From assembly GCA_026625185.1 (NCBI GenBank), contig CP113000.1, forward strand, positions 2,043,124 through 2,107,123: a stretch of 64,000 nt of DNA, written 5' to 3'. The position numbers and the translations under genes were made by a program. Of this stretch, positions 1 to 64,000 are shown one piece after another. The stretch is from Thermodesulfobacteriota bacterium. GTDB taxonomy: Bacteria > Desulfobacterota > WTBG01 > JAGOGO01. The first letter of the stretch is position 1; every line of letters begins with the position of its first letter. The notes under the pieces were generated by a model. It did not search any database. It was not told the DNA's origin and worked only from the letters and a program-made list of their open reading frames with translations.

Positions 1-1
1 G

Positions 2-487
2 GTTACCCATGTGAAACACAATGTTTTAGATTATTCCAGTGGAACTAACACCTTCGAAAAAAAAGTTTTAAAATATGATTATAATGCCTTTAATACGAAT
101 TTTCAGTTAGGATTTATGCCCGAAGGATTTATCGTTCCCTATGCGGGGATATTTGGAGAATTTGTGTATAATCCTGATCTCCCGAAAAGCAATATGGGAT
201 GGCTTCTGGGCGCAAAATTTGGCGTTGAAAAAGTATCAGATAAAGGTCAGTGGCAGTTGCAATATAATTATCGTCGCCTGGGTAGAGACGCGGTTCTCGA
301 TATTTTGCCGGATTCTGATTTCTACGGCGGTGCTAAGGATGTTAGAGGCCATGAGGGGATATTCGAATACGGAATTTATAAAAATGTGAGTGTAGCACTG
401 GATTGTTACAATGCGCGAAGGCTCCATCAGCAGGAGACCAATAAAAAGGAGCGCCTTTTACAGCTTGATTGGAACCTGAAATTTTAG
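2..487 (+). CDS. Outer-membrane beta-barrel porin, C-terminal part. The gene starts upstream of the window. Possibly a phosphate-selective OprO/P-like porin.
   Basis: The ORF is open to the 5' edge of the window. It has a Tyr/Gly/Asn-rich alternating pattern and ends ...DWNLKF with a terminal Phe, as in OM beta-barrels. It lies immediately upstream of pstS. Confidence 0.4.
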   Translation, partial: VTHVKHNVLDYSSGTNTFEKKVLKYDYNAFNTNFQLGFMPEGFIVPYAGIFGEFVYNPDLPKSNMGWLLGAKFGVEKVSDKGQWQLQYNYRRLGRDAVLDILPDSDFYGGAKDVRGHEGIFEYGIYKNVSVALDCYNARRLHQQETNKKERLLQLDWNLKF

Positions 488-548
488 TTAAAATAAATAA
501 TAAAGAGAAAAACAAAAAACACCTTGATATCAAAATGGAGGGAACAAG

Positions 549-1397
549 ATGAAGCAGGCTATAACAATCTTTATTAAAAAATTCACAAAAATAGCTTTGG
601 TTTTACCGGTGCTCTTAGTAATAAGTATAAGTCTGCAGGAAGGGGCTTTGGCGAAGGATATTACGATAAAAGGCTCTACCACCGTTTTGCCCATAGCCCA
701 GATTACTGCCGAAGTTTTTATGGAGCGACATCCGGATGTCAAAATTTCCGTTCAGGGTGGCGGATCAGGAATAGGAATTGCCGGGATCATTGACGGAACC
801 TGCGATATTGGCGATTCTTCCCGCTCCATGAAAGAGCAAGAGCTAAGCAATGCGGTCAGCAAAAACGTCAACCCTAAGGCCAATTTAGTTGCCATGGACG
901 GCCTTGCGGTGGTTGTTCACCCGTCTAACAAACTTACCGGCCTCACCAAAAATCAGGTCAAAGATATTTATATTGGCAAAATTTCGGACTGGTCGGCATT
1001 AGGCGGTGGAACACAAAAGATAGTGGTTATCTCCCGCGATTCCGCCAGCGGTACCTTTGAATCGTTTGGAGAAATGGCTTTGGATAAACAAAAGGTTAGA
1101 CCAGATGCATTAATGCAGGCATCGAATCAGGCGGTTGCTTCTACCGTGGCAAAGACTCCGGGCGCAATTGGGTATGTGGGATTAGGGTACCTTTCTTCGC
1201 GAGTCAAAGCGTTAGCTCTTAATGGAGTCATGCCCTCAAGGGAAACTGTTCTTAATAACAAATATAAATTAGCCCGCCCTCTCTTTATGTACACCAATGG
1301 TTCACCGCAAGGGGTGGTAAAAGACTTTTTAGATTTTGTTTTAAGCGCCGAAGGCCAAAGGTTGGTTGAGGAAACAGGTTTTGTTGTCCTAAAATAA
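549..1397 (+). CDS. pstS: Phosphate ABC transporter substrate-binding protein PstS
   Basis: N-terminal signal or lipoprotein-like segment. PstS-family motifs: KGSTTVLPIAQ, SVQGGGSGIGI, GAIGYVGLGY. RBS GGAGGGAACAAG precedes the ATG. It is followed by pstCAB-phoU. Confidence 0.85.
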   Translation: MKQAITIFIKKFTKIALVLPVLLVISISLQEGALAKDITIKGSTTVLPIAQITAEVFMERHPDVKISVQGGGSGIGIAGIIDGTCDIGDSSRSMKEQELSNAVSKNVNPKANLVAMDGLAVVVHPSNKLTGLTKNQVKDIYIGKISDWSALGGGTQKIVVISRDSASGTFESFGEMALDKQKVRPDALMQASNQAVASTVAKTPGAIGYVGLGYLSSRVKALALNGVMPSRETVLNNKYKLARPLFMYTNGSPQGVVKDFLDFVLSAEGQRLVEETGFVVLK

Positions 1398-1427
1398 TTG
1401 TTTCATCCTTTATCCTCCTTAGTAAAA

Positions 1428-1470
1428 GCGGCAGGTCTTCCTGCCACATTTACTAAATATTTTTAAGCAA
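1428..1470 (+). terminator. Hairpin (GGCAGG-tctt-CCTGCC) followed by a T-rich tract after pstS
   Basis: Inverted repeat read directly in the sequence. Only moderately T-rich downstream. Confidence 0.35.
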
Positions 1471-1759
1471 CGTAAGGATGCTGGTTTTTTTATTCTTTTG
1501 TAACGTGAACTATGCTATAAAAAAGCTCTGGGAAAAAAATTAATAAAGATATCTTCGGAATCTTAGTTTTTTTCTCCTTATTGTTTGTGGTGATGAAGGG
1601 CATTATCTAAAGAGAAAAGCAAGCTGGAATTACCTCAGTGTTCTCTCAAAAGGTGGGTAGTAATGTTATGGGGTGTGAGTGGAACGAAAGAAGCCATCTA
1701 ACATCTTCGGTAAAGGGAGTTTTAAAAAATATTAACGACTTAATGAAAGGAGTAATCCA

Positions 1760-2065
1760 ATGCCGATTAAACCGACTGAAAAAGAAGAAGAGTATTTTGC
1801 GAGAATGGAATTAGAAAAACTGAAAAGGATTGAGTTGGAAAAACATAAAGCGCTTAAGGAGGAAGAAAAGCGAAGGCTTAAAGAACTCCATTTTATGAGA
1901 TGTCCGAAGTGCGGTATGGAGATTATCGAGGTCGATTATAAGGGGTTAAAAGTGGATAAATGTTCAGAATGTGACGGCGTCTGGCTCGACGCAGGAGAAC
2001 TTGAGGAAGTTGCGAAAATGGACAAATCGGGCATCGACAAACTTTTCAGTATTTTTGTCAAATAA
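1760..2065 (+). CDS. TFIIB-type zinc-ribbon domain protein (zf-TFIIB family)
   Basis: CPKCG...x17...CSECDGVWLDAGELE is a classic bacterial zf-TFIIB pattern. It has a charged coiled-coil N-terminus. RBS AAAGGAG is 7 nt before the ATG. Confidence 0.6.
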   Translation: MPIKPTEKEEEYFARMELEKLKRIELEKHKALKEEEKRRLKELHFMRCPKCGMEIIEVDYKGLKVDKCSECDGVWLDAGELEEVAKMDKSGIDKLFSIFVK

Positions 2066-2314
2066 CGGATAGTGAAGAAACTGTCACGAAAATACACAGG
2101 AAGCAGACCGGGTGTGATGAGAGGTGCGTTCATTTCATCGATCTCTTTTTTCACACTACTATCGCGGTCCGAATCCGGAATGTCGCTTGTTTTTTGAAGT
2201 AACAATTGTTCCCCTGACAGCAGAATATTGCAGAAATCTTGTCCGAACTGAAAACCTCTTTGTAGGGAATTTCCGGTGCTTGCTTTTTCTCTTGAGCCCG
2301 CTTAGGGAGAGGTT

Positions 2315-2770
2315 ATGAGCAGACCCCCACGACATCCCCAAGAAAGCATCTTTGCCCACGGACTGGGAGCTCATGTCCTGTGGGTTGGTCTTTTGATGGG
2401 CAGGATCGTTCTTTTTGTTCAATCCTGGTCACTTCAGACCCGTCATGCGCATGGGCAAACAATGGCGTTTACGGTGCGTTGCCTTACCCAGCTTGGAAAT
2501 GTCCTTGCCATAGGATCAGAGAAAGAATCATTATTCAAAATGGGAGAATGCTCCAATAAATACCTTCTAGGAGCAGTTTTATTTACCTTTACCCTTCAGA
2601 TGGCGACGGTCTACGTGCCAGCCTTAAATCCGATTTTTAAGACGAAACCGTTGCCCTTCAATGAATTGACTTTTACGCTTGCATTGTCATCCCTAGTGTT
2701 TTTTGCGGTAGAAATTGAGAAATTCATGCGACGGCAAAAAAAGGCGTACCATGATGCTTCGCTGGCCTGA
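2315..2770 (+). pseudogene. C-terminal ~150-aa remnant of a cation-transporting P-type ATPase. It is truncated at the N-terminus, where roughly 700 aa are missing.
   Basis: The translation PPRHPQESIFAHGLGAHVLWVGLLMG ... TMAFTVRCLTQLGNVLAIGSEKESLFKMG..NKYLLGAVLFTFTLQMATVYVPALNPIFKTKPL matches the conserved TM7-TM10 C-terminal domain of P-type (Ca/Mg-type) ATPases. No upstream ATPase sequence is present in any frame. Confidence 0.65.
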
Positions 2771-2806
2771 ATTGATACTATTCACAAATAAATCAATAAC
2801 TCTTTT

Positions 2807-3691
2807 TTGATTATGTTAAGGGAAAAACTTTACAAATTTATTTTCGGGATATTAGCTTTTTCCTCCTTACTGTTTTTAGTGGGGATTATGGTCATCCTTT
2901 TTACCGAAGGGTTGCCGATTTTTCATGCGACGGGAGTGGGGACTTTTATTTTTGGGAAGTCTTGGTATCCCACCTATGATCCCCCGGATTTTGGTATCTT
3001 GCCTTTAATGTTAGCTTCCTTCTGGGTAACCCTGGGAGCGTTGCTGGTAGGCGTGCCTTTGGGAGTGGGAAGCGCGCTTTTTATCAATGAATTGGCCGGG
3101 TCCAAAATAAAAACCATTTTAAAACCGCTGATTGAAATTCTGGCGGCTATTCCGTCAATTGTCTTCGGTTTTTTTGGCATGGTCCTTGTCGCTCCCTTCT
3201 TACAAAATCTTCTGGGTATTCCTACCGGTCTTTGTGCGTTTACCGGGAGTTTGATCCTGGGCATTATGGCTATCCCTACTATTTGCAGTATCGCAGAGGA
3301 TGCTTTGAGCTTTGTGCCCAAAAGCTTTCGGGAGGCGTCTCTGGCCTTGGGGGCAAACCGTTGGCAGACTTTGGTTAAGGTGGTGATCCCGGCGGCGGGA
3401 TCAGGCATCTCGACCGCGATTATACTGGGAATGAGCCGGGCAGTCGGCGAGACTATGACTGTTCTGATGGTTACCGGCGGGGCGGCTGTGATTCCTCATT
3501 CCTTTTTTGAGCCGGTGAGACCTATGACCGCTACCATCGCGGCGGAGATGGGAGAAGCAGTGATGGGAGGCGCCCATTACCACGCTTTGTTTGCCATTGG
3601 CCTTATCCTGTTTGTCATTACGTTTGTCTTTAATGTTGTTGCTGAAATGGTCAGTCGAAGATTTAGGATAAAACTGGGACTAAGTGGATGA
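2807..3691 (+). CDS. pstC: Phosphate ABC transporter permease PstC
   Basis: Polytopic protein with the ABC permease EAA-like motif ([13 protein letters not shown]). Stop and start overlap with pstA. Confidence 0.85.
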   Translation: MIMLREKLYKFIFGILAFSSLLFLVGIMVILFTEGLPIFHATGVGTFIFGKSWYPTYDPPDFGILPLMLASFWVTLGALLVGVPLGVGSALFINELAGSKIKTILKPLIEILAAIPSIVFGFFGMVLVAPFLQNLLGIPTGLCAFTGSLILGIMAIPTICSIAEDALSFVPKSFREASLALGANRWQTLVKVVIPAAGSGISTAIILGMSRAVGETMTVLMVTGGAAVIPHSFFEPVRPMTATIAAEMGEAVMGGAHYHALFAIGLILFVITFVFNVVAEMVSRRFRIKLGLSG

Positions 3692-4539
3692 AAAATAAAT
3701 CCACGCAGCATCTGGGGTTTTTGCTTTTATGGGTAGCAATCCTCCCTACTTTATTTTTCCTGGGAACCATTATTTATTTTGTTGGTGTTGAGGGGGTCGG
3801 CGTAATCTCCTGGGAGTTTTTGACCGAGGTGCCGCGAAGAGGGATGACCGAAGGAGGCGTTGCCCCGGCAATTGTGGGAACATTGTATTTAACCATGGGA
3901 GCCATTTTATTTTCCCTTCCGCTCGGGTTAGCGTGTGCAATCTATCTTTGTGAATACAGCCCGAAAAGCTATGTGGTAAATATCATTCGTATGAGCATCA
4001 ATAATTTAGCGGGTGTTCCCTCAGTGGTTTTCGGACTTTTCGGCTTGGGGATATTTGTCAAGTTTTTTGGCTTTGGTGTTTCCATCCTTTCCGGAAGCCT
4101 TACCCTCGGGATCATGGTTTTACCGCAAATTATCTCGGCCTCCCAGGAAGCGCTCATCGCAGTCCCGCAATCTTACCGGGAAGCTTCTCTTGCACTCGGA
4201 GCCACCCATTGGCAGACGATAAGGAAAATGGTCCTGCCCTCTGCTTTACCGGGGATCCTGACCGGAGTAATTTTAAGTATTGGCAGGGCAGCAGGTGAGA
4301 CCGCTCCGATTCTTTTTACCGCAGCAACCTTTTATACCCGAGGATATCCCGGCTCGATTTTCTCGGAGGTGATGGCGTTGCCGTATCATATTTATGCTCT
4401 TATGACCGAAGGGACTCATCCTGAAAAACAAACCGCGATTGCCTACGGGTGCGCTTTGATTCTTATGGTGTTGGTTTTATTGATGTCGGCATTGGCAATT
4501 TTCGTTCGACAGCGGCAGAGGAGCTTTTATGGAAAATAG
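3688..4539 (+). CDS. pstA: Phosphate ABC transporter permease PstA
   Basis: Second permease with [13 protein letters not shown]. Translationally coupled to pstC and pstB. Confidence 0.85.
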
Positions 4540-5290
4540 TATCGAAATCAAAGCCGAAGAAATTAATTTCTATTACGGGACTAAGCAGGCGCTCAAAAAT
4601 ATCCATTTAGTAATTTATGAAAAACAGGTAACCGCGCTTATCGGTCCTTCAGGATGTGGAAAATCCACCTTCATTCGATTGTTAAATCGGATGAACGACC
4701 TTATCCCGCACACCCGGGTAGAAGGGAAAATCTATTTTGAAGGACAAAACATCTTTGAAGAAAATGTTGATGTCGTGAGTCTTCGAAGACGAGTGGGCAT
4801 GGTTTTTCAAAAACCAAACCCCTTTCCCAAGACGATTTTTGAGAATGTGAGTTACGGACTGGAAGTCAATGGGATAAAGGACAAAAAATTCATCGAAGAG
4901 AAAGTAATCGAATCGCTCAACCAGGCAGCGCTATGGAAAGAGGTAAAAGACCGTCTCCATGACAGCGCTTTGGGACTTTCCGGGGGGCAGCAACAACGGC
5001 TTTGCATTGCCCGTTGTTTGGCGGTTGAGCCTCACGTGATTTTATTTGACGAACCATGCGCAAGCTTAGATCCGATTTCGACTCGAAGCATTGAAGAACT
5101 TATCTTGGAATTAAAAAAATACTATACGATTGTAATTGTAACCCACAACATGCAGCAGGCAGCACGCATTTCTGATTTTACCGCTTTTCTTTATTTGGGC
5201 GAGTTAATCGAATTCGGTCTTACCGAAAAATTATTTACGGTTCCCAAACAAAAAATGACCGAAGAATATTTAACCGGAAAATTTGGATAA
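4529..5290 (+). CDS. pstB: Phosphate ABC transporter ATP-binding protein PstB
   Basis: Walker [13 protein letters not shown] signature LSGGQQQRL, Walker B ILFDEP. Confidence 0.9.
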
Positions 5291-5304
5291 GGGAAGGAGA
5301 AACC

Positions 5305-5967
5305 ATGTTAGAAGAAGAAAAAGTTGCTCTTTTAAAGCGTGAACTTATCGAGTATGCTGCGCTGGTGGAAGCAATGATTGAGAAAAGCATAAAAGGGCTT
5401 GTCAATAAAGAGAGAGATGTGCTGATCGAAGTAATCGAAAAAGATGAGCCAAAGTCAAATAATTTTGAAATAAAGCTCGATGAACTGTGCACCGTGGTCA
5501 TCGCCCAGTACCAGCCAAAGGGCAAAGGGTTGCGGACGGTTCTTATGATACTAAAGATCAATAACGACTTGGAAAGAATGGCAGATCACTCGGTGAATAT
5601 CGCGGAGACGGCCCTTACGTTAATCGAAGTGCCGCCCATGGCTGATTATGTTAAGGACGTTTTAAAAATGGCGGAAATTTCTCGTGGCATGCTGAAGGAT
5701 AGCATTGACTCATTTGTTCATGAAGATTCCGCTTTAGCCAAGGATGTTTGTAAAAGAGACGACGTGGTTGATGATTTAAGAAGGGGTAACCGAAGGGAGA
5801 TAATCGGGTCGATGTGTGCTGACTGTTCCAAAATGGAAGCAGGGTTGGATGTTTTGCGAATCGCACGGAATTTAGAGCGGATTGCTGATTTGTCGACGAA
5901 CATCGGCGAGGATGTTATTTTTATGATTGAGGGAAAAGTAATAAAACACAAAATTGATAAGATGTAA
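5305..5967 (+). CDS. phoU: Phosphate signalling regulator PhoU
   Basis: Two PhoU repeats (DLERMADHSVNIAE and NLERIADLSTNIGEDV). Position after pstB. Confidence 0.85.
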   Translation: MLEEEKVALLKRELIEYAALVEAMIEKSIKGLVNKERDVLIEVIEKDEPKSNNFEIKLDELCTVVIAQYQPKGKGLRTVLMILKINNDLERMADHSVNIAETALTLIEVPPMADYVKDVLKMAEISRGMLKDSIDSFVHEDSALAKDVCKRDDVVDDLRRGNRREIIGSMCADCSKMEAGLDVLRIARNLERIADLSTNIGEDVIFMIEGKVIKHKIDKM

Positions 5968-5997
5968 TGCAAGAAATATACGTTGGGACAGATTTCC

Positions 5998-6025
5998 GTA
6001 GGGGCACGTTGCAACGTGCCCCTAC
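5998..6025. terminator. Perfect 28-bp palindrome GTAGGGGCACGTTGCAACGTGCCCCTAC between convergent phoU (+) and the YkgJ-like gene (-). Bidirectional terminator.
   Basis: Read directly in the sequence. GC-rich 12-bp stem. Confidence 0.6.
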
Positions 6026-6028
6026 CAT

Positions 6029-6403
6029 CTACGGTCTTATGCCGGGACATTCATTAACGAGTTCATCCTTGTACTTTTTGAAATATTCCCAAAATGGAAA
6101 GGTCCGGCACTGATGCGGCCTCACCGGATAGATTGAACAGCATTTTTGGCGGTGGTCGAAAAAAACACACTCCATGCCGTGTTCTCCAACTCGTTCTTTA
6201 ATGGAGAGACGGTTGTTAATGCGATTGAGATAAAGAGGGGTGAAATCAATGGGGTTGGTTTGCAGAAACCGGCACATGCTGAGAATATCTTCGTGGTTAA
6301 CCCAAATATTACCGGACTCACCACGGCAGCAATTGCCGGGACAACTCTTACAGGCATTGGGGTCAAAACCAAAATCAAATCCATCTTTTCTTATGATGTG
6401 CAT
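6029..6403 (-). CDS. YkgJ/UPF0153 family Fe-S or Zn cluster protein (CxxCxxCC motif)
   Basis: CKSCPGNCCRG plus CCSIYPVRPHQCRTFPFW matches the Cys arrangement of the YkgJ/FliB-like family. Confidence 0.55.
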   Translation of the reverse strand: MHIIRKDGFDFGFDPNACKSCPGNCCRGESGNIWVNHEDILSMCRFLQTNPIDFTPLYLNRINNRLSIKERVGEHGMECVFFDHRQKCCSIYPVRPHQCRTFPFWEYFKKYKDELVNECPGIRP

Positions 6404-7282
6404 GGGCGAGATTTGGTCTTTTTGTGTTCATGATTAAATAGTCGCGATGCTTTTGGAAACTGGTACCCAACGTTGAAATCAACGACGGCTGTAAGCCATC
6501 TGCTTATTTGTTTGTTATGCCATTATTGGTGCGCTACCGGACGGAGTTCGTAAATTCGCCCATATTTCCCCGCCGACTCCAAATCCCCCTGTCGCAGAGC
6601 ACTTCCCGTGCGCTCAGTCCATCCTCGGCTAACTCGTCATATCAGCGCTCAGATATCCTAACATCTCCGGTGCGTATCAGAGAACACCCTTTCTCGACAA
6701 ACTCACTCAAGCCTCATTCTCCATTTTGCTCAGCAGGTTTTTCATGGCATAAAAATGATTGATCCCTATAAGACCCAAATGCGTTATCCAATCCCTATAA
6801 GAAACCTAAAAACACTTTAAAATTTATCCGTAATGCTTTATAATTATAATCTATTTAAAATATACTCATTTTTGCCGAGGTATTATGCGGATCGGGATAA
6901 CCTCACCTTATCATAATTTTTAGATCGTATCAATTGGCCAAAAAATTCCACCCGGACCACGATTAAGGACATGGGTTTAAATCATTGTCGTATTCAAAAC
7001 AAAAAAGACCGCTCACCTTTATTTTCGGTGATTCGGCCGTTTTTTTATTAATCTTAAAAACCCATCCAATTAAAGCTACTCTTTTCATTTATCCCAATTA
7101 TCTTTATGTGTGTTTGATATTATTTTTTTAATTCTAACCGGATGAGAAGTCAATAAAAAAACTAAAAAATTATGTAGTTATATTAAATCGATAAAATTAT
7201 ATTGATAAATAATCCTCTCATCGAGTTTGCTTAAAGATTGGTTGAGAATTTGGCTGTGGTTTGGTATAATATTTGCTGAAAT

Positions 7283-7440
7283 TAACGGCTTCGTAAAAAG
7301 TCCATATGCGGCGTTGCGCTGCATCCTCAGTCATTGCGGCGTAGAAGTAAAGTACGCCTCATTCTGTCGGATTTGCGTGCCTTGCATCTGAAGCTTTTTA
7401 CTGTGCCGTCTGATTTTTGACCTTTTACGGCTTCAACAAA
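7283..7440 (+). repeat. Interspersed intergenic repeat, family 1, copy 1. About 160 bp, 70 nt upstream of hypF.
   Basis: Shares ACGGCTTCGTAAAAAGTYCATMTGCGGCGTTSCGCTGCATCC ... GCGGCGTASARGTAAGTAMGCCTCATTCYGTCGGATTTGCGYGCCTTGCATCTGAAGCTTTTTACTGTGC(C)GTCTGATTTTTGAC with 33276..33536. An extended -10 (TGGTATAAT) lies just 5' of it. Confidence 0.5.
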
Positions 7441-7511
7441 GTTGTTGTTATTTTGTTTCCTTGTAAAAAATCGCAGAACATCATTAAAAATAGATTTGGA
7501 ATGTTACGATT

Positions 7512-9833
7512 ATGACTTTGATAAAGGATGCTTCACTCCCCATTGAACCAATAAAGCGGGCAAAGATTAGTGTGCGGGGAATTGTTCAGGGGGTGGGGTT
7601 TCGACCTTTTGTTTACCAGCTCGCCTCTAAACACGGTCTGAAAGGATGGGTGTGTAATACTTCTGGTGATGTAAAAATTGAAGTGGAAGGTTCGACTGAT
7701 TCTCTTCAATTATTTTTGGAGCAGCTTAAAACCAAGGCGCCGCCGCTCGCTCTGATTGAAGAAGTAAATCAACTTTATTTACCGCCCGATGGTTATCAGC
7801 GTTTTGAAATCCGAGAGAGCAATCCGGAAAAAGGTAAATACCAGCGCATTTCGCCGGATATCGCCACGTGCCCCTTGTGCCTGCAAGAAATACTAGACAA
7901 AAACGACCGGAGGTATAGCTATCCCTTTACCAACTGTACCAACTGTGGTCCCCGGTTTACTATTATCCAAGATATTCCTTATGATCGACCGGAGACTACG
8001 ATGCGAACATTTAAAATGTGCCCGGAATGTCAAAAGGAGTATGACAATCCTGTTGACCGGCGCTTTCACGCGCAACCCAATTGCTGTCCCACCTGCGGTC
8101 CGAAACTTGCAATCATTGATCAGGCCGGAAAGATGATTGCTTCTCAGGATCCGGTTCGTGATGTTTGCGTTTTACTGAAGCAGGGGAAGGTGCTTGCTTT
8201 AAAGGGGTTGGGCGGTTTTTTGCTGGCGTGTGACGCCACGAACGAACCGGCGGTAATCACTTTAAGACAAAGGAAAAAAAGACCCTTTAAACCTTTTGGG
8301 GTCATGATGGCTTCGCTTGAGGAGGTAAAGAAGTGTTGTTTGGTATCACCGGAGGAGGAGAAGCTTCTTTGCTCCACGAAAGCGCCCATCGTTTTGTTAA
8401 AACTTAAAAATAAAAGCGTGATCGCATCGTCAGTAGCTCCAAACCTAAACTACTTAGGCGTGATGCTACCGTACACGCCCCTTCATCATTTAGTGATGCA
8501 CGGGGTTTCATTGCCCCTGGTGATGACGAGCGGCAATCTTAGCGAGGAACCGATCGCCAAGGATAATGAGGAAGCGTTAAGGAGGCTGTCAGGAATTGCC
8601 GATTATTTTATTGTGCATAACCGGGATATTCATGTCCAGTTTGATGATAGTGTGACGATGGTCGAAAATAATAAACTCCAGGTCTTACGGCGAGCGCGAA
8701 GCTATGCTCCGGATCCGATCCGACTCCCTTTTCATGCTCAAGAAGTCTTAGCGTGCGGAGCGGAACTTAAAAATACTTTCTGTATCACCAAGGACGAGTA
8801 CGCTTTTATAAGCCAGCACATCGGCGACCTGGATAACCTTGAAACCTTTGGTCAATTTGAAATGGTGTTGGATCATTATAAAAAGCTTTTTCGATTAAAC
8901 CCCCGGATCATCGTCTGTGATCAACACCCCGATTATCTTTCCAGCCGGTATGCGCAAAAGCTTAAAACCGCGAATGATGATCTCAACCTAATTTCCGTCC
9001 AGCATCATCATGCTCACATTGTAAGCTGTGTTACTGAAAATAAAGTCGCGCCGCCGGTTTTAGGCGTTGCGTTTGATGGCACCGGGTACGGCGAAGATGG
9101 ATGCATCTGGGGAGGAGAGTTCCTTGTGGTTGATTATGGCAAATTTCAACGGCTCGGACACCTGGAATATATACCAATGCCGGGAGGGGAGAAGGCGATT
9201 AAAAAACCTTTTCGTATGGCCATAAGTTATCTTGCACAGCTCTCAGGCACACAAACCTTAAACCGACGGCTCGCATTTCTTAAAACCGTGGAGGAGAGGG
9301 AGTTGGAACTTATCAAAAAACAAATCGAAAAAGGAATCAACACCCCTTTAACCTCAAGTTGCGGTCGTTTGTTCGACGGCGTATCAGCTTTATTAAATAT
9401 CCGGAATGAGGTTGACTATGAAGGTCAAGCTGCGATAGAATTGGAAATGATTGCCGGTGAGGGGAAAGATACGGGGAAGAGATATCCTTTTGAAATTGGC
9501 GAAGAGAACGGAATAAAAATTGTGCGGCTTCAGAAACTTTTTGCGGCAATTCTTGAAGACGTTGATCATGGCGTTACTAAAACCGAGATATCGTCTTGCT
9601 TCCATCATTCAGTCGCCCACATGGTTGGCCGCATGTGCCAAAACCTTGCTCGAGATACAGGTATAAAAAAAATAGCGTTAAGTGGAGGGGTATTTCAAAA
9701 CCGACTACTTCTCAGGCTGACCTCTTTTTATCTTAAAAAAGCAGGGTTAAAAGTCATTATCCACCGGGAAGTCCCCACCAATGACGGGGGAATTTCCTTG
9801 GGCCAAGCAGTGATTGGTAATTTTATTGCTTAA
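7512..9833 (+). CDS. hypF: [NiFe]-hydrogenase maturation carbamoyltransferase HypF
   Basis: Acylphosphatase N-terminus (VRGIVQGVGFRPFVY), two CxxC-x18-CxxC zinc-finger pairs, a YrdC-like domain and a Kae1/HypF C-terminal domain. 773 aa. Confidence 0.9.
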   Translation: MTLIKDASLPIEPIKRAKISVRGIVQGVGFRPFVYQLASKHGLKGWVCNTSGDVKIEVEGSTDSLQLFLEQLKTKAPPLALIEEVNQLYLPPDGYQRFEIRESNPEKGKYQRISPDIATCPLCLQEILDKNDRRYSYPFTNCTNCGPRFTIIQDIPYDRPETTMRTFKMCPECQKEYDNPVDRRFHAQPNCCPTCGPKLAIIDQAGKMIASQDPVRDVCVLLKQGKVLALKGLGGFLLACDATNEPAVITLRQRKKRPFKPFGVMMASLEEVKKCCLVSPEEEKLLCSTKAPIVLLKLKNKSVIASSVAPNLNYLGVMLPYTPLHHLVMHGVSLPLVMTSGNLSEEPIAKDNEEALRRLSGIADYFIVHNRDIHVQFDDSVTMVENNKLQVLRRARSYAPDPIRLPFHAQEVLACGAELKNTFCITKDEYAFISQHIGDLDNLETFGQFEMVLDHYKKLFRLNPRIIVCDQHPDYLSSRYAQKLKTANDDLNLISVQHHHAHIVSCVTENKVAPPVLGVAFDGTGYGEDGCIWGGEFLVVDYGKFQRLGHLEYIPMPGGEKAIKKPFRMAISYLAQLSGTQTLNRRLAFLKTVEERELELIKKQIEKGINTPLTSSCGRLFDGVSALLNIRNEVDYEGQAAIELEMIAGEGKDTGKRYPFEIGEENGIKIVRLQKLFAAILEDVDHGVTKTEISSCFHHSVAHMVGRMCQNLARDTGIKKIALSGGVFQNRLLLRLTSFYLKKAGLKVIIHREVPTNDGGISLGQAVIGNFIA

Positions 9834-9853
9834 CAAAAGAAGGATTTCAGGTC

Positions 9854-10066
9854 ATGTGTCTTGCAGTTCCATCCCAGGTTAAGTCAATTGAGGGACCGTA
9901 CGCTGAGGTAGAAATTGGCGGCGTCTCCCGGAATGTGAGCATTATTCTCACTCCGGATGTTAAGGTTGGGGACTATATTTTGGTACATACCGGATATGCC
10001 ATTGGAGTGGTAGATGAGGACGAAGCTCAAGCAACGATAAAGCTGTTTAATGAATTAAGCGGATAA
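9854..10066 (+). CDS. hypC: Hydrogenase maturation factor HypC
   Basis: Starts MCLAVP, the conserved Cys2 HypC signature. 70 aa. Confidence 0.85.
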   Translation: MCLAVPSQVKSIEGPYAEVEIGGVSRNVSIILTPDVKVGDYILVHTGYAIGVVDEDEAQATIKLFNELSG

Positions 10067-11166
10067 TGATAAAATTTCTTGATGAGTACCGCGATCCGGA
10101 ATTGGCTCAGCGTTTAGTTGAGAAAATCCGTAACCGTGCTATCCGGAGTTTGAGGCTTATGGAGTTTTGCGGCGGCCATACCGTAGCGATCATGAAATAT
10201 GGTCTTCGCCGGCTTCTTTTTCCCCCGGTGGAATTGCTTTCGGGGCCAGGCTGTCCGGTCTGTGTTACGGCCAATGTCGACATTGATAAAGCAATCGCTT
10301 TAGCCCAAAAACCGGAAATAATTTTAACTACCTTTGGCGATATGCTCAAAGTGCCGGGCAGTTATTCCAGCCTCCAAAAAACAAGGGCTGAGGGCGGTGA
10401 TATAAGGATTGTTTACTCGGCGCAAGATGCTTTAGAGATCGCCCAAGGAAATCCGGACAAAAAAGTTGTCTTTTTGGGTATTGGTTTTGAGACCACTGCC
10501 CCTACCATTGCTGCCTCGATTCTTGAGGCTAAAAGCCGGGAGATCAAAAACTATTATGTCCTGTCCCTGCATAAACTCTGCCCCCCGGTGATCAAAGCGC
10601 TTCTTGATTCAGGAGAAACTAGACTCGACGGTATCATCCTGCCCGGGCATGTAAGCGCTATTATCGGCTCCTATCCTTATGAATTTATCCCCTGCGATTA
10701 TGGTATTGGCGGTGTTGTTGCCGGGTTTGAGCCTTTGGACCTTCTGCTGGCAGTGGAAATGCTTATCGCTCAGATCGAAAACCAAAAACCCACGATCGAG
10801 ATCGCTTACCGGAGAGGAGTTAAAACCGAGGGAAATAAAAGGGCACGGGAGATAATGGAAATGGTATTTGATATTACCGAGGCTAACTGGCGGGGACTTG
10901 GCCGGGTGCAGGCAAGCGGTCTCACGCTTAAGCGGGAATATCAAGACTTTGATGCTGAAGCTTCTTTTGTTCTGGAAGCAGCTCCGGCAAAAGAACCCGA
11001 AGGATGCGTGTGCGGAGAAATTCTACGGGGCATTAAAACGCCGCTCAATTGTAAACTTTTCGGCAAACAGTGCACTCCTGAACAGCCGGTTGGACCCTGC
11101 ATGGTTTCTTCGGAAGGTTCTTGCGCGGCTTATTATTTATATGGCGGGTCAAACAATGGAAGATAG
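10066..11166 (+). CDS. hypD: Hydrogenase maturation factor HypD
   Basis: CGGHT, GPGCPVCV and FETTAP motifs. The C-terminal Cys cluster is CxxC...C. Confidence 0.9.
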   Translation: MIKFLDEYRDPELAQRLVEKIRNRAIRSLRLMEFCGGHTVAIMKYGLRRLLFPPVELLSGPGCPVCVTANVDIDKAIALAQKPEIILTTFGDMLKVPGSYSSLQKTRAEGGDIRIVYSAQDALEIAQGNPDKKVVFLGIGFETTAPTIAASILEAKSREIKNYYVLSLHKLCPPVIKALLDSGETRLDGIILPGHVSAIIGSYPYEFIPCDYGIGGVVAGFEPLDLLLAVEMLIAQIENQKPTIEIAYRRGVKTEGNKRAREIMEMVFDITEANWRGLGRVQASGLTLKREYQDFDAEASFVLEAAPAKEPEGCVCGEILRGIKTPLNCKLFGKQCTPEQPVGPCMVSSEGSCAAYYLYGGSNNGR

Positions 11167-12160
11167 AATAATCCTTGCACATGGAAGTGGCGGAAAACTG
11201 AGCCATGACTTAATAAAAGATTTATTGCTTCGGGAATTAGGAAATCCTTGCCTGAACCTTTTAGATGATGCCGCCACTTTAACACTCAATGGCCGCCTCG
11301 CCTTTACTACTGATAGCTATGTGGTTAGTCCGCTTTTTTTCCCGGGAGGAGATATTGGGAAACTGGCAGTCTGTGGAACGGTCAATGACCTCTCGATGGT
11401 GGGGGCTATTCCTAAGTATGTGAGCCTTTCGCTGATAATCGAGGAAGGATTTTTATTAAAGGAGCTGAAAAAAATAATTTCCTCCATTCATACTACCGCG
11501 CAAAAAGCAGGAGTGGAAGTGGTTACCGGCGATACAAAAGTGGTTAATCGCGGATCAGCCGATAAGCTTTTTATCAATACCGCGGGTATCGGGATTATTC
11601 CTGATGGGGTGGAACTCTCCGGATCAAATGCCAAGATTGGCGATAAAATAATCCTGAGCGGTCCCCTTGGCGATCATGGGATTGCAATTCTTTGTCAACG
11701 GGAGGGCCTTAAGTTTAAAACGTCCCTTGAAAGTGATTGTGCTCCCTTAAACACGCTGGTCGCTGATATGTTAGAAGCATCAAAAGAGATTCACGTTCTT
11801 CGTGATCCAACCCGGGGTGGTCTGGCAAGCACGCTTAATGAGTTTGCCGAAAGTTCTAAGGTAGGAATAAAAATCGCGGAAGATAAAATACCCGTTAGGG
11901 ACGCCGTGCGGGCAGCTTGCGAACTTTTAGGATTTGATCCGCTTTACGTAGCCAATGAAGGGAAATTGGTGGCAGTGGTTTGTTCTCAAGCTGCAGAAAA
12001 AGTTTTGTCTAAGATGCAAAAAAACGAACAGGCAACTCAAGCAGCAATAATTGGTGAAATTGTGGCTGACCACCCTGGAAAAGTGGTCATGAAGACCCAG
12101 TTTGGCTCCTCGCGGATTATTAGTATGTTGGCAGGAGAGTTGTTGCCCCGAATTTGCTGA
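11156..12160 (+). CDS. hypE: Hydrogenase maturation factor HypE
   Basis: AIR-synthase-like fold starting MEDRIILAHGSGGKLS. The track ORF 10868..12160 is an upstream extension in the same frame that overlaps hypD. The start at 11156 overlaps the hypD stop by 11 nt. Confidence 0.8.
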   Translation: MEDRIILAHGSGGKLSHDLIKDLLLRELGNPCLNLLDDAATLTLNGRLAFTTDSYVVSPLFFPGGDIGKLAVCGTVNDLSMVGAIPKYVSLSLIIEEGFLLKELKKIISSIHTTAQKAGVEVVTGDTKVVNRGSADKLFINTAGIGIIPDGVELSGSNAKIGDKIILSGPLGDHGIAILCQREGLKFKTSLESDCAPLNTLVADMLEASKEIHVLRDPTRGGLASTLNEFAESSKVGIKIAEDKIPVRDAVRAACELLGFDPLYVANEGKLVAVVCSQAAEKVLSKMQKNEQATQAAIIGEIVADHPGKVVMKTQFGSSRIISMLAGELLPRIC

Positions 12161-12417
12161 AACAGTTTAAGAAAATTTACCTGATAGAATTTTTACAGGT
12201 TGTCAAAAAAAGTTATAATTCTTCTTTTCCCCGATCTTATTATTCCCGTCCATAGAACTTTCTCGCCTGATTTACTCCTTTTTTGTAAGGAACCTAGTTG
12301 ACATTTTACTTTTGAAAATTTGTTTAATAATTATCTCGTTATAAAGTAAAAAAATTAGAAAATGGAATTATGACCCGGTCTCGGGAAAAATGAAAATGAA
12401 GGAGAAAAAATAGGGAG

Positions 12418-12448
12418 AATTTTACTGTTAGGTATAAATTATGCTTGT
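12418..12448 (+). promoter_or_regulatory. Conserved promoter-like motif AATTTTACTGTTAGGTATAAATTATGCTT upstream of the fdh operon. It has sigma-54-like GG-N10-GC spacing and alternatively reads as a -10-like GGTATAAA.
   Basis: Nearly identical to 22106..22136 upstream of the hydrogenase operon. GG and GC are 10 nt apart, as in TGGCAC-N5-TTGCW. Confidence 0.35.
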
Positions 12449-12959
12449 TGGAAAATGCTTGTTGGGGAAAAGAACAAAGCTGACACTGGATTTGGGTAAA
12501 TAATTAATCCGGAGTTGGCACATAGTCAAAGCGTAAAACGATGATTTTGTTTTCTGCCCGTGGTAAGGATGTCGGCTTCATGAAAAATCCCTCAGTACTG
12601 TCATTTTGGGCAACTTGACGATTTTTTTTATAAAACTTGTAAAAAGGATAAGGTTTCTTCCCGCAGCCGAAAAACCAGGGTCAGCAAAATCGGACTTTTT
12701 GCGAAGCTGTCGAGGGTAATTAATTTGGGAAAAATATGGGGCAGGGGTAGAGATTTCTTTGAATGCGGTAAAATTTATGATAACCTCGCCTACCAAGTTA
12801 AGTATTGCAGTTGAATAGAGCCATTAAGAGACAAAGTATAAAGAAGTCACTTTCGATAACCACCGATAAACCGAGAGAAAATTCGATTTATTAAGTGATA
12901 CTAATTTTTTTATATTTTTATAGTTCACTCTGATTCCAGGTAAAAAAAGGAGTTTAATT

Positions 12960-15659
12960 GTGCAAGAAATTAAGTTCACCATCAATGGAAAAGATGTGAC
13001 AGGGGGAAAGGGCCAAACTATTCTTGAGATTGCTTTGAAAAATGGATTTGATATCCCATACTTATGTTATCATCCCAAGATCAGCAAAACCGGTGCTTGT
13101 CGTATGTGTATTGTTCGGGTTAATGAGGTAATGTTAAAAACAGCCTGCACAGAGCCGGCAATGGAGGGGATGAAAGTAATTACTGAGGATGAAGAGATAA
13201 TAAAAATAAGAAAGGGGATTTTAGAACTCCTTCTTGCCGAAGGCGACCATAATTGCCTTTATTGTGATGCCAATGGTGCATGTGAATTACAGACCCTTGT
13301 ACACCGATATAATATTGATCAGGTAGCTTACGAATATCCTAAACGAAACCGCGAGATTGATTATGAATCGAGTGAGGGTCTGAAGAGAAATGAAAACAGA
13401 TGCATCCTCTGTGGAAGATGTGTGAAGGCATGTGGGGAGATCCAGTTATCAAATGTGTGGAGTTTTACTGATAGAGGAGGTCATACTCACCTTACCTCAG
13501 GTTTATATGAAAAGATCGGGGATTCGAGTTGTGTTAAATGCGGCGCATGTGTTCAGTTGTGTCCCACTGGTTCCCTTTCATTCCAGACGGTCCTTGGGAG
13601 AGGTGAAAATTGGGAACTCACAAAGGAATCAAGCATCTGTATTTACTGCGGGGTTGGATGTAAGATTGACTACTATAAAAACAAGGAGGGTCTACTTGTA
13701 AAGACTATTGGTCATGATGATGGACCCAACCGGGGACATCTCTGCGTTAAGGGAAGATTTGGATTTGATTTTATTCAGAACGGAAAGAGATTATCAAAAC
13801 CCCTTATCAAGCGAAACGGTGTATTCGAGGAGGCAAGCTGGGATGAAGCCCTCGATCTTGTTGCCAGTAAGTTTATTGAGATAAAAGACAAGTATGGTCC
13901 TGATTCTATTGCTGCACTATCTTCAGCGAAATGCACAAATGAAGAGAATTATTTGATGCAAAAAATTATGCGGGCAGTAATCGGGACGAATAATGTAGAT
14001 CACTGCGCTCGTCTCTGACACAGCTCAACCGTCGCCGGTCTGGCGGCTGTATTTGGTTCCGGAGCAATGACTAACTCTATCCGTGAGGTGCCTCTTTCAG
14101 AAGGTTTTCTGGTAATAGGTTCCAACACCACAGAAAACCACCCGGTCATCGGTTCGATGATAATGAAAGAAGTGATTAATCAGGGCAAGAAGCTGATAGT
14201 AGTCGACCCCCGTGAGATTGAGCTTTCCCGATATGCCGATTATTATTTTCAAATCAAGCCAGGTACAAATATCGCGATCCTCAACGGTTTTATGCATGTG
14301 CTGATTAAGGAAGGAATTTTCAATAAAGAATACGTCGAGAAGCGGTGCGAAGGCTTTGAGGCGATGGCGAAAATCCTTGAGAAATATAACCCTGAATTTG
14401 TCGCAGAGATTTGCGGAATTGATAATCCGGAAGATATTGTTAAAGCAGCGCGTCTCATGGCGCAGCTAAAACCTATGGCTCTCTATTATGCAATGGGGAT
14501 TACCCAGTTTGTCTCAGGGGTAAATGGCGTAAAGTCTACGGCAAACCTTCAGATGCTCCTCGGTAATTTAGGCATCCCGGGTGGAGGAGTTAATCCCTTG
14601 CGGGGACAGAATAATGTGCAAGGCGCATGCGATATGGGCGCGCTTAATGCGGTGTATCCCGCATATCAACCGGTTGCAAGTGAGGAGAATAAAGAAAAGT
14701 TTGAAAAGGCATGGGGTGTTTCAGGATTGCCTACCAAACCGGGTCTTACCATAGTTGAGATGTTTAATGCTGCAGTTGCCGGAAATTTAAAGGCAGTATA
14801 TGAGATGGGCGAGAACCCTGTGATGTCCGATCCCAATCAACACCATGTGATTGAAGCGCTTGAAGCTCTGAATTTTTTTGTTGTTCAGGATATTTTTTTT
14901 ACGGAGACAGCCCAGTATGCTGATGTGGTATTACCGGCATGTTCGTTTCTCGAAAAAGAGGGAACGGTAACCAATACCGAGAGAAGGATTCAACCCATGC
15001 ACAGGGTGCTTCCGCCCTGGGGTGACGCGAGGGATGATTGGTGGATCACCATGCAGATAGCCAATAGAATGGGCGCACAATGGGATTATAAAAAGCCTGA
15101 GGATATCTTTGAGGAGATAAGGATGGTTACTCCCTCCTATGCGGGAATCACGTATGAAAGGGTTGAGAAGGAACTGATACAGTGGCCATGCCCTGCGAAA
15201 GATCATCCGGGAACACAGTATCTGCACAAGGAAAAGTTTTCACGGGGACTTGGTTTACTTACGGGGATAGATTATACCCCGCCGGCAGAAGAAACCGACA
15301 CTGACTATCCTGTAATCCTGACGACCGGACGTATCCTCGAACATTTTCATACCGGAACCATGACCAGAAACTCAAAAATTCTTGATGAGATTGTGCCTGA
15401 GGGATTTGTGGAAATTCATCCCAACGATGCAAAAATTTATAACATCACGGATGGCGAAGTTATATCTATATCTTCGAGGAGGGGTAGCATCAGAATTAGG
15501 GCAAGGGTTACGGATAGGTCGAAACCCAATGTGGTTTTTATTCCATTTCATTTCTTCGAAGCGGCTGCGAACGAACTGACTATAGATGCTCTTGATCCGA
15601 CATGTAAGATCCCGGAGTACAAAGTGTGCTCTTGCAAGATTGAAAAAATTTATCTGTAA
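12960..15659 (+). CDS. fdhA: Formate dehydrogenase alpha subunit, a selenocysteine-containing molybdopterin enzyme with an N-terminal 2Fe-2S/4Fe-4S NuoG-like domain. Single gene read through the in-frame TGA at 14016..14018.
   Basis: The track splits it into 12960..14018 and 14067..15659 in the same frame. The sequence around the TGA reads [31 protein letters not shown], matching the FdhF active-site context CARV-U-HGPSVAGL. The N-terminus has ferredoxin-type Cys clusters. The C-terminus is MopB_CT-like. GTG start with an AAGGAG RBS. Confidence 0.85.
14016..14060 (+). promoter_or_regulatory. Sec codon (UGA) plus downstream SECIS-like hairpin GUCGCC-GGUCU-GGCGGC
   Basis: The hairpin starts about 13 nt 3' of the UGA. 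The GGUCU apical region resembles the E. coli fdhF SECIS loop. Confidence 0.5.
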
Positions 15660-15674
15660 AGGCGGTGATGGGAG

Positions 15675-17498
15675 ATGTTAACAACAGAGGACATTAAAGG
15701 CGTAATCGAGAAAAGAGGAAGCTCAAAAGAACATCTTATGTTTATATTGCGGGATCTCGAGAATATTTCTGGTAATAATCAACTTGAAATTGATGTGTTG
15801 GAGAAAGTAGCTGAGATAACAAAAATCCCAAAGAGCACCATTGCAGGTTTTGTGGGCTTCTACACCATGTTCAAGACAAATCCCAGGGCACCCTTTATTA
15901 TAAGGGTTTGCAAGTCAGGGCCTTGTCATGTTATGGGGGCAAGAACAATTTTTGATGCAGTAGAGCGAAATTTAGGCATTAAGCCTGGAGAAGCAACCCC
16001 TGATGGTCTGTTTTACCTTGAACAGTGTGAATGCCTTGGTGTTTGTTCGGTAGCCCCTGCTATGATGATAAACTACGATATCCATGGTAACCTTACTGAG
16101 AAAAAAATAAAACAAATTTTAGAGTCTTATAAATCCCAAAAGGCAATTTTTGGAGAAAAATGCGGGCCGGAGGTAGAAGGAAAGGCTTGCGTTATTGATG
16201 ATGATAGACAGACAAAGAGACTTTTAGTCATGGTCGGCAAAGTCGACCCTCTTAGCATTGACAGTTATATAAAAAATGGCGGTTATGCCGCGATAAGAAA
16301 GGCCATCAGAGAATATTCTTCAGATGATGTGATCAATATTGTGAAGGATTCAGGGCTCAGTGGCAGAGGTGGCGCGGGATTCCCGGCAGGGTTAAAGTGG
16401 TCATTTATGCCGAAGGGGGATATGCAAAAGTACGTAATTTGTAATGCCGACGAAGGGGAACCGGGAACTTTTAAAGACAGGGTTCTGATGGAGGAAAATC
16501 CTCACTTGATTATTGAGGGGATGCTGCTTTGCGGATATGCGACCGGCGCCACCGTTGGTTATATTTACGTGCGAGGGGAATTCAGGCGCGCTATTGAAAG
16601 ACTTCAAAGAGCCATTGACCAGGCAAGAGAAAGCCGAATGTTGGGGAAGCACCTTTCCGGTTCGACATTCAGCTTTGATATTTTCATCAAAGAAGGTGGT
16701 GGGGCGTATGTATGCGGTGAGGAATCATCGCTTATGAATTCAATGGAAGGCAAGCGGGGTTTTCCGCGGTTCAGACCACCATTTCCCGCGGGTGCTGGTT
16801 TTATGGGGATGCCGTCGAACGTCAATAATGTTGAGACATACGCATCGGTCCCGATGATTATTGAGCATGGTGCCACGTGGTATAAGTCACTGGGCACAGA
16901 AAAGTGCTCTGGAACAAAACTTTACTGCCTATCCGGTAAGCTGAACAGAACAGGGCTGGTTGAACTGCCCATGGGGACAACCCTTCGTGAACTCATTGAT
17001 ATATATGGTAAAGGCATTAAAGATGGAAAAACCTTTAAATTTGCCCAGGTGGGCGGTTCAGCTGGGGGCGTTTTTGGTGAGGATTTGCTTGACCTCCCTC
17101 TTGATATAGATCAGACAATAAAAGCTGGTGTTACGCTTGGTTCCGGAGTTGTGCTTGCGTGCGATAAGGATACCTGTGCGGTTGATTTTCTTCTAAATAT
17201 AATCAGTTTTTTTGCGCACGAATCCTGTGGTCAGTGTGTCCCTTGCAGGGTCGGGACATCACAGTTACACTTTCTTGCAAAGAAATTTGCAATGAGGACA
17301 GCAGTAGAAAAGGATATTGATTCTATGATTGAAAAAGCACAGTTGATGAAGCAGGCTTCTCTTTGTGCGCTCGGGCAATCACCTATATTACCTATTACAA
17401 CCACATTGAAATATTTCAGGGAGGAGTTTTTGAATCACTGTAATACAAGATACAGTTGCCCTGAGTGTGACATGACGTTGGAAAGGTTTTACAGGTAA
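15675..17498 (+). CDS. fdhB: Formate dehydrogenase beta (diaphorase) subunit, a NuoE-like 2Fe-2S domain fused to a NuoF-like FMN/NAD(H)-binding 4Fe-4S domain
   Basis: The N-terminal thioredoxin-like 2Fe-2S Cys pattern is CKSGPC...CECLGVC. It is followed by GRGGAGFPAGLKW and CNADEGEPGTFKDR (NuoF 51-kDa signatures) and a C-terminal CGQCVPCR. Confidence 0.8.
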   Translation: MLTTEDIKGVIEKRGSSKEHLMFILRDLENISGNNQLEIDVLEKVAEITKIPKSTIAGFVGFYTMFKTNPRAPFIIRVCKSGPCHVMGARTIFDAVERNLGIKPGEATPDGLFYLEQCECLGVCSVAPAMMINYDIHGNLTEKKIKQILESYKSQKAIFGEKCGPEVEGKACVIDDDRQTKRLLVMVGKVDPLSIDSYIKNGGYAAIRKAIREYSSDDVINIVKDSGLSGRGGAGFPAGLKWSFMPKGDMQKYVICNADEGEPGTFKDRVLMEENPHLIIEGMLLCGYATGATVGYIYVRGEFRRAIERLQRAIDQARESRMLGKHLSGSTFSFDIFIKEGGGAYVCGEESSLMNSMEGKRGFPRFRPPFPAGAGFMGMPSNVNNVETYASVPMIIEHGATWYKSLGTEKCSGTKLYCLSGKLNRTGLVELPMGTTLRELIDIYGKGIKDGKTFKFAQVGGSAGGVFGEDLLDLPLDIDQTIKAGVTLGSGVVLACDKDTCAVDFLLNIISFFAHESCGQCVPCRVGTSQLHFLAKKFAMRTAVEKDIDSMIEKAQLMKQASLCALGQSPILPITTTLKYFREEFLNHCNTRYSCPECDMTLERFYR

Positions 17499-17533
17499 AA
17501 AAATAACATTTAATTCTTGATAAGGAGAAAGAG

Positions 17534-18352
17534 ATGGCTCATAAACCTGTAGAAATTGTTGAGTTGGCTGGAGATGCTGGGAAATACAAGGGAAATCTGA
17601 CGCCGGGAAACTGGTTGATAAGGAGTTTCATGGCGGGACTTTTTATTGCGGTGGGCGGAGCCCTTGCCACGGTCTGTTCCACCGGGACAACAATTCCGGG
17701 CATTAAATCCCTCATTGCCGGGGCGGTCTTCCCGGTCGGCCTCATCGCGATTGTTATTACTGGTATGTCGCTTTTTACCGGTGATACCATGCTGATTCCC
17801 ATGGCGGTATTTCAGAAAAAAACCACCTGGGGAAAAGTTTTTAACGGGTGGTTATGGGTTTATATCGGAAATTTCATCGGTTCGCTTTTCTGGGCTTATA
17901 TAATGGCGGTTGGGCCTTTCTGCAAGGGGGGTGGTTCGGAGCTAACCATTTTCGGTCAAAGTGCGATTGCAATATCCGAAGCAAAAACATTACCTTATAT
18001 GACGGTCGGCGGTATGGGACTCTGGTCGGCATTCATGAAGGGCATCGCCTGCAACCTGCTCGTGAACGTTGCCATCTTGCTGGCACTTTCATCGAAGAGT
18101 ATGGTGGGTAAGTTTTTCGGGATCTGGTTCCCGATCATGGCCTTCGTATCATCAGGCTTTGAACACTGCGTGGCCAATATGTATTTTATTCCTGTGGGAA
18201 TAATGATGGGTGCAAATGTTAGTTGGGGTCAGTTCATCCAATGGAACCTGATCCCGGTTACTCTCGGCAATATCGTCGGAGGGTTCGTATTTATCGGTGC
18301 GGTCTATTTCTGGTCATTTAAGAAGGAACTATCCACTGTAGCTCAAACCTAA
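17534..18352 (+). CDS. focA: Formate/nitrite transporter family channel (FocA/NirC-like)
   Basis: Six-TM protein with FNT-family signatures (GMSLFTGDTM, NLLVNVAI, FEHCVANMYFIP). Directly follows fdhB. Confidence 0.8.
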   Translation: MAHKPVEIVELAGDAGKYKGNLTPGNWLIRSFMAGLFIAVGGALATVCSTGTTIPGIKSLIAGAVFPVGLIAIVITGMSLFTGDTMLIPMAVFQKKTTWGKVFNGWLWVYIGNFIGSLFWAYIMAVGPFCKGGGSELTIFGQSAIAISEAKTLPYMTVGGMGLWSAFMKGIACNLLVNVAILLALSSKSMVGKFFGIWFPIMAFVSSGFEHCVANMYFIPVGIMMGANVSWGQFIQWNLIPVTLGNIVGGFVFIGAVYFWSFKKELSTVAQT

Positions 18353-18421
18353 ACAATGCCCGGCCGAAAATGATCGGTTTGTATCATGTGCTTGAAAGTG
18401 GGAACAAAATTTAAATAACGT

Positions 18422-18463
18422 AAACAAATGCCCCGACCACCAAATGGTCGGGGCATTTGTTTT
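18422..18463. terminator. Perfect hairpin AAACAAATGCCCCGACCA-ccaaa-TGGTCGGGGCATTTGTTT followed by TTATT, between convergent focA and the CBS gene
   Basis: Read directly in the sequence. 18-bp stem. Confidence 0.7.
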
Positions 18464-18551
18464 ATTCTGTCAAATATCAAAAAGACGCTTCCTACCACCA
18501 GGGCGTAAGCCCGTGGGCATCTACATCTCTTAAGGTTGTACAGGAGGTTAT

Positions 18552-19312
18552 ACGTACTTTCCTGCAATTTAGTCACTTAGTTGTGCGATAAGACTTTCTT
18601 TTTCATAGATGATTGCCTTTATCGCATCCCCGATAGAAATTAATCCAACCAACTTATTTTTGTCAAAAACAGGTAGATGTCTTACATGCTTACCCGTCAT
18701 AAGCACCATGCATTCTTCAACGGTGTTTTCAGGTTTTACAATGAGCGGAGGTGAGGTCATGATTTCTTGAACGAGGGTATCTCTTGACGTTCTCCCTTTC
18801 AGAATAATCTTCCTCGCGTAATCTCGTTCTGAGACGATACCGATTATCTTTCCCTTTTCTATAACTACTAAAGCCCCGATGTCCTTTTCCCCCTTGATAT
18901 GCAGTGCCTCAAACACCGTGGCAGTTGGTGAGATTGACCAGACCTCATTTTTTTTTCTCTTTCAGAATGTCGTTGACGGTTTTCATAATTTGCCTCCTTC
19001 TCAAAAAAATATTGTTATATTGTCAAGATGTTTTGCAGTCATTATTAAGTCCATCGGGCGATACACATATTAAAAACCTAAAAAAGTACCTCCGCGCAAA
19101 AAAGTATTTTATTTTAAAAACTTACCTATCTTAAAATCATTGCTTTACGGAGTTTATTTTTCAAGTCAGATTTTTTTACAGAACCTCAAACAAGAGGTCC
19201 TTAAAATGTTTGCATTTTTTCCCTATTTTGCTCGAAGACCTTAGTTTTTTATGCAAAAGATGATTTTATAGGGTGGAAAAAATATTGTTTTTTTGTATTC
19301 TTAAAATAAAAA
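18552..19312. repeat. Segmental duplication, copy 1: the 3' end of the CBS gene plus its about 300-bp upstream AT-rich region
   Basis: 18552..18660 aligns with 21650..21740 and 19025..19312 aligns with 21770..22092, at roughly 80-85% identity. Confidence 0.6.
18569..18916 (-). CDS. CBS-pair domain protein
   Basis: Two CBS motifs (IMTSPPLIVKPENTV..HLPV and KLVGLISIGDAIK). On the minus strand upstream there is TTGACA..., a GGAGG RBS, then the ATG. Confidence 0.75.
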   Translation of the reverse strand: MFEALHIKGEKDIGALVVIEKGKIIGIVSERDYARKIILKGRTSRDTLVQEIMTSPPLIVKPENTVEECMVLMTGKHVRHLPVFDKNKLVGLISIGDAIKAIIYEKESLIAQLSD

Positions 19313-19870
19313 TATAAAAAAAATATGGGTAAAGTTTAAAATTCCGGACCAACAATGGGGAAAACATCAAGTAGGAATTAAATTACACTGTCAGAAATGT
19401 TCAAGTGCGAGATACCTGTCTCTTGTTGACGTTTTTCATTACGATAACTGTAAGTTCTCATTAAAACTTCAACTCTATTGAAAGAAAAATTTGTTTCGAG
19501 TGATTGGATATATTATCATGAGCTTTACAGCTAAATTATGGACGGGGTATTAGTACTAATGATTTTGATATGGGGAATGTCGGTTAATACTCTTTCTTAA
19601 GAGTGATTACCAAGGGATATTGGTTTAATCTGTACCCCCATTTTTTAACCCGCTTCTTCTCAGACCTGATTGGCCACTTTCAAAAGAAGGACCGATAATC
19701 GGGATTGGGACAATTGGGCCATCTATTTGTTATTCTTTAAATTACGAAGCATATGTCCTGACCGAGAGTTCACCAATTGCCTGTTACAACCATGAAATCC
19801 GCTTTTAAATTGTTTCAACCTATTATAAAAACTGATAAAATTACAAACGGTTTTTTACGGTGTAGTCTCA

Positions 19871-20488
19871 ATGTGTAGCCTCAATAATTTTAGAAACACC
19901 ATGGCCAGTGTTATTCTTGCGGGCGGTGAAAGCTCTCGAATGGGTAAAAATAAGGCTTTTATTGAGGTTAACGGCGTCCGTATGATAGATCGTACGGTAT
20001 CCCTTTTAAAAGAAATTTTTGACGAAGTTATACTGGTTACCAATTCACCTTTTGAATTCCTAGATCTCGACATCAAGATAGTAAAAGACCTTATCCCAAA
20101 GATAGGTCCTCTGGGAGGCATTTATACGGGTCTTTTTTTCTCATCTTCACCGAAAGCCTTTTTTGTTGGCTGTGATATGCCATTCCTTAACAAAGAAGTT
20201 ATCCAATATTTCCTTGACTTAGCTGAGACAGCGGAGATTGTAGTTCATCGACTAAATGACTATTGGGAGCCCCTCCATGCGGTTTATTCCCGCAGTTTTA
20301 TGAAATCAATTGAAAGACTTATTGAGCTAGGTGAACGAAAAATAATAAAAGGCTATAAATGGACAAAAGTGCATGAAGTAACGAGAGAAGAACTTACGCT
20401 CTTGGACCCGGACTTGCGCTCGTTGCTTAATTTTAATACCCCCGAGGAGTTAAAAAAACTTTTGGATATATACACACCATATGGGTAG
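19871..20488 (+). CDS. mobA: Molybdenum cofactor guanylyltransferase MobA-like nucleotidyltransferase
   Basis: VILAGGESSRMGKNKAF at the N-terminus, about 195 aa, MobA-like fold. The start may be the internal ATG at 19901. Confidence 0.7.
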   Translation: MCSLNNFRNTMASVILAGGESSRMGKNKAFIEVNGVRMIDRTVSLLKEIFDEVILVTNSPFEFLDLDIKIVKDLIPKIGPLGGIYTGLFFSSSPKAFFVGCDMPFLNKEVIQYFLDLAETAEIVVHRLNDYWEPLHAVYSRSFMKSIERLIELGERKIIKGYKWTKVHEVTREELTLLDPDLRSLLNFNTPEELKKLLDIYTPYG

Positions 20489-21212
20489 CCAGGTTACCAG
20501 CCGGGAGTTTACTGACAGTCTGGAACACCCCGTCATCCATCAAATTAGATTTTTTCTCTTCTATTCTGTGTACGCCAAGCGATTTAAAGGAGTTAGCAGT
20601 GGGATGGCTATTTAACCAAGGGTATATCGAATCGGTAAGTGATATGGCCGTCTTGGTTTTCTGCGAGGATATGAACGACATTAGCATGCAACTTACCAAT
20701 TTCCGGTACAAGGAAAGGGAAAGGGAACAGATTATCAAAACCTCGGCATGCATGGGCGGTGAGATTTCTTACCGGCAGTTTTTCAAAGACACACCAAAGT
20801 TAAGCGGGGACCTAGGTTAACGATTCGGCTTCTCAAATCTCTTACGAAGAAAGCGTTATCCATGGCACACCATTACAAGGCCACGGGGGGACTCCACTTA
20901 TGCCACCATCGCCTCAGCAAGCAGTCAACAGATTGATACATTTTTCGAGGACGTAGGCCGACACAATGGGGTAGATAAGGCTATGGGAAGGATGCTTCTC
21001 ACCAGCGGCAGGATTTCTTCTGAAATGGCGCTCAAGGCGGTTCACGGAAATATTAGTATTGTAGCCAGCCTAACACCTGTACGAATCTCGGCGCCCAAAT
21101 AGCGGAGGAAGCAGGTCTGACCCTTGTATGCCGTGTACTGAGAGCCTGGCCTGTTCTTTGGTGCGGCGCACAAAGGATCGTAGCTGATGATGAAGGAAAA
21201 GGTGCCCAGTAA
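20461..21212 (+). pseudogene. fdhD: fdhD (formate dehydrogenase accessory sulfurtransferase) pseudogene, with at least three frameshifts and an internal stop
   Basis: FdhD-like peptides lie in alternating frames: CTPSDLKELAVGWLFNQGYIES..KTSACMGGE (frame 1, stop at 20818), then ATGGLH (frame 0), then EDVGRHNGVDKAMG..LLTSGRISSEMALKA..ISIVASLTPVRISAP (frame 1, stop), then IAEEAGLTLV (frame 0). No in-frame start codon. Confidence 0.6.
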
Positions 21213-21320
21213 ATTGCCACCTGACCGTGGTCCAAATATCGGGTTTGTAAATTGACCTTTCGAAATAATATTTCTGGGATAAGAAATGGCCTAATGAAAA
21301 GATCTCAGGGTGAAAAACTA

Positions 21321-21368
21321 AATGCGGCGTGTTTGATTCTGGCGGGAGGAGAGGGTAAGAGCCTATGA
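21321..21368 (+). pseudogene. 16-codon fragment resembling the MobA N-terminus (NAACLILAGGEGKSL*)
   Basis: Nucleotide-level similarity to 19910..19950 (ATTCTTGCGGGCGGTGAAAGC versus ATTCTGGCGGGAGGAGAGGGT). It stops after 16 codons. Confidence 0.3.
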
Positions 21369-21430
21369 AAATCACGACCTCGGTTGACAACCTATGTTAT
21401 CATAGGAAACTACTTTATAGGAGGTCGTGT

Positions 21431-21626
21431 TATGACAAAAGCCCAAAGGGATATTGCAAGAAAGATCCGGGTTCTTCAGTATGCGCAAGACGGTATGTTG
21501 GTTGTGGGTCTCGTGATCGTCTTGGTCTACAAAAAAAACCGGAGAAAAAAGCCGCTTAAGATACGTTCGCTTCCAATCTGCGGTGTCCCATTCAAGTCCA
21601 TTGCGGCAATCCATCCTACTCGTTAA
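21431..21626 (+). CDS. Hypothetical small membrane protein (65 aa)
   Basis: A GGAGG RBS is 6 nt upstream of the ATG. One hydrophobic helix then a basic tail. No recognisable family. Confidence 0.25.
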
Positions 21627-21649
21627 TGTTTATTAAACTTCTTTTTCTG

Positions 21650-22092
21650 CAATTTAGTCGCTTAGTTGTGTGAGAAGACTCTCTTGTTCAGAAATGATTG
21701 TTTTTTTTATTACCTCCCCAATAGAAATTAATCCACCTAACTTTTGTTTTCTTTATTTTCAATAGTCATTAATAAGCCCATCAGTCGAAACGCATATTAA
21801 AAACCTAAAAAAATACCCCCGCGCAAAAAGTATTTTATTTTAAAAATTTACCTATCTTAAAATCATTGCTTTACGGAGTTTATTTTGCTGGCCAGATTTT
21901 TTTACAGGATGTCAAATAAAAGATTCTTAAGATGTTTATATTTCTATTCCCCTTTTACTCGAAGGGATTATTTTTTTGCAAATGAAAATTTTGTTAGGGT
22001 GAAACATATTGATTTTTTTTGTATTATTAAGATAAAATTTCATTATGGTGAAAAAAATATTGTTTTTTTGTATTATTAAGATAATATTTAAT
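21650..22092. repeat. Segmental duplication, copy 2. It lacks the CBS gene body, retains about 90 bp of the CBS 3' end as a remnant, and has an internal tandem duplication near its end.
   Basis: Aligned by eye to 18552..19312. GGTGAAA(A/C)ATATTG(A)TTTTTTTTGTATTATTAAGATAA occurs twice in tandem at about 21995..22085. Confidence 0.6.
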
Positions 22093-22105
22093 TTCGGGAG
22101 GAAGA

Positions 22106-22136
22106 AATTTTTACTGTTGGTATAAGTTGTGCAATC
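22106..22136 (+). promoter_or_regulatory. Conserved promoter-like motif AATTTTTACTGTTGGTATAAGTTGTGCAAT upstream of the hydrogenase operon (GG-N10-GC, extended -10-like TGGTATAAG)
   Basis: Matches the motif at 12418..12448. About 75 nt upstream of the 22213 start. Confidence 0.35.
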
Positions 22137-22212
22137 TCCAAAATCAATTATGGTTTAACTTCAATTAATTTTATTTAAAAAAGATAAGGTTAAATTCAGT
22201 AGGAGGCAGATT

Positions 22213-23262
22213 ATGGAATTAAAGAAAATTGATAAGCCTGATCTAGGTCTCTTTCTTCAGAATCTTATCAAGGATTTTCAGGTGGAGGGGGTTAAAAGAA
22301 AAGGGCAGTCTGTTTATGGCCAGTCCTTTTTTTATGGTTCAATCAATGCTCCCGATGAGCTATGCTTGGATTTTGACTGTACGACCATGCCTCCCAAAAA
22401 GTATTTTATCCCCCCCAAAGAAGAATTGCTTAAATTCACTATCGCCCCTAAACCGGAAGTTGCTGAGGTGATCGAAAGCAAACCGCTTATAATCTTTGGC
22501 GTCCATCCTTATGACCTTAAGGCTGTTAATCAAATGGATAAAATCTTTAGCGAAGGGAACCCGGATCCCAATTATTTAAAACGAAGAGAAGGAATTTTAC
22601 TTATTGGGGTTGATCCGACAAAGGTTTCCCCTCGTTCTTTCTGGAACTCCATGGAGGCAGCTTCAGTATCATCAGGCTTTGATTTGATGCTCACGGATAT
22701 CGGCGAAAGCTATCTGGTAGAGGTAGGAACCGATAAGGGCGGCAATCTTCTCAAAAAGTATGCAAAGGTTAGCTCAGTTACTAAGGAAGAAGAACAAAAG
22801 CGAATCGACGTCAGATCTAAGATCTGGAATATGTGTAAAAAAAGAGCGCTGAACTTTCCTATGCGAGAACTGCCTTCTTTGTTGGTTAATTCTCTGAATA
22901 GTCCTCTTTGGGATGAAAAAGCGAGCAAATGTCTTAGTTGTGTGACCTGTAATATGGTTTGCCCGACGTGCTACTGTTTCGATGTATGGGATGATGTTGA
23001 GCTTGACCTTACCCATGGGCAACGTTATCGCCGTTGGGACGGATGCTTAGCTTCTGATTTTGCAAAAGTTGCCACCGGAGAGAATTTTCGCGAGACTCGG
23101 GCTGCAAGATACCGTCATCGTTTTCTCCGCAAAGGACAATACCTGTTTTCTAAATTAAATGATGCTGCGTGTGTGGGGTGTGGCCGATGTGCGGCATATT
23201 GTCTCCCTGATATTGCCGATCCGGTGGATGTCTTTAATAGATTAAAGGAAGCTGTGAAATAA
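22213..23262 (+). CDS. Sulfhydrogenase-type [NiFe] hydrogenase beta subunit (4Fe-4S, HydB/AsrA-like)
   Basis: CLSCVTCNMVCPTCYC and CVGCGRCAAYC ferredoxin-like clusters. Architecture typical of group 3b/3d beta subunits. Confidence 0.7.
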   Translation: MELKKIDKPDLGLFLQNLIKDFQVEGVKRKGQSVYGQSFFYGSINAPDELCLDFDCTTMPPKKYFIPPKEELLKFTIAPKPEVAEVIESKPLIIFGVHPYDLKAVNQMDKIFSEGNPDPNYLKRREGILLIGVDPTKVSPRSFWNSMEAASVSSGFDLMLTDIGESYLVEVGTDKGGNLLKKYAKVSSVTKEEEQKRIDVRSKIWNMCKKRALNFPMRELPSLLVNSLNSPLWDEKASKCLSCVTCNMVCPTCYCFDVWDDVELDLTHGQRYRRWDGCLASDFAKVATGENFRETRAARYRHRFLRKGQYLFSKLNDAACVGCGRCAAYCLPDIADPVDVFNRLKEAVK

Positions 23263-23276
23263 GGAGGGAATCTATC

Positions 23277-24113
23277 ATGAATCATTCGATGCCAGACGGT
23301 TCTCCTTATGTACCCAAGTGGGCGGAGATTTCCCGAATCGAGAAGCTTACGGAAAGTGAGAAACTTTTTGAATTACGCCTCTCGAATGGGCAGCCGTTGG
23401 GTCATAAGCCCGGTCAGTTTGTAGAAGTATCTGTTCTGGGGATTGGAGAGGCTCCCATATCAATTTCTTCTCCCCCAATAAATGATAATTCTTTTGAACT
23501 GGCAGTTCGAAAGGTAGGGAATGTTACCAATGCGATGCACAACCTTGGGGTTGGGGGCAAGCTTGGAATTCGAGGACCTTTTGGCACCAATTTTCCAATT
23601 GATGAAGCTAAGGGGAAAGATATTTTATTTGTGGCTGGAGGAATCGGGTTGGTTCCCTTACGGTCCTTTATCAAATTTGTGCTGGAAAATAGAAAAGACT
23701 ATGGAGAGGTTACGGTCTTATTCGGTGCCCGTAATCCCTCGGAGCAGCTTTTTCTCAGCGAACTTGAGCAATGGAGGGGGAGAAAGGATATCTCGTACCT
23801 GGAGACAGTAGATCGAGCCGACGAAAATTGGAAAGGAAACGTTGGGGTTATCACCACCCTTTTTCCTAAAGTTCAAGTTGATCCTGCTAAAACGATATGT
23901 GTTGTGGTTGGCCCTCCGGTAATGTATCGATTTGTTATCATGGAGACAAAAGCGAAGGGCATACCGGACAAGCAAATTTTCCTTTCCCTCGAAAGAAGAA
24001 TGAAGTGTGGACTGGGGAAATGCGGTCATTGCCAGATCAATAATATTTATGTCTGTCAGGATGGTCCGGTGTTAAGGTATTCGGATATCTTTGCTTTAGA
24101 GGAGGCGCTGTGA
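23277..24113 (+). CDS. Hydrogenase gamma subunit: FNR-like FAD/NAD(P)-binding oxidoreductase with a C-terminal 2Fe-2S motif
   Basis: FAD-binding RLSNGQP/GHKPGQFV, NAD-binding GGIGLVPLRS, C-terminal CGLGKCGHCQ. Confidence 0.7.
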   Translation: MNHSMPDGSPYVPKWAEISRIEKLTESEKLFELRLSNGQPLGHKPGQFVEVSVLGIGEAPISISSPPINDNSFELAVRKVGNVTNAMHNLGVGGKLGIRGPFGTNFPIDEAKGKDILFVAGGIGLVPLRSFIKFVLENRKDYGEVTVLFGARNPSEQLFLSELEQWRGRKDISYLETVDRADENWKGNVGVITTLFPKVQVDPAKTICVVVGPPVMYRFVIMETKAKGIPDKQIFLSLERRMKCGLGKCGHCQINNIYVCQDGPVLRYSDIFALEEAL

Positions 24114-24853
24114 TGGATAAACCAAGAGTAGCTTTTTTTGATTTTGCGAGCTGCGAGGGTGATCAGCTCCAAATCGTAAACCTGGAAGAGGACCTCTTGA
24201 AGGTAGTTGGGGCGGTAGATGTTGTGAGTTTCAGGGAAGCCATGAAAGGGCACTCGGACAATTATGACATCGCCTTTGTTGAGGGTTCGATTACTCGTCG
24301 CTCAGATGAACCGAGGCTTTTGGAAATTCGTAAAAATGCAAAAATTTTAGTAGCAATTGGAGCATGCGCTACGATAGGGGGCGTTAACTTGCTCAAAAAT
24401 TTTCAGGACCTGGAAAGCGTAAGAAAATTTGTTTATGGAGATAAGTTTTTCCAGTATGAGACCTACCCGGCCCGACCTATCAAAGCAGTGGTTCCGGTAG
24501 ATCTCGAAATCCATCAATGTCCTATAAATCGGGATGAATTTGTCATGGCATTTAAAGCGCTTCTTATGGGGAAAAAACCGGAATTTCCCAATTATCCGGT
24601 ATGCGAGGACTGTAAAAAAGCTGAAAATATTTGCGTTTTCGAAATGGGGATGACCTGCATGGGACCGGTTACCCGAGCAGGTTGCGGAGCTTGTTGCGTT
24701 GTGGAAGGAAGCGTGTGCTGGGGATGCCGTGGATTTATTGATCATCCCAATGCGGACTCGGAAAGAGAAGTCTTGGCTAAGTATGGTCTGAGTGTAGGCG
24801 ACATTCTTAAAAAATTTCGACTTTACACTGGCTTTTCGGAGGTGTCAAAATGA
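24110..24853 (+). CDS. [NiFe] hydrogenase small (delta) subunit, Oxidored_q6/NuoB-like
   Basis: VAFFDFASCEGDQLQ, GACATIGGV, and a distal cluster CPINRDEF...CEDCK..C. Confidence 0.75.
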   Translation: MMDKPRVAFFDFASCEGDQLQIVNLEEDLLKVVGAVDVVSFREAMKGHSDNYDIAFVEGSITRRSDEPRLLEIRKNAKILVAIGACATIGGVNLLKNFQDLESVRKFVYGDKFFQYETYPARPIKAVVPVDLEIHQCPINRDEFVMAFKALLMGKKPEFPNYPVCEDCKKAENICVFEMGMTCMGPVTRAGCGACCVVEGSVCWGCRGFIDHPNADSEREVLAKYGLSVGDILKKFRLYTGFSEVSK

Positions 24854-26124
24854 ATGGTAAAAAAGTCATACAGATTCACCATGTTACCCGCATAGAGGGT
24901 CATGGAAATATCGATATTCAAATTAAAGACGGTAAGGTAGATAAATGTCAGTGGCAGATAGTTGAGGCTCCTCGATTTTTCGAAGCCGCGCTTCGGGGAC
25001 GAAAATGGAATGAAGCCGCCCACATTACCTCGAGGATCTGTGCAATTTGTTCCATTGGCCACACCCTCTGTTCGTTAAAAGCTACTGAGGCAGCCCTGGG
25101 CATCACAATATCCGAACAGACCCTTAAACTCCGCAAACTGTTGATAAATGGCGAGACTCTTCAGAGCCACATTCTTCACTTGGGATACCTGGTAGTTCCT
25201 GACCTTGTAGGAGCGCCGAGCGTTATTCCTCTCGCTTCCACCCATCCGGCAGAAGTGCTTCTCGTTGTCCGACTTCATCGCTTGGCTAATGAAATGTCCG
25301 ACCTGATCGGGGGTCGCACCATTCACCCCCAGCGTCCGGTGGTAGGAGGATTTGCCAAGTGGCCGACCGTGGCCGAATTGGAGAACCTATACCAAAAATT
25401 AGAATCAGCGCAATCTGATGTCATGACATTGGCAGGTTTTGTCAAAGGTCTTGCCCCGAATTTTCCAAAATTTTCTCGGGAGACTGAATATATTGGACTC
25501 ACTCACCCTACTGAATATGCGTTCTACGAAGGAGAGATCGCTTCTACCGATGGAGGAAAATGGCCGGTAGATAACTATAAGAGCATTGTTAATGAATACT
25601 TAGTTCCGCATTCTACTGCCAAGTTTGCCCGGCACAAACGGGATGCTTATATGGTGGGTGCTCTTGCTCGTTTCAATTTGAACTATAACAAACTTCTCCC
25701 CGGAGCCAAGAAGCTTGCTGATGATGTTGGTCTTAAACCCATCAACTTCAATCCCTTTATGAATAATGTGGCCCAGCTGGTGGAAGTAGCTCATGCTTTT
25801 GAAGACTCAATGCAATTAACAAAAAAACTTTTAGAGAAATGGGATCCAGAAGAAAAACCGATTGTTTCTGTTAAAGCAGGACTGGGTTCCGGATCTGTTG
25901 AAGTGCCCAGAGGAATCCTTTTTCATGAATATGAATATAATAAAGATGGTGAGATTGTTTGGGCTAATTGTGTAATCCCCACCAACCAGAACCATGCAAA
26001 TATCCAAAAGGACATGGAAGCTCTGGTGGAGGAGATTAAAGAACGTCCACAAGAAGAAATTGAATTAATGGTGGAGATGCTGGTGCGGGCTTATGATCCC
26101 TGTGTTTCATGTTCCACCCATTAA
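24850..26124 (+). CDS. [NiFe] hydrogenase large (alpha) subunit
   Basis: N-terminal RIEGHG, RICAICSIGHT (the L1 CxxC motif) and C-terminal DPCVSCSTH (DPCxxCxxH). The ORF stops immediately after the His. Confidence 0.85.
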   Translation: MNGKKVIQIHHVTRIEGHGNIDIQIKDGKVDKCQWQIVEAPRFFEAALRGRKWNEAAHITSRICAICSIGHTLCSLKATEAALGITISEQTLKLRKLLINGETLQSHILHLGYLVVPDLVGAPSVIPLASTHPAEVLLVVRLHRLANEMSDLIGGRTIHPQRPVVGGFAKWPTVAELENLYQKLESAQSDVMTLAGFVKGLAPNFPKFSRETEYIGLTHPTEYAFYEGEIASTDGGKWPVDNYKSIVNEYLVPHSTAKFARHKRDAYMVGALARFNLNYNKLLPGAKKLADDVGLKPINFNPFMNNVAQLVEVAHAFEDSMQLTKKLLEKWDPEEKPIVSVKAGLGSGSVEVPRGILFHEYEYNKDGEIVWANCVIPTNQNHANIQKDMEALVEEIKERPQEEIELMVEMLVRAYDPCVSCSTH

Positions 26125-26174
26125 TGGAAATATTTAAAATATTTTAATCTTATCGAAGAAAAAGGAGAATGTAA

Positions 26175-26585
26175 GTGATGGATAAGCCAAAAATCCTTAT
26201 CATCGATGACGATGCCGATGCCGTTGAGCTCATTCGCATTGCCTTAGAAGCCAATAATTATGATGTTTTTAGTGCTGGGAATGGGACTGAGGGACTCGCG
26301 TTAGTTAAAAAAATCCGTCCGGATCTTATTATTCTTGACGTAATGATGGATAGTGCCACTGAAGGTTTTCAAGTTTCCTATCAGATCAAGAGCAATGACC
26401 CAAAATCTGAATACCGAGACTTCTGCCGGACCCCGATTATTATGATGACCGGGATATCTCAACAGATGCATATGAAATTTTCCCCAACCCAAGATGGTGA
26501 TTACCTTCCGGTAGAGGAATTTTTAGAAAAACCTGTCCGGGTTGATCCGTTGTTGGAAAAGATCAGAAAATTGTTGAAGCGGTAA
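26175..26585 (+). CDS. Standalone response-regulator receiver (REC) domain protein
   Basis: ILIIDDDADAVELI..DLIILDVMMD. CheY-like, with no output domain. Confidence 0.75.
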   Translation: MMDKPKILIIDDDADAVELIRIALEANNYDVFSAGNGTEGLALVKKIRPDLIILDVMMDSATEGFQVSYQIKSNDPKSEYRDFCRTPIIMMTGISQQMHMKFSPTQDGDYLPVEEFLEKPVRVDPLLEKIRKLLKR

Positions 26586-26829
26586 AGATAAATAGAAATG
26601 TGGGATGGTTGAGAGACCTGCGAAGAATATTTCCCTTTCTTACATCACAAACATATATCGTGCTGCGGATCAGCGGGCTGACGGACACGCGAGCAAGTTC
26701 GCGGGGTCAGCTGTCCGTTGCAACCGCTTGATGGCCAGGCGCGAAGCGTCAGCGTCATCGTTGATTATAAAACGAACCCCCCCTCAAATGAATATCTTAA
26801 TGGTCTACCCAAAATTCGGCTCATAACAA

Positions 26830-28686
26830 ATGGATGAGCATCAGGAAATAAAAGCTCTTTTTTATGAGAAGGGAAGGGAAGAACCACTTTCGAAAGTTGG
26901 GTGGTGGATCCTGCTAAGGTGGATTTTGCTGGGCGTGACCATTCTTGCCGGCCTTACCGGCAACTTTCTCCTTAATTTAAAGCTTCCTCTCGCCCACATC
27001 TTATTGCTTTGTTGTTTAACTGCTTTTTTGAATGCCCTTCTCCATTATCAACTCTTCACTCTTAAAAAAGCTCCTTCCTTTGAGTTTAATCTCGTTGACC
27101 GGATTACGTATATTCAGTTTGGAACCGATCTCGTATTTATTGCCGGGATTTTTAACGATACCGGAGGAATTGCCAGCCCGTTATTATTTTACTTCCTTTT
27201 CCATGTTATCCTCAGTGGGGTTTTGCTGGAGCGATGGGCCTGCTTCCTTTATGTCAGTTTGGTGGCCCTGATGATTCTCACCTTATCCTTTTTTGAATTT
27301 ATCGGCTTTGTCCCCCATGTTTACAGGGCCTCGTTTATATCCAAAGACCTCCAGGATAACCCTTTTTTTGTTTTTTTTCTCCTTTTTTTCTTTCTCATGG
27401 TGCTTTTCATTTCCAGCTCCCTGATCTCTACCCTGCTTAAGCGTTTGCGAGAAAGAATATCGCAGCTCACCGAACTTGAAGAAAAATTGGAGGATACCAA
27501 CCACAGGTTGGAAACCCTAAATCTGATTGCTGTAAAAACTGCTACCACCCTTGGGCTTACCCCGAGGCTGGATTTGATTTGTGGGAGCGTCAGGGAGCTC
27601 ATGGGAGTTAAAGGAGTCCTTATCCGACTGTTGGACGAGAGGACGAATCGGCTTGAAATAGTGTCATCCTGTGGTTTAAGTGATGCTTATATTAAAACCG
27701 GCCCTATCGATTTGGACAAAAGCTATTCACGAACTTTAAAAGGAAAACCGCACGTCGTGTTAGATATTACTTCTGAACCTTCGTTACAGTATCCGGAAGA
27801 GATTAAGAAAGAAGGTATTGTGAGCATGCTTGCTGTTCCCTTGCAGGGGAGGGAAAAAGTCATCGGCACGTTGCGTCTTTTTACTAGTGAAAGAAGAGAA
27901 TTTACCCAAGAAGAAATTGACTTTGTTTCGGCCTTGGCCAGTCAAGGAGCTATCTCCATAGAAAATGCGAGGTTTTACGACGTGTTGAAGCGGCAAGATG
28001 AGGCAAAAAATGATTTTATTATTTTAATGACTCATGAGTTGAAAGCTCCCTTGAGCGCGATTCAGGGACTTCTGGATGTTATGCGTAAAGGTTACGTGGG
28101 AGCCATTACTGATAAACAAAAAGAACTGATTGAACGGATGCAAAAGCGAATTGACTCGGTTTTAGAGCTCTCGGCTGAATTGCTTGATATTTATAAATGG
28201 CAGTCAAAGGGGGTTATTGATATGGCATTGACGTCGGTATCCCTAAAAGATCAAATTCAAAAAGCAGAAGACCTTTTTAAACTAATTGCTCAGAAAAAAA
28301 GCATAAAAATATCTTACGAAGTGCCCGACGAGCAGGTAAATGTAAAAGCTGGAGAGGAAGAGCTGGAGAAAGTGCTCAATAACCTGATCAGTAACGCTAT
28401 AAAATATACGCCTATTGGAGGGAATATCTCCGTTGTCCTTAGATTGGTGGATAAGCAGGTGACCCTTCGCGTTAAGGATAACGGGATTGGGATTTCCTCC
28501 GAGGATGTGCCGAAGATATTTAATGAATTTTTCCGCACCAAGGAAGCAAAGGTGATTGATCCGGAAGGAAGTGGTTTGGGATTGCCTTTTGTGAAAAAAA
28601 TTGTGGAATCCCTTGGTGGTACGATCCGAGTGAAAAGCGAAAAAGGGCAGGGAACAGAATTTATGGTAACCCTTCCTAGAATTTAA
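26830..28686 (+). CDS. Sensor histidine kinase: N-terminal multi-TM domain, GAF domain, HisKA and HATPase_c
   Basis: Six or more hydrophobic helices in the first 190 aa. The GAF-like middle region is followed by an H-box (LMTHELKAPL), N-box (NLISNAIKYT) and G-boxes (DNGIGI, GSGLGL). Confidence 0.75.
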   Translation: MDEHQEIKALFYEKGREEPLSKVGWWILLRWILLGVTILAGLTGNFLLNLKLPLAHILLLCCLTAFLNALLHYQLFTLKKAPSFEFNLVDRITYIQFGTDLVFIAGIFNDTGGIASPLLFYFLFHVILSGVLLERWACFLYVSLVALMILTLSFFEFIGFVPHVYRASFISKDLQDNPFFVFFLLFFFLMVLFISSSLISTLLKRLRERISQLTELEEKLEDTNHRLETLNLIAVKTATTLGLTPRLDLICGSVRELMGVKGVLIRLLDERTNRLEIVSSCGLSDAYIKTGPIDLDKSYSRTLKGKPHVVLDITSEPSLQYPEEIKKEGIVSMLAVPLQGREKVIGTLRLFTSERREFTQEEIDFVSALASQGAISIENARFYDVLKRQDEAKNDFIILMTHELKAPLSAIQGLLDVMRKGYVGAITDKQKELIERMQKRIDSVLELSAELLDIYKWQSKGVIDMALTSVSLKDQIQKAEDLFKLIAQKKSIKISYEVPDEQVNVKAGEEELEKVLNNLISNAIKYTPIGGNISVVLRLVDKQVTLRVKDNGIGISSEDVPKIFNEFFRTKEAKVIDPEGSGLGLPFVKKIVESLGGTIRVKSEKGQGTEFMVTLPRI

Positions 28687-29117
28687 GCAAAGATAATCTA
28701 TTTATATTATTCCGTTTGAGATAATCCCCGGTTACCCCTGAGTTTTTATTTTTTACCTCGTTTTGTGAGTTCGTTACCCCTTTATAGATTTTTCATGACT
28801 TCCTGATTCAGTTTTCAGCAGAAAAGTTTCCCCAGTACGGAGAAGGACCAATAGGCGTGTTTTTCGTTTAAAAAAGATGAAAAGTTTTTACAGGCTGTAA
28901 AAGTTGGAGAAAAATATTTTCTTTTTCCTTTTAAAAAATTGTCGCAAGGTTTAATGAACGAAAAATGACTTTAGAACTTCAAAAAATAAACGAGGTTTTT
29001 TTTTATTGCCGCCTGAAAAACCTGATGAATTTATTGTTTTCCGTTAAAAGATGATCGGAAAGTAATTAACGAAAAAAATTAGTAATAATTAACCCCTGAA
29101 AATCGTGTTGCTTTATA

Positions 29118-29135
29118 TTGGCATAACCTTTGCTT
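29118..29135 (+). promoter_or_regulatory. Sigma-54 (-24/-12) promoter TTGGCATAACCTTTGCTT
   Basis: TGGCAT-N5-TTGCT with correct GG-N10-GC spacing. It is about 35 nt upstream of the receiver gene that heads the REC-HK-NtrC operon. Confidence 0.55.
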
Positions 29136-29167
29136 TCCCTTTAGATTAGTTTTTAAAGGTGGTGCTA

Positions 29168-29551
29168 ATGAAAGAAAAATTTACTCTTTTAATTGCCGAC
29201 CGCAATCGAAATATCCGAGATTTTTTACAACGAGAACTTATTACGGATGGCTATCGGGTTCTCTTAGCCTGTGATGGCCGGCAAGTATTGAAAATCATAG
29301 AGAACGAAACTCCTGATCTTTTAATCATTGATCTTGACATTCCCTATGCGGATGAATTAAGAGTATTTGAACGACTCCAATCCGCGCATCAAGTGATCCC
29401 GGTACTCGTGCATACCTTGCCCTCTGCTGAAACGATCAACGGGTTTGTTCAGAGAGCGGCCGGGTTTGTAGAAAAAGACGGTAATAATATAACTAACCTT
29501 AAAGATACTATAATTCAAGTATTACGGAAGCATTATCCTCATCGGTTTTAA
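29168..29551 (+). CDS. Standalone receiver (REC) domain protein
   Basis: FTLLIADRN..DLLIIDLDIP. The track ORF starts three codons earlier at a GTG. The ATG at 29168 has an AAAGG RBS. Confidence 0.65.
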   Translation: MKEKFTLLIADRNRNIRDFLQRELITDGYRVLLACDGRQVLKIIENETPDLLIIDLDIPYADELRVFERLQSAHQVIPVLVHTLPSAETINGFVQRAAGFVEKDGNNITNLKDTIIQVLRKHYPHRF

Positions 29552-29717
29552 GTTGTAAACGCATATCGAAAACAAAGGCTTATTTCTCACGAGAACAAAC
29601 AAGACAAACATATATTAAAATTAAGGAGATATACTTTCTCCGAAAAATACGGGCAGAGACTTTACCCCCGGCTACTCTTATGATAAACTTTAGCGGGGGT
29701 AGTTTTTTTAATGAAAA

Positions 29718-31166
29718 ATGGTTGTTTTCAAGGGGCATACGATGATTTTAAACAAGATTAGTCTGCGTGCCCGGGTTTTTTTGAATTTAATAGTTTTGTT
29801 AGGTATAATATTAGGCGGCGGCCTGGTGATGATTTGGTATACCTATAGTATAGAGGCGCTCTTTACCAATCTCATTGATAAGGATGTAGGGGCACTTCGG
29901 GCAGCAGGAGCTTTAGAATTAAATTTAGCAAATCAAAAAGGATTAGTCTCTTTTTATTTTCTTGACAAAGATTCGAAATGGCTTAGCCAACTTAACCGAT
30001 ATCGCCGGAATTTTAAAACCGGGCTTTCTAAGGCAAAACAATACATTTTTAGTGACATTGATAAGGGGTATATTGACCAAATCGAGTCTGAATATAATAG
30101 CTACTTAAAGATTAAAGACCACGTGATTGAACTTTTCATGGCCCAGGAAAAGGAGGCGGCTTTAAAACTTAACCAGGATGCCCGGTTAGAATTCTTTAAA
30201 ATAATGGAGTTGCTCAATCAATATAAAACGTTCTGTGAGGCCAGAATAAATTCGGCCCAAAATGAGAGCCGCACCCAGGCAGAGCGTCTGCGGATTATTG
30301 CAGTGACTGCTATGTCGATAGCGGTAATTCTCAGTGTTACCTTAACCGTTTTCTTTATGACCAAGATCCTTGATCCGCTTCGAAAGCTGGCCTTAGAAAC
30401 CGACCGGTCAGGCGAGTGGGGGAAACCAGGAAATGAGGTGATGGCTCTCAGTCATCAGGTTCGGGGCATTATTAAAGACATGGAAAAATTCGCTTTAGTG
30501 GGTAATCTTGCTGCCGGGGTTGCTCACAGTATTCGAAATCCCCTTACTTCTGTGAAAATGCGCCTTTTCTCCTTGGAGCGCAACCTCGAACTTTCTCTCA
30601 CCCAAAAAGAAGATTTCGCAGTTGTTTCCGAGGAGATTCGTCATATTGACACTATTGTTCAGAATTTTCTTGAATTTTCACGTCCACCGAAACTCAAAAT
30701 GCAGATGGTGAGCCCTTCTGATATCGTGGACAATGCTCTCCAGCTTCTCCGTCACCGGGTCGAAGCTTATGAGGTGACCATTACCGTGAATCGACAAAAA
30801 AAACTACCGGAGATCCTGGCTGATCCGGAACAGTTAAAAGAGGTAATGGTTAATTTAATTGTCAATGCCTGTGAGGCTATGGTGAGTGGCGGTTCCATCA
30901 TGATTTCGGAGGAAGAGATTGAAAGGAAGGATTTGAGTAGAATCCTGGTGCTTACCCTGAGTGATAATGGGCCGGGCATTCCGACATCGATCCAGGAAAA
31001 AGTATTTCAACCTTTTTTTAGTTGTAAAGAAGAAGGTACCGGGCTAGGATTAACCATTGCCGAAAGGATTGTGACCGAACATGGAGGATGGCTGGATTTG
31101 CAATCCCGCGAAGGGGAAGGGGCAAGGTTCATCATTAACCTCCCGATAGCCAAAGGGGAACAATGA
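29718..31166 (+). CDS. Sensor histidine kinase (NtrB/AtoS-like: TM, sensor/HAMP, HisKA, HATPase_c)
   Basis: N-terminal TM helix and a second TM at about residue 200. H-box AAGVAHSIRNPL, N-box NLIVNACEAM, DNGPGI and GTGLGL. Confidence 0.75.
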   Translation: MVVFKGHTMILNKISLRARVFLNLIVLLGIILGGGLVMIWYTYSIEALFTNLIDKDVGALRAAGALELNLANQKGLVSFYFLDKDSKWLSQLNRYRRNFKTGLSKAKQYIFSDIDKGYIDQIESEYNSYLKIKDHVIELFMAQEKEAALKLNQDARLEFFKIMELLNQYKTFCEARINSAQNESRTQAERLRIIAVTAMSIAVILSVTLTVFFMTKILDPLRKLALETDRSGEWGKPGNEVMALSHQVRGIIKDMEKFALVGNLAAGVAHSIRNPLTSVKMRLFSLERNLELSLTQKEDFAVVSEEIRHIDTIVQNFLEFSRPPKLKMQMVSPSDIVDNALQLLRHRVEAYEVTITVNRQKKLPEILADPEQLKEVMVNLIVNACEAMVSGGSIMISEEEIERKDLSRILVLTLSDNGPGIPTSIQEKVFQPFFSCKEEGTGLGLTIAERIVTEHGGWLDLQSREGEGARFIINLPIAKGEQ

Positions 31167-32593
31167 GCAATATATTGATCGTTGACGATGATTTTAATTT
31201 GCGACAGAGTTTTGAAAAGATTCTGGCAGAAGAAGGTCATGTGGTCTTGTCTGCCTGTACGGGTGAAGCGGGAATTGAGGTGATTAAAAAACGTATCCCT
31301 GAATTGGTGATCATGGATATACGCCTGCCCGGGATGAATGGCCTGGAAGCGTTCCGGACAATTCGGGATATTGACTCTAAGATTCCGGTGATCGTTATGA
31401 CTGCCTTTGGGACCACGGAAACAGCGATTGAAGCTACCAAACTGGGGGCATTCGACTATATGCTCAAACCGTTTGAAATTCCCGCAATGCTTAATTTAAT
31501 TGATCAAGCGCTTGAGGCAGGGAAGTTTGTTCGTTCCAAAGTGGAGATGGATGGTTACCCAGCTCCCGGAGCTTCAGAGACTATCATCGGAAAACATCCT
31601 CTGATGCAGGATTTGTATAAAGCGATTGGCCGGGTGGCTTCAACTGATGCCACCGTTTTAATCCGCGGTGAATCAGGAACCGGAAAGGAGTTGGTTGCGC
31701 GCGCTGTTTACCAGCACAGCCTCCGGGTCAATAAACCTTTTTTGGTTATTAATTGTGTGGCCATACCGGAAACACTGCTCGAAAGTGAGCTTTTTGGGTA
31801 TGAAAAAGGAGCGTTCACCGGGGCGATAAATCGCCGGGTTGGGAAGATTGAACAGGCCCATGGTGGAACTCTGTTCCTTGATGAGATCGGCGATATGCCT
31901 TTAAGCATTCAGGCTAAAATATTGCGTCTTCTCCAAGAGCGAAGCATCGAACGTCTGGGGGGTCGAGAACCTATTCCGGTTGACGTTCGGATACTTGCTG
32001 CTACCAACAGGGATTTAGAGGCGGCTCTGACCGAGGGTCGTTTCCGGGAAGATCTTTATTATCGTCTTAAAGTGGTTACCCTGTGGCTCCCCCCGCTTCG
32101 TGATCGGAAAAGCGATGTTCCGTTGCTTGCGGAATATTTTCTTTCCCGGTTTGCCAAAGGAATGAAGATTAATAACTTAGGCTTGTCGGATGAGGTAAAA
32201 AACACTCTGACTAACTACCAGTGGCCGGGAAATGTTCGGGAGTTGAGCAATACCATTCAAAAAGCATTGATTTTTAATCGGGGGGGGCCGATCCGGCAGG
32301 AAGAAATCTCCCAGGCCCTTCATGGTGAGGGGATGAAAAAGGATGTCGCTGACCAATCAGCGATGGAGACGATTCGACAATGGGTGCGGCAAAACCTGGT
32401 TTCTGGCATGAATGAGAATATGTTTGATTATTGTATGGAGCACTTTGCGAGCGTCCTAATAAGCGAAGCTCTTTCGATCACGAGTGGTAATCGTGTCCGG
32501 GCGGCTAAAGTTCTCGGCCTTTCTCGTCCGACCCTCCAGTCTAAAATTGAAAAATATAAAATCAAAATCGAGACTTCAATAAAAAATAATTAA
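31163..32593 (+). CDS. Sigma-54-dependent response regulator (NtrC family: REC, AAA+ sigma-54 activator, Fis-type HTH)
   Basis: REC domain with DIRLPGMNG. Walker [15 protein letters not shown] motif (EKGAFTGA). C-terminal HTH with [15 protein letters not shown]. Confidence 0.85.
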
Positions 32594-32774
32594 ACCTGTT
32601 TTGCAGTAAAGGATTAACCGAAAAAGGAATGAAGATAGAGGAGGTAAGATAAAAAAGAGGGAGGCTTCGTGTAAACGAGTGGGTTGATTTCATAAAACAA
32701 ACCCTTTGATCAAGCATGTCCTATGATCTGATCACTGGTTTAGAAGGACAGAGGATAGAACCTATCCTTCTCCC

Positions 32775-33175
32775 AGACAGTGTCATTCCCCGATTTAATC
32801 GGGGAATCCAGTTATTAACTCCTCATGCAAATCCTTCCAATTCGGATTTACCTTTTCAATAAAATCGATTTTCATGCGCGGTTATATTTTTTCAGTCTTT
32901 TCTCTCTTCTGATAGCATAAAATTGCTCATAATATATCAGCTTATCAACCCCATATCTTTCTGTAAATTATTCGACTAATTTATTCTTATGCTCCCATGC
33001 TTGCTTTATTAAGTTTGAAGTTACTCCTATATATAAAGTGCCATTCCGCTTGCTCTAAAATAGGTAGACATAAAAACCTTTTTCCATATAGCTCTGGATT
33101 ACCCGGTCAAGCCCGACAATGACTAATATCCTTATGCAGAATTACCCACTTGTTTACACGAAGATCCAAAATATA
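32775..33175 (+). repeat. Interspersed intergenic repeat, family 2, copy A. It is interrupted by an AT-rich insertion of about 204 bp at about 32878..33081.
   Basis: The flanks match 39566..39775. They include the 23-bp palindrome ATTCCCCGATTTAATCGGGGAAT, then CCAGTTATTAA..CAAATC(C/T)TTCCAATTCGGATTTACC(T/A)TTTCAATAAAATCGATTTTC, and after the insertion CATATAGCTCTGGATT...AATGACTAATATCC..TTACCCA(C/T)TTGTTTACACGAAGA. Confidence 0.5.
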
Positions 33176-33275
33176 AAGAAGACTACTTCCTGAACCCACC
33201 TGATTATCTCTTCGAAAAATCACAAATATCTTGACCCAATTTGTCTTATTTGGTAAATCAAAACCACACCAAATT

Positions 33276-33536
33276 GACGGCTTCGTAAAAAGTTCATCTG
33301 CGGCGTTCCGCTGCATCCCCTGCCCCGTTAAATGTTTGCTTCGAGAGGCAGAGAAGCTAACCTAAGGATTTCGGGTTCTGACTTACCGATCCCCAAAATT
33401 CATTATTTAACGGGGTGAATAATTGCGGCGTACAGGTAAGTAAGCCTCATTCCGTCGGATTTGCGCGCCTTGCATCTGAAGCTTTTTACTGTGCGTCTGA
33501 TTTTTGACTTTTTACGGATTCATCAAATTTCATAAA
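33276..33536 (+). repeat. Interspersed intergenic repeat, family 1, copy 2, upstream of ftsY. It carries an internal hairpin insertion of about 90 bp (CCCCGTTAAAT...ATTTAACGGGG) at about 33318..33410.
   Basis: Aligned by eye to 7283..7440. Confidence 0.5.
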
Positions 33537-33632
33537 AATATAAAAAGTAACGCCATGCTTTTGGCATGCTTGCACTAGTTTATTGAAAGAATGCTTCCAT
33601 GAGGCAATCGGCTTCATGACGCGGGAGGGTTA

Positions 33633-34655
33633 ATGGATAATAAATCGAAGTCAAAAGGTTTTTTGGGACGGTTTTCTTTTGGGAAAAAGGAGAACAATGC
33701 GGGAGAAAATAATAAAGAACATGACCAGGCCGGGAAGGAGAAGGCGGGTTTTTTTGAAAGGCTCAAATCAAGCCTCAGAAAAACTCATGAGATTCTGGTA
33801 ACTCCGGTTGATGAGCTGATTCTGGGCCGGAAAAAAATTGATGAAGATACTTTTGAAAGTCTTGAGGAAATTCTGCTTACCTCTGATGTGGGGCCGCAGA
33901 CGGCATTCAGTTTAATACAGAAAGTTCAGAAAAAGGTGGGCTATGGGGAATATGATAAAAAGAATCTCCTGCGGGAGTATTTAAAAGAAGAAATTCTTAC
34001 CATCCTGGCAGAGCGGCAGGATCCTCTCGATATTTCTCAGTCGAAACCCTTTGTCATCATGGCGATCGGGGTAAATGGATCTGGAAAGACCACCACCATT
34101 GCCAAGCTTGCTCATCAGATGCACTCTCAGGGAAAAAAAGTCCTTTTAGCGGCAGCAGACACCTTTCGGGCGGCAGGGATCGAACAGCTGGAGATATGGG
34201 GAGAAAGGGTGGGATGCGAAATGATAAAGCAGAAAAAAGGTTCCGACCCTTCAGCAGTTGCCTATGATGCGATCCATGCGGCCTTAGCCCGGAGTGTTGA
34301 TGTGCTGATTGTGGATACTGCGGGAAGGTTGCATACAAAAGTAAACCTGATGGAAGAACTCAAAAAGATAAAAAGGATTATGGGAAGGGAGTATCCGGGC
34401 TCTCCTCATGAGGTATTACTGGTGTTGGATTCTACTACCGGACAAAATGCGATTGCGCAAGCCACGATGTTTAAAGAAAACCTCGGCTACACGGGGATTG
34501 TGCTTACCAAACTCGATGGTTCGGCCAAGGGGGGGGTGATTGTAGGGATAAGTAATGAGCTTAAAATCCCCATCCGTTTTATCGGCATTGGGGAGAAGAT
34601 GGAAGATCTTCGGGAGTTTAATGCTCAGGAATTTGTGGAAGCGTTGTTTGAATAA
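33633..34655 (+). CDS. ftsY: Signal-recognition-particle receptor FtsY
   Basis: SRP54-type GTPase: GVNGSGKTTT, DTAGR, TKLDG. Acidic and basic N-terminal A-domain. Confidence 0.9.
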   Translation: MDNKSKSKGFLGRFSFGKKENNAGENNKEHDQAGKEKAGFFERLKSSLRKTHEILVTPVDELILGRKKIDEDTFESLEEILLTSDVGPQTAFSLIQKVQKKVGYGEYDKKNLLREYLKEEILTILAERQDPLDISQSKPFVIMAIGVNGSGKTTTIAKLAHQMHSQGKKVLLAAADTFRAAGIEQLEIWGERVGCEMIKQKKGSDPSAVAYDAIHAALARSVDVLIVDTAGRLHTKVNLMEELKKIKRIMGREYPGSPHEVLLVLDSTTGQNAIAQATMFKENLGYTGIVLTKLDGSAKGGVIVGISNELKIPIRFIGIGEKMEDLREFNAQEFVEALFE

Positions 34656-34657
34656 AC

Positions 34658-34760
34658 TTGACGGCTTCGTCAACCCCCTTAGAAAATTTTCTAATGGAAT
34701 TAAATGCCCCGGGTGAAATCTTTCTAACGGGGCGTCTGATTTTCGATTTTTCGCTGAAGA
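34658..34760 (+). repeat. Diverged partial copy of repeat family 1 immediately after the ftsY stop
   Basis: The 5' end shares GACGGCTTCGT and the 3' end shares CGTCTGATTTTCGA with the other copies. It begins with the palindrome TTGACGGCTTCGTCAA. Confidence 0.3.
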
Positions 34761-34923
34761 AGAGAAGTTAAATTAACTTTTTTTTCCTCTTGGATAATGG
34801 TATCTTTAAAAAATAAGGGTTTGGTAGGAGAGGTCAGGTGCAAGAGTCAGGGGCTAGGGGGATTATGGTAAGACGGTAAACTGATCTCAGGTAACTCACC
34901 TTTTTCGCAAAGGAGAGGAAAAC

Positions 34924-36354
34924 ATGAAGCCTAACGAAATACCTGAAAAAAACATCCGTCAGCCGGTGGTGGCCGGGTCATTTTACACTGCTGGTCCAAA
35001 AGCTTTAGCTCAAGAAATTAAGGGTTATTTTAATAATGTGCCGGCCGGTCAAATTATCTCGGAAAAACCGCTCGGCCTTATTTCTCCCCATGCAGGGTAC
35101 CTGTATTCAGGACAGGTTGCGGCTTTTGCTTATAAGCAAATAGAGGGAAGGCACTATGAAACGATCATGATACTCGCGCCGAGCCACCAAGTCTATTTTC
35201 CAGGAGCATCGGTTGATACAAAAGATGGATATCGCACTCCTTTAGGAGTTGTGCCGGTGGCAAAAGAGATCGTTAACCACATTTTTGGCAAAAGTCCCTT
35301 GATCACTCATTATCCTCAGGCTCACATCCAAGAGCATTCTTTAGAGGTTCAACTTCCTTTTCTACAAACGGTTCTCAAGGATTTTAAGCTCGTTCCGATA
35401 GTTATGGGAGACCAAGCTATTGAGACATGTGAGGCGGTTGCCCGAGCCTTAGCTGATGTTGTTAAAAACTATGATGTTTTGGTTGTTGCCAGCTCCGACC
35501 TTTCTCATTATCACCACCTAAATATAGCGCAAGATTTAGATCAGAAAGTAATAGACCGGATCAACGCTTTTGACTTCCAGGGGTTAGCGTCAGATTTGAA
35601 GCTTCATAAGACTGAGGCTTGCGGCGGTGGCCCAATCATCACCGCGTTACTTATTGCCCGACACCTCGGAGCAAACAAGGCCAAGGTAGTGAAGTATGCC
35701 AACTCCGGAGATGTCAGTGGAGACTATAGCGGTGTTGTGGGGTACGCTGCCGGGGTTATATACAAAGAAGACAAAAAGGGTGCCAAAAAACCGGGGGTGG
35801 GAAAAGTGGGTGTTGACCTGGGGTTGAATGAAAAAGAAAAAGAGCTTCTCCACCGGATCGTAAAGGAAACGATCAAAAACCATTTGGATGGCAAACCTAT
35901 CCCTGCTTTTCAAGTTGATTCCTCAACCTTACAAGAGCCGCGCGGCGCTTTTGTCTCGCTTCACAAGGAAGGTATGCTTCGGGGATGTATCGGGCATATC
36001 CGTGCTGACCATCCTCTCCATGAAACTATAAAAGACATGGCGGTTGCGGCAGCTTTTGAAGATCCCCGTTTTCCTCCCCTCAGTCGGAAAGAGTTTGACA
36101 AAATAGATATTGAAATTTCTGTGCTGACCCCTTTTAAAAGAATTACGGACATTAATGAAATTGAGGTGGGCCAACATGGGCTTTATATGGTAAAGGGTTT
36201 CTATTCCGGTCTTCTTCTCCCACAGGTGGCCACAGAATATGGGTGGGACAGGGTTACGTTTTTGGAACATACCTGCAATAAAGCGGGTCTATCCAAAGAT
36301 GCGTGGAAGGACAAGGACACGGAAATTTATCTTTTTTCAGCCGATGTATTTTAG
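34924..36354 (+). CDS. Fusion protein: Memo-like domain (AmmeMemoRadiSam system protein B) plus a C-terminal AMMECR1 domain (system protein A)
   Basis: The N-terminal ~275 aa is Memo1-like (PVVAGSFY, ISPHAGYLYSG, ILAPSH, HSLEVQLPFLQ). The C-terminal ~180 aa has the AMMECR1 signature RGAFVSLHKEGMLRGCIGHI. Confidence 0.7.
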   Translation: MKPNEIPEKNIRQPVVAGSFYTAGPKALAQEIKGYFNNVPAGQIISEKPLGLISPHAGYLYSGQVAAFAYKQIEGRHYETIMILAPSHQVYFPGASVDTKDGYRTPLGVVPVAKEIVNHIFGKSPLITHYPQAHIQEHSLEVQLPFLQTVLKDFKLVPIVMGDQAIETCEAVARALADVVKNYDVLVVASSDLSHYHHLNIAQDLDQKVIDRINAFDFQGLASDLKLHKTEACGGGPIITALLIARHLGANKAKVVKYANSGDVSGDYSGVVGYAAGVIYKEDKKGAKKPGVGKVGVDLGLNEKEKELLHRIVKETIKNHLDGKPIPAFQVDSSTLQEPRGAFVSLHKEGMLRGCIGHIRADHPLHETIKDMAVAAAFEDPRFPPLSRKEFDKIDIEISVLTPFKRITDINEIEVGQHGLYMVKGFYSGLLLPQVATEYGWDRVTFLEHTCNKAGLSKDAWKDKDTEIYLFSADVF

Positions 36355-36393
36355 GCTGGATATCACCCTCACGGCTTTAGGGGTGTAAGATTT

Positions 36394-37623
36394 ATGGAAT
36401 ATCCAAAGCTCAGAAATATTGAAGCGTTTCCCGTGAAAATGCAAGGGCAGGACCTCATCTGCTTTCGCGATCCTCAGAGGATTACCGAAAGCATTGTCTT
36501 CCTTCCCCGGAGCGCTTATTTTATAGTCAGCCTTTTTGACGGCGGACATTCTATCCTGGATATCCAAGCAAAGTATATGCGGATTTTTGGGGAACTCATT
36601 TACCGTGACCAGATCATTGAGGTAATGGAAAAGCTGGATCAGTCTTTACTGTTGGATAGTGATCGCTTTCGTGAATACCGAAATAAATTAGAAGAGGAAT
36701 CTTTTCAAACATCTATCCGTAAACCCATGCTTGCCGGAGGCGGGTATGAAAGTGTTCCTGAAAAATTATGCATGCAGATTGAGAGCTTTTATTTTTTGGA
36801 AGGAGGACCAGGACAAGGTCCGCACCCTCAGGTTTCAGTAAATGGCCTCCTGGGATTCATTGCGCCTCATATCGATTATATGCGGGGAGGTCACTGCTAT
36901 GCCTGGGCTTATAAGGAGGTAGCGGAACATTCCGACCATGATGTTTTTATACTTTTAGGCACCTCCCATCTGCCGACCCAAAAGTATTTTGTGCTTACCA
37001 AAAAAGACTTTGAAACCCCGTTTGGCATTCTCAAAACCGACCGGGATATTTTAAGCCGGCTGGAAAATGACGTGGGGAGAAATTTTTTTATTGATGAATT
37101 TGTTCATCGCAGCGAACACTCCCTCGAATTGCAAACAGTTTATCTTCACAATCTGTTTGGAAAGAACCCCAATCTGCGTATTGTCCCCATTCTCTGCGGA
37201 TCTTTTTATGAAATTATTTCCCGTGGTGGTCATCCCCGCGAAAGCGAGGAGCTCAATGGTTTTATTGAGGCTTTGGGCAAGACAATTTGCGACGATGGCC
37301 GGAAGATATGCCTTGTGGCCAGTGCCGACCTGGCGCATGTAGGGCGACAGTTTGGACATCAGTTTGTGGTATCTGAGTCTGTTATGGCGGATATTAAGAG
37401 GAAAGACATGGAGATGTTGAATTGGGTTCTAAAGGGTGATGCTGATGGATTTTTCAATTACATCTTAAAAGAACGTGATCAGCGGAATATCTGTGGGCTT
37501 CCACCGATTTATGCTCTTCTGCGTCTCCTCGAAAACAGTGAAGGAAAACTCCTCAATTATAGCCAATGGAAGGACCCTGCCGGCAATGGCGCGGTTACTT
37601 TTGCCAGTATTGTTTTTCATTAG
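36394..37623 (+). CDS. Second Memo-like (MEMO1 family) protein with a ~140-aa N-terminal extension of unknown function
   Basis: FIAPHIDYMRGG, ILLGTSH, HSLELQTVYL, ASADLAHVG. The Memo dioxygenase-like motif order is present. Confidence 0.6.
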   Translation: MEYPKLRNIEAFPVKMQGQDLICFRDPQRITESIVFLPRSAYFIVSLFDGGHSILDIQAKYMRIFGELIYRDQIIEVMEKLDQSLLLDSDRFREYRNKLEEESFQTSIRKPMLAGGGYESVPEKLCMQIESFYFLEGGPGQGPHPQVSVNGLLGFIAPHIDYMRGGHCYAWAYKEVAEHSDHDVFILLGTSHLPTQKYFVLTKKDFETPFGILKTDRDILSRLENDVGRNFFIDEFVHRSEHSLELQTVYLHNLFGKNPNLRIVPILCGSFYEIISRGGHPRESEELNGFIEALGKTICDDGRKICLVASADLAHVGRQFGHQFVVSESVMADIKRKDMEMLNWVLKGDADGFFNYILKERDQRNICGLPPIYALLRLLENSEGKLLNYSQWKDPAGNGAVTFASIVFH

Positions 37624-37688
37624 AGAAGGTTTAACCGGCGCAAGCAAGAAAATGTAAGGGTGTATTTGTCTGCCATGGGAGAAGTTTT

Positions 37689-39011
37689 TCAGAGACAGCG
37701 GCGTTGCTCTGCTTTAAATATCTTATAATATGAGGCCATATCTTTACCGACCACTATTTTGACCTTAATATTTCGGTTTTTAAACCCAGTAACCTTAACC
37801 ACATCCTGGCGTTGGGGTATTTGTTTAGCCAAAGAGTAAGCATCCTGAAGATACCCGTCACAATAATAAATGGTTGTTTTCAGGTTATTGAACCGGGGTT
37901 CGTTTTTCAAAGAGGAAACTTTAAAACCTTTTTTGCCTAAATAAAAGGCCACACTTCGGGCAAAATGCCTAATCCCATTTCCATTCGAGACTTCTATACC
38001 TTTTGGCACCACCGGTAGCTTCTGTAAAAGCGGACGGTTATCGGATAAGGTTTTTGCTTTTATAGCTGAAGATGACGGCCGGGTTGATGCTCCAATATTT
38101 TTAGAAAACAGTACGTCTTTAGTCTTGTCTTTAGGCTTTCCACAGTACTTTTTCTGTTCCGAGAGGAGGTTGCCTGATGGAGAAGCCACAAGTTTTTCTT
38201 CATGGATACTTTTATCAATCGGCGCATCTTGCGAAAGCTTTTCTTCATTATTCTCATTATTATTATTCGGAGGAAAATTCTTCGCCACTAAAGTTTTATT
38301 GGGGTAAAGATTTGGGTTTTGATTAAACAGGTCAGCCATGTAACGACGCGCTTTTTCTTCATTGCCGGCGCTTTTAAACTCGTTAAACGCAAGCTCATAT
38401 TTCCCTTGCTGGCCGTAAGCCAGACCCAGGTTATTATGGTATTGCCGGTTTTCTTTATCGAGGGCGACTGCTTGCTGAAAGGCGTTAACCGCGGAATCGA
38501 GTTTCTTTTGGAGCAGGTAAGAGTACCCGAGATTATTGTAGATATAAGCAAGGTTTGGGTTTAAACGCAAAGCCCCTTCATAGGCGTTAACTGCCCGGGG
38601 AAACTCTCCCAATAAATCGTATGAGACTCCGAGCCCATTGTAGGCCTTCACATATCCCGGATCATTCTGAAGGGTTTTTTTAAACTCTTTGATGGCGAGC
38701 TGGTGTTTTTTTCTTTCCTGGTAGAAACAAGCGAGGCGGTAATGCGACTCGGCATCATTGTTGGTGGGTTTTATGGTGCGCGTGAATTCTTCTATCTTTT
38801 TATCGGTGAGAGCATACTGGGATTTTTCCTTGTCCTGGAACGGCAACCAGCTTACCATCTTTTTCCATGGAGAACACCCGGCAAGAAAACACAACAAAAA
38901 GACCCCGATAGCGCCTCTTAACATTGCAGAGTTTATTTTTTTTCTCATTTCTCCCTCCTTTGCCAAAAAGCGAAAAGCTTTTTCCCTAATCCCCGGGTTC
39001 CACCCAGACAA
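37689..39011 (-). CDS. TPR-repeat lipoprotein with a C-terminal LytR_C-like domain
   Basis: Lipobox LLCFLAGCS. Six or more TPR units (AIKEFKKTLQNDPGYVKAYNGLGVSY...). The C-terminus (GNGIRHFARSVAFYLGKKGFKV..TTIYYCDG) is LytR_C-like. Confidence 0.55.
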   Translation of the reverse strand: MSGWNPGIREKAFRFLAKEGEMRKKINSAMLRGAIGVFLLCFLAGCSPWKKMVSWLPFQDKEKSQYALTDKKIEEFTRTIKPTNNDAESHYRLACFYQERKKHQLAIKEFKKTLQNDPGYVKAYNGLGVSYDLLGEFPRAVNAYEGALRLNPNLAYIYNNLGYSYLLQKKLDSAVNAFQQAVALDKENRQYHNNLGLAYGQQGKYELAFNEFKSAGNEEKARRYMADLFNQNPNLYPNKTLVAKNFPPNNNNENNEEKLSQDAPIDKSIHEEKLVASPSGNLLSEQKKYCGKPKDKTKDVLFSKNIGASTRPSSSAIKAKTLSDNRPLLQKLPVVPKGIEVSNGNGIRHFARSVAFYLGKKGFKVSSLKNEPRFNNLKTTIYYCDGYLQDAYSLAKQIPQRQDVVKVTGFKNRNIKVKIVVGKDMASYYKIFKAEQRRCL

Positions 39012-39228
39012 TATGGTTTTTGTTTATCATGACCACCCTCTCCGGGGAATCCCGAAAAACCACATCAACCAATACGACGAATTGTTCACAGGGAGTTTTA
39101 AAAAGGTCCGATATTCTTTTATTATGGCCTAAATTTATTTTTCCCGCAAAGGTTGAGCCATCTGTAGTTCGGATAGTAACTCCTCGGTACTCCCTCATCC
39201 AAGTATCGGAATCTTTAAATTCTTCCAC
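38986..39228 (-). CDS. Hypothetical 80-aa protein
   Basis: Its 26-bp end overlaps the start of the TPR gene. No recognisable family, so it may be spurious. Confidence 0.25.
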   Translation of the reverse strand: MEEFKDSDTWMREYRGVTIRTTDGSTFAGKINLGHNKRISDLFKTPCEQFVVLVDVVFRDSPERVVMINKNHIVWVEPGD

Positions 39229-39565
39229 CTCCTCGCCCCCTTTCTGATGAATACCTCCAGCGAATAATTTAAAAAAACAGTCTAAACCCTAACCCCCTAT
39301 AACCAAAAGGTTAAATGATCCTAAGAACAAATCCGGGCGTCTTGCCGGGCTTTTTTGCAATAAGAGAATCAGTGCTTCACAGAATGAGCAACGAGTCGAA
39401 AGGAATGAAGGTAAAATTTAATTTTTTCTCATTATATTACTAATTTCATATAAATAAAAGCTTTTTTTAACCGATATTCTAGGAAGTTTGGAGAAAAAGT
39501 TTGTCTTTACCCTTTTATTGACCAATTTAAGTAATTTTGCTAATAAAAATAGTAATTTCCCGCAC

Positions 39566-39775
39566 CACATAGTGTCATTTCCCGATTCAATCGGGGAATC
39601 CAGTTATTAAACCCCCATACAAATCTTTCCAATTCGGATTTACCATTTCAATAAAATCGATTTTCCATATAGCTCTGGATTCCGAGCCTGTCCCGTACTT
39701 AATACGGGAGTCAAGCCGGAGAATGACTAATATCCCTTAATCTGTATTACCCATTTGTTTACACGAAGACCCATT
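39566..39775 (+). repeat. Interspersed intergenic repeat, family 2, copy B (contiguous form)
   Basis: Matches the flanks of 32775..33175. It contains ATTTCCCGATTCAATCGGGGAAT and an extra hairpin CCCGTACTTAATACGGG. Confidence 0.5.
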
Positions 39776-39893
39776 ATTTGAAAAAGCTATAAGCAGTAAG
39801 TTTATTATTCCCCTTTTATTTGTCGTATTTTTTTGTTTTTTCACACCCCAAAAACCTCTCTCCTTGCGCCCAGTGCACGCTTTGCACAACCCC

Positions 39894-39975
39894 CTCGCTC
39901 GTATAACGGCCAACAGAACACGGTAAACGGATTACGGTCCACAGTTAACGGAGAACTGACAACGGATAACTATCT
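39894..39975 (+). repeat. Degenerate heptanucleotide array 1, about 11 x NAACGGN (TAACGGC CAACAGA ACACGGT AAACGGA TTACGGT CCACAGT TAACGGA GAACTGA CAACGGA TAAC)
   Basis: 7-bp periodicity read directly in the sequence. It begins CTCGTATAAC like arrays 4 and 6. Confidence 0.6.
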
Positions 39976-40204
39976 ATTTAGACTCAAAGCATTTTTGGGT
40001 AAAAATATACCCAGGCAGAATGAAATTTTGAGAAGTATTATGGAAAGATTATTGAAATACTAAAAAAAAATAAATGAGTTAGGGATTGGAAAATTTAGGG
40101 ATTGAAAAAATTCAATGAGAATGAAAAAAATATTTTTATTGCGGAATTGCGGAAATTCGTATATTCTGTTATTATGGAGGTATGAATTTTTGCAGGAGAA
40201 AATT

Positions 40205-40456
40205 ATGAAAGAAAACGTCATGGTATCCGGCCGCGGACAAATTACCCTGCCGGCGGCGATTCGAAAGCGCTTAGGGATTAAGCCCGGAGGTATGGTGGTT
40301 TTAGAAGAAAAAAACGGCGAGGTAGTGTTACGCCCCGGAGTGGTAGTGGAAATTGAGACCTACACCGATGCCGACATCGCCCAATGGGATGAAGAGGACC
40401 GATTAGACAAAACTGAACGCGCAGCACTACTCAAACGCCTGGGTAAAAAGACTTGA
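40205..40456 (+). CDS. SpoVT/AbrB-type antitoxin (VapB/MazE-like)
   Basis: GQITLPAAIRKRLGIKPGGMVVLEE. AGGAG RBS. Overlaps the PIN toxin gene by 4 nt. The track ORF is extended upstream. The operator-like direct repeat TTGCGGAATTGCGGAA lies upstream. Confidence 0.7.
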   Translation: MKENVMVSGRGQITLPAAIRKRLGIKPGGMVVLEEKNGEVVLRPGVVVEIETYTDADIAQWDEEDRLDKTERAALLKRLGKKT

Positions 40457-40857
40457 AACGATTGTTTCTTGACGCCAATGTGCTTTTTACCGCAGCACAA
40501 AACCCAGCAGGCAAGGCAGCACTGGTGATTGAATATGGAGGAAAGGGATATTGGGAGATCGTGACCAATACTCTCGCCGTTGAAGAAGCCCGAAGAAATT
40601 TTGCCTTAAAATTTCCGGATTGTTTGACGAAATTTGAAATGCTTTTGTCGGATGTCTTGGTTTTGCCTTCCCAGATAGAAGGGTCATGTTCTTTTTCCCT
40701 TTCTCCTCAAGACCGAATAATCTTTCTTTCTGCGCTCACATGCAAGGCAACTCACCTGCTAACCGGCGATATCAAACATTTCGGCCCGTTTATAAATAAG
40801 CCGAAGATTACATCAGGAATAATTATTCAGACCGTTCCCGAATTCCTGCGGGGATAA
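40453..40857 (+). CDS. PIN-domain toxin (VapC family)
   Basis: N-terminal LFLDANVL with Asp6 and downstream acidic residues (LTGD). 134 aa. Confidence 0.7.
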   Translation: MKRLFLDANVLFTAAQNPAGKAALVIEYGGKGYWEIVTNTLAVEEARRNFALKFPDCLTKFEMLLSDVLVLPSQIEGSCSFSLSPQDRIIFLSALTCKATHLLTGDIKHFGPFINKPKITSGIIIQTVPEFLRG

Positions 40858-40900
40858 GCGCACTGCTTTACCCATTTTCGCTTTAAGCAGTTTTGGGTAA

Positions 40901-40966
40901 GTCAATGGCCAACGGTGAACTGACCACATAACGGCCAACCCTGAACGGAAAACGGATAACGGATCA
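40901..40966 (+). repeat. Degenerate heptanucleotide array 2 (...TAACGGC CAACCCT GAACGGA AAACGGA TAACGGA TCAAAGG)
   Basis: Same 7-bp periodicity and same orientation as array 1. Immediately downstream of vapC. Confidence 0.55.
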
Positions 40967-41192
40967 AAGGAATTTGCTTAATAATTGAGGCTTTATTTTA
41001 ACCCCGGAGGTGTAAATAGTTAGAAAAGTCTTGATAATTATATAACTTATTGATATAAAAGGAAATATTTATCAAATTGGGATTCAATGCAGGCTTGGAA
41101 ATGGTGAAGTGGAAAAAATATCGGGTGTAATGAAATTTTTTGTGTTTGTATTATTGGTACCACGACAAGTTTGATGAACTGACAACAAAGAT

Positions 41193-41603
41193 ATGAACAC
41201 GAAGTCGACTTGGGATAAGGCAAATGATACGATTGCTCAATTAGTTCGTTATACCTTGGTTGGCGGCTTAGCGTTTGTATTCGATTTTGGGTCTTTATTT
41301 ATCCTTACGGAATATTTAAATATTCATTATCTGGTTTCGGCTGCGTTCGCTTTTTTATTGGGCCTGACGATAAACTATACCTTAAGTATAATCTGGGTTT
41401 TTGAAAAACGTACCCTGTCAAATCAGAGGATAGAGTTTTTCATCTTTTCTTTAATCGGCATGGTTGGATTGGGATTGAATGAGTTTATCATGTGGCTTTT
41501 TACGGATATTCTAAATTGTTTCTATTTGCTATCGAAAATTGTTTCTACTGTATTTGTATTTCTGTGGAATTTTTTCGTAAGAAAATTCGTTTTATTCAAT
41601 TAA
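41193..41603 (+). CDS. GtrA-family small polytopic membrane protein (putative Und-P-sugar flippase)
   Basis: [52 protein letters not shown] is the GtrA signature. Four TM helices. Confidence 0.7.
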
Positions 41604-41613
41604 GAGAAATACC

Positions 41614-43203
41614 ATGCACCGGAAAACGGCGGTTATAATAGGCGCAGGACCGGCGGGTCTTACCGCCGCTTATGAATTACTCCATAGAACAGAAATAAAA
41701 CCAATTATCTTTGAGAGCACATCTGATATCGGCGGCATATCAAAGACAGTTAATTACAAGGGAAACCGCATAGACATTGGGGGGCACAGGTTCTTTTCAA
41801 AATCAGACAGGATAATGCGATGGTGGCAGCACATAATGCCGGTGCAAGACGACCCTGCACGAGATGAATTCAAACGGAGCTATGAAAATCAGGAAAGGGG
41901 GATAACATTTGCCTTAAATCACAGCGGACCTGATCCTGAAAAAAATGACCGGGTAATGCTTATCCGCCACCGCCTTTCAAGGATATTCTTTTTGCGAAAA
42001 TTTTTTGATTATCCGGTATCCCTGAATCTCAATACCTTATCCAACCTGGGAGTCACGAGAATATTTAAAATTGGTTGTAGCTATGCCAAAATAAAGATTC
42101 TCCCAAAAAGAAAAGAACTCTCTCTGGAAGATTTCTTTATTAATCGCTTTGGAAAGGAATTATACCTTACTTTCTTTAAGGACTATACTGAGAAGGTATG
42201 GGGGATTCCCTGCACGGCAATAAAACCCGAATGGGGTGCGCAAAGAATTAAAGGTCTGTCTCTTACCAAGACATTCATCCATGCTTTTAAAAAAATATTT
42301 AAAAAAAAATCGTCTATTGGTCAAAAAAATACAGAAACAACTTTAATCGAGCGGTTTTTATATCCAAAATATGGACCAGGTCAAATGTGGGAGACGGTAG
42401 CACAAATTATCAAGGAAAAAGGCGGAGAAATATACACCAATCAGATGGTCAAAGGCCTCATGGTTGATCGTGAAAAAGTGGTTTCAGTAGAAGTTGATGA
42501 TCTGCGTGAAAAGAGAACATATCAGGTAACCGGGGATTTCTTTTTTTCAACGATGGCGGTGAAAGATTTGGTAGCCGCAATTAAAGGTTATGTTCCCGAT
42601 CATGTTCGTAATGTGGCAGCCGGTTTAGTCTATCGCGATTTTATTACCGTGGGACTTCTTCTGAAAAAATTACTTGTGAAGAATGAATCCAAGATGACTA
42701 CGCTCGGCACTTTAATCCCTGATAACTGGATCTATATTCAAGAAAAGGACGTTAAAGTTGGAAGGCTTCAGATTTTCAATAATTGGAGTCCCTACCTGGT
42801 AGCGAATAAAGATACTGTCTGGATCGGGATGGAATATTTTTGCAATGAAGGTGATGAGCTGTGGAATAAATCGGATGAGGAGTTTAGTGTATTCGCGGTT
42901 GATGAATTAGCGAGGATTGACATTATCGACAAAGAAGACGTCATGGATAGCGTGGTCATCAGAATGGGGAAAACCTATCCCGCCTATTTCGGAACGTATG
43001 ATCGGTTTAACGAAATTAGAGAATTCATCGATACCTACGAAAATCTTTTTTTAATCGGAAGAAACGGAATGCACCGATACAACAATATGGATCATTCCAT
43101 GCTGACGGCCATGGTTGCGGTGGATAATATTCTGAACAAAATATTCACAAAAGATAATATCTGGTCGGTCAATACCGAGCAGGACTATCACGAAGAACGA
43201 TAA
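41614..43203 (+). CDS. FAD-dependent oxidoreductase (amine-oxidase/Glf-like Rossmann fold)
   Basis: N-terminal dinucleotide fold [26 protein letters not shown]. 529 aa. Confidence 0.55.
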
Positions 43204-43259
43204 ATCTTCTCATATGTTTCATAGAGCCCGGTGGCAGGAATAGGCGAAGGGCATGTCGT

Positions 43260-45221
43260 TCATCTACTATCGAGAGATCTGATACGTTTACAACTGTAGA
43301 GGTACCAATCAAAATCCTGATATTTTAAAATAGCTATATAATTATAGACACGGATGTTTTTTCGCGAAAGAATTTTTTTCGGTTGATATTCCGGCACCTC
43401 ATACTGAGCAATGATAAAATCCAAATTCTGAGCCTTGCTACAGCATTTTTTAATCTCGTTTGCGTAGAAAACCTTCATCTTTATCAGTTGGTCTTTAGTG
43501 GAAACTATGATGGGATTCTCAACTGATTCCAATAATCCGATATTATTCATTCTCTTATCTAATTCCAGAGCTTTTTCACGAGAAAAGACAATACCGGATT
43601 CTTGCAAACGAGATACATAATTTGTGCGGTTTAATAGAAACCATGATAACTCAGGATGCCCAAGCCACAGTATTTCTGAGTTTTTCGGTATATTCTCAGC
43701 CCCGAATGATTGCTCAACTCCGATTGTTTTCGCAAACAATTTTTCACACTCGAGCCTCTGGTCCCATAACCCCAGCGAAATAAAAAAGAAAGTCCCTGAA
43801 AGCGCGATCAAAAGTTTATTTTTTTGCCGCAGGTGATAGTATAAAAGCGGAATACCGGCAAAGATCAAAAGTAAGTTGGAAATTATCGCGTTATAATCCG
43901 GCACTAAATGGATCAATGAAAGAGAGTGGTTAAGCTTAAATATGGCAAAATAAAATAATAGGATATCAGTTAACAGTAGGACAACAGAAAGGATTACCAG
44001 AATGGTATCCAGCTTTATCCTGAAATCCTCGGTAAAAGGATTTTTTTTAAAGACCGTCCATTGCGATAAATATTTATTTTTCTTACTGTAGCTTATTAAT
44101 ACCAGGAAGAATTCAATGATGATAAGGACTATATAATGTAGTGAAAACACCGTGGTGTATAAACAAAGCCAGGCCGCGCAATATACGGCTGCAAAGGATT
44201 TCGCGAAATTTGAATAGTTCCTGATTTTGATATATATCGAGGGCAGGGATAGATAGGAAAAGAATAACAGCAGCCAGCAAGTTCGCCAGGTTTGAACCTG
44301 CAAAACCATTACGTTTTTAAGGAAATCACCCAAACACAAAGACAGGAGGAAGGATATCCCAATGGAAGCGAGGAGGGATATGGCTACCTTGCGTCTCTTC
44401 CCTCTATTGATAACCGCGTAAAGCAGTACTACTAAGAAAGATGCTAAGATCGGCAGAATATCCCTTAAGGTCCAGTTGCTCAGAAAAAGAACAGACGGAG
44501 ATTTTTGAATGATACCTGCCCAGTCCGCGTCCATAGATTGAAATATTCTGACAAAGGGAGAGATACTAAATAGAGCTAATAATACGACAATTACTGACAG
44601 TATGAGACCGATAATAATGGTAGGTCTACGGCGTTCGAAAAAAAAATAGACGTATAAAAAGATTGCTCCGGTGCCCGCCATAATGGGGTGCAGAAGAAAA
44701 CTCATGGCCAAGGTAACCGGGCATAAAACAAACCTTCTTTTCAGGGCAAAAAATAGGGAAAACAGGACAAAAGCTTCGGCATATATTCTCGGGGTAAGAA
44801 AAGGCTCTCCAAAAGAAAATACGTGGTTGGCTCCATAAAAGGCCGGCATAGCGATAGCAAAGGCGAAAGAAAGGAATTTCAGCGCCCCTTTATAAAATAT
44901 ACCCGCCAGCAGATAGGCGGACACGAACCAGAGAACGTGACCGAGAATAAAAAGAATAATGTTTGCGGTAATGGGATTGGTCAGCTTGATGATGAACGCG
45001 TATGGATAAGAAAAAACCGTATAATTTTCCTGAGAGTCAAAGCGGAGAAAAAGATCATTTTTGAAAATCTCCGGTTTTATATGACTCATGGCCTGTAAGG
45101 TGTAAAGTTTTGCATCATAAACGATGCCTTTATAAGGATGACTAAGGATCCAGATTGATACCAAAGCCAGGAAGATTGAAATGATAAAGAGTAAATTTTT
45201 ATGTGTTACCTTATTCATCAA
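43260..45221 (-). CDS. Large polytopic membrane protein, putative GT-C-fold glycosyltransferase or polymerase
   Basis: At least 13 hydrophobic helices. It sits in a GtrA/GtrB context. No confident family match by eye. The start is TTG at 45221 or the ATG at 45218. Confidence 0.4.
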   Translation of the reverse strand: MMNKVTHKNLLFIISIFLALVSIWILSHPYKGIVYDAKLYTLQAMSHIKPEIFKNDLFLRFDSQENYTVFSYPYAFIIKLTNPITANIILFILGHVLWFVSAYLLAGIFYKGALKFLSFAFAIAMPAFYGANHVFSFGEPFLTPRIYAEAFVLFSLFFALKRRFVLCPVTLAMSFLLHPIMAGTGAIFLYVYFFFERRRPTIIIGLILSVIVVLLALFSISPFVRIFQSMDADWAGIIQKSPSVLFLSNWTLRDILPILASFLVVLLYAVINRGKRRKVAISLLASIGISFLLSLCLGDFLKNVMVLQVQTWRTCWLLLFFSYLSLPSIYIKIRNYSNFAKSFAAVYCAAWLCLYTTVFSLHYIVLIIIEFFLVLISYSKKNKYLSQWTVFKKNPFTEDFRIKLDTILVILSVVLLLTDILLFYFAIFKLNHSLSLIHLVPDYNAIISNLLLIFAGIPLLYYHLRQKNKLLIALSGTFFFISLGLWDQRLECEKLFAKTIGVEQSFGAENIPKNSEILWLGHPELSWFLLNRTNYVSRLQESGIVFSREKALELDKRMNNIGLLESVENPIIVSTKDQLIKMKVFYANEIKKCCSKAQNLDFIIAQYEVPEYQPKKILSRKNIRVYNYIAILKYQDFDWYLYSCKRIRSLDSR

Positions 45222-45228
45222 TTAGTTA

Positions 45229-45292
45229 GCCGTTATCTGTTGACCGTTTCCCGTTGGCTGTTATCCGTTCACCGTTGTTCGTTTAATTGAGT
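45229..45292 (-). repeat. Degenerate heptanucleotide array 3. It is in CCGTT orientation on the plus strand, so it reads NAACGGN on the minus strand.
   Basis: TTAGCCGTTATCTGTTGACCGTTTCCCGTTGGCTGTTATCCGTTCACCGTTGTTCGTTTAA. It lies between the microprotein stop and the start of the downstream membrane-protein gene. Confidence 0.6.
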
Positions 45293-45380
45293 TTTTAAGA
45301 GCGCTTATTTTGGCTGAGATTTTATGCAAGTGTTCGATTAACTCACTAAACGATTTATGATTAATATAATCTTGCTTCAT
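45261..45380 (-). CDS. Conserved 39-aa microprotein (MKQDYINHKSFSELIEHLHKISAKISALKNSIKRTTVNG). The track ORF extends to 45467 from a TTG start.
   Basis: A paralog at about 47180..47299 differs by 5 synonymous and about 6 nonsynonymous substitutions. The stop lies inside heptad array 3. Confidence 0.4.
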   Translation of the reverse strand: MKQDYINHKSFSELIEHLHKISAKISALKNSIKRTTVNG

Positions 45381-45534
45381 CGAAATCTCGAGAAGCGGAA
45401 CACATTCATGTGAGGAATCCAAAGCAATGCTAAGGAAATTTTGTTGTTTTATAAATTTGGTCAGCAAATTCGATAGCGTCTTTATATACTTCTAATCTTT
45501 CAAAATTGAATTGCATCTATTAATTCCCTCTCTC

Positions 45535-45592
45535 GTATAACCGATAACGGCGAACGTTGAACGGTAAACGGAAAACGGTCAACGGACAACAA
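45535..45592 (+). repeat. Degenerate heptanucleotide array 4 (TAACGGC GAACGTT GAACGGT AAACGGA AAACGGT CAACGGA CAAC). It abuts the stop of the 45599..47122 gene.
   Basis: 7-bp periodicity. Inverted relative to array 3. Confidence 0.6.
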
Positions 45593-45598
45593 TTAATA

Positions 45599-47122
45599 TT
45601 ATTTTCTCACAAAAATAGTTCCCGCCTCATCCTCATAAACCTTCTTCCATCCCGGGCTGTCACCGATAAATTCAATAATTCTCTTGTTGTCTTTTTTACT
45701 GAGTACCACGAAAGAGATTTTGTATTTATCCAGGATTTTTTCCCAATCTCCCATGCCGAAGTGCACGTCGCTGCAGTCTTTCCAGATCTCTTCCGGGACC
45801 AGGTGCAGCCGGGTATCGGCGAATACCTTGTATTCCGGCCACAGTTTCCAGATCAGATAGCTTCCCCAGTTGATATCATTAAACATATTTCCCTTCAGGC
45901 CTTGTTTTTTTATATATTGCGCTATTGCCACCGGCTCGGATTTGGGATTAATAAAATTTCGCACGCTTTTGATGGGAAGATAAGGCCTGAACCAAGGGAG
46001 AAACGATATCGCGGTTATTAACAGAATAATGAAAAAGATGATGTTCAACGTCAGGCATTCGCTTTCGGTTTCTTCTTTTTTCCCCCCTGATATTTTTTGC
46101 CGCACCAGTTCTATCGAGCAAAAATGTGCGGCCAGGATCGGGGCGGAGACAATCCCCCACCACATGACCATTCGCTCCGCCTTAAAACCGACAAACAGAA
46201 AAACAAGAAGCAGCAAGGCTTCGGTAAAAGTAATTTTTCGTGTGCTGAATTTAAGGATGATGCCGGCAAGCACAACGGAGACAATAAAGCAATAGCCTAA
46301 ACCATCCTTCATGGCGGTCGGCTGCCATTCGGCGGAGCGTGCTGCCGAACTTGATGCGTTCACCCATACGTCTTCCCAGATGTTTATACCGTAAGGATTT
46401 ATTAAGGTGACCAGCGTCAGCATTATCAGCAAAAAAAGAAGCCGTCTCAATCTTGAATCTTTGGTCAGTCTCCTGAATCTTTCCTTTGCAGTAACAGAAT
46501 ATCCGGCTCTATTATAATATTCATCGGCTGCTCTTCCCACTAAAAAGATGCCGGCCAATATAATGGCAAGCGGGAAGCTGTTGTGAAGATTGACCCACAG
46601 TATCATTAACAGTGACAACAAAAGGATTAAAGAATTGCCTATTTTTTCTTTTTGAAAAAGCTGACGGTAGAAAAAGACAAACAGGGGGATGGTAAACAAC
46701 TGGGGACGCATATACCAGTTGGTAAATCCGAGGACCGCGGCAAACACTATAAAAAGGAGAGTGACCTTATAATGCTTCGTTAGAATTTGGATAAGGTGAT
46801 AAAAGATGGACATGGCCAGAAGCAAAAGGCCGACTCTCAGAATGATAAGCGATTCGAGGCTCCCCATTTTCTCGCAAACTGCAAGCGCTACCTGCGAAAG
46901 CCAGCCGGAATTGATATACTGGAGGCCAAAAAAGGTATGGGTAAAGAGGTCATGGCTGATAATAGCCCTTTTTTCGATCATTGCTTGGCCGAGTTTAAGG
47001 TAATAGCCAAGGTCATTGGAAATTACATCACCCCCCAGGCCCAAGATGGCGGTCAGCCAGAAAGGAAGGATATAATAAATAGTTTTAAGCCTGAAAAGGG
47101 GAGGTATCTGGTCGGTTTTCAT
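45599..47122 (-). CDS. Second large polytopic membrane protein, putative GT-C-fold glycosyltransferase
   Basis: At least 11 hydrophobic helices. It is preceded by the second microprotein-and-array unit. Confidence 0.4.
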   Translation of the reverse strand: MKTDQIPPLFRLKTIYYILPFWLTAILGLGGDVISNDLGYYLKLGQAMIEKRAIISHDLFTHTFFGLQYINSGWLSQVALAVCEKMGSLESLIILRVGLLLLAMSIFYHLIQILTKHYKVTLLFIVFAAVLGFTNWYMRPQLFTIPLFVFFYRQLFQKEKIGNSLILLLSLLMILWVNLHNSFPLAIILAGIFLVGRAADEYYNRAGYSVTAKERFRRLTKDSRLRRLLFLLIMLTLVTLINPYGINIWEDVWVNASSSAARSAEWQPTAMKDGLGYCFIVSVVLAGIILKFSTRKITFTEALLLLVFLFVGFKAERMVMWWGIVSAPILAAHFCSIELVRQKISGGKKEETESECLTLNIIFFIILLITAISFLPWFRPYLPIKSVRNFINPKSEPVAIAQYIKKQGLKGNMFNDINWGSYLIWKLWPEYKVFADTRLHLVPEEIWKDCSDVHFGMGDWEKILDKYKISFVVLSKKDNKRIIEFIGDSPGWKKVYEDEAGTIFVRK

Positions 47123-47139
47123 AGTAGTCGTTTACTGTG

Positions 47140-47200
47140 ATCCGTTAACCGTTATTTGTTGACCGTTTTCCGTTGGCAGTTATCGGTTCATCGTTGTTCG
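47140..47200 (-). repeat. Degenerate heptanucleotide array 5 (CCGTT orientation on the plus strand)
   Basis: TCCGTTAACCGTTATTTGTTGACCGTTTTCCGTTGGCAGTTATCGGTTCATCGTTGTTCG. It shares GTTGACCGTTTYCCGTT with array 3. Confidence 0.6.
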
Positions 47201-47299
47201 TTTAAGTGAGTTTTTAAGGGCGCTTATTTTTGCTGATATTTTATACAATTGTTCGATTAACTCACTGAAGGATTTATGATCAATATATTTTTGTTTCAT
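47180..47299 (-). CDS. Paralogous 39-aa microprotein (MKQKYIDHKSFSELIEQLYKISAKISALKNSLKRTTMNR)
   Basis: See 45261..45380. Coordinates are accurate to about 1 nt. Confidence 0.35.
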   Translation of the reverse strand: MKQKYIDHKSFSELIEQLYKISAKISALKNSLKRTTMNR

Positions 47300-47467
47300 C
47301 GAAATCTCTAAAATTTTCCTTCATTGTTTTTCCTCTCGTCCCCATTTTTTTACCCCTCACCTAAATCCTCTCCCCGGCGGGGAGAGGAAGGAAAGGACGG
47401 AACACATTCATATGAGGAGCCAAGAGCAAGAAGAAAATTTAATTGCATCTATTAATTCCTTCCCTCC

Positions 47468-47540
47468 TATAACCGTTAACGGTGAATGGTTAACAGAAAA
47501 CGGTAAACAGATAACGGTTAACGGAGAACAAAGAACGTTT
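47468..47540 (+). repeat. Degenerate heptanucleotide array 6 (TAACCGT TAACGGT GAATGGT TAACAGA AAACGGT AAACAGA TAACGGT TAACGGA GAACAAA GAACG). It abuts the stop of the GT2 gene.
   Basis: 7-bp periodicity. Begins CTCCTATAACCG like arrays 1 and 4. Confidence 0.6.
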
Positions 47541-48283
47541 TATATTCTGTATTTTCCGGTTAAATAACGTGTCCGTATTCTCACCAAATCAATCAACATA
47601 CTAAAAGAATCCTTCACCATATGAACCCGGGAGTCGGGAGAATTAATCCATTTTATGGGAACCTCCTTTATCCGGTATCCGTTTTTGTCTGCTATAAAAA
47701 GCAGTTCCACATCAAAACCAAATCCCCAAACAGTCTGTTTTGCAAACAGTACGTTGGCTGCCTCTTTTTTGAAGAGTTTGAAACCGCACTGGGTATCCTT
47801 GATCCCGGATAACGTGAGAAGCTGTACCAGCTTGTTGAAGGTCTTTCCCATAAACTCCCTTGGCCATGGCTGCCTCTCCAAAATATCCGACCCGGGCAAT
47901 GCCCGGGATCCGATAGCAATATCATAGCCTTGGTCGAGCCAGTCTGCCAGTTTATCAACTTCCTGGATAGGAGTGGATAGATCAGCATCGGAAAAAAGAA
48001 TAATCCTTCCTTGGGAATGCAATACCCCGGCTCTTACCGAATATCCTTTCCCACGATTGACCTTATTTCCCAATAACCGGACAGAGGAAAACTCCCCGGC
48101 AAATTTTCTGATCACCTTGCGAGTGTTGTCACTGCTTCCATCATCCACCACAATGATCTCAGAGCGATAATCCCTGGTCAGTAAAAATTCGTGGATTTTT
48201 TGTAAGGTGGCGCCGATTCTTTCGGCTTCATTAAATGCAGGGATAACCACCGAAAGATGGATATTATTCAAGGATTCAACCAC
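47540..48283 (-). CDS. Family-2 glycosyltransferase (GtrB / polyprenyl-phosphate sugar synthase-like)
   Basis: LSVVIPAFNEAERIGATL...IIVVDDGSSDNT and a DxD region (SDADLST). 247 aa. Confidence 0.8.
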   Translation of the reverse strand: MVESLNNIHLSVVIPAFNEAERIGATLQKIHEFLLTRDYRSEIIVVDDGSSDNTRKVIRKFAGEFSSVRLLGNKVNRGKGYSVRAGVLHSQGRIILFSDADLSTPIQEVDKLADWLDQGYDIAIGSRALPGSDILERQPWPREFMGKTFNKLVQLLTLSGIKDTQCGFKLFKKEAANVLFAKQTVWGFGFDVELLFIADKNGYRIKEVPIKWINSPDSRVHMVKDSFSMLIDLVRIRTRYLTGKYRI

Positions 48284-48343
48284 TAACGGCCCCTGTTCGT
48301 TATTGCTTTTAATTATTTTGACTCCTGTCTCCTCATTCCGAAT

Positions 48344-48694
48344 TTAGCTCCTGCCTACCATAATCACTCCCAGACAGATGCAAAGCACCCCCATGAGCCT
48401 TAAAAAAGAAAGATTTTCATTAAAGATCAGCCAGGAAGCAAGAACTATAAACACATAACTGAGACTGAGCATTGGATAGGCATAGCTCAAATCCACCCTT
48501 GAAAGGATAGACAGCCAAAGAAACATGGCTATGCCGTAAAGAACCAGACCCAGAAAGATATAAGGGGTGAAAATGACTTTTATCAAGCTGAGGTTTAAAC
48601 CGGCAGAGCCGGAAAGCAACATCCCCTTCTTTAACGAAACCTGTCCCACGACTCCCAGTGCCACGGCAGCGAAGATCATGAAAATATCTCTCAT
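48344..48694 (-). CDS. Small four-TM EamA/SMR-like protein (ArnE/ArnF-like flippase subunit)
   Basis: 116 aa, four hydrophobic helices, conserved Gly/Gln pattern (VVGQVSLKKGM). Confidence 0.5.
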   Translation of the reverse strand: MRDIFMIFAAVALGVVGQVSLKKGMLLSGSAGLNLSLIKVIFTPYIFLGLVLYGIAMFLWLSILSRVDLSYAYPMLSLSYVFIVLASWLIFNENLSFLRLMGVLCICLGVIMVGRS

Positions 48695-49663
48695 CTAACG
48701 TGTCTCCTTATAATTTTTTGCCCCATCACTCCTTTTAACCTGCGATATAATGTGTCATTGATAATATCACGGCTATGGCCATAAATACATCCCTGTTTGG
48801 AGGTGGAGCGACCGGGTGAAAAAATGCTATAGTAAAAAGTTGTTGATATTCTTAAAAAAATTACAATTAAAATTATATAAAATAACATAGTGGAAATTAT
48901 GAATAAAAAATAAAAGCTAATGTTAATTAGCCATTCAATTCTTTTATCGCATGCCGATAATTGTCCATAGTGTGCCAAAAATTTTCTTATTTTTTTAAAC
49001 AATTTTCTGCAAATTTTTTATTTGGGCAATTTTAAAAATAAATTTTGCAAAATAGTAAAGAAAAAAATCTAATATTTTACTTGAAATTAAACTTATTACG
49101 TATTATTATTTCAAAAAATTTCTTTTTTCAAAAAAATGGCTTTATCTTTTGGCATTATAGTTGCTTGGAAGTTGAATAAGTTCAGACAATATTGATCCTT
49201 AGGAAAAAGCCACACCAGTGGTGAGGCTGGGCCGGAAAGCCACGGGTCTTAATTAATCGAAAGATATCCGGGTTGCCAAAAAAGGTAACCGGCTATTTTT
49301 TGGTATTAATCCCCCTCACCTCAATCCTCTCCCCGGCGGGGAGAGGATTGAAAGATTTGAAGTCTATCCTGATGGGGAGAGGAAGGTAAAGTAAAAAATC
49401 CTCCAAAAGGGAGGGAAAGGCAACGTAGTAAAAGCTCTCCTCAAAGGAAGAGAAAGGGACTAAATAAGCAAGTAAATACTTTTTTGTAGTTATATAGATT
49501 AAATACCCTATTTACTAACTTGCTTCATTATGAAATAATTTTTTCAAATAACTTTTTTGAAAGGAGGAAAAGCCAAGAAAGAACATCAATAAATCATTAG
49601 AAACAAATGGGTTAAAATTTTTTTAAAACCTAATTGTTATTTTTTTATTAAAGGAGGTAACAG

Positions 49664-49837
49664 ATGGAAAAGTTAAAAAAATTTTTTAAAGAGGAGGAGG
49701 GCGTGACCGCACTTGAATACACAGTGCTCGCCGCACTTATAATTATCGTGATAATTATATTTTTTACCCCGATACGAAATGCCGTTAGTAAGATATGGTC
49801 AGAAATTAATAGTGCAATGACGGCTGCAACATCATAA
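49664..49837 (+). CDS. flp: Flp/Fap family type IVb pilin (57 aa, below the track cutoff)
   Basis: MEKLKKFFKEEEGVTALEYTVLAALIIIVIIIFF carries the Flp motif G-(V/A)-T-A-(I/L)-E-Y and a hydrophobic stretch. AAAGGAGG RBS is 6 nt upstream. Confidence 0.7.
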   Translation: MEKLKKFFKEEEGVTALEYTVLAALIIIVIIIFFTPIRNAVSKIWSEINSAMTAATS

Positions 49838-50013
49838 TCACCGGGCAATCACCCAATCATAAATAAGAAGAAATTTCTTTTCAAAACTTATGAGGGAAAC
49901 ATAATATAATTCGCCTTATAGGAAAGAGAAGAAAAATTAGTTATTGACGCGAAGCGAGGGCTTTTTATTTCGCTCCGTCCTCAATAACGAGAGAAAAAAG
50001 GAAAGCCGGTAGC

Positions 50014-50547
50014 GTGATCAGTGATGTTTATCTGTCCACATTTTTAGCCATAATTCTTTTGATTGCGGCAATATACGACATTTGGGTTGCTAAAATTCCC
50101 AATGTGATCACGTTCTCCGGTATGATAACCGGCATTATATATCATGGGGCAGCTCAGGGTTTGAGCGGGGCCGGGCTGAGTATTGCCGGCCTGCTGGCAG
50201 GGAGCGCGGTATTTTTCCCTTTTTACCTGCTGAAAGGAATGGGAGCCGGGGATATAAAGCTGATGGGAGCGGTGGGCTCCTTAGTGGCCTGGAAAGGAAT
50301 AATCCCGGCTATTGTTTTTACCGCGCTGGCCGGAGGCATTTATGCGTTTGCGCTTATTTTTTGCAATCCCAGTACCTGCAAGAGATTGATCTTTGGATCA
50401 ATATCAATGTTTAAGACTCTTGCGCTGACCGGGCAGATTGTTCTTCCCTCCTTATTTGAAAAGGAGAAAAAGCCGCAGGTGCGTTATGGGGTGGCGATCG
50501 CCGCGGGAACTTTATTTTCGCAGTGGTGGTGGCCGCTGCTTAAGTAG
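50014..50547 (+). CDS. cpaA: Prepilin peptidase CpaA/TadV (A24 family)
   Basis: Polytopic protein with conserved catalytic Asp residues (IYDIWVAKIPN and GMGAGDIKLMGAVG). Confidence 0.7.
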   Translation: MISDVYLSTFLAIILLIAAIYDIWVAKIPNVITFSGMITGIIYHGAAQGLSGAGLSIAGLLAGSAVFFPFYLLKGMGAGDIKLMGAVGSLVAWKGIIPAIVFTALAGGIYAFALIFCNPSTCKRLIFGSISMFKTLALTGQIVLPSLFEKEKKPQVRYGVAIAAGTLFSQWWWPLLK

Positions 50548-50827
50548 TTTTGGGGAACGCTCATTAATTTCTCTCCAACCAAATTTTTCCTTTTACCACC
50601 CCTTTGAAAATGGGTAGAATTGGTTTATTTCTCTTTTTTAAAGTGGAAAATCAAGTTTTCCTCTTTAATTAATGGAAAAAAAACAAATTTTTCTTGAAAT
50701 TTTTCTTGAAATAAATAAAAAACATTGTAAAATATATTTCAAATTGCTTATTTTTATCCCATGAGAAAATTTTCTAACGGCTAAAGTAAAGAAAAATTCT
50801 CATCAGATAAAGAAAGGGGTGAATCTT

Positions 50828-51673
50828 ATGGAGAGATGGAAAGCATTTTTACCGATTCTGATAGCGGTGATTATTGCCTTGATCGGGGCTTTTGCGGCCA
50901 ACAAATGGCTAAAAAAGCAGGCGATTGTAAAGGGGAAACCAACCATTGGGGAAACCGCCCAGATTGCCGTGGCCAAGGTGGATTTGCCCTGGGGAACGAA
51001 GCTGACCTCTGAAGCCTTGACCTCCGCAAGGTTTATTAAAAATAGTTTGCCCACAGGCTATTTTACTGATCTTGCTGCTCTCAACAACCGGGTGCTTCTC
51101 AGTCCGGTTAGTAGGAATGAACCTATTTTAGAATCGCGATTAGCTCCGGTCAGCATTGCTACGGGCGGCGTTTCCGCGGTTATTCCGAGCGGCAAACGGG
51201 CGATAGCGGTCAAAGGCGACAAAGTCATCGGATTATCCGGACTGATCCAGCCTGGCAACCGGGTTGATGTTCTGTTCAGCATAACCAACCCGGAGACACA
51301 AACCGAGATCACCAAAATCGTGCTTCAGGATATTCTGGTGCTGGCCGCCAACACCCAAATAGAGAAAGGCAAGAAAGAAGGCGAAGCAGCTCCGGTGGAT
51401 GTTTATACCCTCGAGGTAACACCGGAAGATGGTGAGAAGCTTGCGCTCGCCGCTACCCAGGGAAGACTTCAGTTCGCTTTAAGAAACCCCATGGATTTGG
51501 AAATGGTGGTTACCAGAGGAGCGACCATACCGGATACGCTCGGTATGTTGTATATACCCGGCAACAAAAAAAGCCCGGAACCCATGGCAACAAGAGGCCC
51601 TTCCGCTGTCCATGAGTCCGAGGTTACCATTATTAACGGCTCTAAGGCAACGGTCGTTAAACATGCGCTGTAA
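50828..51673 (+). CDS. cpaB: Flp pilus assembly protein CpaB/RcpC
   Basis: N-terminal TM anchor, then SAF-like and RcpC beta-rich domains. Position between cpaA and the secretin. Confidence 0.65.
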   Translation: MERWKAFLPILIAVIIALIGAFAANKWLKKQAIVKGKPTIGETAQIAVAKVDLPWGTKLTSEALTSARFIKNSLPTGYFTDLAALNNRVLLSPVSRNEPILESRLAPVSIATGGVSAVIPSGKRAIAVKGDKVIGLSGLIQPGNRVDVLFSITNPETQTEITKIVLQDILVLAANTQIEKGKKEGEAAPVDVYTLEVTPEDGEKLALAATQGRLQFALRNPMDLEMVVTRGATIPDTLGMLYIPGNKKSPEPMATRGPSAVHESEVTIINGSKATVVKHAL

Positions 51674-51696
51674 TTATTTAATGAGAGGGCGGAATT

Positions 51697-51977
51697 CACC
51701 CTCACCCCGGCCCTCTCCCTCAAGGGAGAGGGAGTTTTGAATTGATTCTCTCCCTCAAGGGAGAGGGAGTTTTGAATTGATTCTCTCCCTCAAGGGAGAG
51801 TGGGGTGGTTGCTTCTCTCTCCATTAAGGGAAAAAATGTTTTTTGGTTTCTTCTCTCCGTTAAAGGGGAGATAGAAATTTTGGTTTGATTCTCTCCCTTA
51901 AGGGAGAAGGAAAATTTGGAGTGGATTTTGAAACGTTACCTCCTCTCCCCTGCGGGGAGAGGATTGAGGTGAGGGGG
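51697..51977 (+). repeat. Tandem array of about 7 hairpin units (about 36 bp each: CTCTCCCTCAAGGGAGAG plus GGAGTTTTGAATTGATT). It degenerates distally and ends with an inverted copy of the CCTCACC..GGGGAGAGGA element.
   Basis: The first three units are near-identical. Read directly in the sequence between cpaB and cpaC. Confidence 0.6.
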
Positions 51978-52046
51978 CTTATCGCATCTTATTTTTGCTC
52001 TGATTAATATGTTTCCCCCCCGTAAGAAGGCACGGGGTAAAAGAAA

Positions 52047-53477
52047 GTGAGGAGAAGAATGAGGCTTACAACCACGGCAATAATGAAAGGATATGGACTC
52101 GCTTTTGTTATTCTCGCTTTGTTGCTGACCCTCTCGGGCAGAGCATTTTCTCAAACCATTATCGTGCTGGGAGATAAAAAAACGACTAAGCTTGACCTGG
52201 TCGTCGGGAAATCAGTGATATTTAAAAGCTCTCAGGAAATAAAATCCGCCAGTATCGCTGACCCGGAGATCGCGGAATGCGTTTCTCTATCTCCCAGTGA
52301 AATTTACGTTGTTGCCAAAGCTCCCGGCGCGACCCGCCTTATTATTTCCCAGGCCGGAAAGGCGATGTTTACCTATGATTTAACTGTTGCCTACGATATC
52401 GCGGGGTTGAAGCAGAAGCTCAACGAGATGTTGCCGGACGAGAATAATATTCAGGTAACGGCCACGAATAAATCCCTTACCTTGAGCGGCCGGGTTTCGA
52501 GCACGGTCAAGCTTTCTCAAGCGCTCGCGATTGCTGAGGGCTTCGCTCCCAAGGGGGGAATCAATAATCTCCTTGAGGTCGCCGGAGTACATCAGGTGAT
52601 GCTGGAAGTGCGGGTGGCGGAGATGTCAAAGAGTTTAGGTCAAAAGCTGGGTTTTAATTTTGCTTACACCAACGGGCAAGACTTCGCCCTTACCCATTTG
52701 GCACAACTTACTTCCTTCGATTCCGCGACCGCAGGCGGGCCATTGGGCATTGCGGTCTCTTCCGCGGTTAACGCCCTTTTTCGTTTTAAGAAGGGCAACT
52801 CCACCTGGACCAATTTTATTGACGCCTTAAAAGAAGACGGCTTGGTCCACGTTCTGGCGGAGCCGACCCTGATCGCTTTAAGCGGCCAGTCAGCAAACTT
52901 TCTCGCCGGAGGGGAGTTTCCGATCCCGGTTCCCCAGGGACTCGGAACGGTCGGCATTGAATATAAATCATTCGGCGTCGGCCTTACCTTCACGCCGATT
53001 GTTCTCGATGATAAAAAGATTAATATAAAGGTGTCCCCTGAGGTTTCACAGTTGGATTATTCCATCGGTATCAATATAATAGAAGGACTTCCAGTTCCCG
53101 GAATAACCACCCGGAGGGCCTCGACCACCGTAGAGCTGGGGGACGGCCAGAGCTTTGGTATTGCCGGCCTTCTGCAAGATAGCACGCGCAACGCTATTTC
53201 CAAGTATCCGTTCCTCGGAGAGATGCCGGTGCTGGGAGCTTTGTTCCGCAGCAGCGACTATCAAAGAAGTGAGACGGAGCTGATCATTATTGTTACACCG
53301 CATATTGTAAAGCCCCTTGATATGGCCAAACAGTCTTTGCCGACCGATTATTATGTGGAGCCGAACGCGTGGGAGTTTTACGGCCTGGGTCTCCTGGAAG
53401 GAAGGAGCAAGCCTTTGTCTCCGGTCGCAACCGGTGAGCTCGATGGAGAGTTCGGGCACGCGGTGCCTATGCCGTAG
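52047..53477 (+). CDS. cpaC: Tad/Flp pilus secretin CpaC/RcpA
   Basis: Signal peptide, BON-like N-domain, secretin domain (VHVLAEPTLIALSGQSANFLAGGEFPIPV..GVGLTFTP). Confidence 0.8.
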   Translation: MRRRMRLTTTAIMKGYGLAFVILALLLTLSGRAFSQTIIVLGDKKTTKLDLVVGKSVIFKSSQEIKSASIADPEIAECVSLSPSEIYVVAKAPGATRLIISQAGKAMFTYDLTVAYDIAGLKQKLNEMLPDENNIQVTATNKSLTLSGRVSSTVKLSQALAIAEGFAPKGGINNLLEVAGVHQVMLEVRVAEMSKSLGQKLGFNFAYTNGQDFALTHLAQLTSFDSATAGGPLGIAVSSAVNALFRFKKGNSTWTNFIDALKEDGLVHVLAEPTLIALSGQSANFLAGGEFPIPVPQGLGTVGIEYKSFGVGLTFTPIVLDDKKINIKVSPEVSQLDYSIGINIIEGLPVPGITTRRASTTVELGDGQSFGIAGLLQDSTRNAISKYPFLGEMPVLGALFRSSDYQRSETELIIIVTPHIVKPLDMAKQSLPTDYYVEPNAWEFYGLGLLEGRSKPLSPVATGELDGEFGHAVPMP

Positions 53478-53667
53478 GGGAAAAAGGAAGGGGATTTTCT
53501 CCTCACCCTGTCCCTCTCCCCCGAGGGGGAGAGGGGAGCTACTTTAAAAATAATCCTCCCCTTTGGTAAAGGGGAGTTAGAGGAAATTTTAACGTAAGAA
53601 TGAAACGTGACCTCAATCACGTTGTCGGATTTAATAGAATCGGCGACAAATTGTAACAAAAACGGCG

Positions 53668-53867
53668 ACAAATTAATGAAATCGGGCACAATTTCCCAGG
53701 GGTATTTTTCAGGCAACACAAAACCTGTCTGATTTTTGACTTCAAAATCAGCAGGTATTTTATCCCCACAAATTAATGAAATCGGGCACAATTTCCCAGG
53801 GGTATTTTTCAGGCAACACAAAACCTGTCTGATTTTTGACTTCAAAATCAGCAGGTATTTTATCCCC
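53668..53867 (+). repeat. Perfect 2 x 100-bp tandem direct duplication. Each unit contains the hairpin CTGATTTTTGACTTCAAAATCAG.
   Basis: Units 53668..53767 and 53768..53867 appear identical by eye. They are preceded by the partial related motif CGGCGACAAATT (twice). Confidence 0.7.
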
Positions 53868-53938
53868 AAAATTCTTATGGCCGAAGCCGATTTTTCCCCT
53901 AAAAAAACAAATTCATTAAGGCATAAAAACCTTCTTTT

Positions 53939-54697
53939 TTAAAAATTACTAATTAACAATTCTTTCCCTTCGCTGTGATTACCCCTATTTAGAGTATAAA
54001 TTGTCGATACCGGCTTAATTTTAAATCCTTTAAATATTTCCCTGATCTCCTGCGCATCATTGATACTCAGAACGAATTGCGCTTTGATTTTGGCCAGCTT
54101 ATCCGCCATCTCTTTATAATCAGGCAGTTCCATATTAAACTTATACCAGGGAGCCTTCCAATAGGGCGGATCGAGATAAAAAAAGGCCTCAGCACGATCA
54201 TAACAAACCAAAAATTTCTGGTACGGGAGATTTTCAATCGTAACCTGAGACAACCTCAAATGGACTTCTGATAACTCCTCTTCCAGCCGAAGCAGATTAA
54301 TCCCGGGTCTATGCAAGGGTCTCATCCCAAAGTTTCTACCCACCACCTTTGCGCTGAACGCGTGCCGCTGGAGATAATAATAATGGGCTGCTCGTTGGAT
54401 ATCAGTCAAACCCCCGGCAACTTGCTGCCGCTTAAAATCCTCGAACCATTCTCTCGATGATAAAATCCATTTAAATTGTTTTAAAAACTCCTCTAAATGA
54501 TGCTGTAATACACGGTAAAAGCAAATCAGATCGCTATCCAGATCATTGATAACTTCAAATTTAGAGGGTTCTTTGCGAAAAAATACCCACGCTGCCCCGG
54601 CAAAGACCTCACAGTACATTTTGTGCTCCGGGATCATCTCAATTATTGTTTTTGCCAGCTTACTTTTGCCGCCGATGTACGCTAATGGACTGTCCAC
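53939..54697 (-). CDS. dam: DNA adenine methyltransferase (Dam-like, D12 class N6-adenine MTase)
   Basis: YIGGKSKLA (motif X/I AdoMet-binding region), FAGAAWVFF, and catalytic DPPY (FYLDPPYW). Confidence 0.85.
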   Translation of the reverse strand: MDSPLAYIGGKSKLAKTIIEMIPEHKMYCEVFAGAAWVFFRKEPSKFEVINDLDSDLICFYRVLQHHLEEFLKQFKWILSSREWFEDFKRQQVAGGLTDIQRAAHYYYLQRHAFSAKVVGRNFGMRPLHRPGINLLRLEEELSEVHLRLSQVTIENLPYQKFLVCYDRAEAFFYLDPPYWKAPWYKFNMELPDYKEMADKLAKIKAQFVLSINDAQEIREIFKGFKIKPVSTIYTLNRGNHSEGKELLISNF

Positions 54698-54857
54698 TGG
54701 ACACCTCCTTGTGCAGAAAAATAACTTGTGTTATTATTCCCACACCATCTTTTCTCATCCCGATGGTGGAGAGTTTCCGCATTATGCGGACTGCGCTGGG
54801 TGGTGCCAGTGCGGCGGTGGCAGAGATCCATCACAATCTCTGCCCCGAACTTTCCTT

Positions 54858-55289
54858 TTATTTTAATGATTGATCTGATTGAGTTATAGTGGCCTGCGGC
54901 GTCGAAACCAATGGTGCAGGAGTCGCAACCGTCTGAGAATCCGGTATCACTGGAGCGGTTGCGGGAACGCCTTGAGTCTTAGCTGCCACTGCGCCATAAG
55001 CTGCCGCCGCATTCAAGATATTGGTCATAAAACCGCTCAACTGTGTGCTTGTGTCGGCATTATACGTGCCGAGTAAATCACTCCAGGTTATTACCTGGTT
55101 TACAAAAGGCGGTTTTTTGGCCGTTATATCCATTTTTGCAATCACTATTTTCCCCGTACTATCGTACTGTTCTTTGTGGATGGTCATGGTGGTACACCCA
55201 CTTGAAAAAATCAACCCCCAAACAACCAAAACAGTAATAAAATAAACACAAAACAGTTCGAACTCAAAATAATAGAATATTTTTTTCAT
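54858..55289 (-). CDS. Hypothetical secreted or lipoprotein with a Thr/Pro/Ala-rich C-terminus
   Basis: N-terminal hydrophobic helix plus SSGC lipobox-like motif. Confidence 0.3.
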   Translation of the reverse strand: MKKIFYYFEFELFCVYFITVLVVWGLIFSSGCTTMTIHKEQYDSTGKIVIAKMDITAKKPPFVNQVITWSDLLGTYNADTSTQLSGFMTNILNAAAAYGAVAAKTQGVPATAPVIPDSQTVATPAPLVSTPQATITQSDQSLK

Positions 55290-55301
55290 GCGAACTCCTT
55301 T

Positions 55302-55808
55302 CTATTTGAGCCGTACCGGCTCGTTTAAAACATCCCATTTGGCGATATCGCCCGGCCGGGGAGCGGTTTTACCTTCCACCAGCCCGGCGGCTCGATACGC
55401 CAGAAAAACAAACTCGCTGCAAAAATACCTCGTGCAATCCGCCGAGACCCGGCCAAAAATATTTTTAATTACCGAGCCAAAATCATACGGCGTGCCGACC
55501 TGATCAAGCGCCCAGGTGACGATTTGTTCACGCGCGCCACAATATTCTTTTTTGAGCGGCAGCCACCAGGCTTCACCGTCATATTTTTTAACCCTCCACG
55601 ATAAAATACGCAGCTCAATGCCTGACGCGTTGGCTTCAAGAATAAACCGGCGATCGGTCAAGCCTTTAAACTCTTCCAGCCGGATCACCAGCGAAGCGTG
55701 GCTGTAACCGCCGTAAAGCCGGATCAGGCGCGAGATCGCTCCCGTGCCCTTCCAGAGGATCACGTCTCCGGACTTGATAGCCTCACGATGTTGAGAATAA
55801 TTATTCAT
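55302..55808 (-). CDS. Permuted papain-fold (NlpC/P60 superfamily, YiiX-like) amidase, putative phage cell-wall hydrolase
   Basis: The His-containing segment (GDVILWKG..YSHASLVI) precedes the Cys segment (GTPYDF..DCTRYFCSEFV). This is the circularly permuted order. Confidence 0.45.
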   Translation of the reverse strand: MNNYSQHREAIKSGDVILWKGTGAISRLIRLYGGYSHASLVIRLEEFKGLTDRRFILEANASGIELRILSWRVKKYDGEAWWLPLKKEYCGAREQIVTWALDQVGTPYDFGSVIKNIFGRVSADCTRYFCSEFVFLAYRAAGLVEGKTAPRPGDIAKWDVLNEPVRLK

Positions 55809-56188
55809 CAGCTCGGGTCCCTGATCTCCAATATATCAAATGGATTAAGAGGACATTCTACTTCATCTATCACCGGGATATTACAGGTGCTGATTGCCTT
55901 AATCTCCGAATTTACCGAATCAGAAATTACCACATGTGTTGCCGTGTTTGTCCCGGTCCCCGTAATCGTCTGTGCCGCAACTGTCAGCTTTCTTCCACTT
56001 GTATCCCCATCGCCGATAGTATAGTCACCGTTACCGTCTCCGGTGGTCAGCGTTACTTGGCCGAGAGAAACCGCGGCTATTCCGGCATAGTTAGCAGGCT
56101 GGGCAGAACAGAGGTCGAGCTTATTACCATTGTCGGCAATGTCCGCCAATAGTAAGTCTTTTTCATCATCGGGTATTAATTTCCCCAT
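55808..56188 (-). CDS. Hypothetical Gly/Thr-rich protein (phage structural?)
   Basis: No recognised family. Lies within the tail module. Confidence 0.25.
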   Translation of the reverse strand: MGKLIPDDEKDLLLADIADNGNKLDLCSAQPANYAGIAAVSLGQVTLTTGDGNGDYTIGDGDTSGRKLTVAAQTITGTGTNTATHVVISDSVNSEIKAISTCNIPVIDEVECPLNPFDILEIRDPS

Positions 56189-56197
56189 TTTTTCTCC

Positions 56198-56716
56198 TTA
56201 TCTAAATAATATAATTCTTAGTTTAAATGGCTTAGGTTCATAAATTCCTTGAGTATTTTTCTGTCTCATCCCAGTAGCGTAAGGGACCGGTAGGTTCATT
56301 ACCTGAATGCCTAATTGAAGTTGAATTATTCTACCGCCTATTTGCGTGGTAGATTTACCGACCAATTTGTCCAGTATGTCATTTCCTAAATCATTTTTTA
56401 ATTGCACTTTCCAGCCATAGCAACCATCAACTGCCACTTCTACTTGAGAAATGTATTCACAGAATGTCCACATGGCAGTATCAACCCACTCCAAAAGAAC
56501 AGGACTATCTATCTTCTTAACCACATCGGCAGCAGAAATATTAAGAGTCCCATTTGCGTCAGGTACACAATCCCACTGTAAGCATGTCTGAGTTGGTTCT
56601 GTACCTATCATGTCAGCAGTCCTTGACCAGTAGACGGAAAGCTCCGCTGTTCCTGCTGCAAAAGTTCGTAACGCAAAAAGAAAAACGAAAACTAAAGAGA
56701 AAAATATTTTTTTCAT
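56198..56716 (-). CDS. Hypothetical secreted protein
   Basis: N-terminal signal peptide (MKKIFFSLVFVFLFALRTFAAG). Confidence 0.3.
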   Translation of the reverse strand: MKKIFFSLVFVFLFALRTFAAGTAELSVYWSRTADMIGTEPTQTCLQWDCVPDANGTLNISAADVVKKIDSPVLLEWVDTAMWTFCEYISQVEVAVDGCYGWKVQLKNDLGNDILDKLVGKSTTQIGGRIIQLQLGIQVMNLPVPYATGMRQKNTQGIYEPKPFKLRIILFR

Positions 56717-56725
56717 AAAACCCTC

Positions 56726-59110
56726 CTAAAAAACTAAAAACATTAAATAATCACCGCCACTTACTTTAGTGACAACATCACAAATCAACTCACAGATAAT
56801 TTCATCGACATTATAAATTGAGCTGGTTACCTCATCACAAACCGGCTGAATAACCATTTCATCGACGTCATTGCCGACCGAGTAGATACTATCCTTCTCA
56901 ATTTTGGGCTGACCCCATGTCCAAGTATTATTGGATGATGCTCTGGTTTTATTAAATGTGAGCATGTAAAAGTGCCCACCGAATAAAAACACCATCGGCC
57001 AAGGGCTGGTATCCGGGTCGCCGTCAAAGGTGGCGACTAAAGTAGAGATCAAAAGATTCATTCCAACATCATAGACCAATGAACTATTAGCCTTATAGGT
57101 TTGAGCGATAATCCAAAAAGTACCGTCAAAATTTTGTAGACATGTTCCCTCTGCCCTGTTATTGGTATCAATGCTAATTGAGGTAAACGAACTTAAATCT
57201 GTTGAATAAGCCAAGGCAGGCCGTTGGCTCCCTCCAGAATCCCAAGTGGTGTATGCAATTAACCATCGGGAATTTGCGCTATCGTAGGCGGACATGAGAT
57301 CGAAGGCGCCGGCCCCTCCGCTGGTTGTCGGAAGGCTTAGGGCAGACAATCCACTAACCACATTCGTGCCGGAAAGGATATCTCCGGTAGTAAATAGTTT
57401 ATGGTCAGCGGTGATTGTGGTTAAAAGTCCGTCACCCCATCGTGAAATAAACAGCCTCCTGTCACCATTGTTATGCCTTATAATATGGGCTGCATGGTCG
57501 TTCATGATTTTGCTACTTCGAGAAACCATAATTACAGCCAATTGGGTAATGGTATAGTCACCGAGATCAAGAGAGAAAACTCCGCAATATCCAGAAGGTG
57601 TGGTTTGAGATGTAAAAGAATCATAATATGACCCTGCTGGGTCAGAAGCAGTGGCAGTAAAAAGAATGGTGGTTCCATCTATATAAGGCGTACCGTCTTC
57701 ATTTGTGACAACCCGCGTATCTCTAAGCCCGACTCCCCCAAACCTGCCACATTTGAAATTTGAAAAAGCAATAGTGGATGTCCCACTGGTTTTTAAGGCA
57801 AAAAATCCCGCCATGTAGCCCGACAACGCAGTTGATCCTCTTAAATCTGTTGTCGAAGAAGCCTGTTTGCAAGCATACGTCCATCCCGATCCGGAATCGT
57901 ACCATGCACACAATGAATTCCCCACAATACTCAATCCGATTTTAAACGGAGGAGTTAATGTTATGCTGAAAGAGGCTGTCCCTGAAGAACCACTTCCCCC
58001 AAATTTCCATGTTATATGGACGTAAGTGTTATCGCTTTCATAAACAACTTTCACAAAGTTATCTGCATCCTTAATCAAAACAACCCCGGCTCGCCAGTTG
58101 GCGGAATCTCCTGAAAATGAGTCGATTTGAGCTTCTATAAATGCCTGCGGCATCGAAAAAGAACTGGTATTTTCTGCTACATAATCGCTTTGTGGTGATC
58201 CCGAAGTGGTCTGTGCAATGGTAAATTTATTGTTTGCAATAGACGTGGAACCAGCATTGTTTTCGGTAAATTTAGTGAATTGTCCGTTATCGGCGGAAAA
58301 GTTTTCAGAAAAATCATTCAAACCTGAGGGATCTGGGTCAAAATAAGTAGGAGACCCAACTACAGAAAGATTCATTGCGGTAGGAATATACCCAATCCCG
58401 GAAAATGTTCCTCCCCGAATTGCATCTATCTCAGCTATTACTAAATTTCGGTTAAACAAAACCAACTCATCAACCAGTACGGGAACGGAATTTGGGCTAT
58501 CCGTGGGATCGCAACCGATATAAAAAGAATTGCTTGACCGGACGGTAAGGGTATTGGAAAAAGTATGAGTGTAAGTTGTAGCGGTTTGAGCGGTATCATC
58601 CCAAATACGCACGACCATCTTTTTGGTTACCCCATCGAGTACCAATCCAACATGATACCACCGTCCTGTGCTTAAGGTAGCCACCACCCATTCTTCCTGT
58701 TGTTGAACGGTTCCATATCCCCAAGCGACCCTAAACTGAGTGGTCGAATTTTTAAACCCCACAAAGAGGCAACTCCCAACTCCATTCCATTCAGCATTCC
58801 CGAAAAGAAGTGGATAACCGGAGGGCGTTCCGCTGAGATAAAACCAGCAACACCCCGAAAATCTCTTTACCGTATCGCCACTTTTAAGCGGGAACCCGGC
58901 GCATTGATTTGCGCTGGAAATTGAAAGTCTATTTTTTGCAGCCGTATCATTAAGTTTGGCAGAATCTGAACCTTCCTTATAGCTGGTTGTAGAATTAACC
59001 ACCCCGGTATTTGATAGCGTGTTCGTGCTTATGGAATCTACGGTAAGGGCCCCGTTTTCCATGCGCCAAAGAGCCTTACAAAAAATATCCTGAGAAAAAT
59101 CGTTACCCAC
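56726..59110 (-). CDS. Large tail-fiber/receptor-binding-like protein with a LamG/ConA-like lectin domain
   Basis: 794 aa, Ser/Thr/Gly/Asn-rich beta composition. The N-terminal region is LamG-like (LVDELVLFNRNL). It lies adjacent to the host-specificity protein. Confidence 0.45.
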   Translation of the reverse strand: MGNDFSQDIFCKALWRMENGALTVDSISTNTLSNTGVVNSTTSYKEGSDSAKLNDTAAKNRLSISSANQCAGFPLKSGDTVKRFSGCCWFYLSGTPSGYPLLFGNAEWNGVGSCLFVGFKNSTTQFRVAWGYGTVQQQEEWVVATLSTGRWYHVGLVLDGVTKKMVVRIWDDTAQTATTYTHTFSNTLTVRSSNSFYIGCDPTDSPNSVPVLVDELVLFNRNLVIAEIDAIRGGTFSGIGYIPTAMNLSVVGSPTYFDPDPSGLNDFSENFSADNGQFTKFTENNAGSTSIANNKFTIAQTTSGSPQSDYVAENTSSFSMPQAFIEAQIDSFSGDSANWRAGVVLIKDADNFVKVVYESDNTYVHITWKFGGSGSSGTASFSITLTPPFKIGLSIVGNSLCAWYDSGSGWTYACKQASSTTDLRGSTALSGYMAGFFALKTSGTSTIAFSNFKCGRFGGVGLRDTRVVTNEDGTPYIDGTTILFTATASDPAGSYYDSFTSQTTPSGYCGVFSLDLGDYTITQLAVIMVSRSSKIMNDHAAHIIRHNNGDRRLFISRWGDGLLTTITADHKLFTTGDILSGTNVVSGLSALSLPTTSGGAGAFDLMSAYDSANSRWLIAYTTWDSGGSQRPALAYSTDLSSFTSISIDTNNRAEGTCLQNFDGTFWIIAQTYKANSSLVYDVGMNLLISTLVATFDGDPDTSPWPMVFLFGGHFYMLTFNKTRASSNNTWTWGQPKIEKDSIYSVGNDVDEMVIQPVCDEVTSSIYNVDEIICELICDVVTKVSGGDYLMFLVF

Positions 59111-59112
59111 GG

Positions 59113-59766
59113 TTAATACCCTTTATTGATCGCCACAAAATCATATTTTGAGTCCGTTCCGTTATAGACGTAACCGAGACGGTCAAGTTTATTCGCCCCG
59201 GATGATAATGTCGGCGGTGACGGCAGGTCGTCACTGCCGCGCACCTCAGCGCCGAATGTGACCGTCCGTCCTCCAGTGGCATCCTGTTTTAAAAGAAGTT
59301 GGCATTTTTGCCCATCAGCCGCGCCGGAAAAAGTAAAGGCTACCGTCGCCCGGTCGAAGGTCATTTTGCCGATCCCGCCGAGAGACCAGTCAATGGTGAC
59401 ATTGTCGGCGCAGGTAATTGTCTGCACGACTTTTTCCGGATGTTTTAGTTTCCACGCGCTGCCATTGTAATTAATTTCAACATCCTCATCCTGCACGAAT
59501 GCCCGCCAACCCTCTGCCGGTAAAAGAAAAATCCAGCCGTTATCGTAAATCGCCACGTAATTTTCTTTCCCGGCCCATGCTCCGGTGGCAGTGGCCTTGG
59601 GGATATATACCTGGCCATTGCTGGGGCTGCCCGGAGGAGCCGTTAAATCGCGGTCAATCACACATATCTGTGCCATGACTGCCAGCCGGTGATTTGCCTG
59701 GTTGTGGGTTAAATATTTCGAGGCCTGGCTTTCGACCATGTCGGTTATTTGCAAAAAATCGGTCAT
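59113..59766 (-). CDS. DUF2793-like phage tail-associated protein
   Basis: The pattern LTAPPGSPSNGQVYIP..ATGAWAGKENYVAIYDNGWIFLLPAEGWRAFVQDE is recalled as characteristic of DUF2793 proteins found in GTA/prophage tail clusters. From memory only. Confidence 0.4.
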   Translation of the reverse strand: MTDFLQITDMVESQASKYLTHNQANHRLAVMAQICVIDRDLTAPPGSPSNGQVYIPKATATGAWAGKENYVAIYDNGWIFLLPAEGWRAFVQDEDVEINYNGSAWKLKHPEKVVQTITCADNVTIDWSLGGIGKMTFDRATVAFTFSGAADGQKCQLLLKQDATGGRTVTFGAEVRGSDDLPSPPTLSSGANKLDRLGYVYNGTDSKYDFVAINKGY

Positions 59767-59822
59767 AATAAACTCATAAATAAAATGTTAGCGGTTTAAC
59801 CGGTTTAAACAGTTCAAGCGGT

Positions 59823-62800
59823 TCAAATTGTTGCTGACGCCCCATAACCCCGGTCAACGGTCGCTGAAATTTGATAGGCTATCAAATTTACCGGGCTGCC
59901 TGGGGTTATCCCGTCTGCGGTCTGCTGGGCAGCTGTATAGCTCGCCGATTCGGTAGTTGCGGTAATTGTCCGCACAACTGATCCGCTTTTGTAAATATCT
60001 ATTTTAAAAGACTTGGTTGTCTCTCCCAACGGCACATCTGAGTTGTCCCGCCATTCTCCTCCGATTCGGGTACGGCGAATCCAGGTAATAGTCAGGTTAT
60101 TGCTCCCATCCCGTGTGCCCGTAACATGACAGGGTGCATAAGGTTTTTTGCCTACCGCATCGCAGACAAACGGTATGATTTGATGATCACCCAGATCAGC
60201 ATCCGGTGGCATCACCACATAAAATCTCGTTTGTTCTATATCCTCCGATTGCAGCTTGATCCGATCGTATTTTTTCGAGTCATTCAGTATAACAAACCGC
60301 TCGCCCGTAGTATGTCCCCCGACTGCCCATTCCGTTCCCCGAAGCCCTCTCATCAGGGCTGAGATCGTCCAGCTTCCGCTCCCGTTGTCGGTCGCATTCA
60401 TAAACCGTATAATTTCATCACCCACTAAGCATAGGTTTACTCCGTTTAGTACGTCCGCTTCCGTCGCGTCCTCTAAAATAGAATCTGCATCGTAAAGTTG
60501 GATGGTAAGGGAATTTATCAGGTCAAATGATCCCACGCTCCCAACCGACCCGAGGACGGACAGACAGCGGCCAATCACAGACTCATCTTCGATGTTGCCT
60601 ACACGGTCAAAATTTCTGATGCCGTCGTTGGATTCTAATATCTTAGCCCCATACCAATAATATGAAGAGCGTGCCGCCAGGTAAAAGCCACAATCATCAT
60701 CCCGGTCATCGACCAGCGGAATATCCAAAAAATACGGATCAAGCTGACCCTTGGAATTTTTTAGACTTTCGTCTTCTTGCCCGGAAACGGATGTTTGTTC
60801 TGTTCCTGTTGCGTTGGATACGTAACAATAATCAGCATCCGGCAGGGCTTTACATTCCATCAGCAGGTTAGCTCCAATCTGGATCTCATTCAGCAGCAAC
60901 AAAAAACTATTATCTTTGTACGGAATGGTTAGCACGTCCGTGGGATCATATTTCAGGTATTTCCAGGGGATCGCGAATTCGTATTCACCCTCTTTTTGTT
61001 TCCAGGCGAGGTAAAGCATTTTTTCGGATATCTGCTTTGCCAAATCTTTGTCCATCACTACCGCAATATCTATCGTCTCTTTGTTGCGGCTGTTCATGGT
61101 GGTTGGGACGCGGGTGGAAAATTGGGTTCTGGACTCGTGGCTCTGGTCGACGTCGATGTATTTCACCTCTATGGTCTGAGGAATATCCATGTCGATCTCA
61201 CGATTGGTGAGCAGAGGTACTGGCCGGGAGTCGCCGAACACATGTGCCCCCAGTTCATCTTCATCAATCGTTCCATCGGATATTCCAGTTCGCAACGGAA
61301 ATTTTAGTTTCCAGTCGCTTTCCACCGCATCGAAAAAAAATGCGGATTGAAGGGTCTCGATGGCGCTTCTCCCGGTAGAATCACCGGTGACCGAAATCCC
61401 GTCAATATTGATGCCTGACAAATCGGAGACATCTATATCCGACGAGGTTAAAGACATCTGCTCGGCAATGTCCGTTATAATGCTTGATAAGGTAACTTTA
61501 TCGGCGCTAACTCGGTCAATGTACATCACCCAACCACTATTTGTTCCGCGCCCCCACAATGCTAACCCTTCATCATCGATAAGTAATTGAGAAGGAGTGC
61601 CCGTAAATTCCAAACTACTGCAGGTTACTTGCCGTAATATCGTGAGGGTTTTACAATCAACTTCGCACGCGTACCCGCTTTCTAAAACCAACCAAAAAAT
61701 TCCCCCCGAGCTGGGACCATTTTTAAAAGCGGCAGAGTTACCACCCCTTAAAGTAGATGAAAAATCAAGCGTGGAAATTACTGTTTTAGAATTGAGTGAG
61801 TATTTAATCAGCCGCCCGACACCACTATGTTGACCGCCGACGATGAGGAAATCATCCCCTGTTTTATTTTGGAAATAAGTTATGTAAAGAGGATATTCCA
61901 GATCGGAGGGAGAAATATCAAATTTTTCATTGCCAAAATATGGGATAAAGAGGGCATCCAATAATTCCACAACCGGCGGGATCATACAGTGTATTAAAAA
62001 CCCTCCTGTATGCCCCATTGATGGCACCCCGCAAACAGCCCAGCAATCACCATTTTTGTCCACCGCGCCCTGTAAAACCTCGCAGCCGTAACCAGTTGTC
62101 GCCGGGTTAGGAATAGGATTTAATAGATAGGTCAACCACATATCACCGTCTAAAATAAGCGTTTTGCCCCCCATAAGACTTTGCCCAAAAATAAACGGCT
62201 GCACCCCTTCAATTACGGTTCCCGATATTCCCCCTAAAATCCAAATGTAGGGCAATGATACTCCCATGTAATCGACAAATGATACGCAGTAACCACCACT
62301 GGGTTGATCTGTCCCGGCTTTATTGCCCTGATAATCAACTGTCCACCCCAGGTATTTAAAGTCTTTGCTGTACTTTACAAGGGGGACGGTCACAAAACCA
62401 TAGGCTCCAAACCCCCAGGCGTAAGCGTACCCAAAAAAATCGAAACACCAATCACCCCCTCCAATGTCACTTTCAGAAGCCGGAAAATATTTTTGAACGG
62501 ACTGATCGTAAATATCCACCACAATTACTGTTGAACCACCTATAGCATATATAATTTCCGGCATGCCCCACGGTTTAAAATATATCGCATCTGTATTCGG
62601 ATTCTCAGGCAACTCAAAAATATCCAAATCATTAACTATGTCGCCCGATGCCACCACTTCGGCCTCGACTTTAGACGGTAATTGGCTGCCAAAATCGTCT
62701 AAACGGACATTTTTAAACAACGTGTAAGCCTGGCCTCGATAAGACGGGACTTTGCCGATGCCTTCAACGCTTTCCATGTAGGGGTCAGTCTCTTGGGTTT

Positions 62801-63197
62801 GGTCTCCAAGGTAATGGGTCATGCTGTCAACTATTTTTTTTGCCACTTTTTTATTGTCGGGCATAACATTATAGACCAGCTTATCATTGAGCCAAATCCG
62901 CCGTATGGCGGTAATCGGCCCGGACCCCCATGACACCGCGAAGGTCGCATAGTAATGGTAGGTAACTGTCGTTACCCCGCCGCTGGTCTTCGATTTCTTT
63001 TTTTCCCTTAATTGATTTCCTTCCACCCATATATATTTACCCTCCCAGCGATTTGCCCCCCATCCGCGCCTAATCGGTTCCCCATACGTTTTCGCGGTTA
63101 CTCGCCGGTCTTCCAGGCGCGGGCCGTATTGTTTAACCGGCTTGTTAAAAAGCTTTCCTAAAAATGAAAGCCCTATCGCAAAAAGGAAACCCCACAT
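59823..63197 (-). CDS. Phage host-specificity / distal tail protein (Phage-tail_3 family, RcGTA g15-like)
   Basis: The N-terminus GPRLEDRRVTAKTYGEPIRRGWGANRWEGKYIWVEG...GGVTTVTYHYYATFAVSWGSGPI matches the conserved start of lambda-J-like and GTA host-specificity proteins. 1124 aa. Confidence 0.7.
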   Translation of the reverse strand: MWGFLFAIGLSFLGKLFNKPVKQYGPRLEDRRVTAKTYGEPIRRGWGANRWEGKYIWVEGNQLREKKKSKTSGGVTTVTYHYYATFAVSWGSGPITAIRRIWLNDKLVYNVMPDNKKVAKKIVDSMTHYLGDQTQETDPYMESVEGIGKVPSYRGQAYTLFKNVRLDDFGSQLPSKVEAEVVASGDIVNDLDIFELPENPNTDAIYFKPWGMPEIIYAIGGSTVIVVDIYDQSVQKYFPASESDIGGGDWCFDFFGYAYAWGFGAYGFVTVPLVKYSKDFKYLGWTVDYQGNKAGTDQPSGGYCVSFVDYMGVSLPYIWILGGISGTVIEGVQPFIFGQSLMGGKTLILDGDMWLTYLLNPIPNPATTGYGCEVLQGAVDKNGDCWAVCGVPSMGHTGGFLIHCMIPPVVELLDALFIPYFGNEKFDISPSDLEYPLYITYFQNKTGDDFLIVGGQHSGVGRLIKYSLNSKTVISTLDFSSTLRGGNSAAFKNGPSSGGIFWLVLESGYACEVDCKTLTILRQVTCSSLEFTGTPSQLLIDDEGLALWGRGTNSGWVMYIDRVSADKVTLSSIITDIAEQMSLTSSDIDVSDLSGINIDGISVTGDSTGRSAIETLQSAFFFDAVESDWKLKFPLRTGISDGTIDEDELGAHVFGDSRPVPLLTNREIDMDIPQTIEVKYIDVDQSHESRTQFSTRVPTTMNSRNKETIDIAVVMDKDLAKQISEKMLYLAWKQKEGEYEFAIPWKYLKYDPTDVLTIPYKDNSFLLLLNEIQIGANLLMECKALPDADYCYVSNATGTEQTSVSGQEDESLKNSKGQLDPYFLDIPLVDDRDDDCGFYLAARSSYYWYGAKILESNDGIRNFDRVGNIEDESVIGRCLSVLGSVGSVGSFDLINSLTIQLYDADSILEDATEADVLNGVNLCLVGDEIIRFMNATDNGSGSWTISALMRGLRGTEWAVGGHTTGERFVILNDSKKYDRIKLQSEDIEQTRFYVVMPPDADLGDHQIIPFVCDAVGKKPYAPCHVTGTRDGSNNLTITWIRRTRIGGEWRDNSDVPLGETTKSFKIDIYKSGSVVRTITATTESASYTAAQQTADGITPGSPVNLIAYQISATVDRGYGASATI

Positions 63198-63203
63198 GTA
63201 AAA

Positions 63204-64000
63204 TTAGTCCTCTGCATCCGGAGATTGATTTATAACGCTTTCGGGAGGCACAAACGGCTCACCCCTAAAATTTATTACATTGTCGTATTTATCTTCACAG
63301 GTGCTCACTTTTTTATCACATCCGGGATAGGCCTCGTAGGTATCGCCGATTTGAATCGTTTTCGGCATCGCGAGGAATAGAGTAAACGTTGTCGTACTTA
63401 AACCCCAATCTTTAACCTCCATTGACAGCCCGGCGTTATCACCCGTGAGCCAATGAATATAACCGTAATTAAAATAATCGTTAGCCTCGGTGCGAGAACT
63501 GTCGGCAAATACCCGGTTGTCCGTCACGCCGGTCACCGCGCCGGTGACTTTGAGGGCAGTCAGATTAACGCCGCACCGGGAATCACCCAGATCCGCCCGG
63601 CATTCCGCGCTGTATGCCTCGCACATTTTTTTGGAAAAATAATCCGTCATGCTGGTGATGGAGGCGGTATATTTACCTTGTTCTATTTTAACCTTTCCGA
63701 ACCGCCCGCGCCGCAGCTTGATGATCCCCATGCCGGTGTTCATGAAGTTGATCAGGAATAACCAGATCTCGGCGTAGTCGTATTTGCCCTCGCGCAAATC
63801 GTTCTCCAAAACCCCATCTCCCTCATCAAATAATAATCCTTCCAAATCAACTTGGTCAGGATTCATTTGGGAGGTTGTTGAAATGGCCGTACGGTCTCCG
63901 CCGGTAGCCGCTTCATAGGTCACGCCGTCATAAACAATGTCTTTATCGTTCGAGGTAAAACCGAGAGTTACCCCGTCCTGCCGGGTGATTTTCCAACAGA
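63204..64000 (-). CDS. DUF2163 (BR0599/TIGR02218-like, RcGTA g13 N-domain-like) phage protein. The 5' end is outside the window.
   Basis: The C-terminus YPGCDKKVSTCEDKYDNVINFRGEPFVP matches the family hallmark GC..K....C..K..N..NF.GFP..P. The reading frame stays open to the window edge (..WKITRQDGVTLGFTSNDKDIVYDGVTYEA). Confidence 0.6.
   Translation of the reverse strand, partial: CWKITRQDGVTLGFTSNDKDIVYDGVTYEAATGGDRTAISTTSQMNPDQVDLEGLLFDEGDGVLENDLREGKYDYAEIWLFLINFMNTGMGIIKLRRGRFGKVKIEQGKYTASITSMTDYFSKKMCEAYSAECRADLGDSRCGVNLTALKVTGAVTGVTDNRVFADSSRTEANDYFNYGYIHWLTGDNAGLSMEVKDWGLSTTTFTLFLAMPKTIQIGDTYEAYPGCDKKVSTCEDKYDNVINFRGEPFVPPESVINQSPDAED

What the first reader, a model, noticed from the sequence alone, without database searches (positions are those of the whole stretch)
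18552..22092. Partial segmental duplication carrying gene remnants: a CBS-gene 3' fragment, a MobA N-terminal fragment and an internal tandem duplication
Two segments align, with about 360 bp missing from the second copy:
- 18552..18660 aligns with 21650..21740;
- 19025..19312 aligns with 21770..22092.
The missing stretch is the body, start and promoter of the CBS gene.

Copy 2 therefore retains a dead 90-bp C-terminal fragment of the CBS gene. It also retains the roughly 300-bp AT-rich region that, in copy 1, lies between the divergently arranged CBS gene and mobA.

Copy 2 sits directly upstream of the hydrogenase operon and contains an internal 2x tandem repeat at 21995..22085. Between the copies lie the fdhD pseudogene and a 16-codon MobA-like N-terminal fragment (21321..21368).

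This is a fossil record of duplication, deletion and gene decay within the fdh/hyd region. The duplicated AT-rich segment may carry a shared upstream regulatory region that has been re-used for the hydrogenase operon.
Basis: seen in the sequence. Interest (0 to 1): 0.55.

Follow-up and report, generated by a model that had tools for sequence, protein, structure and literature searches.

The report
Duplicated junction scar upstream of hydrogenase
The repeat is real, but it is an ordinary scar of genome rearrangement. A composite piece of DNA, made of a small CBS-domain gene plus the control region of a hydrogenase operon, was duplicated when formate dehydrogenase genes were inserted between the hydrogenase maturation and structural genes, and each copy has since decayed in a different half.

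Summary
Segment 18548-18661 matches 21633-21749 at about 80%. Segment 19037-19311 matches 21764-22037 at about 83% (E 8e-72). Copy 2 lacks 360 bp, and that stretch is flanked in copy 1 by a 7-bp direct repeat, TTGTCAA. Copy 2 also carries a 49-bp tandem duplication. Three assemblies are 100% identical here.

Comparison with relatives changes the interpretation. Relatives have hypFCDE directly followed by hydBGDA. The block fdhA(Sec)-nuoEF-focA-CBS-mobA-ψfdhD is therefore an insertion into that intergenic region.

Each repeat copy is a chimera with the same internal junction (19098/19099 = 21824/21825). Left of the junction is the CBS gene with its proximal upstream DNA, which is native next to focA. 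Right of it is the AT-rich upstream region of hydB, which is native to the hydrogenase operon. That region holds motifs conserved across relatives and ends at a conserved sigma-54-type promoter (22118-22133), which only copy 2 retains.

So the hydrogenase operon did not borrow this region. Copy 1 is the displaced duplicate. The CBS fragment in copy 2 evolves faster than its counterpart (15 versus 4 unique changes). CBS copy 1 is itself frameshifted. The fdhD pseudogene is confirmed. The 16-codon MobA-like fragment is not significant.

Verdict: an ordinary rearrangement scar, of modest interest.

The parts
18548..18661 (-). Copy 1, segment A. This is the last 38 codons of the CBS-pair gene, including the native stop at 18548-18550. 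A premature TAA lies at 18569-18571.
   Evidence: Matches 21633-21749 at 80-81%. Intact 145-aa orthologues end ...QLSDYIAGKYV. Copy 1 reads GAC TAA ATT GCA GGA AAG TAC GTA TAA.
18662..19036 (-). Present only in copy 1. It holds the CBS gene body, the start codon (18984-18986), the RBS and about 50 nt upstream. A T9 run at 18948-18956 causes a +1 frameshift.
   Evidence: TTGTCAA flanks it at 18660-18666 and 19020-19026, 360 bp apart. Relative L038 has T8 and an intact 145-aa ORF. The frameshift is present in all assemblies recovered for this genome.
19037..19098 (.). Copy 1, segment B1. This is the CBS-proximal upstream DNA, up to junction J.
   Evidence: 86.7% identical to 21764-21824. It is homologous to the CBS upstream DNA of L038 (97%) and L040 (75%), and this homology fades at about 19086-19110.
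19099..19311 (+). Copy 1, segment B2. This is an orphan duplicate of the hydB upstream activating region. Its Block 1 (19171-19191) is degraded to CCTCAAAC. It has a single 49-bp unit (19259-19307) and no sigma-54 promoter after it.
   Evidence: Aligns to L043 9625-9844 at 74%, the same stretch that lies directly upstream of hydB in L043. No GG-N10-GC promoter-like site occurs on either strand of 18900-19900, even at 6 of 12 matches.
19312..19900 (+). Non-coding region X upstream of mobA. It travels together with mobA.
   Evidence: L052 (MobA 93% identical) aligns to 19473-20560 at 92.4%. There is no protein, Rfam or structure signal (one search gives z = 0.29).
19871..20488 (+). mobA (molybdenum cofactor guanylyltransferase). 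The true start is probably at 19901.
   Evidence: Pfam NTP_transf_3 at E 2.6e-36. NCBIfam MobA models match at E 1e-47 to 1e-39 but below their curated cut-offs. Orthologues at about 68% identity sit in a housekeeping context, dtd-mobA-mur ligase.
20489..21210 (+). fdhD pseudogene. It is N-terminally truncated, with three frame changes and an in-frame stop.
   Evidence: The three reading frames are shown. The stitched product matches Pfam FdhD-NarQ at E 3.4e-40. tblastx matches fdhD next to mobA in L020, L024, L029 and L031.
21432..21626 (+). An orphan 64-codon ORF with a good RBS. Its status is unknown.
   Evidence: It has no homologue among 1.84 billion representative proteins except itself and no Pfam or NCBIfam hit.
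21633..21749 (-). Copy 2, segment A. This is a dead 3' fragment of a CBS gene. It has the same TAA, at 21654-21656.
   Evidence: Relative-rate test against L040: 15 unique changes in copy 2 versus 4 in copy 1, chi-square 6.4.
21764..21824 (.). Copy 2, segment B1. This is the CBS-proximal upstream remnant, up to junction J.
21825..22092 (+). Copy 2, segment B2. This is the native hydB upstream activating region. It contains Block 1 (TTTTTTTACAGGATGTCAAAT, 21897-21917) and the tandem 49-bp units (21985-22033 and 22034-22082), which carry Block 3.
   Evidence: It is contiguous with hydB, as in L043: window 21825-26651 matches L043 9625-14441 at 84.5%. The blocks are conserved in L043, L044, L047 and L049. 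TRF result.
22118..22133 (+). Sigma-54-type promoter (-24/-12) of hydBGDA: TGGTATAAGTTGTGCA.
   Evidence: The GG-N10-GC spacing is correct. The aligned position reads TGGCATAATGTGTGCG in L043 and GGGCACAATTTATGCT in L044, L047 and L049. An NtrC-type activator gene lies at 31163-32593.
12188..12208 (+). A third copy of the Block 1 motif (TTTTTACAGGTTGTCAAAA), about 30 nt after hypE. It marks the left edge of the split ancestral hypE-hydB spacer.
   Evidence: The motif search gives 7 hits against 1.28 expected.
12942..18352 (+). The inserted formate module: fdhA (in-frame TGA at 14016-14018, read as selenocysteine), a nuoE/F-like gene and focA.
   Evidence: Pfam results. It is 85% identical and collinear with L039-L042, where it sits at a different locus. 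It is absent between hypE and hydB in L044 and L047-L049.

Best explanation
**What it is.** This is a rearrangement scar: a direct duplication, about 81% identical, of a composite segment of about 765 bp. The two copies flank a 2.3-kb insert made of non-coding X, mobA, the fdhD pseudogene and an orphan ORF.

**How the segment is built.** The duplicated segment is itself a chimera that was created once. On one side of junction J lie the CBS-pair gene and about 110 bp of its own upstream DNA, which came in with the fdhA-nuoEF-focA module. On the other side lies the AT-rich upstream activating region of the group-3b [NiFe]-hydrogenase operon hydBGDA.

**Most likely order of events (inferred).**
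1. The ancestor had hypFCDE, then an AT-rich spacer carrying Block 1, Block 3 and a sigma-54 promoter, then hydBGDA.
2. The formate module was inserted into that spacer, which created junction J.
3. The segment CBS-J-UAS was duplicated around the mobA/fdhD block. This could have happened by Campbell-type single-crossover integration of a circular intermediate, or by unequal or illegitimate recombination.
4. The copies then decayed in complementary ways.
   - Copy 2 lost 360 bp of CBS by slippage between two TTGTCAA repeats. Its CBS remnant drifted toward AT. It stayed joined to the sigma-54 promoter and hydB, and it gained a 49-bp tandem duplication of the Block 3 motif.
   - Copy 1 kept the CBS gene in its native position next to focA. 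That gene was later hit by a +1 frameshift and also carries a premature TAA. The hyd-UAS half of copy 1 is an orphan: it has no promoter and its Block 1 is degraded.

**How it works today (inferred).** Copy 2 is the working control region of hydBGDA. An NtrC-type enhancer-binding protein, plausibly the one encoded at 31163-32593, binds Block 1 about 200 bp upstream. The AT-rich, IHF-like Block 3 bends the DNA. Sigma-54 RNA polymerase starts transcription near 22145.

**Shown versus inferred.**
- Shown: the duplication, the shared junction, the insertion relative to other genomes, the conservation of the motifs, and the asymmetric decay.
- Inferred: the order of events, the recombination mechanism, and the regulatory function.
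For: **The duplication is real.**
- Three assemblies are 100% identical over the region.

**The fdh block is an insertion.**
- hypFCDE is directly followed by hydBGDA in L044, L047, L048 and L049.
- The fdh-focA-CBS module sits at another locus in L039-L042.

**The AT-rich region belongs to hydB.**
- Copy 2 is contiguous with hydB exactly as in L043, L045 and L046.
- Copy 1 matches that same L043 stretch.

**Both copies share junction J.**
- CBS upstream homology with L038 and L040 stops at about 19086-19110, which is where homology with L043 starts, and this holds in both copies.

**The control region has conserved parts.**
- Block 1, Block 3 and a GG-N10-GC promoter are conserved in otherwise diverged spacers of 24-32% GC.
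- The Block 1 motif gives 7 hits in the window against 1.28 expected. These include a perfect 8+1+8 palindrome about 230 bp upstream of another sigma-54-like promoter at 29119.
- A gene for an NtrC-type activator is present.

**The decay is asymmetric.**
- The CBS fragment of copy 2 has 15 unique changes against 4 in copy 1.
- The deleted stretch is flanked by a 7-bp direct repeat exactly 360 bp apart.
- L043 and copy 1 each have a single 49-bp unit, so the tandem duplication is specific to copy 2.

[quoted passage not shown] This bears on the window only if it comes from ORM2a, which is probable but unverified.
Against: - In the UAS half the two copies are equally diverged from L043 (74.4% and 75.4%; 18 versus 16 unique changes). 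Overall there is no rate evidence that copy 2 is more constrained. Only the short motifs differ.
- A 62-nt patch right of J is 61/62 identical between the copies (permutation P = 0.0007). This points to gene conversion or shared constraint, which the simple decay model does not predict.
- The shared TAA, together with the 97-100% identity of CBS copy 1 to L038 (which lacks both TAA and J), does not fit a strict clock.
- No transcription start site, no binding data and no rpoN gene were examined.
- The sigma-54 site in the window is the weakest of the aligned set (8 of 12 consensus positions).
- All three assemblies probably come from the same enrichment-culture lineage.
Confidence: 0.75

Rival explanations
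1. The AT-rich segment is the native divergent CBS-mobA intergenic region, and a copy of it was later recruited as upstream regulatory DNA for the hydrogenase operon.
For: In the window, copy 1 does lie between CBS (minus strand) and mobA (plus strand). Sigma-70-like hexamers occur in both copies.
Against: - Orthologous CBS genes (L038, L039-L042) lack this sequence beyond about -100.
- mobA orthologues (L003-L006, L050, L051) have unrelated contexts.
- The element lies upstream of hydB in L043, L045 and L046, which have no CBS or mobA nearby.
- Its motifs are conserved in all the hypE-hydB spacers examined.
Confidence: 0.04
2. Both copies are functional. The duplicated hyd-UAS in copy 1, or the near-identical 62-nt patch, is kept by selection as a shared operator, so that CBS and/or mobA (formate dehydrogenase cofactor supply) are co-regulated with the hydrogenase.
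For: - A 61/62-identical patch sits in an 81% identical background (P = 0.0007).
- A conserved sigma-70-like TTAAGA-17-TAAAAT on the minus strand lies inside the patch in both copies, pointing toward CBS.
- The UAS halves of the two copies diverge at equal rates.
Against: - No sigma-54 promoter lies near copy 1 on either strand.
- Block 1 is degraded in copy 1 (3 mismatches, including the invariant TGTC).
- The patch is not conserved in L043, L044, L047 or L049.
- The CBS gene it would serve is frameshifted.
- In copy 2 the same promoter would point into a dead fragment.
Confidence: 0.12
3. The repeat is a mobile or dispersed repeat family (a MITE, an IS end, or REP-like), not a local segmental duplication.
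For: The window holds several other dispersed intergenic repeats of 80-93% identity. Relatives carry IS elements at the same spacer: a Y1 transposase in L043 and an IS-like ORF in L052.
Against: - There are only two copies in 64 kb, and they are collinear across two unrelated halves (a gene 3' end and a promoter region).
- Each half is orthologous to single-copy DNA in the relatives.
- Neither terminal inverted repeats nor target-site duplications appeared in the repeat listing.
- A 24-mer from the most conserved part has no match in the viral or metagenome contig collections.
Confidence: 0.03
4. Copy 2 is not a duplicate of the chimera. It is the remnant of an old paralogous CBS gene that was natively divergent from hydB.
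For: CBS-pair genes of this 145-aa type are very common, with thousands of homologues. The copy-2 peptide keeps the family-typical IISEQE, where copy 1 has IIYEKE.
Against: - No relative has a CBS gene upstream of hydB.
- The copies share derived states relative to L040: the residues ESL, the TAA stop and the junction J.
- Copy 2 is closer to copy 1 (80%) than to L040 (71%).
Confidence: 0.05

Closest known systems
Direct repeats left by Campbell-type (single-crossover) integration, or by duplication-insertion in bacterial chromosomes, followed by reciprocal decay of the duplicates
   Same: - Two collinear direct copies flank an inserted block.
- One copy keeps the gene and the other keeps the promoter side.
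- An internal deletion lies between short direct repeats (TTGTCAA, 360 bp apart).
- The non-functional half evolves faster.
   Different: - The copies are old (about 19% diverged), and no integrase, att site or IS was identified at the borders.
- The duplicated unit was already a chimera of two unrelated loci.
- A 62-nt patch has stayed, or has become again, nearly identical.
Sigma-54-dependent promoters with an upstream activator site and an IHF-bent spacer. An example is the E. coli formate regulon (fdhF, hyc, hyp), activated by FhlA.
   Same: - A -24 GG / -12 GC element with canonical spacing.
- A conserved, partly palindromic motif about 170-220 bp upstream.
- AT-rich DNA with a TTGATW core in between.
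- An enhancer-binding-protein gene in the same cluster.
- The control concerns formate/hydrogen metabolism genes.
   Different: - The activator here is an NtrC-type response regulator (REC-AAA-HTH_8), not the GAF-type FhlA.
- The enzyme is a cytoplasmic group-3b 'sulfhydrogenase-like' HydBGDA, not Hyd-3.
- Nothing has been tested experimentally.
- The window's -24 element is weak (TGGTAT).
The sulfhydrogenase-like HydABGD cluster of the benzene-fermenting Desulfobacterota ORM2a/ORM2b (PMC13101534, PMC10190668)
   Same: - The window is 100% identical to contigs of the DGG-B/OR consortium metagenomes (JARDUI is the DGG-1A metagenome in PMC10190668).
- It is about 85-92% identical to contigs named ORM2_.
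- The papers list FocA, Fdh and HydABGD-like genes for ORM2a.
   Different: - In the passages of the two papers I searched by keyword, I found no mention of the duplication, the pseudogenes at this locus or sigma-54 control. I did not read the papers in full.
- I could not compare the window with CP113000.1 directly, so assigning it to ORM2a rather than ORM2b is an inference.

Membership tests
Low-copy segmental (direct) duplication | Two collinear copies with identity far above chance | tested here: met
   E 7.6e-72 and 2.8e-20 in self-BLASTN. Same order and orientation in both copies.
Low-copy segmental (direct) duplication | Not an assembly artefact | tested here: met
   Three assemblies are 100% identical over 9 kb that includes both copies. 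The copies are 19% diverged, so they cannot be collapsed reads.
Low-copy segmental (direct) duplication | Not a multi-copy mobile repeat | tested here: inconclusive
   There are only two copies in the 64-kb window, and no match in the viral or metagenome collections. The rest of the 3.3-Mb genome was not available.
Sigma-54-dependent promoter | -24 GG and -12 GC elements with GG-N10-GC spacing | tested here: met
   TGGTATAAGTTGTGCA at 22118-22133, matching 8 of 12 consensus positions.
Sigma-54-dependent promoter | Conservation at the orthologous position in relatives | tested here: met
   TGGCATAATGTGTGCG in L043 and GGGCACAATTTATGCT in L044, L047 and L049 fall in the same alignment columns.
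Sigma-54-dependent promoter | A cognate enhancer-binding protein and rpoN in the genome | tested here: inconclusive
   A gene with a Sigma54_activat domain, NtrC-type, lies at 31163-32593. No search for rpoN was made, in the window or elsewhere in the genome.
Sigma-54-dependent promoter | A transcription start about 12 nt downstream, dependent on the activator | not testable with these tools
   This needs dRNA-seq or 5'-RACE on the culture.
FdhD pseudogene | Significant FdhD/NarQ homology that is interrupted by frameshifts or stops | tested here: met
   Pfam PF02634 at E 3.4e-40, but only after stitching four pieces with three frame changes.
MobA N-terminal fragment (21321-21368) | Significant similarity to MobA beyond the generic LAGGxG nucleotide-binding motif | tested here: not met
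   A profile built from 120 MobA homologues scores -2.0 bits, E about 0.5-2, in a database of 18 sequences. Pfam and NCBIfam give no hit.
MITE / IS remnant | Terminal inverted repeats, target-site duplication, or transposase homology | tested here: not met
   The repeat listing shows no terminal inverted repeats at the copy ends. ORF64 between the copies has no homologue. The recalled resemblance to an IS481 N-terminus was not supported.

The most novel reading that the evidence does not exclude
The hypE-hydB spacer may be a recombination hot spot where whole control-region cassettes and metabolic modules are exchanged between co-existing ORM2-type lineages.

Three observations point this way:
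- L043 and L044 are 99.6% identical on both flanks but have entirely different spacers.
- L038 shares an 0.8-kb near-identical CBS tract with the window.
- A patch at junction J looks like gene conversion.

On this reading, the duplicated CBS-UAS junction is kept partly homogenised because it still acts as a shared operator, linking formate dehydrogenase cofactor supply to a sigma-54-controlled hydrogenase.
Probability: 0.12. Interest if true: 0.45.

Novelty: new member of a known kind. Interest (0 to 1): 0.27.

Why it matters
**What the locus records.** It shows how a hyp-fdh-hyd supercluster was assembled in an uncultured syntrophic benzene fermenter. A selenocysteine formate dehydrogenase module and its cofactor genes were dropped into the spacer between the hydrogenase maturation genes and the hydrogenase structural genes.

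**The practical gain.** The analysis delimits the probable control region of the only hydrogenase detected in that organism's proteome. The parts are a sigma-54-type promoter at 22118-22133, an upstream motif (TTTTTTTACAG-N2-TGTCAAAT) and a nearby NtrC-type regulator. This gives concrete targets for transcriptomics and binding assays.

**Caveats for annotators.**
- The CBS gene and fdhD here are pseudogenes.
- The mobA-like stub is noise.

**Overall.** Beyond that, it is an ordinary example of duplication followed by complementary decay.

Tried and rejected
1. **Global MAFFT of the two copies** misplaced the large gap. I used local BLASTN and ungapped families instead.
2. **Anchoring synteny on MobA** in GTDB genomes gave 35 loci, none sharing the fdh/hyd context.
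3. **An exact 24-mer from the conserved patch** had no match in the metagenome or viral contig collections. The source contig is evidently not in those collections.
4. **The IS481 idea.** I recalled that ORF64 (MTKAQRDIARKIRVLQ...) looks like an IS481 transposase N-terminus. Pfam, NCBIfam and an exhaustive phmmer search found nothing but the protein itself, so I dropped the idea.
5. **A Moco riboswitch or other RNA** in the 590-bp region upstream of mobA. Rfam gave no credible hit at E up to 5, and folding gave z = 0.29.
6. **Remnants of other genes** in region X and in 12161-12959. tblastx found only a weak orf68-like match shared with L043.
7. **A sigma-54 promoter near copy 1.** None on either strand.
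8. **A rate asymmetry in the UAS half.** None.
9. **The intrinsic-terminator-like hairpin at 21950-21966** is not conserved in copy 1 or L043, so I ignored it.

Full report
**1. Observation**

The two aligned segments exist as described.
- Self-BLASTN of the window gives 19037-19311 vs 21764-22037 at 82.8% over 279 columns (E 7.6e-72), and 18558-18661 vs 21643-21749 at 80.4% (E 2.8e-20).
- Ungapped extension takes the first segment to 18548-18661 = 21633-21749.
- Copy 2 lacks 18662-19036 and has 14 nt in its place. In copy 1 this stretch is bracketed by TTGTCAA at 18660-18666 and 19020-19026, exactly 360 bp apart. A deletion by slippage between short direct repeats is therefore the simplest origin.
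- TRF confirms the internal tandem repeat: 21985-22093, period 49, 2.2 copies.
- Contigs from two JGI metagenomes and from GenBank JARDUI010000313 are 100% identical over 18213-27262. The structure is not an assembly artefact.

**2. Gene content**

Pfam gives this order:
- pst/phoU
- hypF (7512-9833), hypD, hypE (ending at 12160); the short hypC gene lies between hypF and hypD (called in L001)
- fdhA, with an in-frame TGA at 14016-14018 that I read as selenocysteine
- a NuoE/F-like gene, then focA
- a CBS-pair gene on the minus strand
- mobA
- a decayed fdhD
- hydBGDA, whose best NCBIfam hits are the sulfhydrogenase alpha subunits, below their cut-offs
- two pairs of response regulator and histidine kinase genes
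- an NtrC-type sigma-54 activator (31163-32593)
- ftsY

Three details matter for the finding.
- The fdhD pseudogene is real. Four pieces, joined across three frame changes, give FdhD-NarQ at E 3.4e-40.
- The CBS gene of copy 1 is itself damaged. A T9 run at 18948-18956 shifts the frame, whereas the relative L038 has T8 and an intact 145-aa ORF. In addition, TAC has become TAA seven codons before the native stop.
- The copy-2 remnant has the same TAA.

The 16-codon MobA-like stub at 21321-21368 does not reach significance against a profile built from 120 MobA homologues.

**3. What relatives show**

*The insertion.* The closest HydB homologues (85-91% identity) come from contigs in which hypF-C-D-E is followed directly by hydBGDA. 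Only an AT-rich spacer of about 585-740 bp lies between them (L044, L047, L048, L049). The 9.5-kb stretch from fdhA to the fdhD pseudogene is therefore an insertion into that spacer in the window's lineage.

*The formate module elsewhere.* In L039-L042 (85% nucleotide identity) the module fdhA-nuoEF-focA, with CBS convergent on it, sits at another locus. There it lies beside an Mvh-type hydrogenase. The position of CBS copy 1 next to focA is thus native to that module.

*The AT-rich region.* In L043, L045 and L046, homology to the window runs without a break from 21825 through hydA (window 21825-26651 = L043 9625-14441). Copy 1 (19099-19313) matches that same L043 stretch at 74%. The CBS upstream regions of L038 and L040 match both copies only up to about 19086-19110, and then continue with an unrelated sequence, an fdhD remnant.

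*Conclusion.* Both copies are chimeras with the same junction J (19098/19099 = 21824/21825). CBS and its proximal upstream DNA lie on one side. The native hydB upstream region lies on the other. The junction formed once, and the duplication came afterwards.

**4. The AT-rich half is a control region**

I aligned copy 1, copy 2 and the hypE-hydB spacers of L043, L044, L047 and L049 (24-40% GC, otherwise poorly alignable). Short conserved blocks stand out:
- Block 1, TTTTTTTACAG-N2-TGTCAAAT (window 21897-21917).
- Block 3, AAATATTGATTTTTTTGTATTATTAAG, which lies inside the 49-bp unit and has an IHF-like TTGATW core.
- A GG-N10-GC element: TGGTATAAGTTGTGCA at 22118-22133 in the window, TGGCATAATGTGTGCG in L043, and GGGCACAATTTATGCT in L044, L047 and L049. 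This fits the sigma-54 consensus TGGCAC-N5-TTGCW.

Block 1 recurs in the window more often than expected: 7 hits with up to 3 mismatches, against 1.28 expected. The hits include:
- a copy about 30 nt after hypE (12191-12208), which marks the left edge of the split ancestral spacer;
- a perfect palindrome, TTTTACAG-G-CTGTAAAA, at 28886, about 230 bp upstream of another sigma-54-like promoter at 29119.

Copy 1 ends just after Block 3. It has no sigma-54-like site on either strand, and its Block 1 is degraded to CCTCAAAC.

My reading rests on established knowledge of sigma-54 promoters. Copy 2 is the functional region, built as an upstream activator site, a bend and the promoter. Copy 1 is an orphan.

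[quoted passage not shown] The window very probably belongs to ORM2a or ORM2b, for three reasons:
- it is 100% identical to DGG-B consortium contigs;
- JARDUI is the DGG-1A metagenome of that consortium (PMC10190668);
- it is 85-92% identical to contigs named ORM2_.

**5. Decay patterns**

- With L040 as outgroup, the CBS 3' fragment of copy 2 has 15 lineage-specific changes against 4 in copy 1 (chi-square 6.4). This is what a dead fragment beside a long-functional gene should show.
- In the UAS half the copies are equally distant from L043 (74.4% and 75.4%; 18 versus 16 unique changes). There is no overall rate asymmetry.
- Divergence is uneven along the repeat. The 62 nt immediately right of J are 61/62 identical in an 81% identical background (permutation P = 0.0007). 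This patch is not conserved in the relatives. I favour gene conversion between the copies over shared constraint, but that is untested.

**6. Model**

1. The ancestral spacer carried Block 1, Block 3 and the sigma-54 promoter.
2. The formate module was inserted, which created J.
3. The segment CBS-J-UAS was duplicated around the block X-mobA-fdhD-ORF64. Campbell-type integration of a circle sharing CBS-J-UAS, or unequal recombination, would give exactly this architecture.
4. Copy 2 lost 360 bp and gained the 49-bp tandem duplication. fdhD decayed, which is plausible because an intact FdhD is expressed from elsewhere in ORM2a (PMC13101534). CBS copy 1 acquired the T9 frameshift; when the TAA stop that both copies carry arose is unresolved (section 8).

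X, mobA and the first 70 nt of fdhD travel together, since L052 is 92% identical over 19473-20560. mobA orthologues at about 68% identity sit in a housekeeping context. This mobA is therefore a relocated or second copy.

**7. Rivals**

- *A mobile repeat family.* This is unlikely. There are two copies. Each half is orthologous to single-copy DNA elsewhere. No terminal inverted repeats or target-site duplications were seen. The viral and metagenome collections hold no match.
- *An old paralogous CBS gene beside hydB.* This is contradicted by the shared junction, by the shared derived states, and by the absence of any CBS gene upstream of hydB in relatives.
- *A still-functional copy 1.* This cannot be excluded. 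I give it about 0.12.

**8. Loose ends**

- L038 is 97-100% identical to the window only over 18263-19085, and about 88% identical on the one side that can be compared. Beyond 19085 it continues with the unrelated upstream sequence noted in section 3. This indicates a recent exchange of an 0.8-kb CBS tract, with its right crossover just left of J. L038 lacks the TAA that the two window copies share, which does not fit a simple clock.
- L043 and L044 are 99.6-99.7% identical on both flanks but carry entirely different spacers. This points to cassette-like replacement at this site, or to a chimeric early assembly.

**9. Verdict**

The feature is an ordinary rearrangement scar. Its practical value is that it delimits the probable sigma-54 control region of the hydrogenase operon.

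Novelty: a new member of a known kind. Interest: about 0.27.

Noticed in passing
window 18948-18956 and 18569-18571: The CBS gene of copy 1 is itself disrupted. A T9 homopolymer, where relative L038 has T8, shifts the frame at codon 13. TAC has also become TAA seven codons before the native stop. Gene callers therefore report a 115-aa GTG-started ORF instead of the 145-aa protein. The frameshift is present in every assembly recovered for this genome.
   Followed up: yes
window 18263-19085 vs L038: L038 (Logan SRR21915715) is 97-100% identical to the window over this 0.8-kb tract only, and about 88% identical on the flank that can be compared (beyond 19085 it is unrelated). This looks like a recent homologous exchange of the CBS tract between lineages, with the right crossover just left of junction J.
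   Followed up: partly
L043 6759-9973 vs L044 9415-9973: The two contigs are 99.6-99.7% identical across hypF-hypE and from hydB onward, yet they carry completely different hypE-hydB spacers. L043 has 3.2 kb, with an IS200-type Y1 transposase, four ORFs and a window-like UAS. L044 has a simple 559-bp spacer with its own sigma-54 promoter.
   Followed up: partly
window 14016-14018: fdhA has an in-frame TGA that splits it into ORFs of 352 and 530 aa. I read this as a selenocysteine codon of a selenium-dependent formate dehydrogenase. I did not look for a SECIS element.
   Followed up: no
window 28886-28902 and 29119-29134: A perfect 8+1+8 palindrome, TTTTACAGGCTGTAAAA, is related to Block 1. It lies about 230 bp upstream of a strong sigma-54-like promoter (TGGCATAACCTTTGCT) in front of the response-regulator gene at 29159. 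This may be autoregulation of the two-component / NtrC-type cluster.
   Followed up: partly
window 49150-49280: A c-di-GMP-I riboswitch (Rfam RF01051, 56.6 bits) lies at 49199-49280. It is directly preceded by a sigma-54-like promoter (TGGCATTATAGTTGCT at 49150) and followed by tad/Flp-pilus genes (prepilin peptidase, RcpC, secretin).
   Followed up: no
window 45225-45389 vs 47144-47308 (also 45502-45607 vs 47434-47548): A 165-bp segment, 89% identical, is duplicated upstream of two adjacent minus-strand genes that have no Pfam match (653 aa and 507 aa). It is rich in AACGGTN heptad repeats.
   Followed up: no
window 7279-7443 vs 33271-33530; 32773-33181 vs 39565-39786; 47353-47395 vs 49312-49354 vs 51941-51981: Further dispersed intergenic repeats of 82-93% identity, for example hypF upstream against ftsY upstream. 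The genome seems prone to copying intergenic segments.
   Followed up: no
window 53668-53873 and 51713-51919: A 100-bp tandem duplication at 99% identity, and an array of 35-36-bp palindromic units (CTCTCCCTCAAGGGAGAGGGAG...) of about 5.8 copies.
   Followed up: no
window 2315-2770: A lone 151-aa ORF matches only the C-terminal domain of cation-transporting P-type ATPases. It is probably another gene remnant.
   Followed up: no
window 53939-64000: A minus-strand cluster with phage-tail or GTA-like genes (Phage-tail_3 plus Rcc01698_C in a 1124-aa protein, and a Laminin_G_3 protein) and a Dam-type N6-adenine methyltransferase.
   Followed up: no
window 12301-12444: A remnant, 73% identical, of a 68-codon ORF that also follows hypE in L043, L045 and L046. 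The window and that spacer allele therefore share an earlier insertion history.
   Followed up: partly

What the first reader, a model, noticed from the sequence alone, without database searches (positions are those of the whole stretch)
32775..39775. Repeat family 2: a roughly 210-bp element with a 23-bp perfect palindrome, one copy split by a 204-bp AT-rich insertion
39566..39775 is contiguous. 32775..33175 is the same element interrupted at about 32878..33081 by a 204-bp AT-rich insertion. Both contain ATTCCCCGAT(T/-)TAATCGGGGAAT (a near-perfect inverted repeat), then CCAGTTATTAA, then TTCCAATTCGGATTTACC..TTCAATAAAATCGATTTTC | CATATAGCTCTGGATT ... AATGACTAATATCC ... TTGTTTACACGAAGA.

Copy B has an additional small hairpin (CCCGTACTTAATACGGG). 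The termini are not inverted repeats of each other, so this is not a classic IS or MITE. The palindrome could be a protein-binding operator, or the whole element could be a structured RNA. The nested insertion shows the family has been a target, or a vehicle, for further insertions.

Together with family 1, the 32.6-33.6-kb intergenic kilobase consists almost entirely of nested repeats.
Basis: seen in the sequence. Interest (0 to 1): 0.55.

Follow-up and report, generated by a model that had tools for sequence, protein, structure and literature searches.

The report
Relics of a hairpin-cutting nuclease gene
The two repeats are dead copies of a small, recently described gene cassette, a GIY-YIG single-strand DNA nuclease (Ssn) flanked by the DNA hairpins it recognises; one copy is a full-length pseudogene, the other lost its gene body by deletion, so the finding is real but belongs to a known kind.

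Summary
The repeat is real. Its direction of change was misread. On the minus strand, copy A (true extent 32664-33164) is a complete cassette. It has a 21-bp terminal inverted repeat, a decayed 5' hairpin and a 101-codon GIY-YIG nuclease pseudogene. That pseudogene carries two stop codons, a 1-bp frameshift and a 12-bp deletion. A perfect 3' hairpin contains its stop codon, followed by a 96-bp tail and the second inverted repeat.

The "204-bp AT-rich insertion" is the body of that gene. Copy B (39551-39769) is the derived form: it lost the gene body by a deletion between two ATGGAAAA octamers.

The repaired protein is 84-85% identical to intact 101-aa proteins of sister genomes and 49% identical to the Neisseria ssnA orthologue. 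Both palindromes, and nothing else in 64 kb, match the published Ssn-related motif (SRM).

This is therefore the Ssn/SRM system of Chenal et al. 2025, whose hairpins are the "CGTC-tagged REPs" of Di Nocera et al. 2013.

Findings beyond that paper are modest:
- at least 8 unrelated insertion contexts exist in this clade;
- presence varies between close relatives;
- defective copies are dispersed;
- there is a lineage-specific outer inverted repeat;
- the protein C-terminus co-varies with the hairpin stem.

How the cassette spreads is unresolved.

The parts
32664..33164 (-). Copy A: full-length, pseudogenised SRM-ssn-SRM cassette (501 bp)
   Evidence: Collinear over 522-541 bp with the intact element of L004 (87% identity). 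It replaces about 380 bp of a response-regulator gene that relatives still have.
33144..33164 (-). Left (5') terminal inverted repeat TCTTCGTGTAAACAAGTGGGT
   Evidence: 19 of 21 match with 32664-32684.
33094..33124 (-). 5' hairpin module (SRM), decayed: AGTCATTGTCGGGCTTGACCGGGTAATCCAG
   Evidence: Aligns with the GTCATTCTCCGGCTTGACCGGGGAATCCAG module of the intact copies. It no longer folds (-1.8 kcal/mol, z +0.48) and does not match the SRM regex.
32795..33087 (-). ssn pseudogene (GIY-YIG, Ssn family). Lesions: TCG>TAG at codon 11, GGA>TAA at codon 40, a 12-bp deletion of codons 57-60, and a 1-bp deletion in the Trp76 codon
   Evidence: Translations. Pfam PF01541, E 2.6e-7. 93.9% DNA identity to the intact L004 ORF. 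84-85% amino-acid identity to P0001-P0005. 49% to the Neisseria ssnA orthologue, E 2e-29.
32781..32811 (+). 3' hairpin module (SRM) TGTCATTCCCCGATTTAATCGGGGAATCCAG. It reads as a forward SRM on the + strand, and the TAA stop of the ORF lies in its loop (32795-32797)
   Evidence: Matches the published SRM regex. Fold. Sequence.
32685..32780 (-). 3' tail between the hairpin and the right inverted repeat
   Evidence: Shared with L004, L106 and L107. Absent from copy B, L010, L108 and L114.
32664..32684 (+). Right terminal inverted repeat (GCTTCGTGTAAACGAGTGGGT on the + strand)
   Evidence: (I8).
39551..39769 (-). Copy B: internally deleted cassette, short form without tail or right inverted repeat
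39749..39769 (-). Left terminal repeat of copy B, TCTTCGTGTAAACAAATGGGT
39675..39728 (-). 5' hairpin module of copy B. A 26-nt segment (39684-39709, containing CCCGTA-TTAAG-TACGGG) replaces 3 nt of the stem and re-forms a longer hairpin
   Evidence: Comparison with L010. Fold -11.6 kcal/mol, z -3.3.
39587..39668 (-). Remnant of the ssn ORF: ATGGAAAA joined directly to codon 77 onward. The deletion junction is at the octamer 39661-39668
   Evidence: The intact L004 has ATGGAAAA both at the start codon (3001) and at 3225. That predicts a 224-bp deletion between direct repeats.
39573..39603 (+). 3' hairpin module (SRM) of copy B, TGTCATTTCCCGATTCAATCGGGGAATCCAG
   Evidence: Matches the SRM regex. 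Fold.
39551..39572 (-). Short right-end extension (ACTATGTGGTGCGGGAAATTAC) shared by all short-form copies
   Evidence: Alignment A3. L114.

Best explanation
Both repeats are relics of SRM-ssn-SRM cassettes.

What an intact cassette looks like. It is seen in sister genomes (L004, L010, L107, L114). It encodes a 101-aa single-domain GIY-YIG nuclease of the Ssn family. The gene is bracketed by two inverted copies of a roughly 31-nt module: a (C/T)GTCAT tag, an 8-10 bp stem, a 3-5 nt loop, the complementary stem, and ATCCAG. This module is the 'Ssn-related motif', equivalent to a CGTC-tagged REP. The 3' module overlaps the last codons and the stop codon of the gene.

How it works, by homology with the purified Neisseria and Wolbachia enzymes (not tested here). 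The protein binds the hairpin only when the DNA is single-stranded, for example during replication, transformation or conjugation. It cuts a few nucleotides 5' of the tag, on that strand only. With the orientation seen here, the two cuts fall at the outer edges of the cassette on opposite strands.

State in this window. Neither copy can make the enzyme. Copy A was inactivated recently by two nonsense changes, a frameshift and a 12-bp deletion. Copy B lost 224 bp of coding sequence by slippage or recombination between two ATGGAAAA octamers. Only the two 3' hairpins remain intact. They would be cut only if an intact paralogue exists elsewhere in the genome.

Shown: the anatomy, the homology, the motif match, stem covariation, dispersal to unrelated sites, and presence/absence among relatives.
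Inferred: the biochemical activity, and the idea that the nuclease is what spreads the cassette.
For: ORF and domain.

Homologues. There are 6894 homologues. The best are intact 101-aa proteins at 84-85% identity. The ORF is 93.9% identical in DNA to L004, with discrete lesions.

Link to Neisseria. P0003 gives a single tblastn hit in N. gonorrhoeae: 57.8% identity, E 2e-27. That gene is flanked by NTS repeats. The repaired window protein is 49% identical to it, E 2e-29.

Motif. The published SRM regex hits the window exactly twice, at the two palindromes, against 0.22 expected. In 80 homologous loci from many phyla, 52 have an SRM abutting the gene in this orientation.

Hairpin covariation. 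Among 78 distinct SRMs, 98.4% of stem positions are paired and 5 of 8 pairs show compensatory changes. Slid controls give 16-53%. C-terminal residue pairs are F/E 42, L/Q 34, S/G 5, C/A 2, with only 2 non-complementary.

Dispersal. Eight unrelated contexts share only the element.

Presence/absence. Relatives carry an intact response-regulator gene where copy A sits. ORM2 carries an ORF-less SRM doublet at that place.

Literature: PMC11893778 and PMC3733652.
Against: - No biochemical test was possible.
- CDD cd10448 membership could not be computed, and NCBIfam gave no hit.
- The 5' hairpins of both window copies do not match the SRM regex; one is decayed and one is disrupted.
- The window is not SRM-rich: 2 per 64 kb.
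- The repeat unit extends about 25 nt (short form) or 117 nt (long form) beyond the predicted cut site, so the ends of the copied unit are not simply the nuclease cut sites.
- Both comparisons of a filled site with an unfilled one show replacement of host DNA (380 bp and 83 bp) rather than clean insertion, and no target-site duplication.
- In Neisseria the flanking repeats have the opposite orientation.
Confidence: 0.88

Rival explanations
1. The mobile unit is a roughly 500-bp non-autonomous inverted-repeat element (a MITE). An unrelated transposase supplied in trans moves it, and the ssn cassette is only a passenger.
For: 21-bp terminal inverted repeats bound the long form in three unrelated contexts: window copy A, L004 and L106. 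Defective copies that share the same 29-bp lesion sit at two different loci, L106 and L108, which suggests mobilisation in trans.
Against: - No target-site duplication in any of the three full-length copies.
- Short forms without the right repeat are equally dispersed: copy B, L010, L108, L114.
- The outer repeat is confined to this clade, whereas the SRM-gene-SRM layout is found across phyla.
- No cognate transposase was found.
Confidence: 0.12
2. The cassette is a domesticated host system, for example restriction of incoming single-stranded DNA as in Neisseria, and not a selfish mobile element. The copies here are decayed paralogues.
For: In N. meningitidis SsnA restricts transformation by NTS-flanked DNA, and the gene is single-copy (PMC11893778). 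There is a single hit in N. gonorrhoeae.
Against: In this clade the gene is multi-copy: two intact copies lie on one 112-kb contig. Copies lie at unrelated sites, inside or replacing other genes, and decay quickly. One sits between the methylase and helicase (ResIII) genes of a restriction-modification-like gene pair. Proteins are 58-80% identical across distant phyla. These are the marks of a selfish, horizontally moving element.
Confidence: 0.2
3. The two copies arose by one local segmental duplication, and the palindrome is a regulatory operator.
For: Only two copies in the window, 6.8 kb apart and on the same strand.
Against: - Flanks are unrelated.
- The copies differ by 10-20% and in architecture (long against short form).
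- Six further contexts exist elsewhere.
- A third copy is inferred in the same genome from the DeoC C-terminus.
- Synteny with relatives ends at 37627, so copy B lies in different, lineage-specific DNA.
Confidence: 0.02
4. The element is a structured non-coding RNA or an intrinsic terminator.
For: A stable hairpin sits at the 3' end of an ORF.
Against: - No Rfam match at gathering threshold or at E<=1.
- No T-run, and the terminator scan does not flag the hairpin.
- Sequence between the hairpins is conserved as codons.
- SsnA does not bind RNA (PMC11893778).
Confidence: 0.03

Closest known systems
Ssn nucleases with Ssn-related motifs (NTS-ssnA-NTS of Neisseria; Chenal et al., Nat Commun 2025, PMC11893778)
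   Same: A single-domain GIY-YIG protein of about 100 aa, 49-58% identical to the Neisseria orthologue. The gene is bracketed by oriented hairpin repeats that match the published SRM regex. Distribution is phylum-wide.
   Different: - Both copies here are dead.
- The repeats face the opposite way from Neisseria: tag-outward, with the 3' repeat overlapping the stop codon.
- The genome region is not repeat-rich.
- This clade adds a 21-bp outer inverted repeat and a 96-bp tail.
- The gene is multi-copy and variably present. The paper raised mobility only as a hypothesis.
CGTC-tagged REPs (Di Nocera et al. 2013, PMC3733652), including Neisseria dRS3/NIME and Rickettsia RPE-4/-6
   Same: TGTC/CGTC tag, stem beginning AT, short loop, CCA tail, and head-to-head dimers (for example ORM2 L109).
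   Different: Those were described as high-copy extragenic repeats 'lacking a dedicated transposase'. Here they occur only as the flanks of a nuclease gene or its remnants.
REP/RAYT (REPIN) systems and IS200/IS605
   Same: A small nuclease gene flanked by inverted hairpin repeats recognised as single-stranded DNA. No target-site duplication. Hairpin doublets act as non-autonomous derivatives.
   Different: The enzyme fold is different (HUH Y1 transposase against GIY-YIG), the tag is different (GTAG), and transposition chemistry is demonstrated for those systems but not for Ssn.
GIY-YIG homing endonucleases (I-TevI type) and free-standing homing genes
   Same: The GIY-YIG catalytic domain and selfish-looking dispersal.
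   Different: Those enzymes carry a separate DNA-binding domain, cut duplex DNA, and live in introns or phage genomes. This protein is the bare domain. Only one weak phage hit was found (38.6%).
UPF0213 / YhbQ small GIY-YIG proteins (PDB 1ZG2)
   Same: Roughly 100-aa single-domain GIY-YIG proteins.
   Different: Only distantly related (E 2.7e-4). No association with hairpin repeats is known to me.

Membership tests
Ssn / SRM system (Chenal et al. 2025) | Single-domain GIY-YIG protein of about 94-105 aa | tested here: met
   Pfam PF01541 is the only domain. Intact relatives are 101-105 aa.
Ssn / SRM system (Chenal et al. 2025) | Homology to Neisseria SsnA (the paper's criterion: tblastn E < 1e-10) | tested here: met
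   P0003 against the N. gonorrhoeae chromosome: E 2e-27, 57.8%. Repaired window protein: E 2e-29, 49%. That the Neisseria locus is ssnA is inferred from its being the single hit and from its NTS flanks.
Ssn / SRM system (Chenal et al. 2025) | Assignment to CDD cd10448 (GIY-YIG_unchar_3) | not testable with these tools
   No CDD search was available. NCBIfam gave no hit.
Ssn / SRM system (Chenal et al. 2025) | Gene flanked by SRM hairpins matching HGTCWYN(0-2)YYVSBRHN(0-5)WNVSBRGN(0-2)RNCYNB | tested here: met
   The 3' module of both copies matches: 2 hits in 64 kb against 0.22 expected. The 5' modules are recognisable by alignment but fail the regex, one decayed and one disrupted.
Ssn / SRM system (Chenal et al. 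2025) | Hairpin maintained by selection (co-varying stem) | tested here: met
   (98.4% paired, 5 of 8 pairs compensatory). (codon-complementary C-terminal residues).
Ssn / SRM system (Chenal et al. 2025) | Site-specific cleavage of single-stranded DNA 5' of the hairpin; none on duplex DNA, RNA or the reverse strand | not testable with these tools
   Biochemistry only.
Ssn / SRM system (Chenal et al. 2025) | Functional (intact) nuclease gene | tested here: not met
   Copy A has 2 stops, a frameshift and a 12-bp deletion. Copy B lacks codons 3-75. These are relics of members, not working members.
CGTC-tagged REP (Di Nocera et al. 2013) | CGTC/TGTC tag, 8-9 bp stem starting AT, 4-5 nt loop, CCA tail | tested here: met
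   TGTC-ATTCCCCGAT-TTA-ATCGGGGAAT-CCAG. Here the stem is 10 bp and the loop 3 nt, slightly outside the published ranges.
CGTC-tagged REP (Di Nocera et al. 2013) | Abundant, dispersed, extragenic copies in the genome | tested here: inconclusive
   Only 2 per 64 kb, both attached to ssn remnants.
REP/RAYT (REPIN) | GTAG-tagged hairpins flanking an HUH Y1 transposase gene | tested here: not met
   The tag is TGTC and the enclosed gene is GIY-YIG.
Classic IS / MITE | Terminal inverted repeats plus target-site duplication plus a DDE-type transposase (or derivation from one) | tested here: not met
   Inverted repeats are present in the long form (19 of 21). There is no target duplication in 3 full-length copies and no transposase ORF.
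GIY-YIG homing endonuclease | Nuclease domain fused to a DNA-binding domain; intron or phage location | tested here: not met
   Single domain. Chromosomal intergenic sites. One weak phage hit.

The most novel reading that the evidence does not exclude
The SRM-ssn-SRM cassette may be an autonomous mobile element of a kind not yet demonstrated in prokaryotes. In this reading a bare GIY-YIG single-strand nuclease, rather than a DDE, HUH, serine or tyrosine enzyme, copies its own gene and its hairpin doublets into new sites through a single-stranded intermediate. That would make it the long-missing mobilising enzyme of the CGTC-tagged REPs (dRS3, RPE).

The data from this clade point that way:
- at least 8 unrelated contexts;
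- variable presence among genomes about 10% diverged;
- intact, pseudogenised, internally deleted and ORF-less forms;
- the same defective copy at two loci.

The data also show odd features: no target duplication, and host DNA replaced at both sites that could be compared.
Probability: 0.35. Interest if true: 0.65.

Novelty: new member of a known kind. Interest (0 to 1): 0.3.

Why it matters
For annotating this genome, the finding turns an "unexplained repeat with a nested insertion" into two dead Ssn cassettes. It also explains why the ntrC-ftsY spacer is 1 kb long: a response-regulator gene was replaced by the cassette, and a separate MITE landed 111 bp away.

More broadly, the Ssn family was described only in 2025, and whether it is mobile is still open. 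This Thermodesulfobacteriota/ORM2 clade holds several young copies in different states of decay and with variable presence between close relatives. The organisms grow in enrichment cultures that have been sequenced many times. That makes the clade a practical place to test whether the nuclease moves its own cassette.

The strict codon-complementary covariation of the protein's last residues (F/E, L/Q, S/G, C/A) is a clear case of a DNA hairpin dictating protein sequence.

Tried and rejected
- An exact-pattern scan of the GTDB species representatives for the palindrome plus ORF end found nothing. The source species is not represented there.
- NCBIfam gave no hit.
- Rfam gave nothing at the element, either at gathering threshold or at E<=1.
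- Promoter and terminator scans showed nothing at the hairpins.
- Literature searches with COG2827, YhbQ, 'terminal inverted repeats' and raw repeat sequence led nowhere. The link came from combining GIY-YIG with dRS3/CGTC.
- The supplementary data of the Ssn paper are not held, so the N. meningitidis SsnA sequence could not be taken from it. A gonococcal chromosome mislabelled as a plasmid served instead.
- An empty-site test for copy B was impossible, because synteny with relatives ends at 37627.
- The search for target-site duplications and sharp element ends was inconclusive. No duplication was found, and an AAATAA motif recurs 2-4 nt outside the left repeat in six copies.
- The 'unfilled' DeoC allele (L116) may itself hold a ghost of an older copy, so it is not a clean empty site.
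- Rejected readings: REP/RAYT, DDE-type IS or MITE, homing endonuclease, riboswitch or small RNA, terminator, and local duplication. Reasons are in the membership table and the rival explanations.

Full report
**1. The observation**

- 32773-32873 matches 39565-39665 at 90% (101 bp, E 8e-35).
- 33106-33181 matches 39710-39786 at 82%.
- 33070-33100 matches 39651-39681 at 90%.

No other copy lies in the 64-kb window. The palindrome is perfect in copy A and has one mismatch in copy B. As single-stranded DNA they fold at -10.1 kcal/mol (z -4.95) and -6.3 kcal/mol (z -2.67). Copy A has about 211 bp that copy B lacks. Copy B has a 26-nt segment containing the small hairpin CCCGTACTTAATACGGG.

**2. 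What the extra segment is**

Read on the minus strand, copy A is an open reading frame interrupted by stops. It reads MEKGFYVYLF*SKRNGTLYIGVTSNLIKQAWEHKNKLVE*FTERYGVDKLIYYEQFYAIRREKRLKKYNRA*, and after a 1-nt shift KIDFIEKVNPNWKDLHEELITGFPD*.

With the stops masked, it matches the Pfam GIY-YIG catalytic domain (PF01541, E 2.6e-7, above the curated cut-off).

A search of the large protein collection returned 6894 homologues. The best five are intact 101-aa "putative endonucleases", 84-85% identical.

At DNA level the copy A frame is 93.9% identical to the intact gene of locus L004. It differs by four discrete lesions:
- TCG>TAG at codon 11;
- GGA>TAA at codon 40;
- a 12-bp in-frame deletion;
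- a 1-bp deletion in the Trp76 codon.

The "204-bp AT-rich insertion" is therefore the body of a recently inactivated gene.

Copy B joins ATGGAAAA directly to codon 77. In the intact gene the octamer ATGGAAAA occurs both at the start codon and 224 bp downstream (L004 3001 and 3225). Copy B is therefore a deletion between direct repeats. It is not the uninterrupted ancestral form.

**3. Anatomy of the whole element**

Intact relatives were fetched from sister organisms: the benzene-degrading ORM2/BDM cultures and related metagenomes. Aligned with the two window copies, they show a common plan in gene orientation:
- a left terminal repeat TCTTCGTGTAAACGAsTGGGT;
- about 20 nt later, a hairpin module GTCAT-stem-loop-stem-ATCCAG;
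- 6 nt further on, the ATG and 101 codons;
- a second hairpin module in inverted orientation, CTGGAT-stem-loop-stem-ATGAC, whose loop contains the TAA stop.

A short form ends about 25 nt after that (copy B, L010, L108, L114). A long form continues with a 96-bp tail and an inverted copy of the terminal repeat (copy A, L004, L106; partly L107).

Copy A is therefore 32664-33164, 110 bp longer than reported. Its ends are inverted repeats (19 of 21). Its 5' hairpin has decayed. In copy B a 26-nt insertion has rebuilt the 5' hairpin into a longer one.

**4. The pattern is general**

A profile scan of one genome per species found at least 596 loci. The best 80 span Desulfobacterota, Planctomycetota, Patescibacteria, Cyanobacteria, Chloroflexota, and Alpha-, Beta- and Gammaproteobacteria, at 58-80% protein identity.

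A simple hairpin finder showed the same bracket in most of them: GTCAT-hairpin-ATCCAG before the gene and its inverse after it. The stem differs between loci.

On 78 distinct 28-nt modules:
- 98.4% of stem positions pair;
- five of eight pairs show compensatory double changes;
- sliding the partner by 1-3 columns drops pairing to 16-53%.

Because the 3' hairpin is coding, the stem shows up in the protein. Among the top 120 homologues the residue pairs at the two stem positions are F/E (42), L/Q (34), S/G (5) and C/A (2). These correspond to TTC/GAA, TTG/CAA, TCC/GGA and TGC/GCA. Only two pairs are non-complementary.

**5. Identification**

Two papers explain this.

Di Nocera et al. 2013 (PMC3733652) defined "CGTC-tagged REPs":
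- tag CGTC or TGTC;
- 8-9 bp stem beginning AT;
- 4-5 nt loop and a CCA tail;
- mostly head-to-head dimers.

The class includes Neisseria dRS3 and Rickettsia RPE-4/-6. The authors noted that these repeats "apparently lack a dedicated transposase".

Chenal et al. 2025 (PMC11893778) reported the following:
- such repeats (NTS, generalised as SRM) flank a small single-domain GIY-YIG gene, ssnA, across bacteria;
- purified SsnA from three Neisseria species and from Wolbachia binds the hairpin on single-stranded DNA;
- it cuts upstream of the hairpin, and does not cut duplex DNA, RNA or the reverse strand;
- in N. meningitidis it restricts transformation by NTS-flanked DNA.

They remarked that NTS-ssnA-NTS looks like an insertion sequence and proposed domestication, without showing mobility.

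Their degenerate SRM pattern hits this window exactly twice, at 32781-32811 and 39573-39603, against 0.22 hits expected from shuffles. In the 80 loci, 52 have a regex-matching SRM abutting the gene in the orientation seen here, and 17 have one on both sides.

P0003 finds one place in the N. gonorrhoeae chromosome (57.8% identity, E 2e-27). That gene is flanked by canonical NTS repeats. The repaired window protein aligns to it at 49% identity, E 2e-29.

Membership in the Ssn/SRM kind is thus met on every feature I could test. Exceptions: both window genes are dead, CDD assignment could not be tested, and biochemistry could not be tested.

**6. Context and history**

The window belongs to a Thermodesulfobacteriota genome with a 3.3-Mb contig.

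*The ntrC-ftsY spacer.* In relatives whose coding flanks are about 90% identical, this spacer holds an intact 143-aa response-regulator gene (L096, L102, L103) or a decayed one (L098-L101).
- In the window, about 380 bp of that gene are replaced by the 501-bp cassette.
- In ORM2/BDM the 5' half of the same gene is replaced by an ORF-less head-to-head SRM doublet.
It too is absent from all relatives. The spacer therefore contains two adjacent insertions, not nested ones.

*Copy B.* It lies in lineage-specific DNA. Synteny with relatives stops at 37627.

*Other copies.* The element occurs in at least eight unrelated contexts, which share nothing but the element: window A and B, L004, L010, L106, L107, L108 and L114.
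- Two intact copies lie on one 112-kb contig.
- L106 and L108 share the same 29-bp lesion in the ORF at different loci.
- L106 also carries a roughly 130-bp MITE inside the ORF.
- The DeoC-family protein of the window's own genome (P0162) ends in LILKKCG. These are the seven codons contributed by the element's left end in filled alleles, whereas unfilled relatives end KNKKAK or similar. The genome therefore very probably holds a third copy. This is inferred; I did not see the DNA.

**7. Mechanism: shown and inferred**

Shown:
- the hairpin is under selection as a nucleic-acid structure;
- it is physically coupled to the nuclease gene;
- the cassette has been copied to many sites and decays fast.

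Inferred from the characterised homologues: the protein binds the extruded hairpin on single-stranded DNA and nicks a few nucleotides 5' of the tag. On the + strand of the window that would be just left of 32781 and of 39573.

With the tags facing outward, the two nicks would bracket the cassette on opposite strands. This is a plausible basis for copying. However, the evidence does not fit a simple cut-at-the-hairpin model:
- homology between copies runs 25-117 nt beyond the predicted cut;
- there is no target-site duplication;
- in both comparisons of a filled site with an unfilled one, host DNA (380 bp and 83 bp) was replaced rather than split;
- the unfilled DeoC spacer may itself be a ghost of an older copy.

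I therefore commit to "relics of Ssn cassettes" with high confidence. I give only moderate probability to "self-mobilising by the nuclease".

**8. Verdict**

This is a real, correctly located repeat family whose polarity was misread. It belongs to a known, very recently described kind. The details added here are of interest mainly to people working on Ssn/REP biology: multi-copy and variably present cassettes, an outer inverted repeat, deletion derivatives, and codon-level covariation.

Noticed in passing
It has imperfect 18-bp inverted ends (GACGGCTTCGTAAAAAGT...) and a 5-bp AAATT target duplication. It is absent from all relatives at this site. Its end also occurs in ORM2 (L106 2900-2951).
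   Followed up: partly
window 32594-33632 compared with L096 1848-2500: Relatives carry a 143-aa single-domain response-regulator gene between ntrC and ftsY. It is gone in the window, decayed in L098-L101, and half replaced in ORM2. The gene seems dispensable, and the site is a recurrent landing place.
   Followed up: yes
window 39903-39970, 40928-40974, 45544-45590, 47469-47543; inverted at 45225-45276 and 47145-47202: Arrays of AACGG-containing repeats spaced 7 nt apart, in several intergenic regions of the 40-48 kb membrane/glycosyltransferase gene cluster. They may be binding sites for a regulator.
   Followed up: no
window 49199-49280 (+): c-di-GMP-I riboswitch aptamer (Rfam RF01051, 56.6 bits).
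   Followed up: no
window 53668-53867: Perfect 100-bp tandem duplication.
   Followed up: no
window 51700-51911; also 47353-47395, 49312-49354, 51928-51970: Tandem 35-bp units, each carrying the hairpin CTCTCCCTCAAGGGAGAGGGA, and a related dispersed hairpin CCTCTCCCCGGCGGGGAGAGG. This is a different palindromic repeat family.
   Followed up: no
window 40115-40857 (+): Two small overlapping ORFs beside copy B look like an AbrB/SpoVT-type antitoxin plus a PIN-domain toxin. This was judged by eye from the translations, without a family search.
   Followed up: no
L109 4030-4121 and L097 16-88 (ORM2/BDM): An ORF-less head-to-head SRM doublet. One strain has a 21-nt insertion in the hairpin loop. 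The doublet is flanked by another hairpin family (CCCCGCAGCAAGCTGCGGGG).
   Followed up: partly
L106 about 1690-1960; L108 about 8400-8460: A roughly 130-bp MITE (ends AAATTGAGCGATTCTT) is inserted inside an ssn ORF in L106. A 29-bp insert at an identical ORF position is shared by L106 and L108, which lie in unrelated contexts.
   Followed up: partly
L114 2920-3340: An intact ssn cassette sits between an N6_N4 methyltransferase gene and a ResIII helicase gene, apparently inside a type III restriction-modification-like operon.
   Followed up: no
L004 3549-4871: A DDE_3 transposase fragment and a 263-aa Y1_Tnp (IS200/RAYT-type) gene lie 250-770 bp downstream of an intact ssn cassette. This is possibly just a mobile-element-rich region.
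   Followed up: no
L113 594-873 (N. gonorrhoeae NZ_CP119142.1, a chromosome filed as a plasmid): The ssnA orthologue is out of frame with its apparent ATG in this strain, with one extra G after codon 2. The gonococcal gene may be a pseudogene or may start differently.
   Followed up: no
P0001-P0120 (homologues of the window pseudogene): The last residues of the protein co-vary as codon complements of the hairpin stem: GFP..VGE 42, GLP..VGQ 34, GSP..GG 5, GCP..GA 2, and only 2 exceptions.
   Followed up: yes

Follow-up and report, generated by a model that had tools for sequence, protein, structure and literature searches.

Heptad Repeat Arrays in a Bacterial Glycosylation Locus as Probable Arms of Mobile Intergenic Cassettes with a Four-Helix-Bundle Gene

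Introduction

What are six arrays of degenerate seven-nucleotide repeats doing in and beside a bacterial glycosylation locus, and what, if anything, do they enclose? The question is raised by a 64-kb stretch of DNA (the window) from a metagenome-assembled genome of Thermodesulfobacteriota, in which the heptad NAACGGN, or NCCGTTN on the opposite strand, forms six arrays. We argue, at a probability of about 0.7, that these arrays are the repeat arms of horizontally mobile intergenic cassettes of the intervening-sequence (IVS) type, that the normal cargo of such a cassette is a gene for a four-helix-bundle (4HB) protein of about 120 aa, and that the arms pair with each other in polycistronic RNA.

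Results

The six arrays and their register

The initial annotation had described six arrays with a 7-bp period and had proposed autocorrelation as the check. Calculated over 56-nt segments, lag-7 autocorrelation reaches 0.55 or more at six places in the window and nowhere else (39899-39980, 40900-40969, 45199-45290, 45513-45615, 47125-47206 and 47453-47563), the highest value in 50 Markov shuffles being 0.536, and among lags 3 to 15 only lag 14 behaves similarly; the periodicity is confirmed. The arrays themselves also stand, with positions that shift by a few bases and with array 2 falling short of the 8-11 units ascribed to every array. Array 1 (39904..39973, plus strand) has 10 in-register NAACGGN heptads, and array 2 (40908..40963, plus strand) has five in-phase units at 40929-40963 and about three more at 40908-40928, displaced by 2 nt from the register of those five. 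The other four lie on the minus strand and belong to two modules: array 3 (45222..45284, 9 units) is the 3' arm and array 4 (45538..45593, 8 units) the 5' arm of unit 1, and array 5 (47127..47203, 11 units) is the 3' arm and array 6 (47470..47539, 10 units) the 5' arm of unit 2. As had been reported, arrays 1 and 2 share one orientation and the pairs 3/4 and 5/6 are inverted; in the minus-strand transcript, array 3 reads AACGG and array 4 reads CCGUU. The strings said to be shared, GTTGACCGTTTYCCGTT by arrays 3 and 5 and CTCSTATAAC by arrays 1, 4 and 6, are present in the sequence, and homology of the cassette arms explains them. The earlier description of structured end sequences that bound repeated modules, as opposed to random microsatellites, was sound; the arrays are not integron attC sites, CRISPR or an Rfam family.

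Two decayed 4HB genes between the arms

What do the inverted pairs enclose? The glycosylation genes form a series in which a GT2 glycosyltransferase gene (47540..48283, minus strand; PF00535, E=3e-31) comes first, followed by unit 2, membrane-protein gene 2 (45599..47122, minus strand, 507 aa), unit 1 and membrane-protein gene 1 (43260..45218, minus strand, 652 aa), neither membrane protein having a Pfam match. The distal arrays do adjoin stop codons, array 6 abutting that of the GT2 gene (47540-47542) and array 4 lying 5 nt from that of the 507-aa gene (45599-45601), and the ATGs of the downstream membrane-protein genes follow arrays 3 and 5 by about 4-5 nt (4 nt for gene 1). The conserved cores of about 250 bp noted within the two units are real as repeated modules, but their nature had been missed: both are decayed 4HB genes (PF05635/TIGR02436, S23p). 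S23p stands for “23S rRNA intervening-sequence protein,” a 4HB family originally discovered in the intervening sequences of 23S rRNA.

Pseudogene 1, in unit 1 (45261..45516, minus strand), was identified by a PF05635 match, by tblastn and by alignment to intact genes. It retains the N-terminal 28 codons and the C-terminal ~58 codons, with an internal deletion of ~113 bp and a frameshift. The conceptual translation of the unit scores 39.5 bits against PF05635 (E=7e-10; gathering score 33.8) and matches 44 “four helix bundle proteins” with E down to 1e-33, and both pieces are 86% identical to P0001 in tblastn. Its ribosome-binding region, GAGAGAGGGAA (45521..45537, minus strand), was read from the sequence and is conserved in intact cassettes. 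Pseudogene 2, in unit 2 (47180..47448, minus strand; tblastn and alignment to intact genes), retains the start codon, five further codons and a C-terminal part that is 79% identical to residues 79-121 of P0001 (tblastn); its deletion is larger than that of unit 1 and different from it, and there is also an insertion. Alignment places a REP-like palindromic element inside this pseudogene (47311..47398), whose core, CTCTCCCCGGCGGGGAGAG, recurs at 49327 and 51943, the number expected by chance being 0. That the two units carry different deletions means that they were not copied in an already-defective form; unit 1, a second copy, decayed independently of unit 2.

Intact cassettes in relatives

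Related genomes still carry, in intact form, the cassette of which unit 2 is the decayed ortholog, and one of these genomes has an intact 122-aa 4HB gene exactly where unit 2 stands. In the syntenic loci L001/L218, L138 and L003, the GT2 gene and the ~500-aa gene are separated by an intact 4HB gene, which has CCGTT heptads on its upstream side and AACGG heptads on its downstream side. The canonical cassette is, in order, upstream stop codon, (NCCGTTN)n, Shine-Dalgarno, 4HB ORF, (NAACGGN)n and downstream start codon, with all of its parts and the flanking genes co-directional. With dN/dS of 0.07-0.20, the intact 4HB genes are under purifying selection.

How general is this arrangement? A census of 64 non-redundant metagenomic 4HB loci, 43-93% identical to the query in aa sequence, gave lag-7 maxima that averaged 0.62 upstream and 0.61 downstream, compared with 0.36-0.40 at other lags and 0.39 in control segments, and maxima of at least 0.6 were found in 75% of upstream flanks, 62% of downstream flanks and 4% of controls. 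Plasmid loci of cultured bacteria (Nostoc, Riemerella, Geminocystis, Azospirillum and others) have the same arrangement in 12 of 13 cases, and the layout of gene and heptad arms recurs across many bacterial phyla. Intact cassettes occur, for example, at NPUN_RS33770 and NPUN_RS35280 of Nostoc punctiforme and in Riemerella anatipestifer. The arrays that flank 4HB genes mostly have a 7-nt period, are usually inverted and usually lie between co-directional genes, the downstream neighbor running with the cassette in 44 of 46 loci and the upstream neighbor in 36 of 45. One cassette sits between tRNA-Pro and tRNA-Arg, and others sit between cas genes, a setting also found in PMC3936711. The gene-plus-arms architecture is, in short, general, and it has variants: the period is 8 nt in two loci, the arms are direct in cassettes L162, L166 and Pseudanabaena L229, and the downstream arm is absent from L191, L194 and L198. 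Since direct-armed and one-armed cassettes exist, a hairpin cannot be obligatory. Moreover, only 3 of 120 genome loci with AACGG arrays have a 4HB gene nearby; because most arrays lack one, arrays evidently also exist on their own.

Heptad sequence varies by lineage, with distant relatives using, for example, GTTCATA/TATGAAC. Might the arrays then be iteron-like DNA or RNA sites at which a protein with a 7-nt reading register, be it the 4HB protein itself or a host factor (S1, Csp or IHF/HU, for example), binds and regulates the flanking genes? A period that stays constant while the sequence differs across lineages is what one might imagine for such sites; two cassettes on closely related plasmids have different heptads, which would fit protein-cognate sites; the downstream start codon adjoins the 3' arm; and similar proposals have been made for TAACTGA repeats (PMC4679880) and for paired sites in Geobacter (PMC2700814). 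We nonetheless think regulation of this kind unlikely, in that the arrays remain in the window though both 4HB genes are dead, most arrays of other genomes have no 4HB gene nearby, and common descent of the whole cassette explains equally well why heptad type goes with protein clade.

Movement of gene and arms

Do the arms belong to the gene or to the place? In the homologous Nostoc plasmid operons L222 and L230, cassettes occupy different 3-nt stop/start spacers, the matching empty spacers being TAG-gtt-ATG and TAA-ttt-ATG. Cassettes in different spacers of the same operon mean that the arms travel with the gene; that is, arms and 4HB gene move together into stop/start spacers. Presence and absence were also compared at orthologous loci, and the spacer in L001 is without unit 1. 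Neither filled/empty pair (L222/L230) shows a target-site duplication, and no RAYT, transposase, integrase or recombinase was identified with the cassettes. An earlier suggestion of a “MITE-like mobile promoter cassette” came near the truth in its mobile cassette, but its promoter is not supported, as promoter- and terminator-like sites are not in excess.

These facts bear on a second possibility, a transposable element whose terminal inverted repeats, at the DNA level, would be the arms; the decayed units would then be MITE-like non-autonomous copies, and a putative enzyme would read the arrays as a single-strand hairpin or cruciform, perhaps with the 4HB protein or recruited by it. Joint movement at the filled and empty sites and the lack of unit 1 in L001 are in keeping with such an element, as are near-identical 4HB genes (70-93% aa identity) in unrelated operons, “empty” inverted heptad hairpins between operon genes in many phyla and an old proposal of Ralph and McClelland that the IVS ORF is a mobility component (quoted in PMC4990558). 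The missing target-site duplications are harder to accommodate, and so are a 120-aa helical bundle without a known catalytic fold (the solved relatives, 2GSC and 2RLD, are uncharacterised) and two units that did not spread as already-defective copies. We hold the idea as a tentative minority view, and it is compatible with pairing of the arms in RNA, for it concerns movement and not tolerance of the insertion.

An array apparently split around a toxin-antitoxin module

Array 1 has no partner. At its left, a short sequence, TTTGCACAACCCCCTCGCTCGTA (39881..39903, minus strand), is what remains of the Shine-Dalgarno/start-codon junction in a third 4HB cassette, now lost, and aligns with the junction GCAT..CCCCTCGGTCGTATAAC of intact L138, L001 and L003 and of units 1 and 2; farther left, tblastn found no 4HB coding remnant. 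Judged by this alignment, array 1 is the orphan 5' arm of that third cassette. Next comes a vapBC module bounded by a degenerate palindromic box (39971..40002) and, downstream of vapC, by its direct repeat (40869..40900); the intact box, TTACCCATTTCCGMTCAAAGCGGTTTYGGGTAA, adjoins the same vapBC in L219, L220 and L221. Within the module are a tandem TTAGGGATTGRAAAAW x2 upstream of vapB (40079..40110, plus strand), which may be an antitoxin operator; an AbrB/MazE-type antitoxin gene (40205..40456, plus strand, 83 aa; PF04014 E=1.6e-11, TIGR01439 E=1.1e-13); and, overlapping it by 4 nt, a putative PIN-like toxin gene (40453..40857, plus strand, 134 aa), whose PIN matches are weak (E 0.06-0.09) and whose IMG name is “predicted nucleic acid-binding protein.” The right flank of array 2 is the conserved gtrA upstream region, and array 2 is colinear with a lone array upstream of gtrA in the related genome L218. 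The vapBC module, with its own boundary box, appears to lie inside an array that is split here and single in the relative.

This arrangement brings us to the idea, voiced in the initial annotation, of recombination or phase variation, in which direct units would delete, invert or swap membrane-protein (GT-C-like) genes or the heptads would be slipped-strand contingency repeats. Units 1 and 2 are indeed direct repeats ~1.9 kb apart, array 1, vapBC and array 2 stand here against a single array in the related genome, and that same genome has a 2.9-kb Tad module flanked by a 95-nt direct repeat (array plus flank); L201 and L203 differ by one whole-heptad indel, and heptamer copy number differs among Coxiella strains (PMC4990558). 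Yet five independent assemblies or metagenomes of the organism are identical over 41.6-51.1 kb (one at 99.98%, the others at 100%), with no deletion, inversion or unit-number variant at the locus; the same cassettes occur in non-glycosylation operons (carB, ychF, guaA, cas, nrd, tRNA), without an associated recombinase; and the units are so degenerate (2-3 differences per heptad) that slippage is disfavored. The cargo is the 4HB gene and not the glycosylation genes, and we give phase variation very little credence.

Predicted pairing of the arms

If the arms do pair in RNA, how well might they do so? Units 1 and 2 fold with z-scores of -5.2 and -5.9, and a Nostoc cassette with one of -4.8; in 61% of loci, the z-score of the arm duplex lies below -2. 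Of 64 loci, 44 have a better arm duplex on the sense than on the antisense strand (p=0.0017), whereas in the window's decayed units 1 and 2 the antisense duplex equals or betters the sense duplex. Cognate arms pair at -63.4 kcal/mol and non-cognate arms at -60.4 kcal/mol (p=0.02), a difference so slight that locus-specific covariation is weak; arm pairing is generic, not specific.

Discussion

The nearest known relatives of these cassettes are the S23p intervening sequences of Coxiella burnetii and Leptospira, and the element belongs with them because its core is a PF05635/S23p pseudogene. Both are ~400 nt long, with an ORF of PF05635 that is prone to decay, complementary termini that give a long stem and tandem heptamers just upstream of the ORF. 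The Coxiella IVS, regarded as selfish and horizontally acquired, has 428 nt, with 2-3 tandem heptamers (GACAGAT) before the S23p ATG and an RNase III 5' site in the stem, at the first repeat, and in one strain S23p has a 176-bp deletion (PMC4990558). The units here differ in lying between protein genes of a glycosylation operon instead of in 23S rRNA helix 9, 25 or 45, and their arms consist wholly of 8-11 degenerate heptads, in place of a 28-bp unique stem and 2-3 one-sided heptamers.

Heptamers between genes are also familiar from cyanobacterial STRR (PMC2670836), from the TAACTGA repeats of Beggiatoaceae, Cyanobacteria and Bacteroidetes (PMC4679880) and from the paired tandem-repeat sites of Geobacter metallireducens (PMC2700814). 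All share with our arrays 7-nt tandem units in intergenic spacers, often directly before a start codon or between co-transcribed genes and often in inverted pairs able to form hairpins; theirs are near-perfect, however, ours are degenerate, and the host here is a Thermodesulfobacteriota. None of these three papers links heptamer repeats to a 4HB/S23p gene. Avd, which serves diversity-generating retroelements as an accessory protein, is a homolog and likewise a four-helix bundle: the NF033474 (Avd) match (E=1e-5, 25 bits) is far below the family cut-off of 80, and several homologs also carry the PF22296 (bAvd) annotation. Neither a reverse transcriptase nor a template/variable repeat was found near the units. 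MITEs, REPINs and integron cassettes resemble the units as small non-coding or decayed intergenic elements with inverted ends and presence/absence polymorphism, but the units here end in tandem 7-nt arrays and have neither unique terminal inverted repeats nor attC, the enzymes and duplications of such elements are not in evidence, and the two units decayed each on its own.

How could an operon put up with such an insertion? We suppose that host operon and cassette would be transcribed as one RNA, in which the two arms could anneal as a long, imperfect stem, leaving the 4HB ORF as a loop and setting the stop and start codons of the host close to each other. With degenerate 7-nt units, an arm could pair in many registers and also with non-cognate arms. 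By analogy with the Coxiella 23S rRNA IVS, the stem would be a likely substrate of RNase III, and stem and cut together may be what makes the insertion tolerable within operons, tRNA operons and rRNA.

Results

Heptad arrays in the window

What the initial annotation had described as six arrays of degenerate heptads is confirmed once the heptads are set in register: each array is NAACGGN (NCCGTTN on the other strand), and the arrays lie at 39904-39973, 40908-40963, 45222-45284, 45538-45593, 47127-47203, and 47470-47539 (arrays 1 to 6), with AACGG on the plus strand in arrays 1, 2, 4, and 6 and CCGTT on the plus strand in arrays 3 and 5. In 64 kb, there are exactly six places where lag-7 autocorrelation in 56-nt windows is 0.55 or higher, and those places are the six arrays; in 50 Markov shuffles, the value was never above 0.536. 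Among lags 3-15, a signal is seen at 7 and at its multiple 14 and at no other, and Tandem Repeats Finder returned the same six arrays, called at periods 7, 14, and 21. The count of 8-11 units per array does not hold for array 2, a short one with 5 units in register and about 3 more that are offset by 2 nt.

Are these arrays something already described? Neither a gathering search of Rfam over the whole window nor an E-value search over 39.7-47.7 kb found a family for them, and Rfam found no rRNA in the window. They are also not a CRISPR array, which has 24-48-nt repeats with unique spacers, whereas here the period is 7 nt and there are no spacers; the sole Rfam CRISPR match lies elsewhere (41541-41565), at 25 bits vs. 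a gathering score of 39. The arrays do have the form by which STRR and other heptamer repeats are recognized, 7-nt units in tandem within intergenic DNA, and the two units that the inverted arrays bound are positioned between protein-coding genes. A mobile promoter cassette, another early suggestion for these units, finds no support in promoter and terminator scans, which gave no enrichment.

Decayed genes between the arms

What, then, do the inverted arrays enclose? Unit 1 (arrays 4 and 3, with a core at 45261..45516) and unit 2 (arrays 6 and 5, with a core at 47180..47448) both lie on the minus strand, and both cores are pseudogenes of a four-helix-bundle protein (4HB; PF05635, TIGR02436, or S23p). 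Unit 1 opens with a good ribosome-binding site and an ATG (45516), reads MQFNFERLEVYKDAIEFADQIYKTTKFP, and after a frameshift runs to the C-terminal end ...LLEISMKQDYINHKSFSELIEHLHKISAKISALKNSIKRTTVNG. The joined translation scores 39.5 bits against PF05635 (“23S rRNA-intervening sequence protein”; gathering score 33.8) and has 44 matches annotated “four helix bundle protein,” with E down to 1e-33. Both units match, by tblastn, the intact ortholog P0001, which in turn matches TIGR02436 at 1.7e-33. Aligned with intact genes, unit 1 has a clean internal deletion of ~113 bp, and unit 2 has a larger, different deletion together with an inserted palindromic element; because the deletions differ, the two units must have decayed independently. 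The intact relatives, TIGR02436 members that match the solved, uncharacterised structures 2GSC and 2RLD and, weakly, the DGR protein Avd, have dN/dS of 0.07-0.20 and are under purifying selection.

The source of the window is a Thermodesulfobacteriota MAG (WAC06557, WAC06561, and WAC06562), in which units 1 and 2 are unannotated. A related genome (L001/L218) with ~84% nucleotide identity and the gene order of the window (EamA, GT2, an intact 122-aa 4HB gene, a 508-aa gene, and a 657-aa gene) carries heptads on both sides of the 4HB gene, CCGTT upstream and AACGG from the gene’s last codons up to the next ATG; the spacer between its 508-aa and 657-aa genes is plain, 117 bp long, and without a unit. 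Further orthologs of the GT2/4HB/~500-aa junction are found at L138 and L003.

Generality of the layout

The architecture of gene plus heptad arms is general. With the 4HB alignment as query, a metagenome scan found 80 loci of 43-93% identity, and flanks of 160 nt were examined at 64 nonredundant loci having both. There, the mean lag-7 maximum is 0.62 upstream and 0.61 downstream, compared with 0.36-0.40 for lags 4-6 and 8-11 and 0.39 for control segments of the same contigs; 75% of upstream and 62% of downstream flanks reach at least 0.6, vs. 4% of controls. Close relatives carry CCGTT upstream and AACGG downstream, and distant relatives carry other upstream / downstream heptads, such as RGTTCRT / AYGAACY or GTTCACN / NGTGAAC. 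Among the records found on plasmids by tblastn (37, mostly from Nostocales), 13 loci from cultured organisms were fetched, and all but one of them (12/13) have flanking arrays. The heptads are TCAGGAG / CTCCTGA in Nostoc punctiforme, AGGTTCA / TGAACCT in Riemerella, GGGAAAA / TTTTCCC in Geminocystis, GTAGGGA / TCCCTAC in Nostoc edaphicum, and GGACAGA / TCTGTCC in Azospirillum. The layout does vary: the arms are direct and not inverted at L162, at L166, and in Pseudanabaena, the downstream arm is absent at some loci, and the period of the arrays around the 4HB gene is 8 nt on a Gemmatirosa plasmid (L227) and a Picosynechococcus plasmid (L228), with CTCCTGCC and CTCCTAAT, and therefore, period 7 is not universal.

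Neighboring genes are mostly codirectional with the 4HB gene (44/46 downstream and 36/45 upstream), and the operons concerned are unrelated to one another (sugar modification, carB, ychF, guaA, response regulators, and a tRNA operon). One early idea was that the arrays formed a switch for swapping glycosyltransferase genes. Such mutually unrelated contexts do not support it, and neither do the other assemblies and metagenomes of the same organism, four of them 100% identical and one 99.98% across 41.6-51.1 kb, among which we found no deletion, inversion, or other structural variation and no change in array length.

Some contexts deserve mention in their own right. In the tRNA operon (L200), a 4HB cassette at 2381-3014, whose heptads are of the GTTGACA/TGTCAAC type, sits between tRNA-Pro and tRNA-Arg of five tRNAs, and the same operon has a 700-nt gap before tRNA-His. 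At L228, L229, and L233, the cassettes lie within CRISPR-cas operons, in one locus between cmr2 and cmr3 and in two distant cyanobacteria between cas6 and cas4, a recurrent position that might be either ancestral or a preferred site. Zhang et al. recorded 4HB genes between cas genes, with the repeats unmentioned (PMC3936711).

Movement of cassettes

Homologous Nostoc operons (A-B-C-D) catch the cassette in two different places: between B and C on pNPUN02 and pNPUN01 of N. punctiforme and between C and D on pNsp_c of Nostoc ATCC 53789. The cassettes (L222 on pNPUN02, 1444-1865; L230 on pNsp_c, 1131-1637) form clean filled/empty site pairs, the matching empty spacers are 3 nt each (TAG-gtt-ATG and TAA-ttt-ATG), and the two carry different heptads (TCAGGAG vs. 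GGAAAAG). The array-gene-array is therefore an inserted unit, placed exactly between stop and start codon. Taken as a whole, the data show gene and heptad arms to be one unit that inserts precisely between the stop and start codons of operon genes in several phyla.

Is the unit, as had been proposed, MITE-like? The inverted arms do amount to terminal inverted repeats, and that part of the proposal stands. However, the two filled/empty pairs on the Nostoc plasmids show no evident target-site duplication, and units 1 and 2, whose deletions relative to the intact gene differ, do not come from a single defective master copy.

Predicted pairing of the arms

In minimum free energy folds of the minus-strand RNA, each unit forms one long interrupted stem (z = -5.2 for arrays 4/3 and z = -5.9 for arrays 6/5), so that complementary termini are predicted to enclose the ORF, and a Nostoc cassette and the intact ortholog give the same fold. 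Across the 64 loci, the duplex of upstream and downstream arms has a median z of -2.9 relative to shuffled arms, with z < -2 in 61%. The sense-strand duplex is the stronger one at 44 loci and the antisense at 20 (p = 0.0017), as expected if G-U pairs were selected at the level of RNA; the window’s decayed units lack this bias. Cognate arms pair at -63.4 kcal/mol and noncognate arms at -60.4 kcal/mol (p = 0.02), and locus-specific covariation is marginal: any CCGTT arm does about as well with any AACGG arm, and the complementarity is therefore generic. Between close loci, of which there are few pairs, the search for indels in multiples of 7 turned up one 7-nt indel.

Arrays without a gene

A scan of genomes for (AACGGNN)x4 found the same type of array at no fewer than 120 loci in many phyla, among them Gemmatimonadota, Acidobacteriota, Bacteroidota, Cyanobacteria, Calditrichota, and Latescibacterota. 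AACGG arrays do not always stand beside 4HB genes: a local HMM search put one close to an array in only 3 among the matches listed (at least 120), and Pfam, applied to 146 small ORFs adjoining arrays, found one PF05635, one PIN, and otherwise unrelated housekeeping genes. Arrays lie just upstream of start codons in 48 cases in sense and in 38 cases in the antisense control, a comparison confounded by spurious ORFs in GC-rich genomes, and the sorting of arrays into “inside ORF” and “intergenic” from stop-to-stop ORFs is unreliable. At many of these orphan loci, an inverted heptad hairpin stands “empty” between genes of an operon, as around nuoJ and nuoK (L112). Taken with the window’s decayed units, the empty hairpins suggest that intact cassettes decay first to pseudogenes and then to empty hairpins, a direction that we infer. 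One locus, L130 (~890-1070 and 2150-2210), has three different heptad arrays: TAAACCC (like the plant telomere repeat), CCGTTTA, and CTGTTCA x8.

Arrays 1 and 2 and the vapBC module

At its left edge (TTTGCACAACCCCCTCGCTCGTATAACGG), array 1 can be aligned to the junction of start codon, Shine–Dalgarno sequence (SD), and first heptad in intact cassettes. The string CTCSTATAAC, which had been noticed in arrays 1, 4, and 6, is real, and the three share it because all carry that junction. Neither tblastn nor HMM searches found a 4HB coding remnant beside arrays 1 and 2, the region left of array 1 included; the SD/start junction is all that survives of array 1’s cassette. L218 has one short array, with array 1’s junction on one side and the gtrA upstream region on the other; in the window, this conserved gtrA region follows array 2. 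L218 has no vapBC, and the module was either inserted into the array in the window or deleted between direct arrays in L218. L218 also has a 95-nt direct repeat of 81% identity (16266-16360 and 19207-19301), consisting of a short CCGTT array and its flank, that brackets a 2.9-kb Tad/TadE module.

The antitoxin (40205..40456) is of AbrB/MazE type (PF04014 at 1.6e-11), and its gene overlaps that of the putative toxin (40453..40857) by 4 nt, the arrangement of AbrB antitoxin and overlapping toxin expected of a type II system. The toxin matches PIN_12 and PIN_3 weakly, at E of 0.06-0.09 (below cut-offs), and a search of NCBIfam gave no match for this putative PIN toxin. At 40079-40110, ~95 nt upstream of the antitoxin start, a tandem TTAGGGATTGRAAAAW x2 may serve the AbrB-type antitoxin as operator.

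The module has a boundary of its own, a palindromic box of ~33 nt (TTACCCATTTCCGMTCAAAGCGGTTTYGGGTAA, with ccataaaattataagattc before it), at 39971-40002 and 40869-40900. The box recurs at L219 (~1560-1610), L220 (~150-200), and L221 (~1010-1060), upstream of the AbrB-PIN module in the first two and downstream of it in the third, where it is followed by GGTGATG heptads and then, an intact 4HB cassette. The same module has this box at its border in four different settings, one of which (L219) is a run of three toxin–antitoxin modules. The box has the look of a separate kind of cassette boundary. Could these boundaries be integron attC sites? They are not, and the initial annotation had not recognized them as such either: those of the cassettes are tandem heptad arrays and not a single imperfect palindrome with GTTRRRY cores (R''/L''-L'/R'), the vapBC box is a palindrome without such cores, and Pfam found no integrase among the ORFs at 36.4-49.0 kb.

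Other features in the window

A c-di-GMP-I riboswitch aptamer (RF01051; 56.6 bits vs. a gathering score of 35) lies on the plus strand at 49199-49280, between the EamA/GT2 operon and Flp-pilus genes. Directly after it comes a REP-like palindrome at 49327-49345, whose family (CTCTCCCCGGCGGGGAGAG) has further copies at 47368-47386 and 51943-51961, sharing an element of ~45 nt; one copy is inserted in 4HB pseudogene 2. Tandem repeats lie at 51713-51919 (35-nt period, with the related palindrome CTCTCCCTCAAGGGAGAG), 53668-53873 (100-nt unit, 2.1 copies, 99% identity), and 21985-22093 (AT-rich, 49-nt period, 2.2 copies).

Discussion

The arrays are the arms of 4HB cassettes of the intervening sequence (IVS) type, and the window contains two that have decayed, besides one orphan arm and an array that is interrupted by or borders vapBC. 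The closest precedent is the 23S rRNA IVS of Coxiella, a selfish element of 428 nt that carries an S23p ORF, has termini forming a 28-bp stem, and is excised by RNase III (PMC4990558). Just before its ATG are two to three tandem GACAGAT heptamers whose copy number depends on the strain, the 5' RNase III site is at the first of them, and one Coxiella strain has a 176-bp deletion within the ORF (PMC4990558). Units 1 and 2 share with S23p-type IVSs a (decayed) PF05635/TIGR02436 ORF, complementary termini that enclose this ORF in a predicted stem, and tandem heptamers adjoining it, as in Coxiella (PMC4990558), but they lie between protein-coding genes and outside 23S rRNA helices 9, 25, and 45. 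From the anatomy, the fold statistics, and the Coxiella precedent together, it is most likely that the arms pair in the operon transcript and probable that RNase III processes the paired arms.

STRR repeats have the consensus units CCCCAGT, TTGGTCA, and CAACAGT. The arrays differ from them and from the TAACTGA repeats in their unit, NAACGGN, of which just single examples (such as CAACAGA) resemble STRR3, and in their host, a Thermodesulfobacteriota bacterium, which lies outside the hosts described for those repeats. Cyanobacterial STRR-type 7-bp hairpins occur between cotranscribed genes and have no known function (PMC2670836), the TAACTGA repeats are likewise heptamer repeats of unknown function (PMC4679880), and Geobacter metallireducens has paired inverted tandem-repeat sites, again of unknown function, between operon genes (PMC2700814). 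No paper found in our literature searches states a general link between heptamers and 4HB/S23p genes; what they returned was an observation specific to Coxiella.

How far might one take this? We can imagine that 4HB (S23p/TIGR02436) genes and 7-nt-periodic arms make up one widespread and unrecognised class of mobile intergenic element, with the 4HB protein as its own factor, and we would give this idea about one chance in four. Were it so, the 4HB protein would recognize the register of its cognate heptads and bring about either movement or RNA processing; orphan arrays and hairpins (STRR, TAACTGA, the Geobacter sites, and arrays 1 and 2) would be footprints or nonautonomous derivatives; and the 23S rRNA IVS would be a special case, an insertion into rRNA.

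Some genomes carry tens of copies of the S23p/4HB family, which has homology to Avd of DGRs, and we know of no role established for it since 1993; to our knowledge, no function has been accepted since about 1990 for the intergenic heptamer tandem repeats (STRR and related ones). These two old puzzles may be one. The findings predict, for hosts that can be cultured (Nostoc punctiforme and Riemerella anatipestifer, for instance), that RNase III cleaves within the arms, that 4HB binds its cognate heptads, and that neighbor genes feel effects of polarity or translational coupling. For annotation, the cassettes account for unannotated gaps of ~400 bp in operons, and such arrays should not be taken for regulatory sites or phase-variation switches of the genes beside them.
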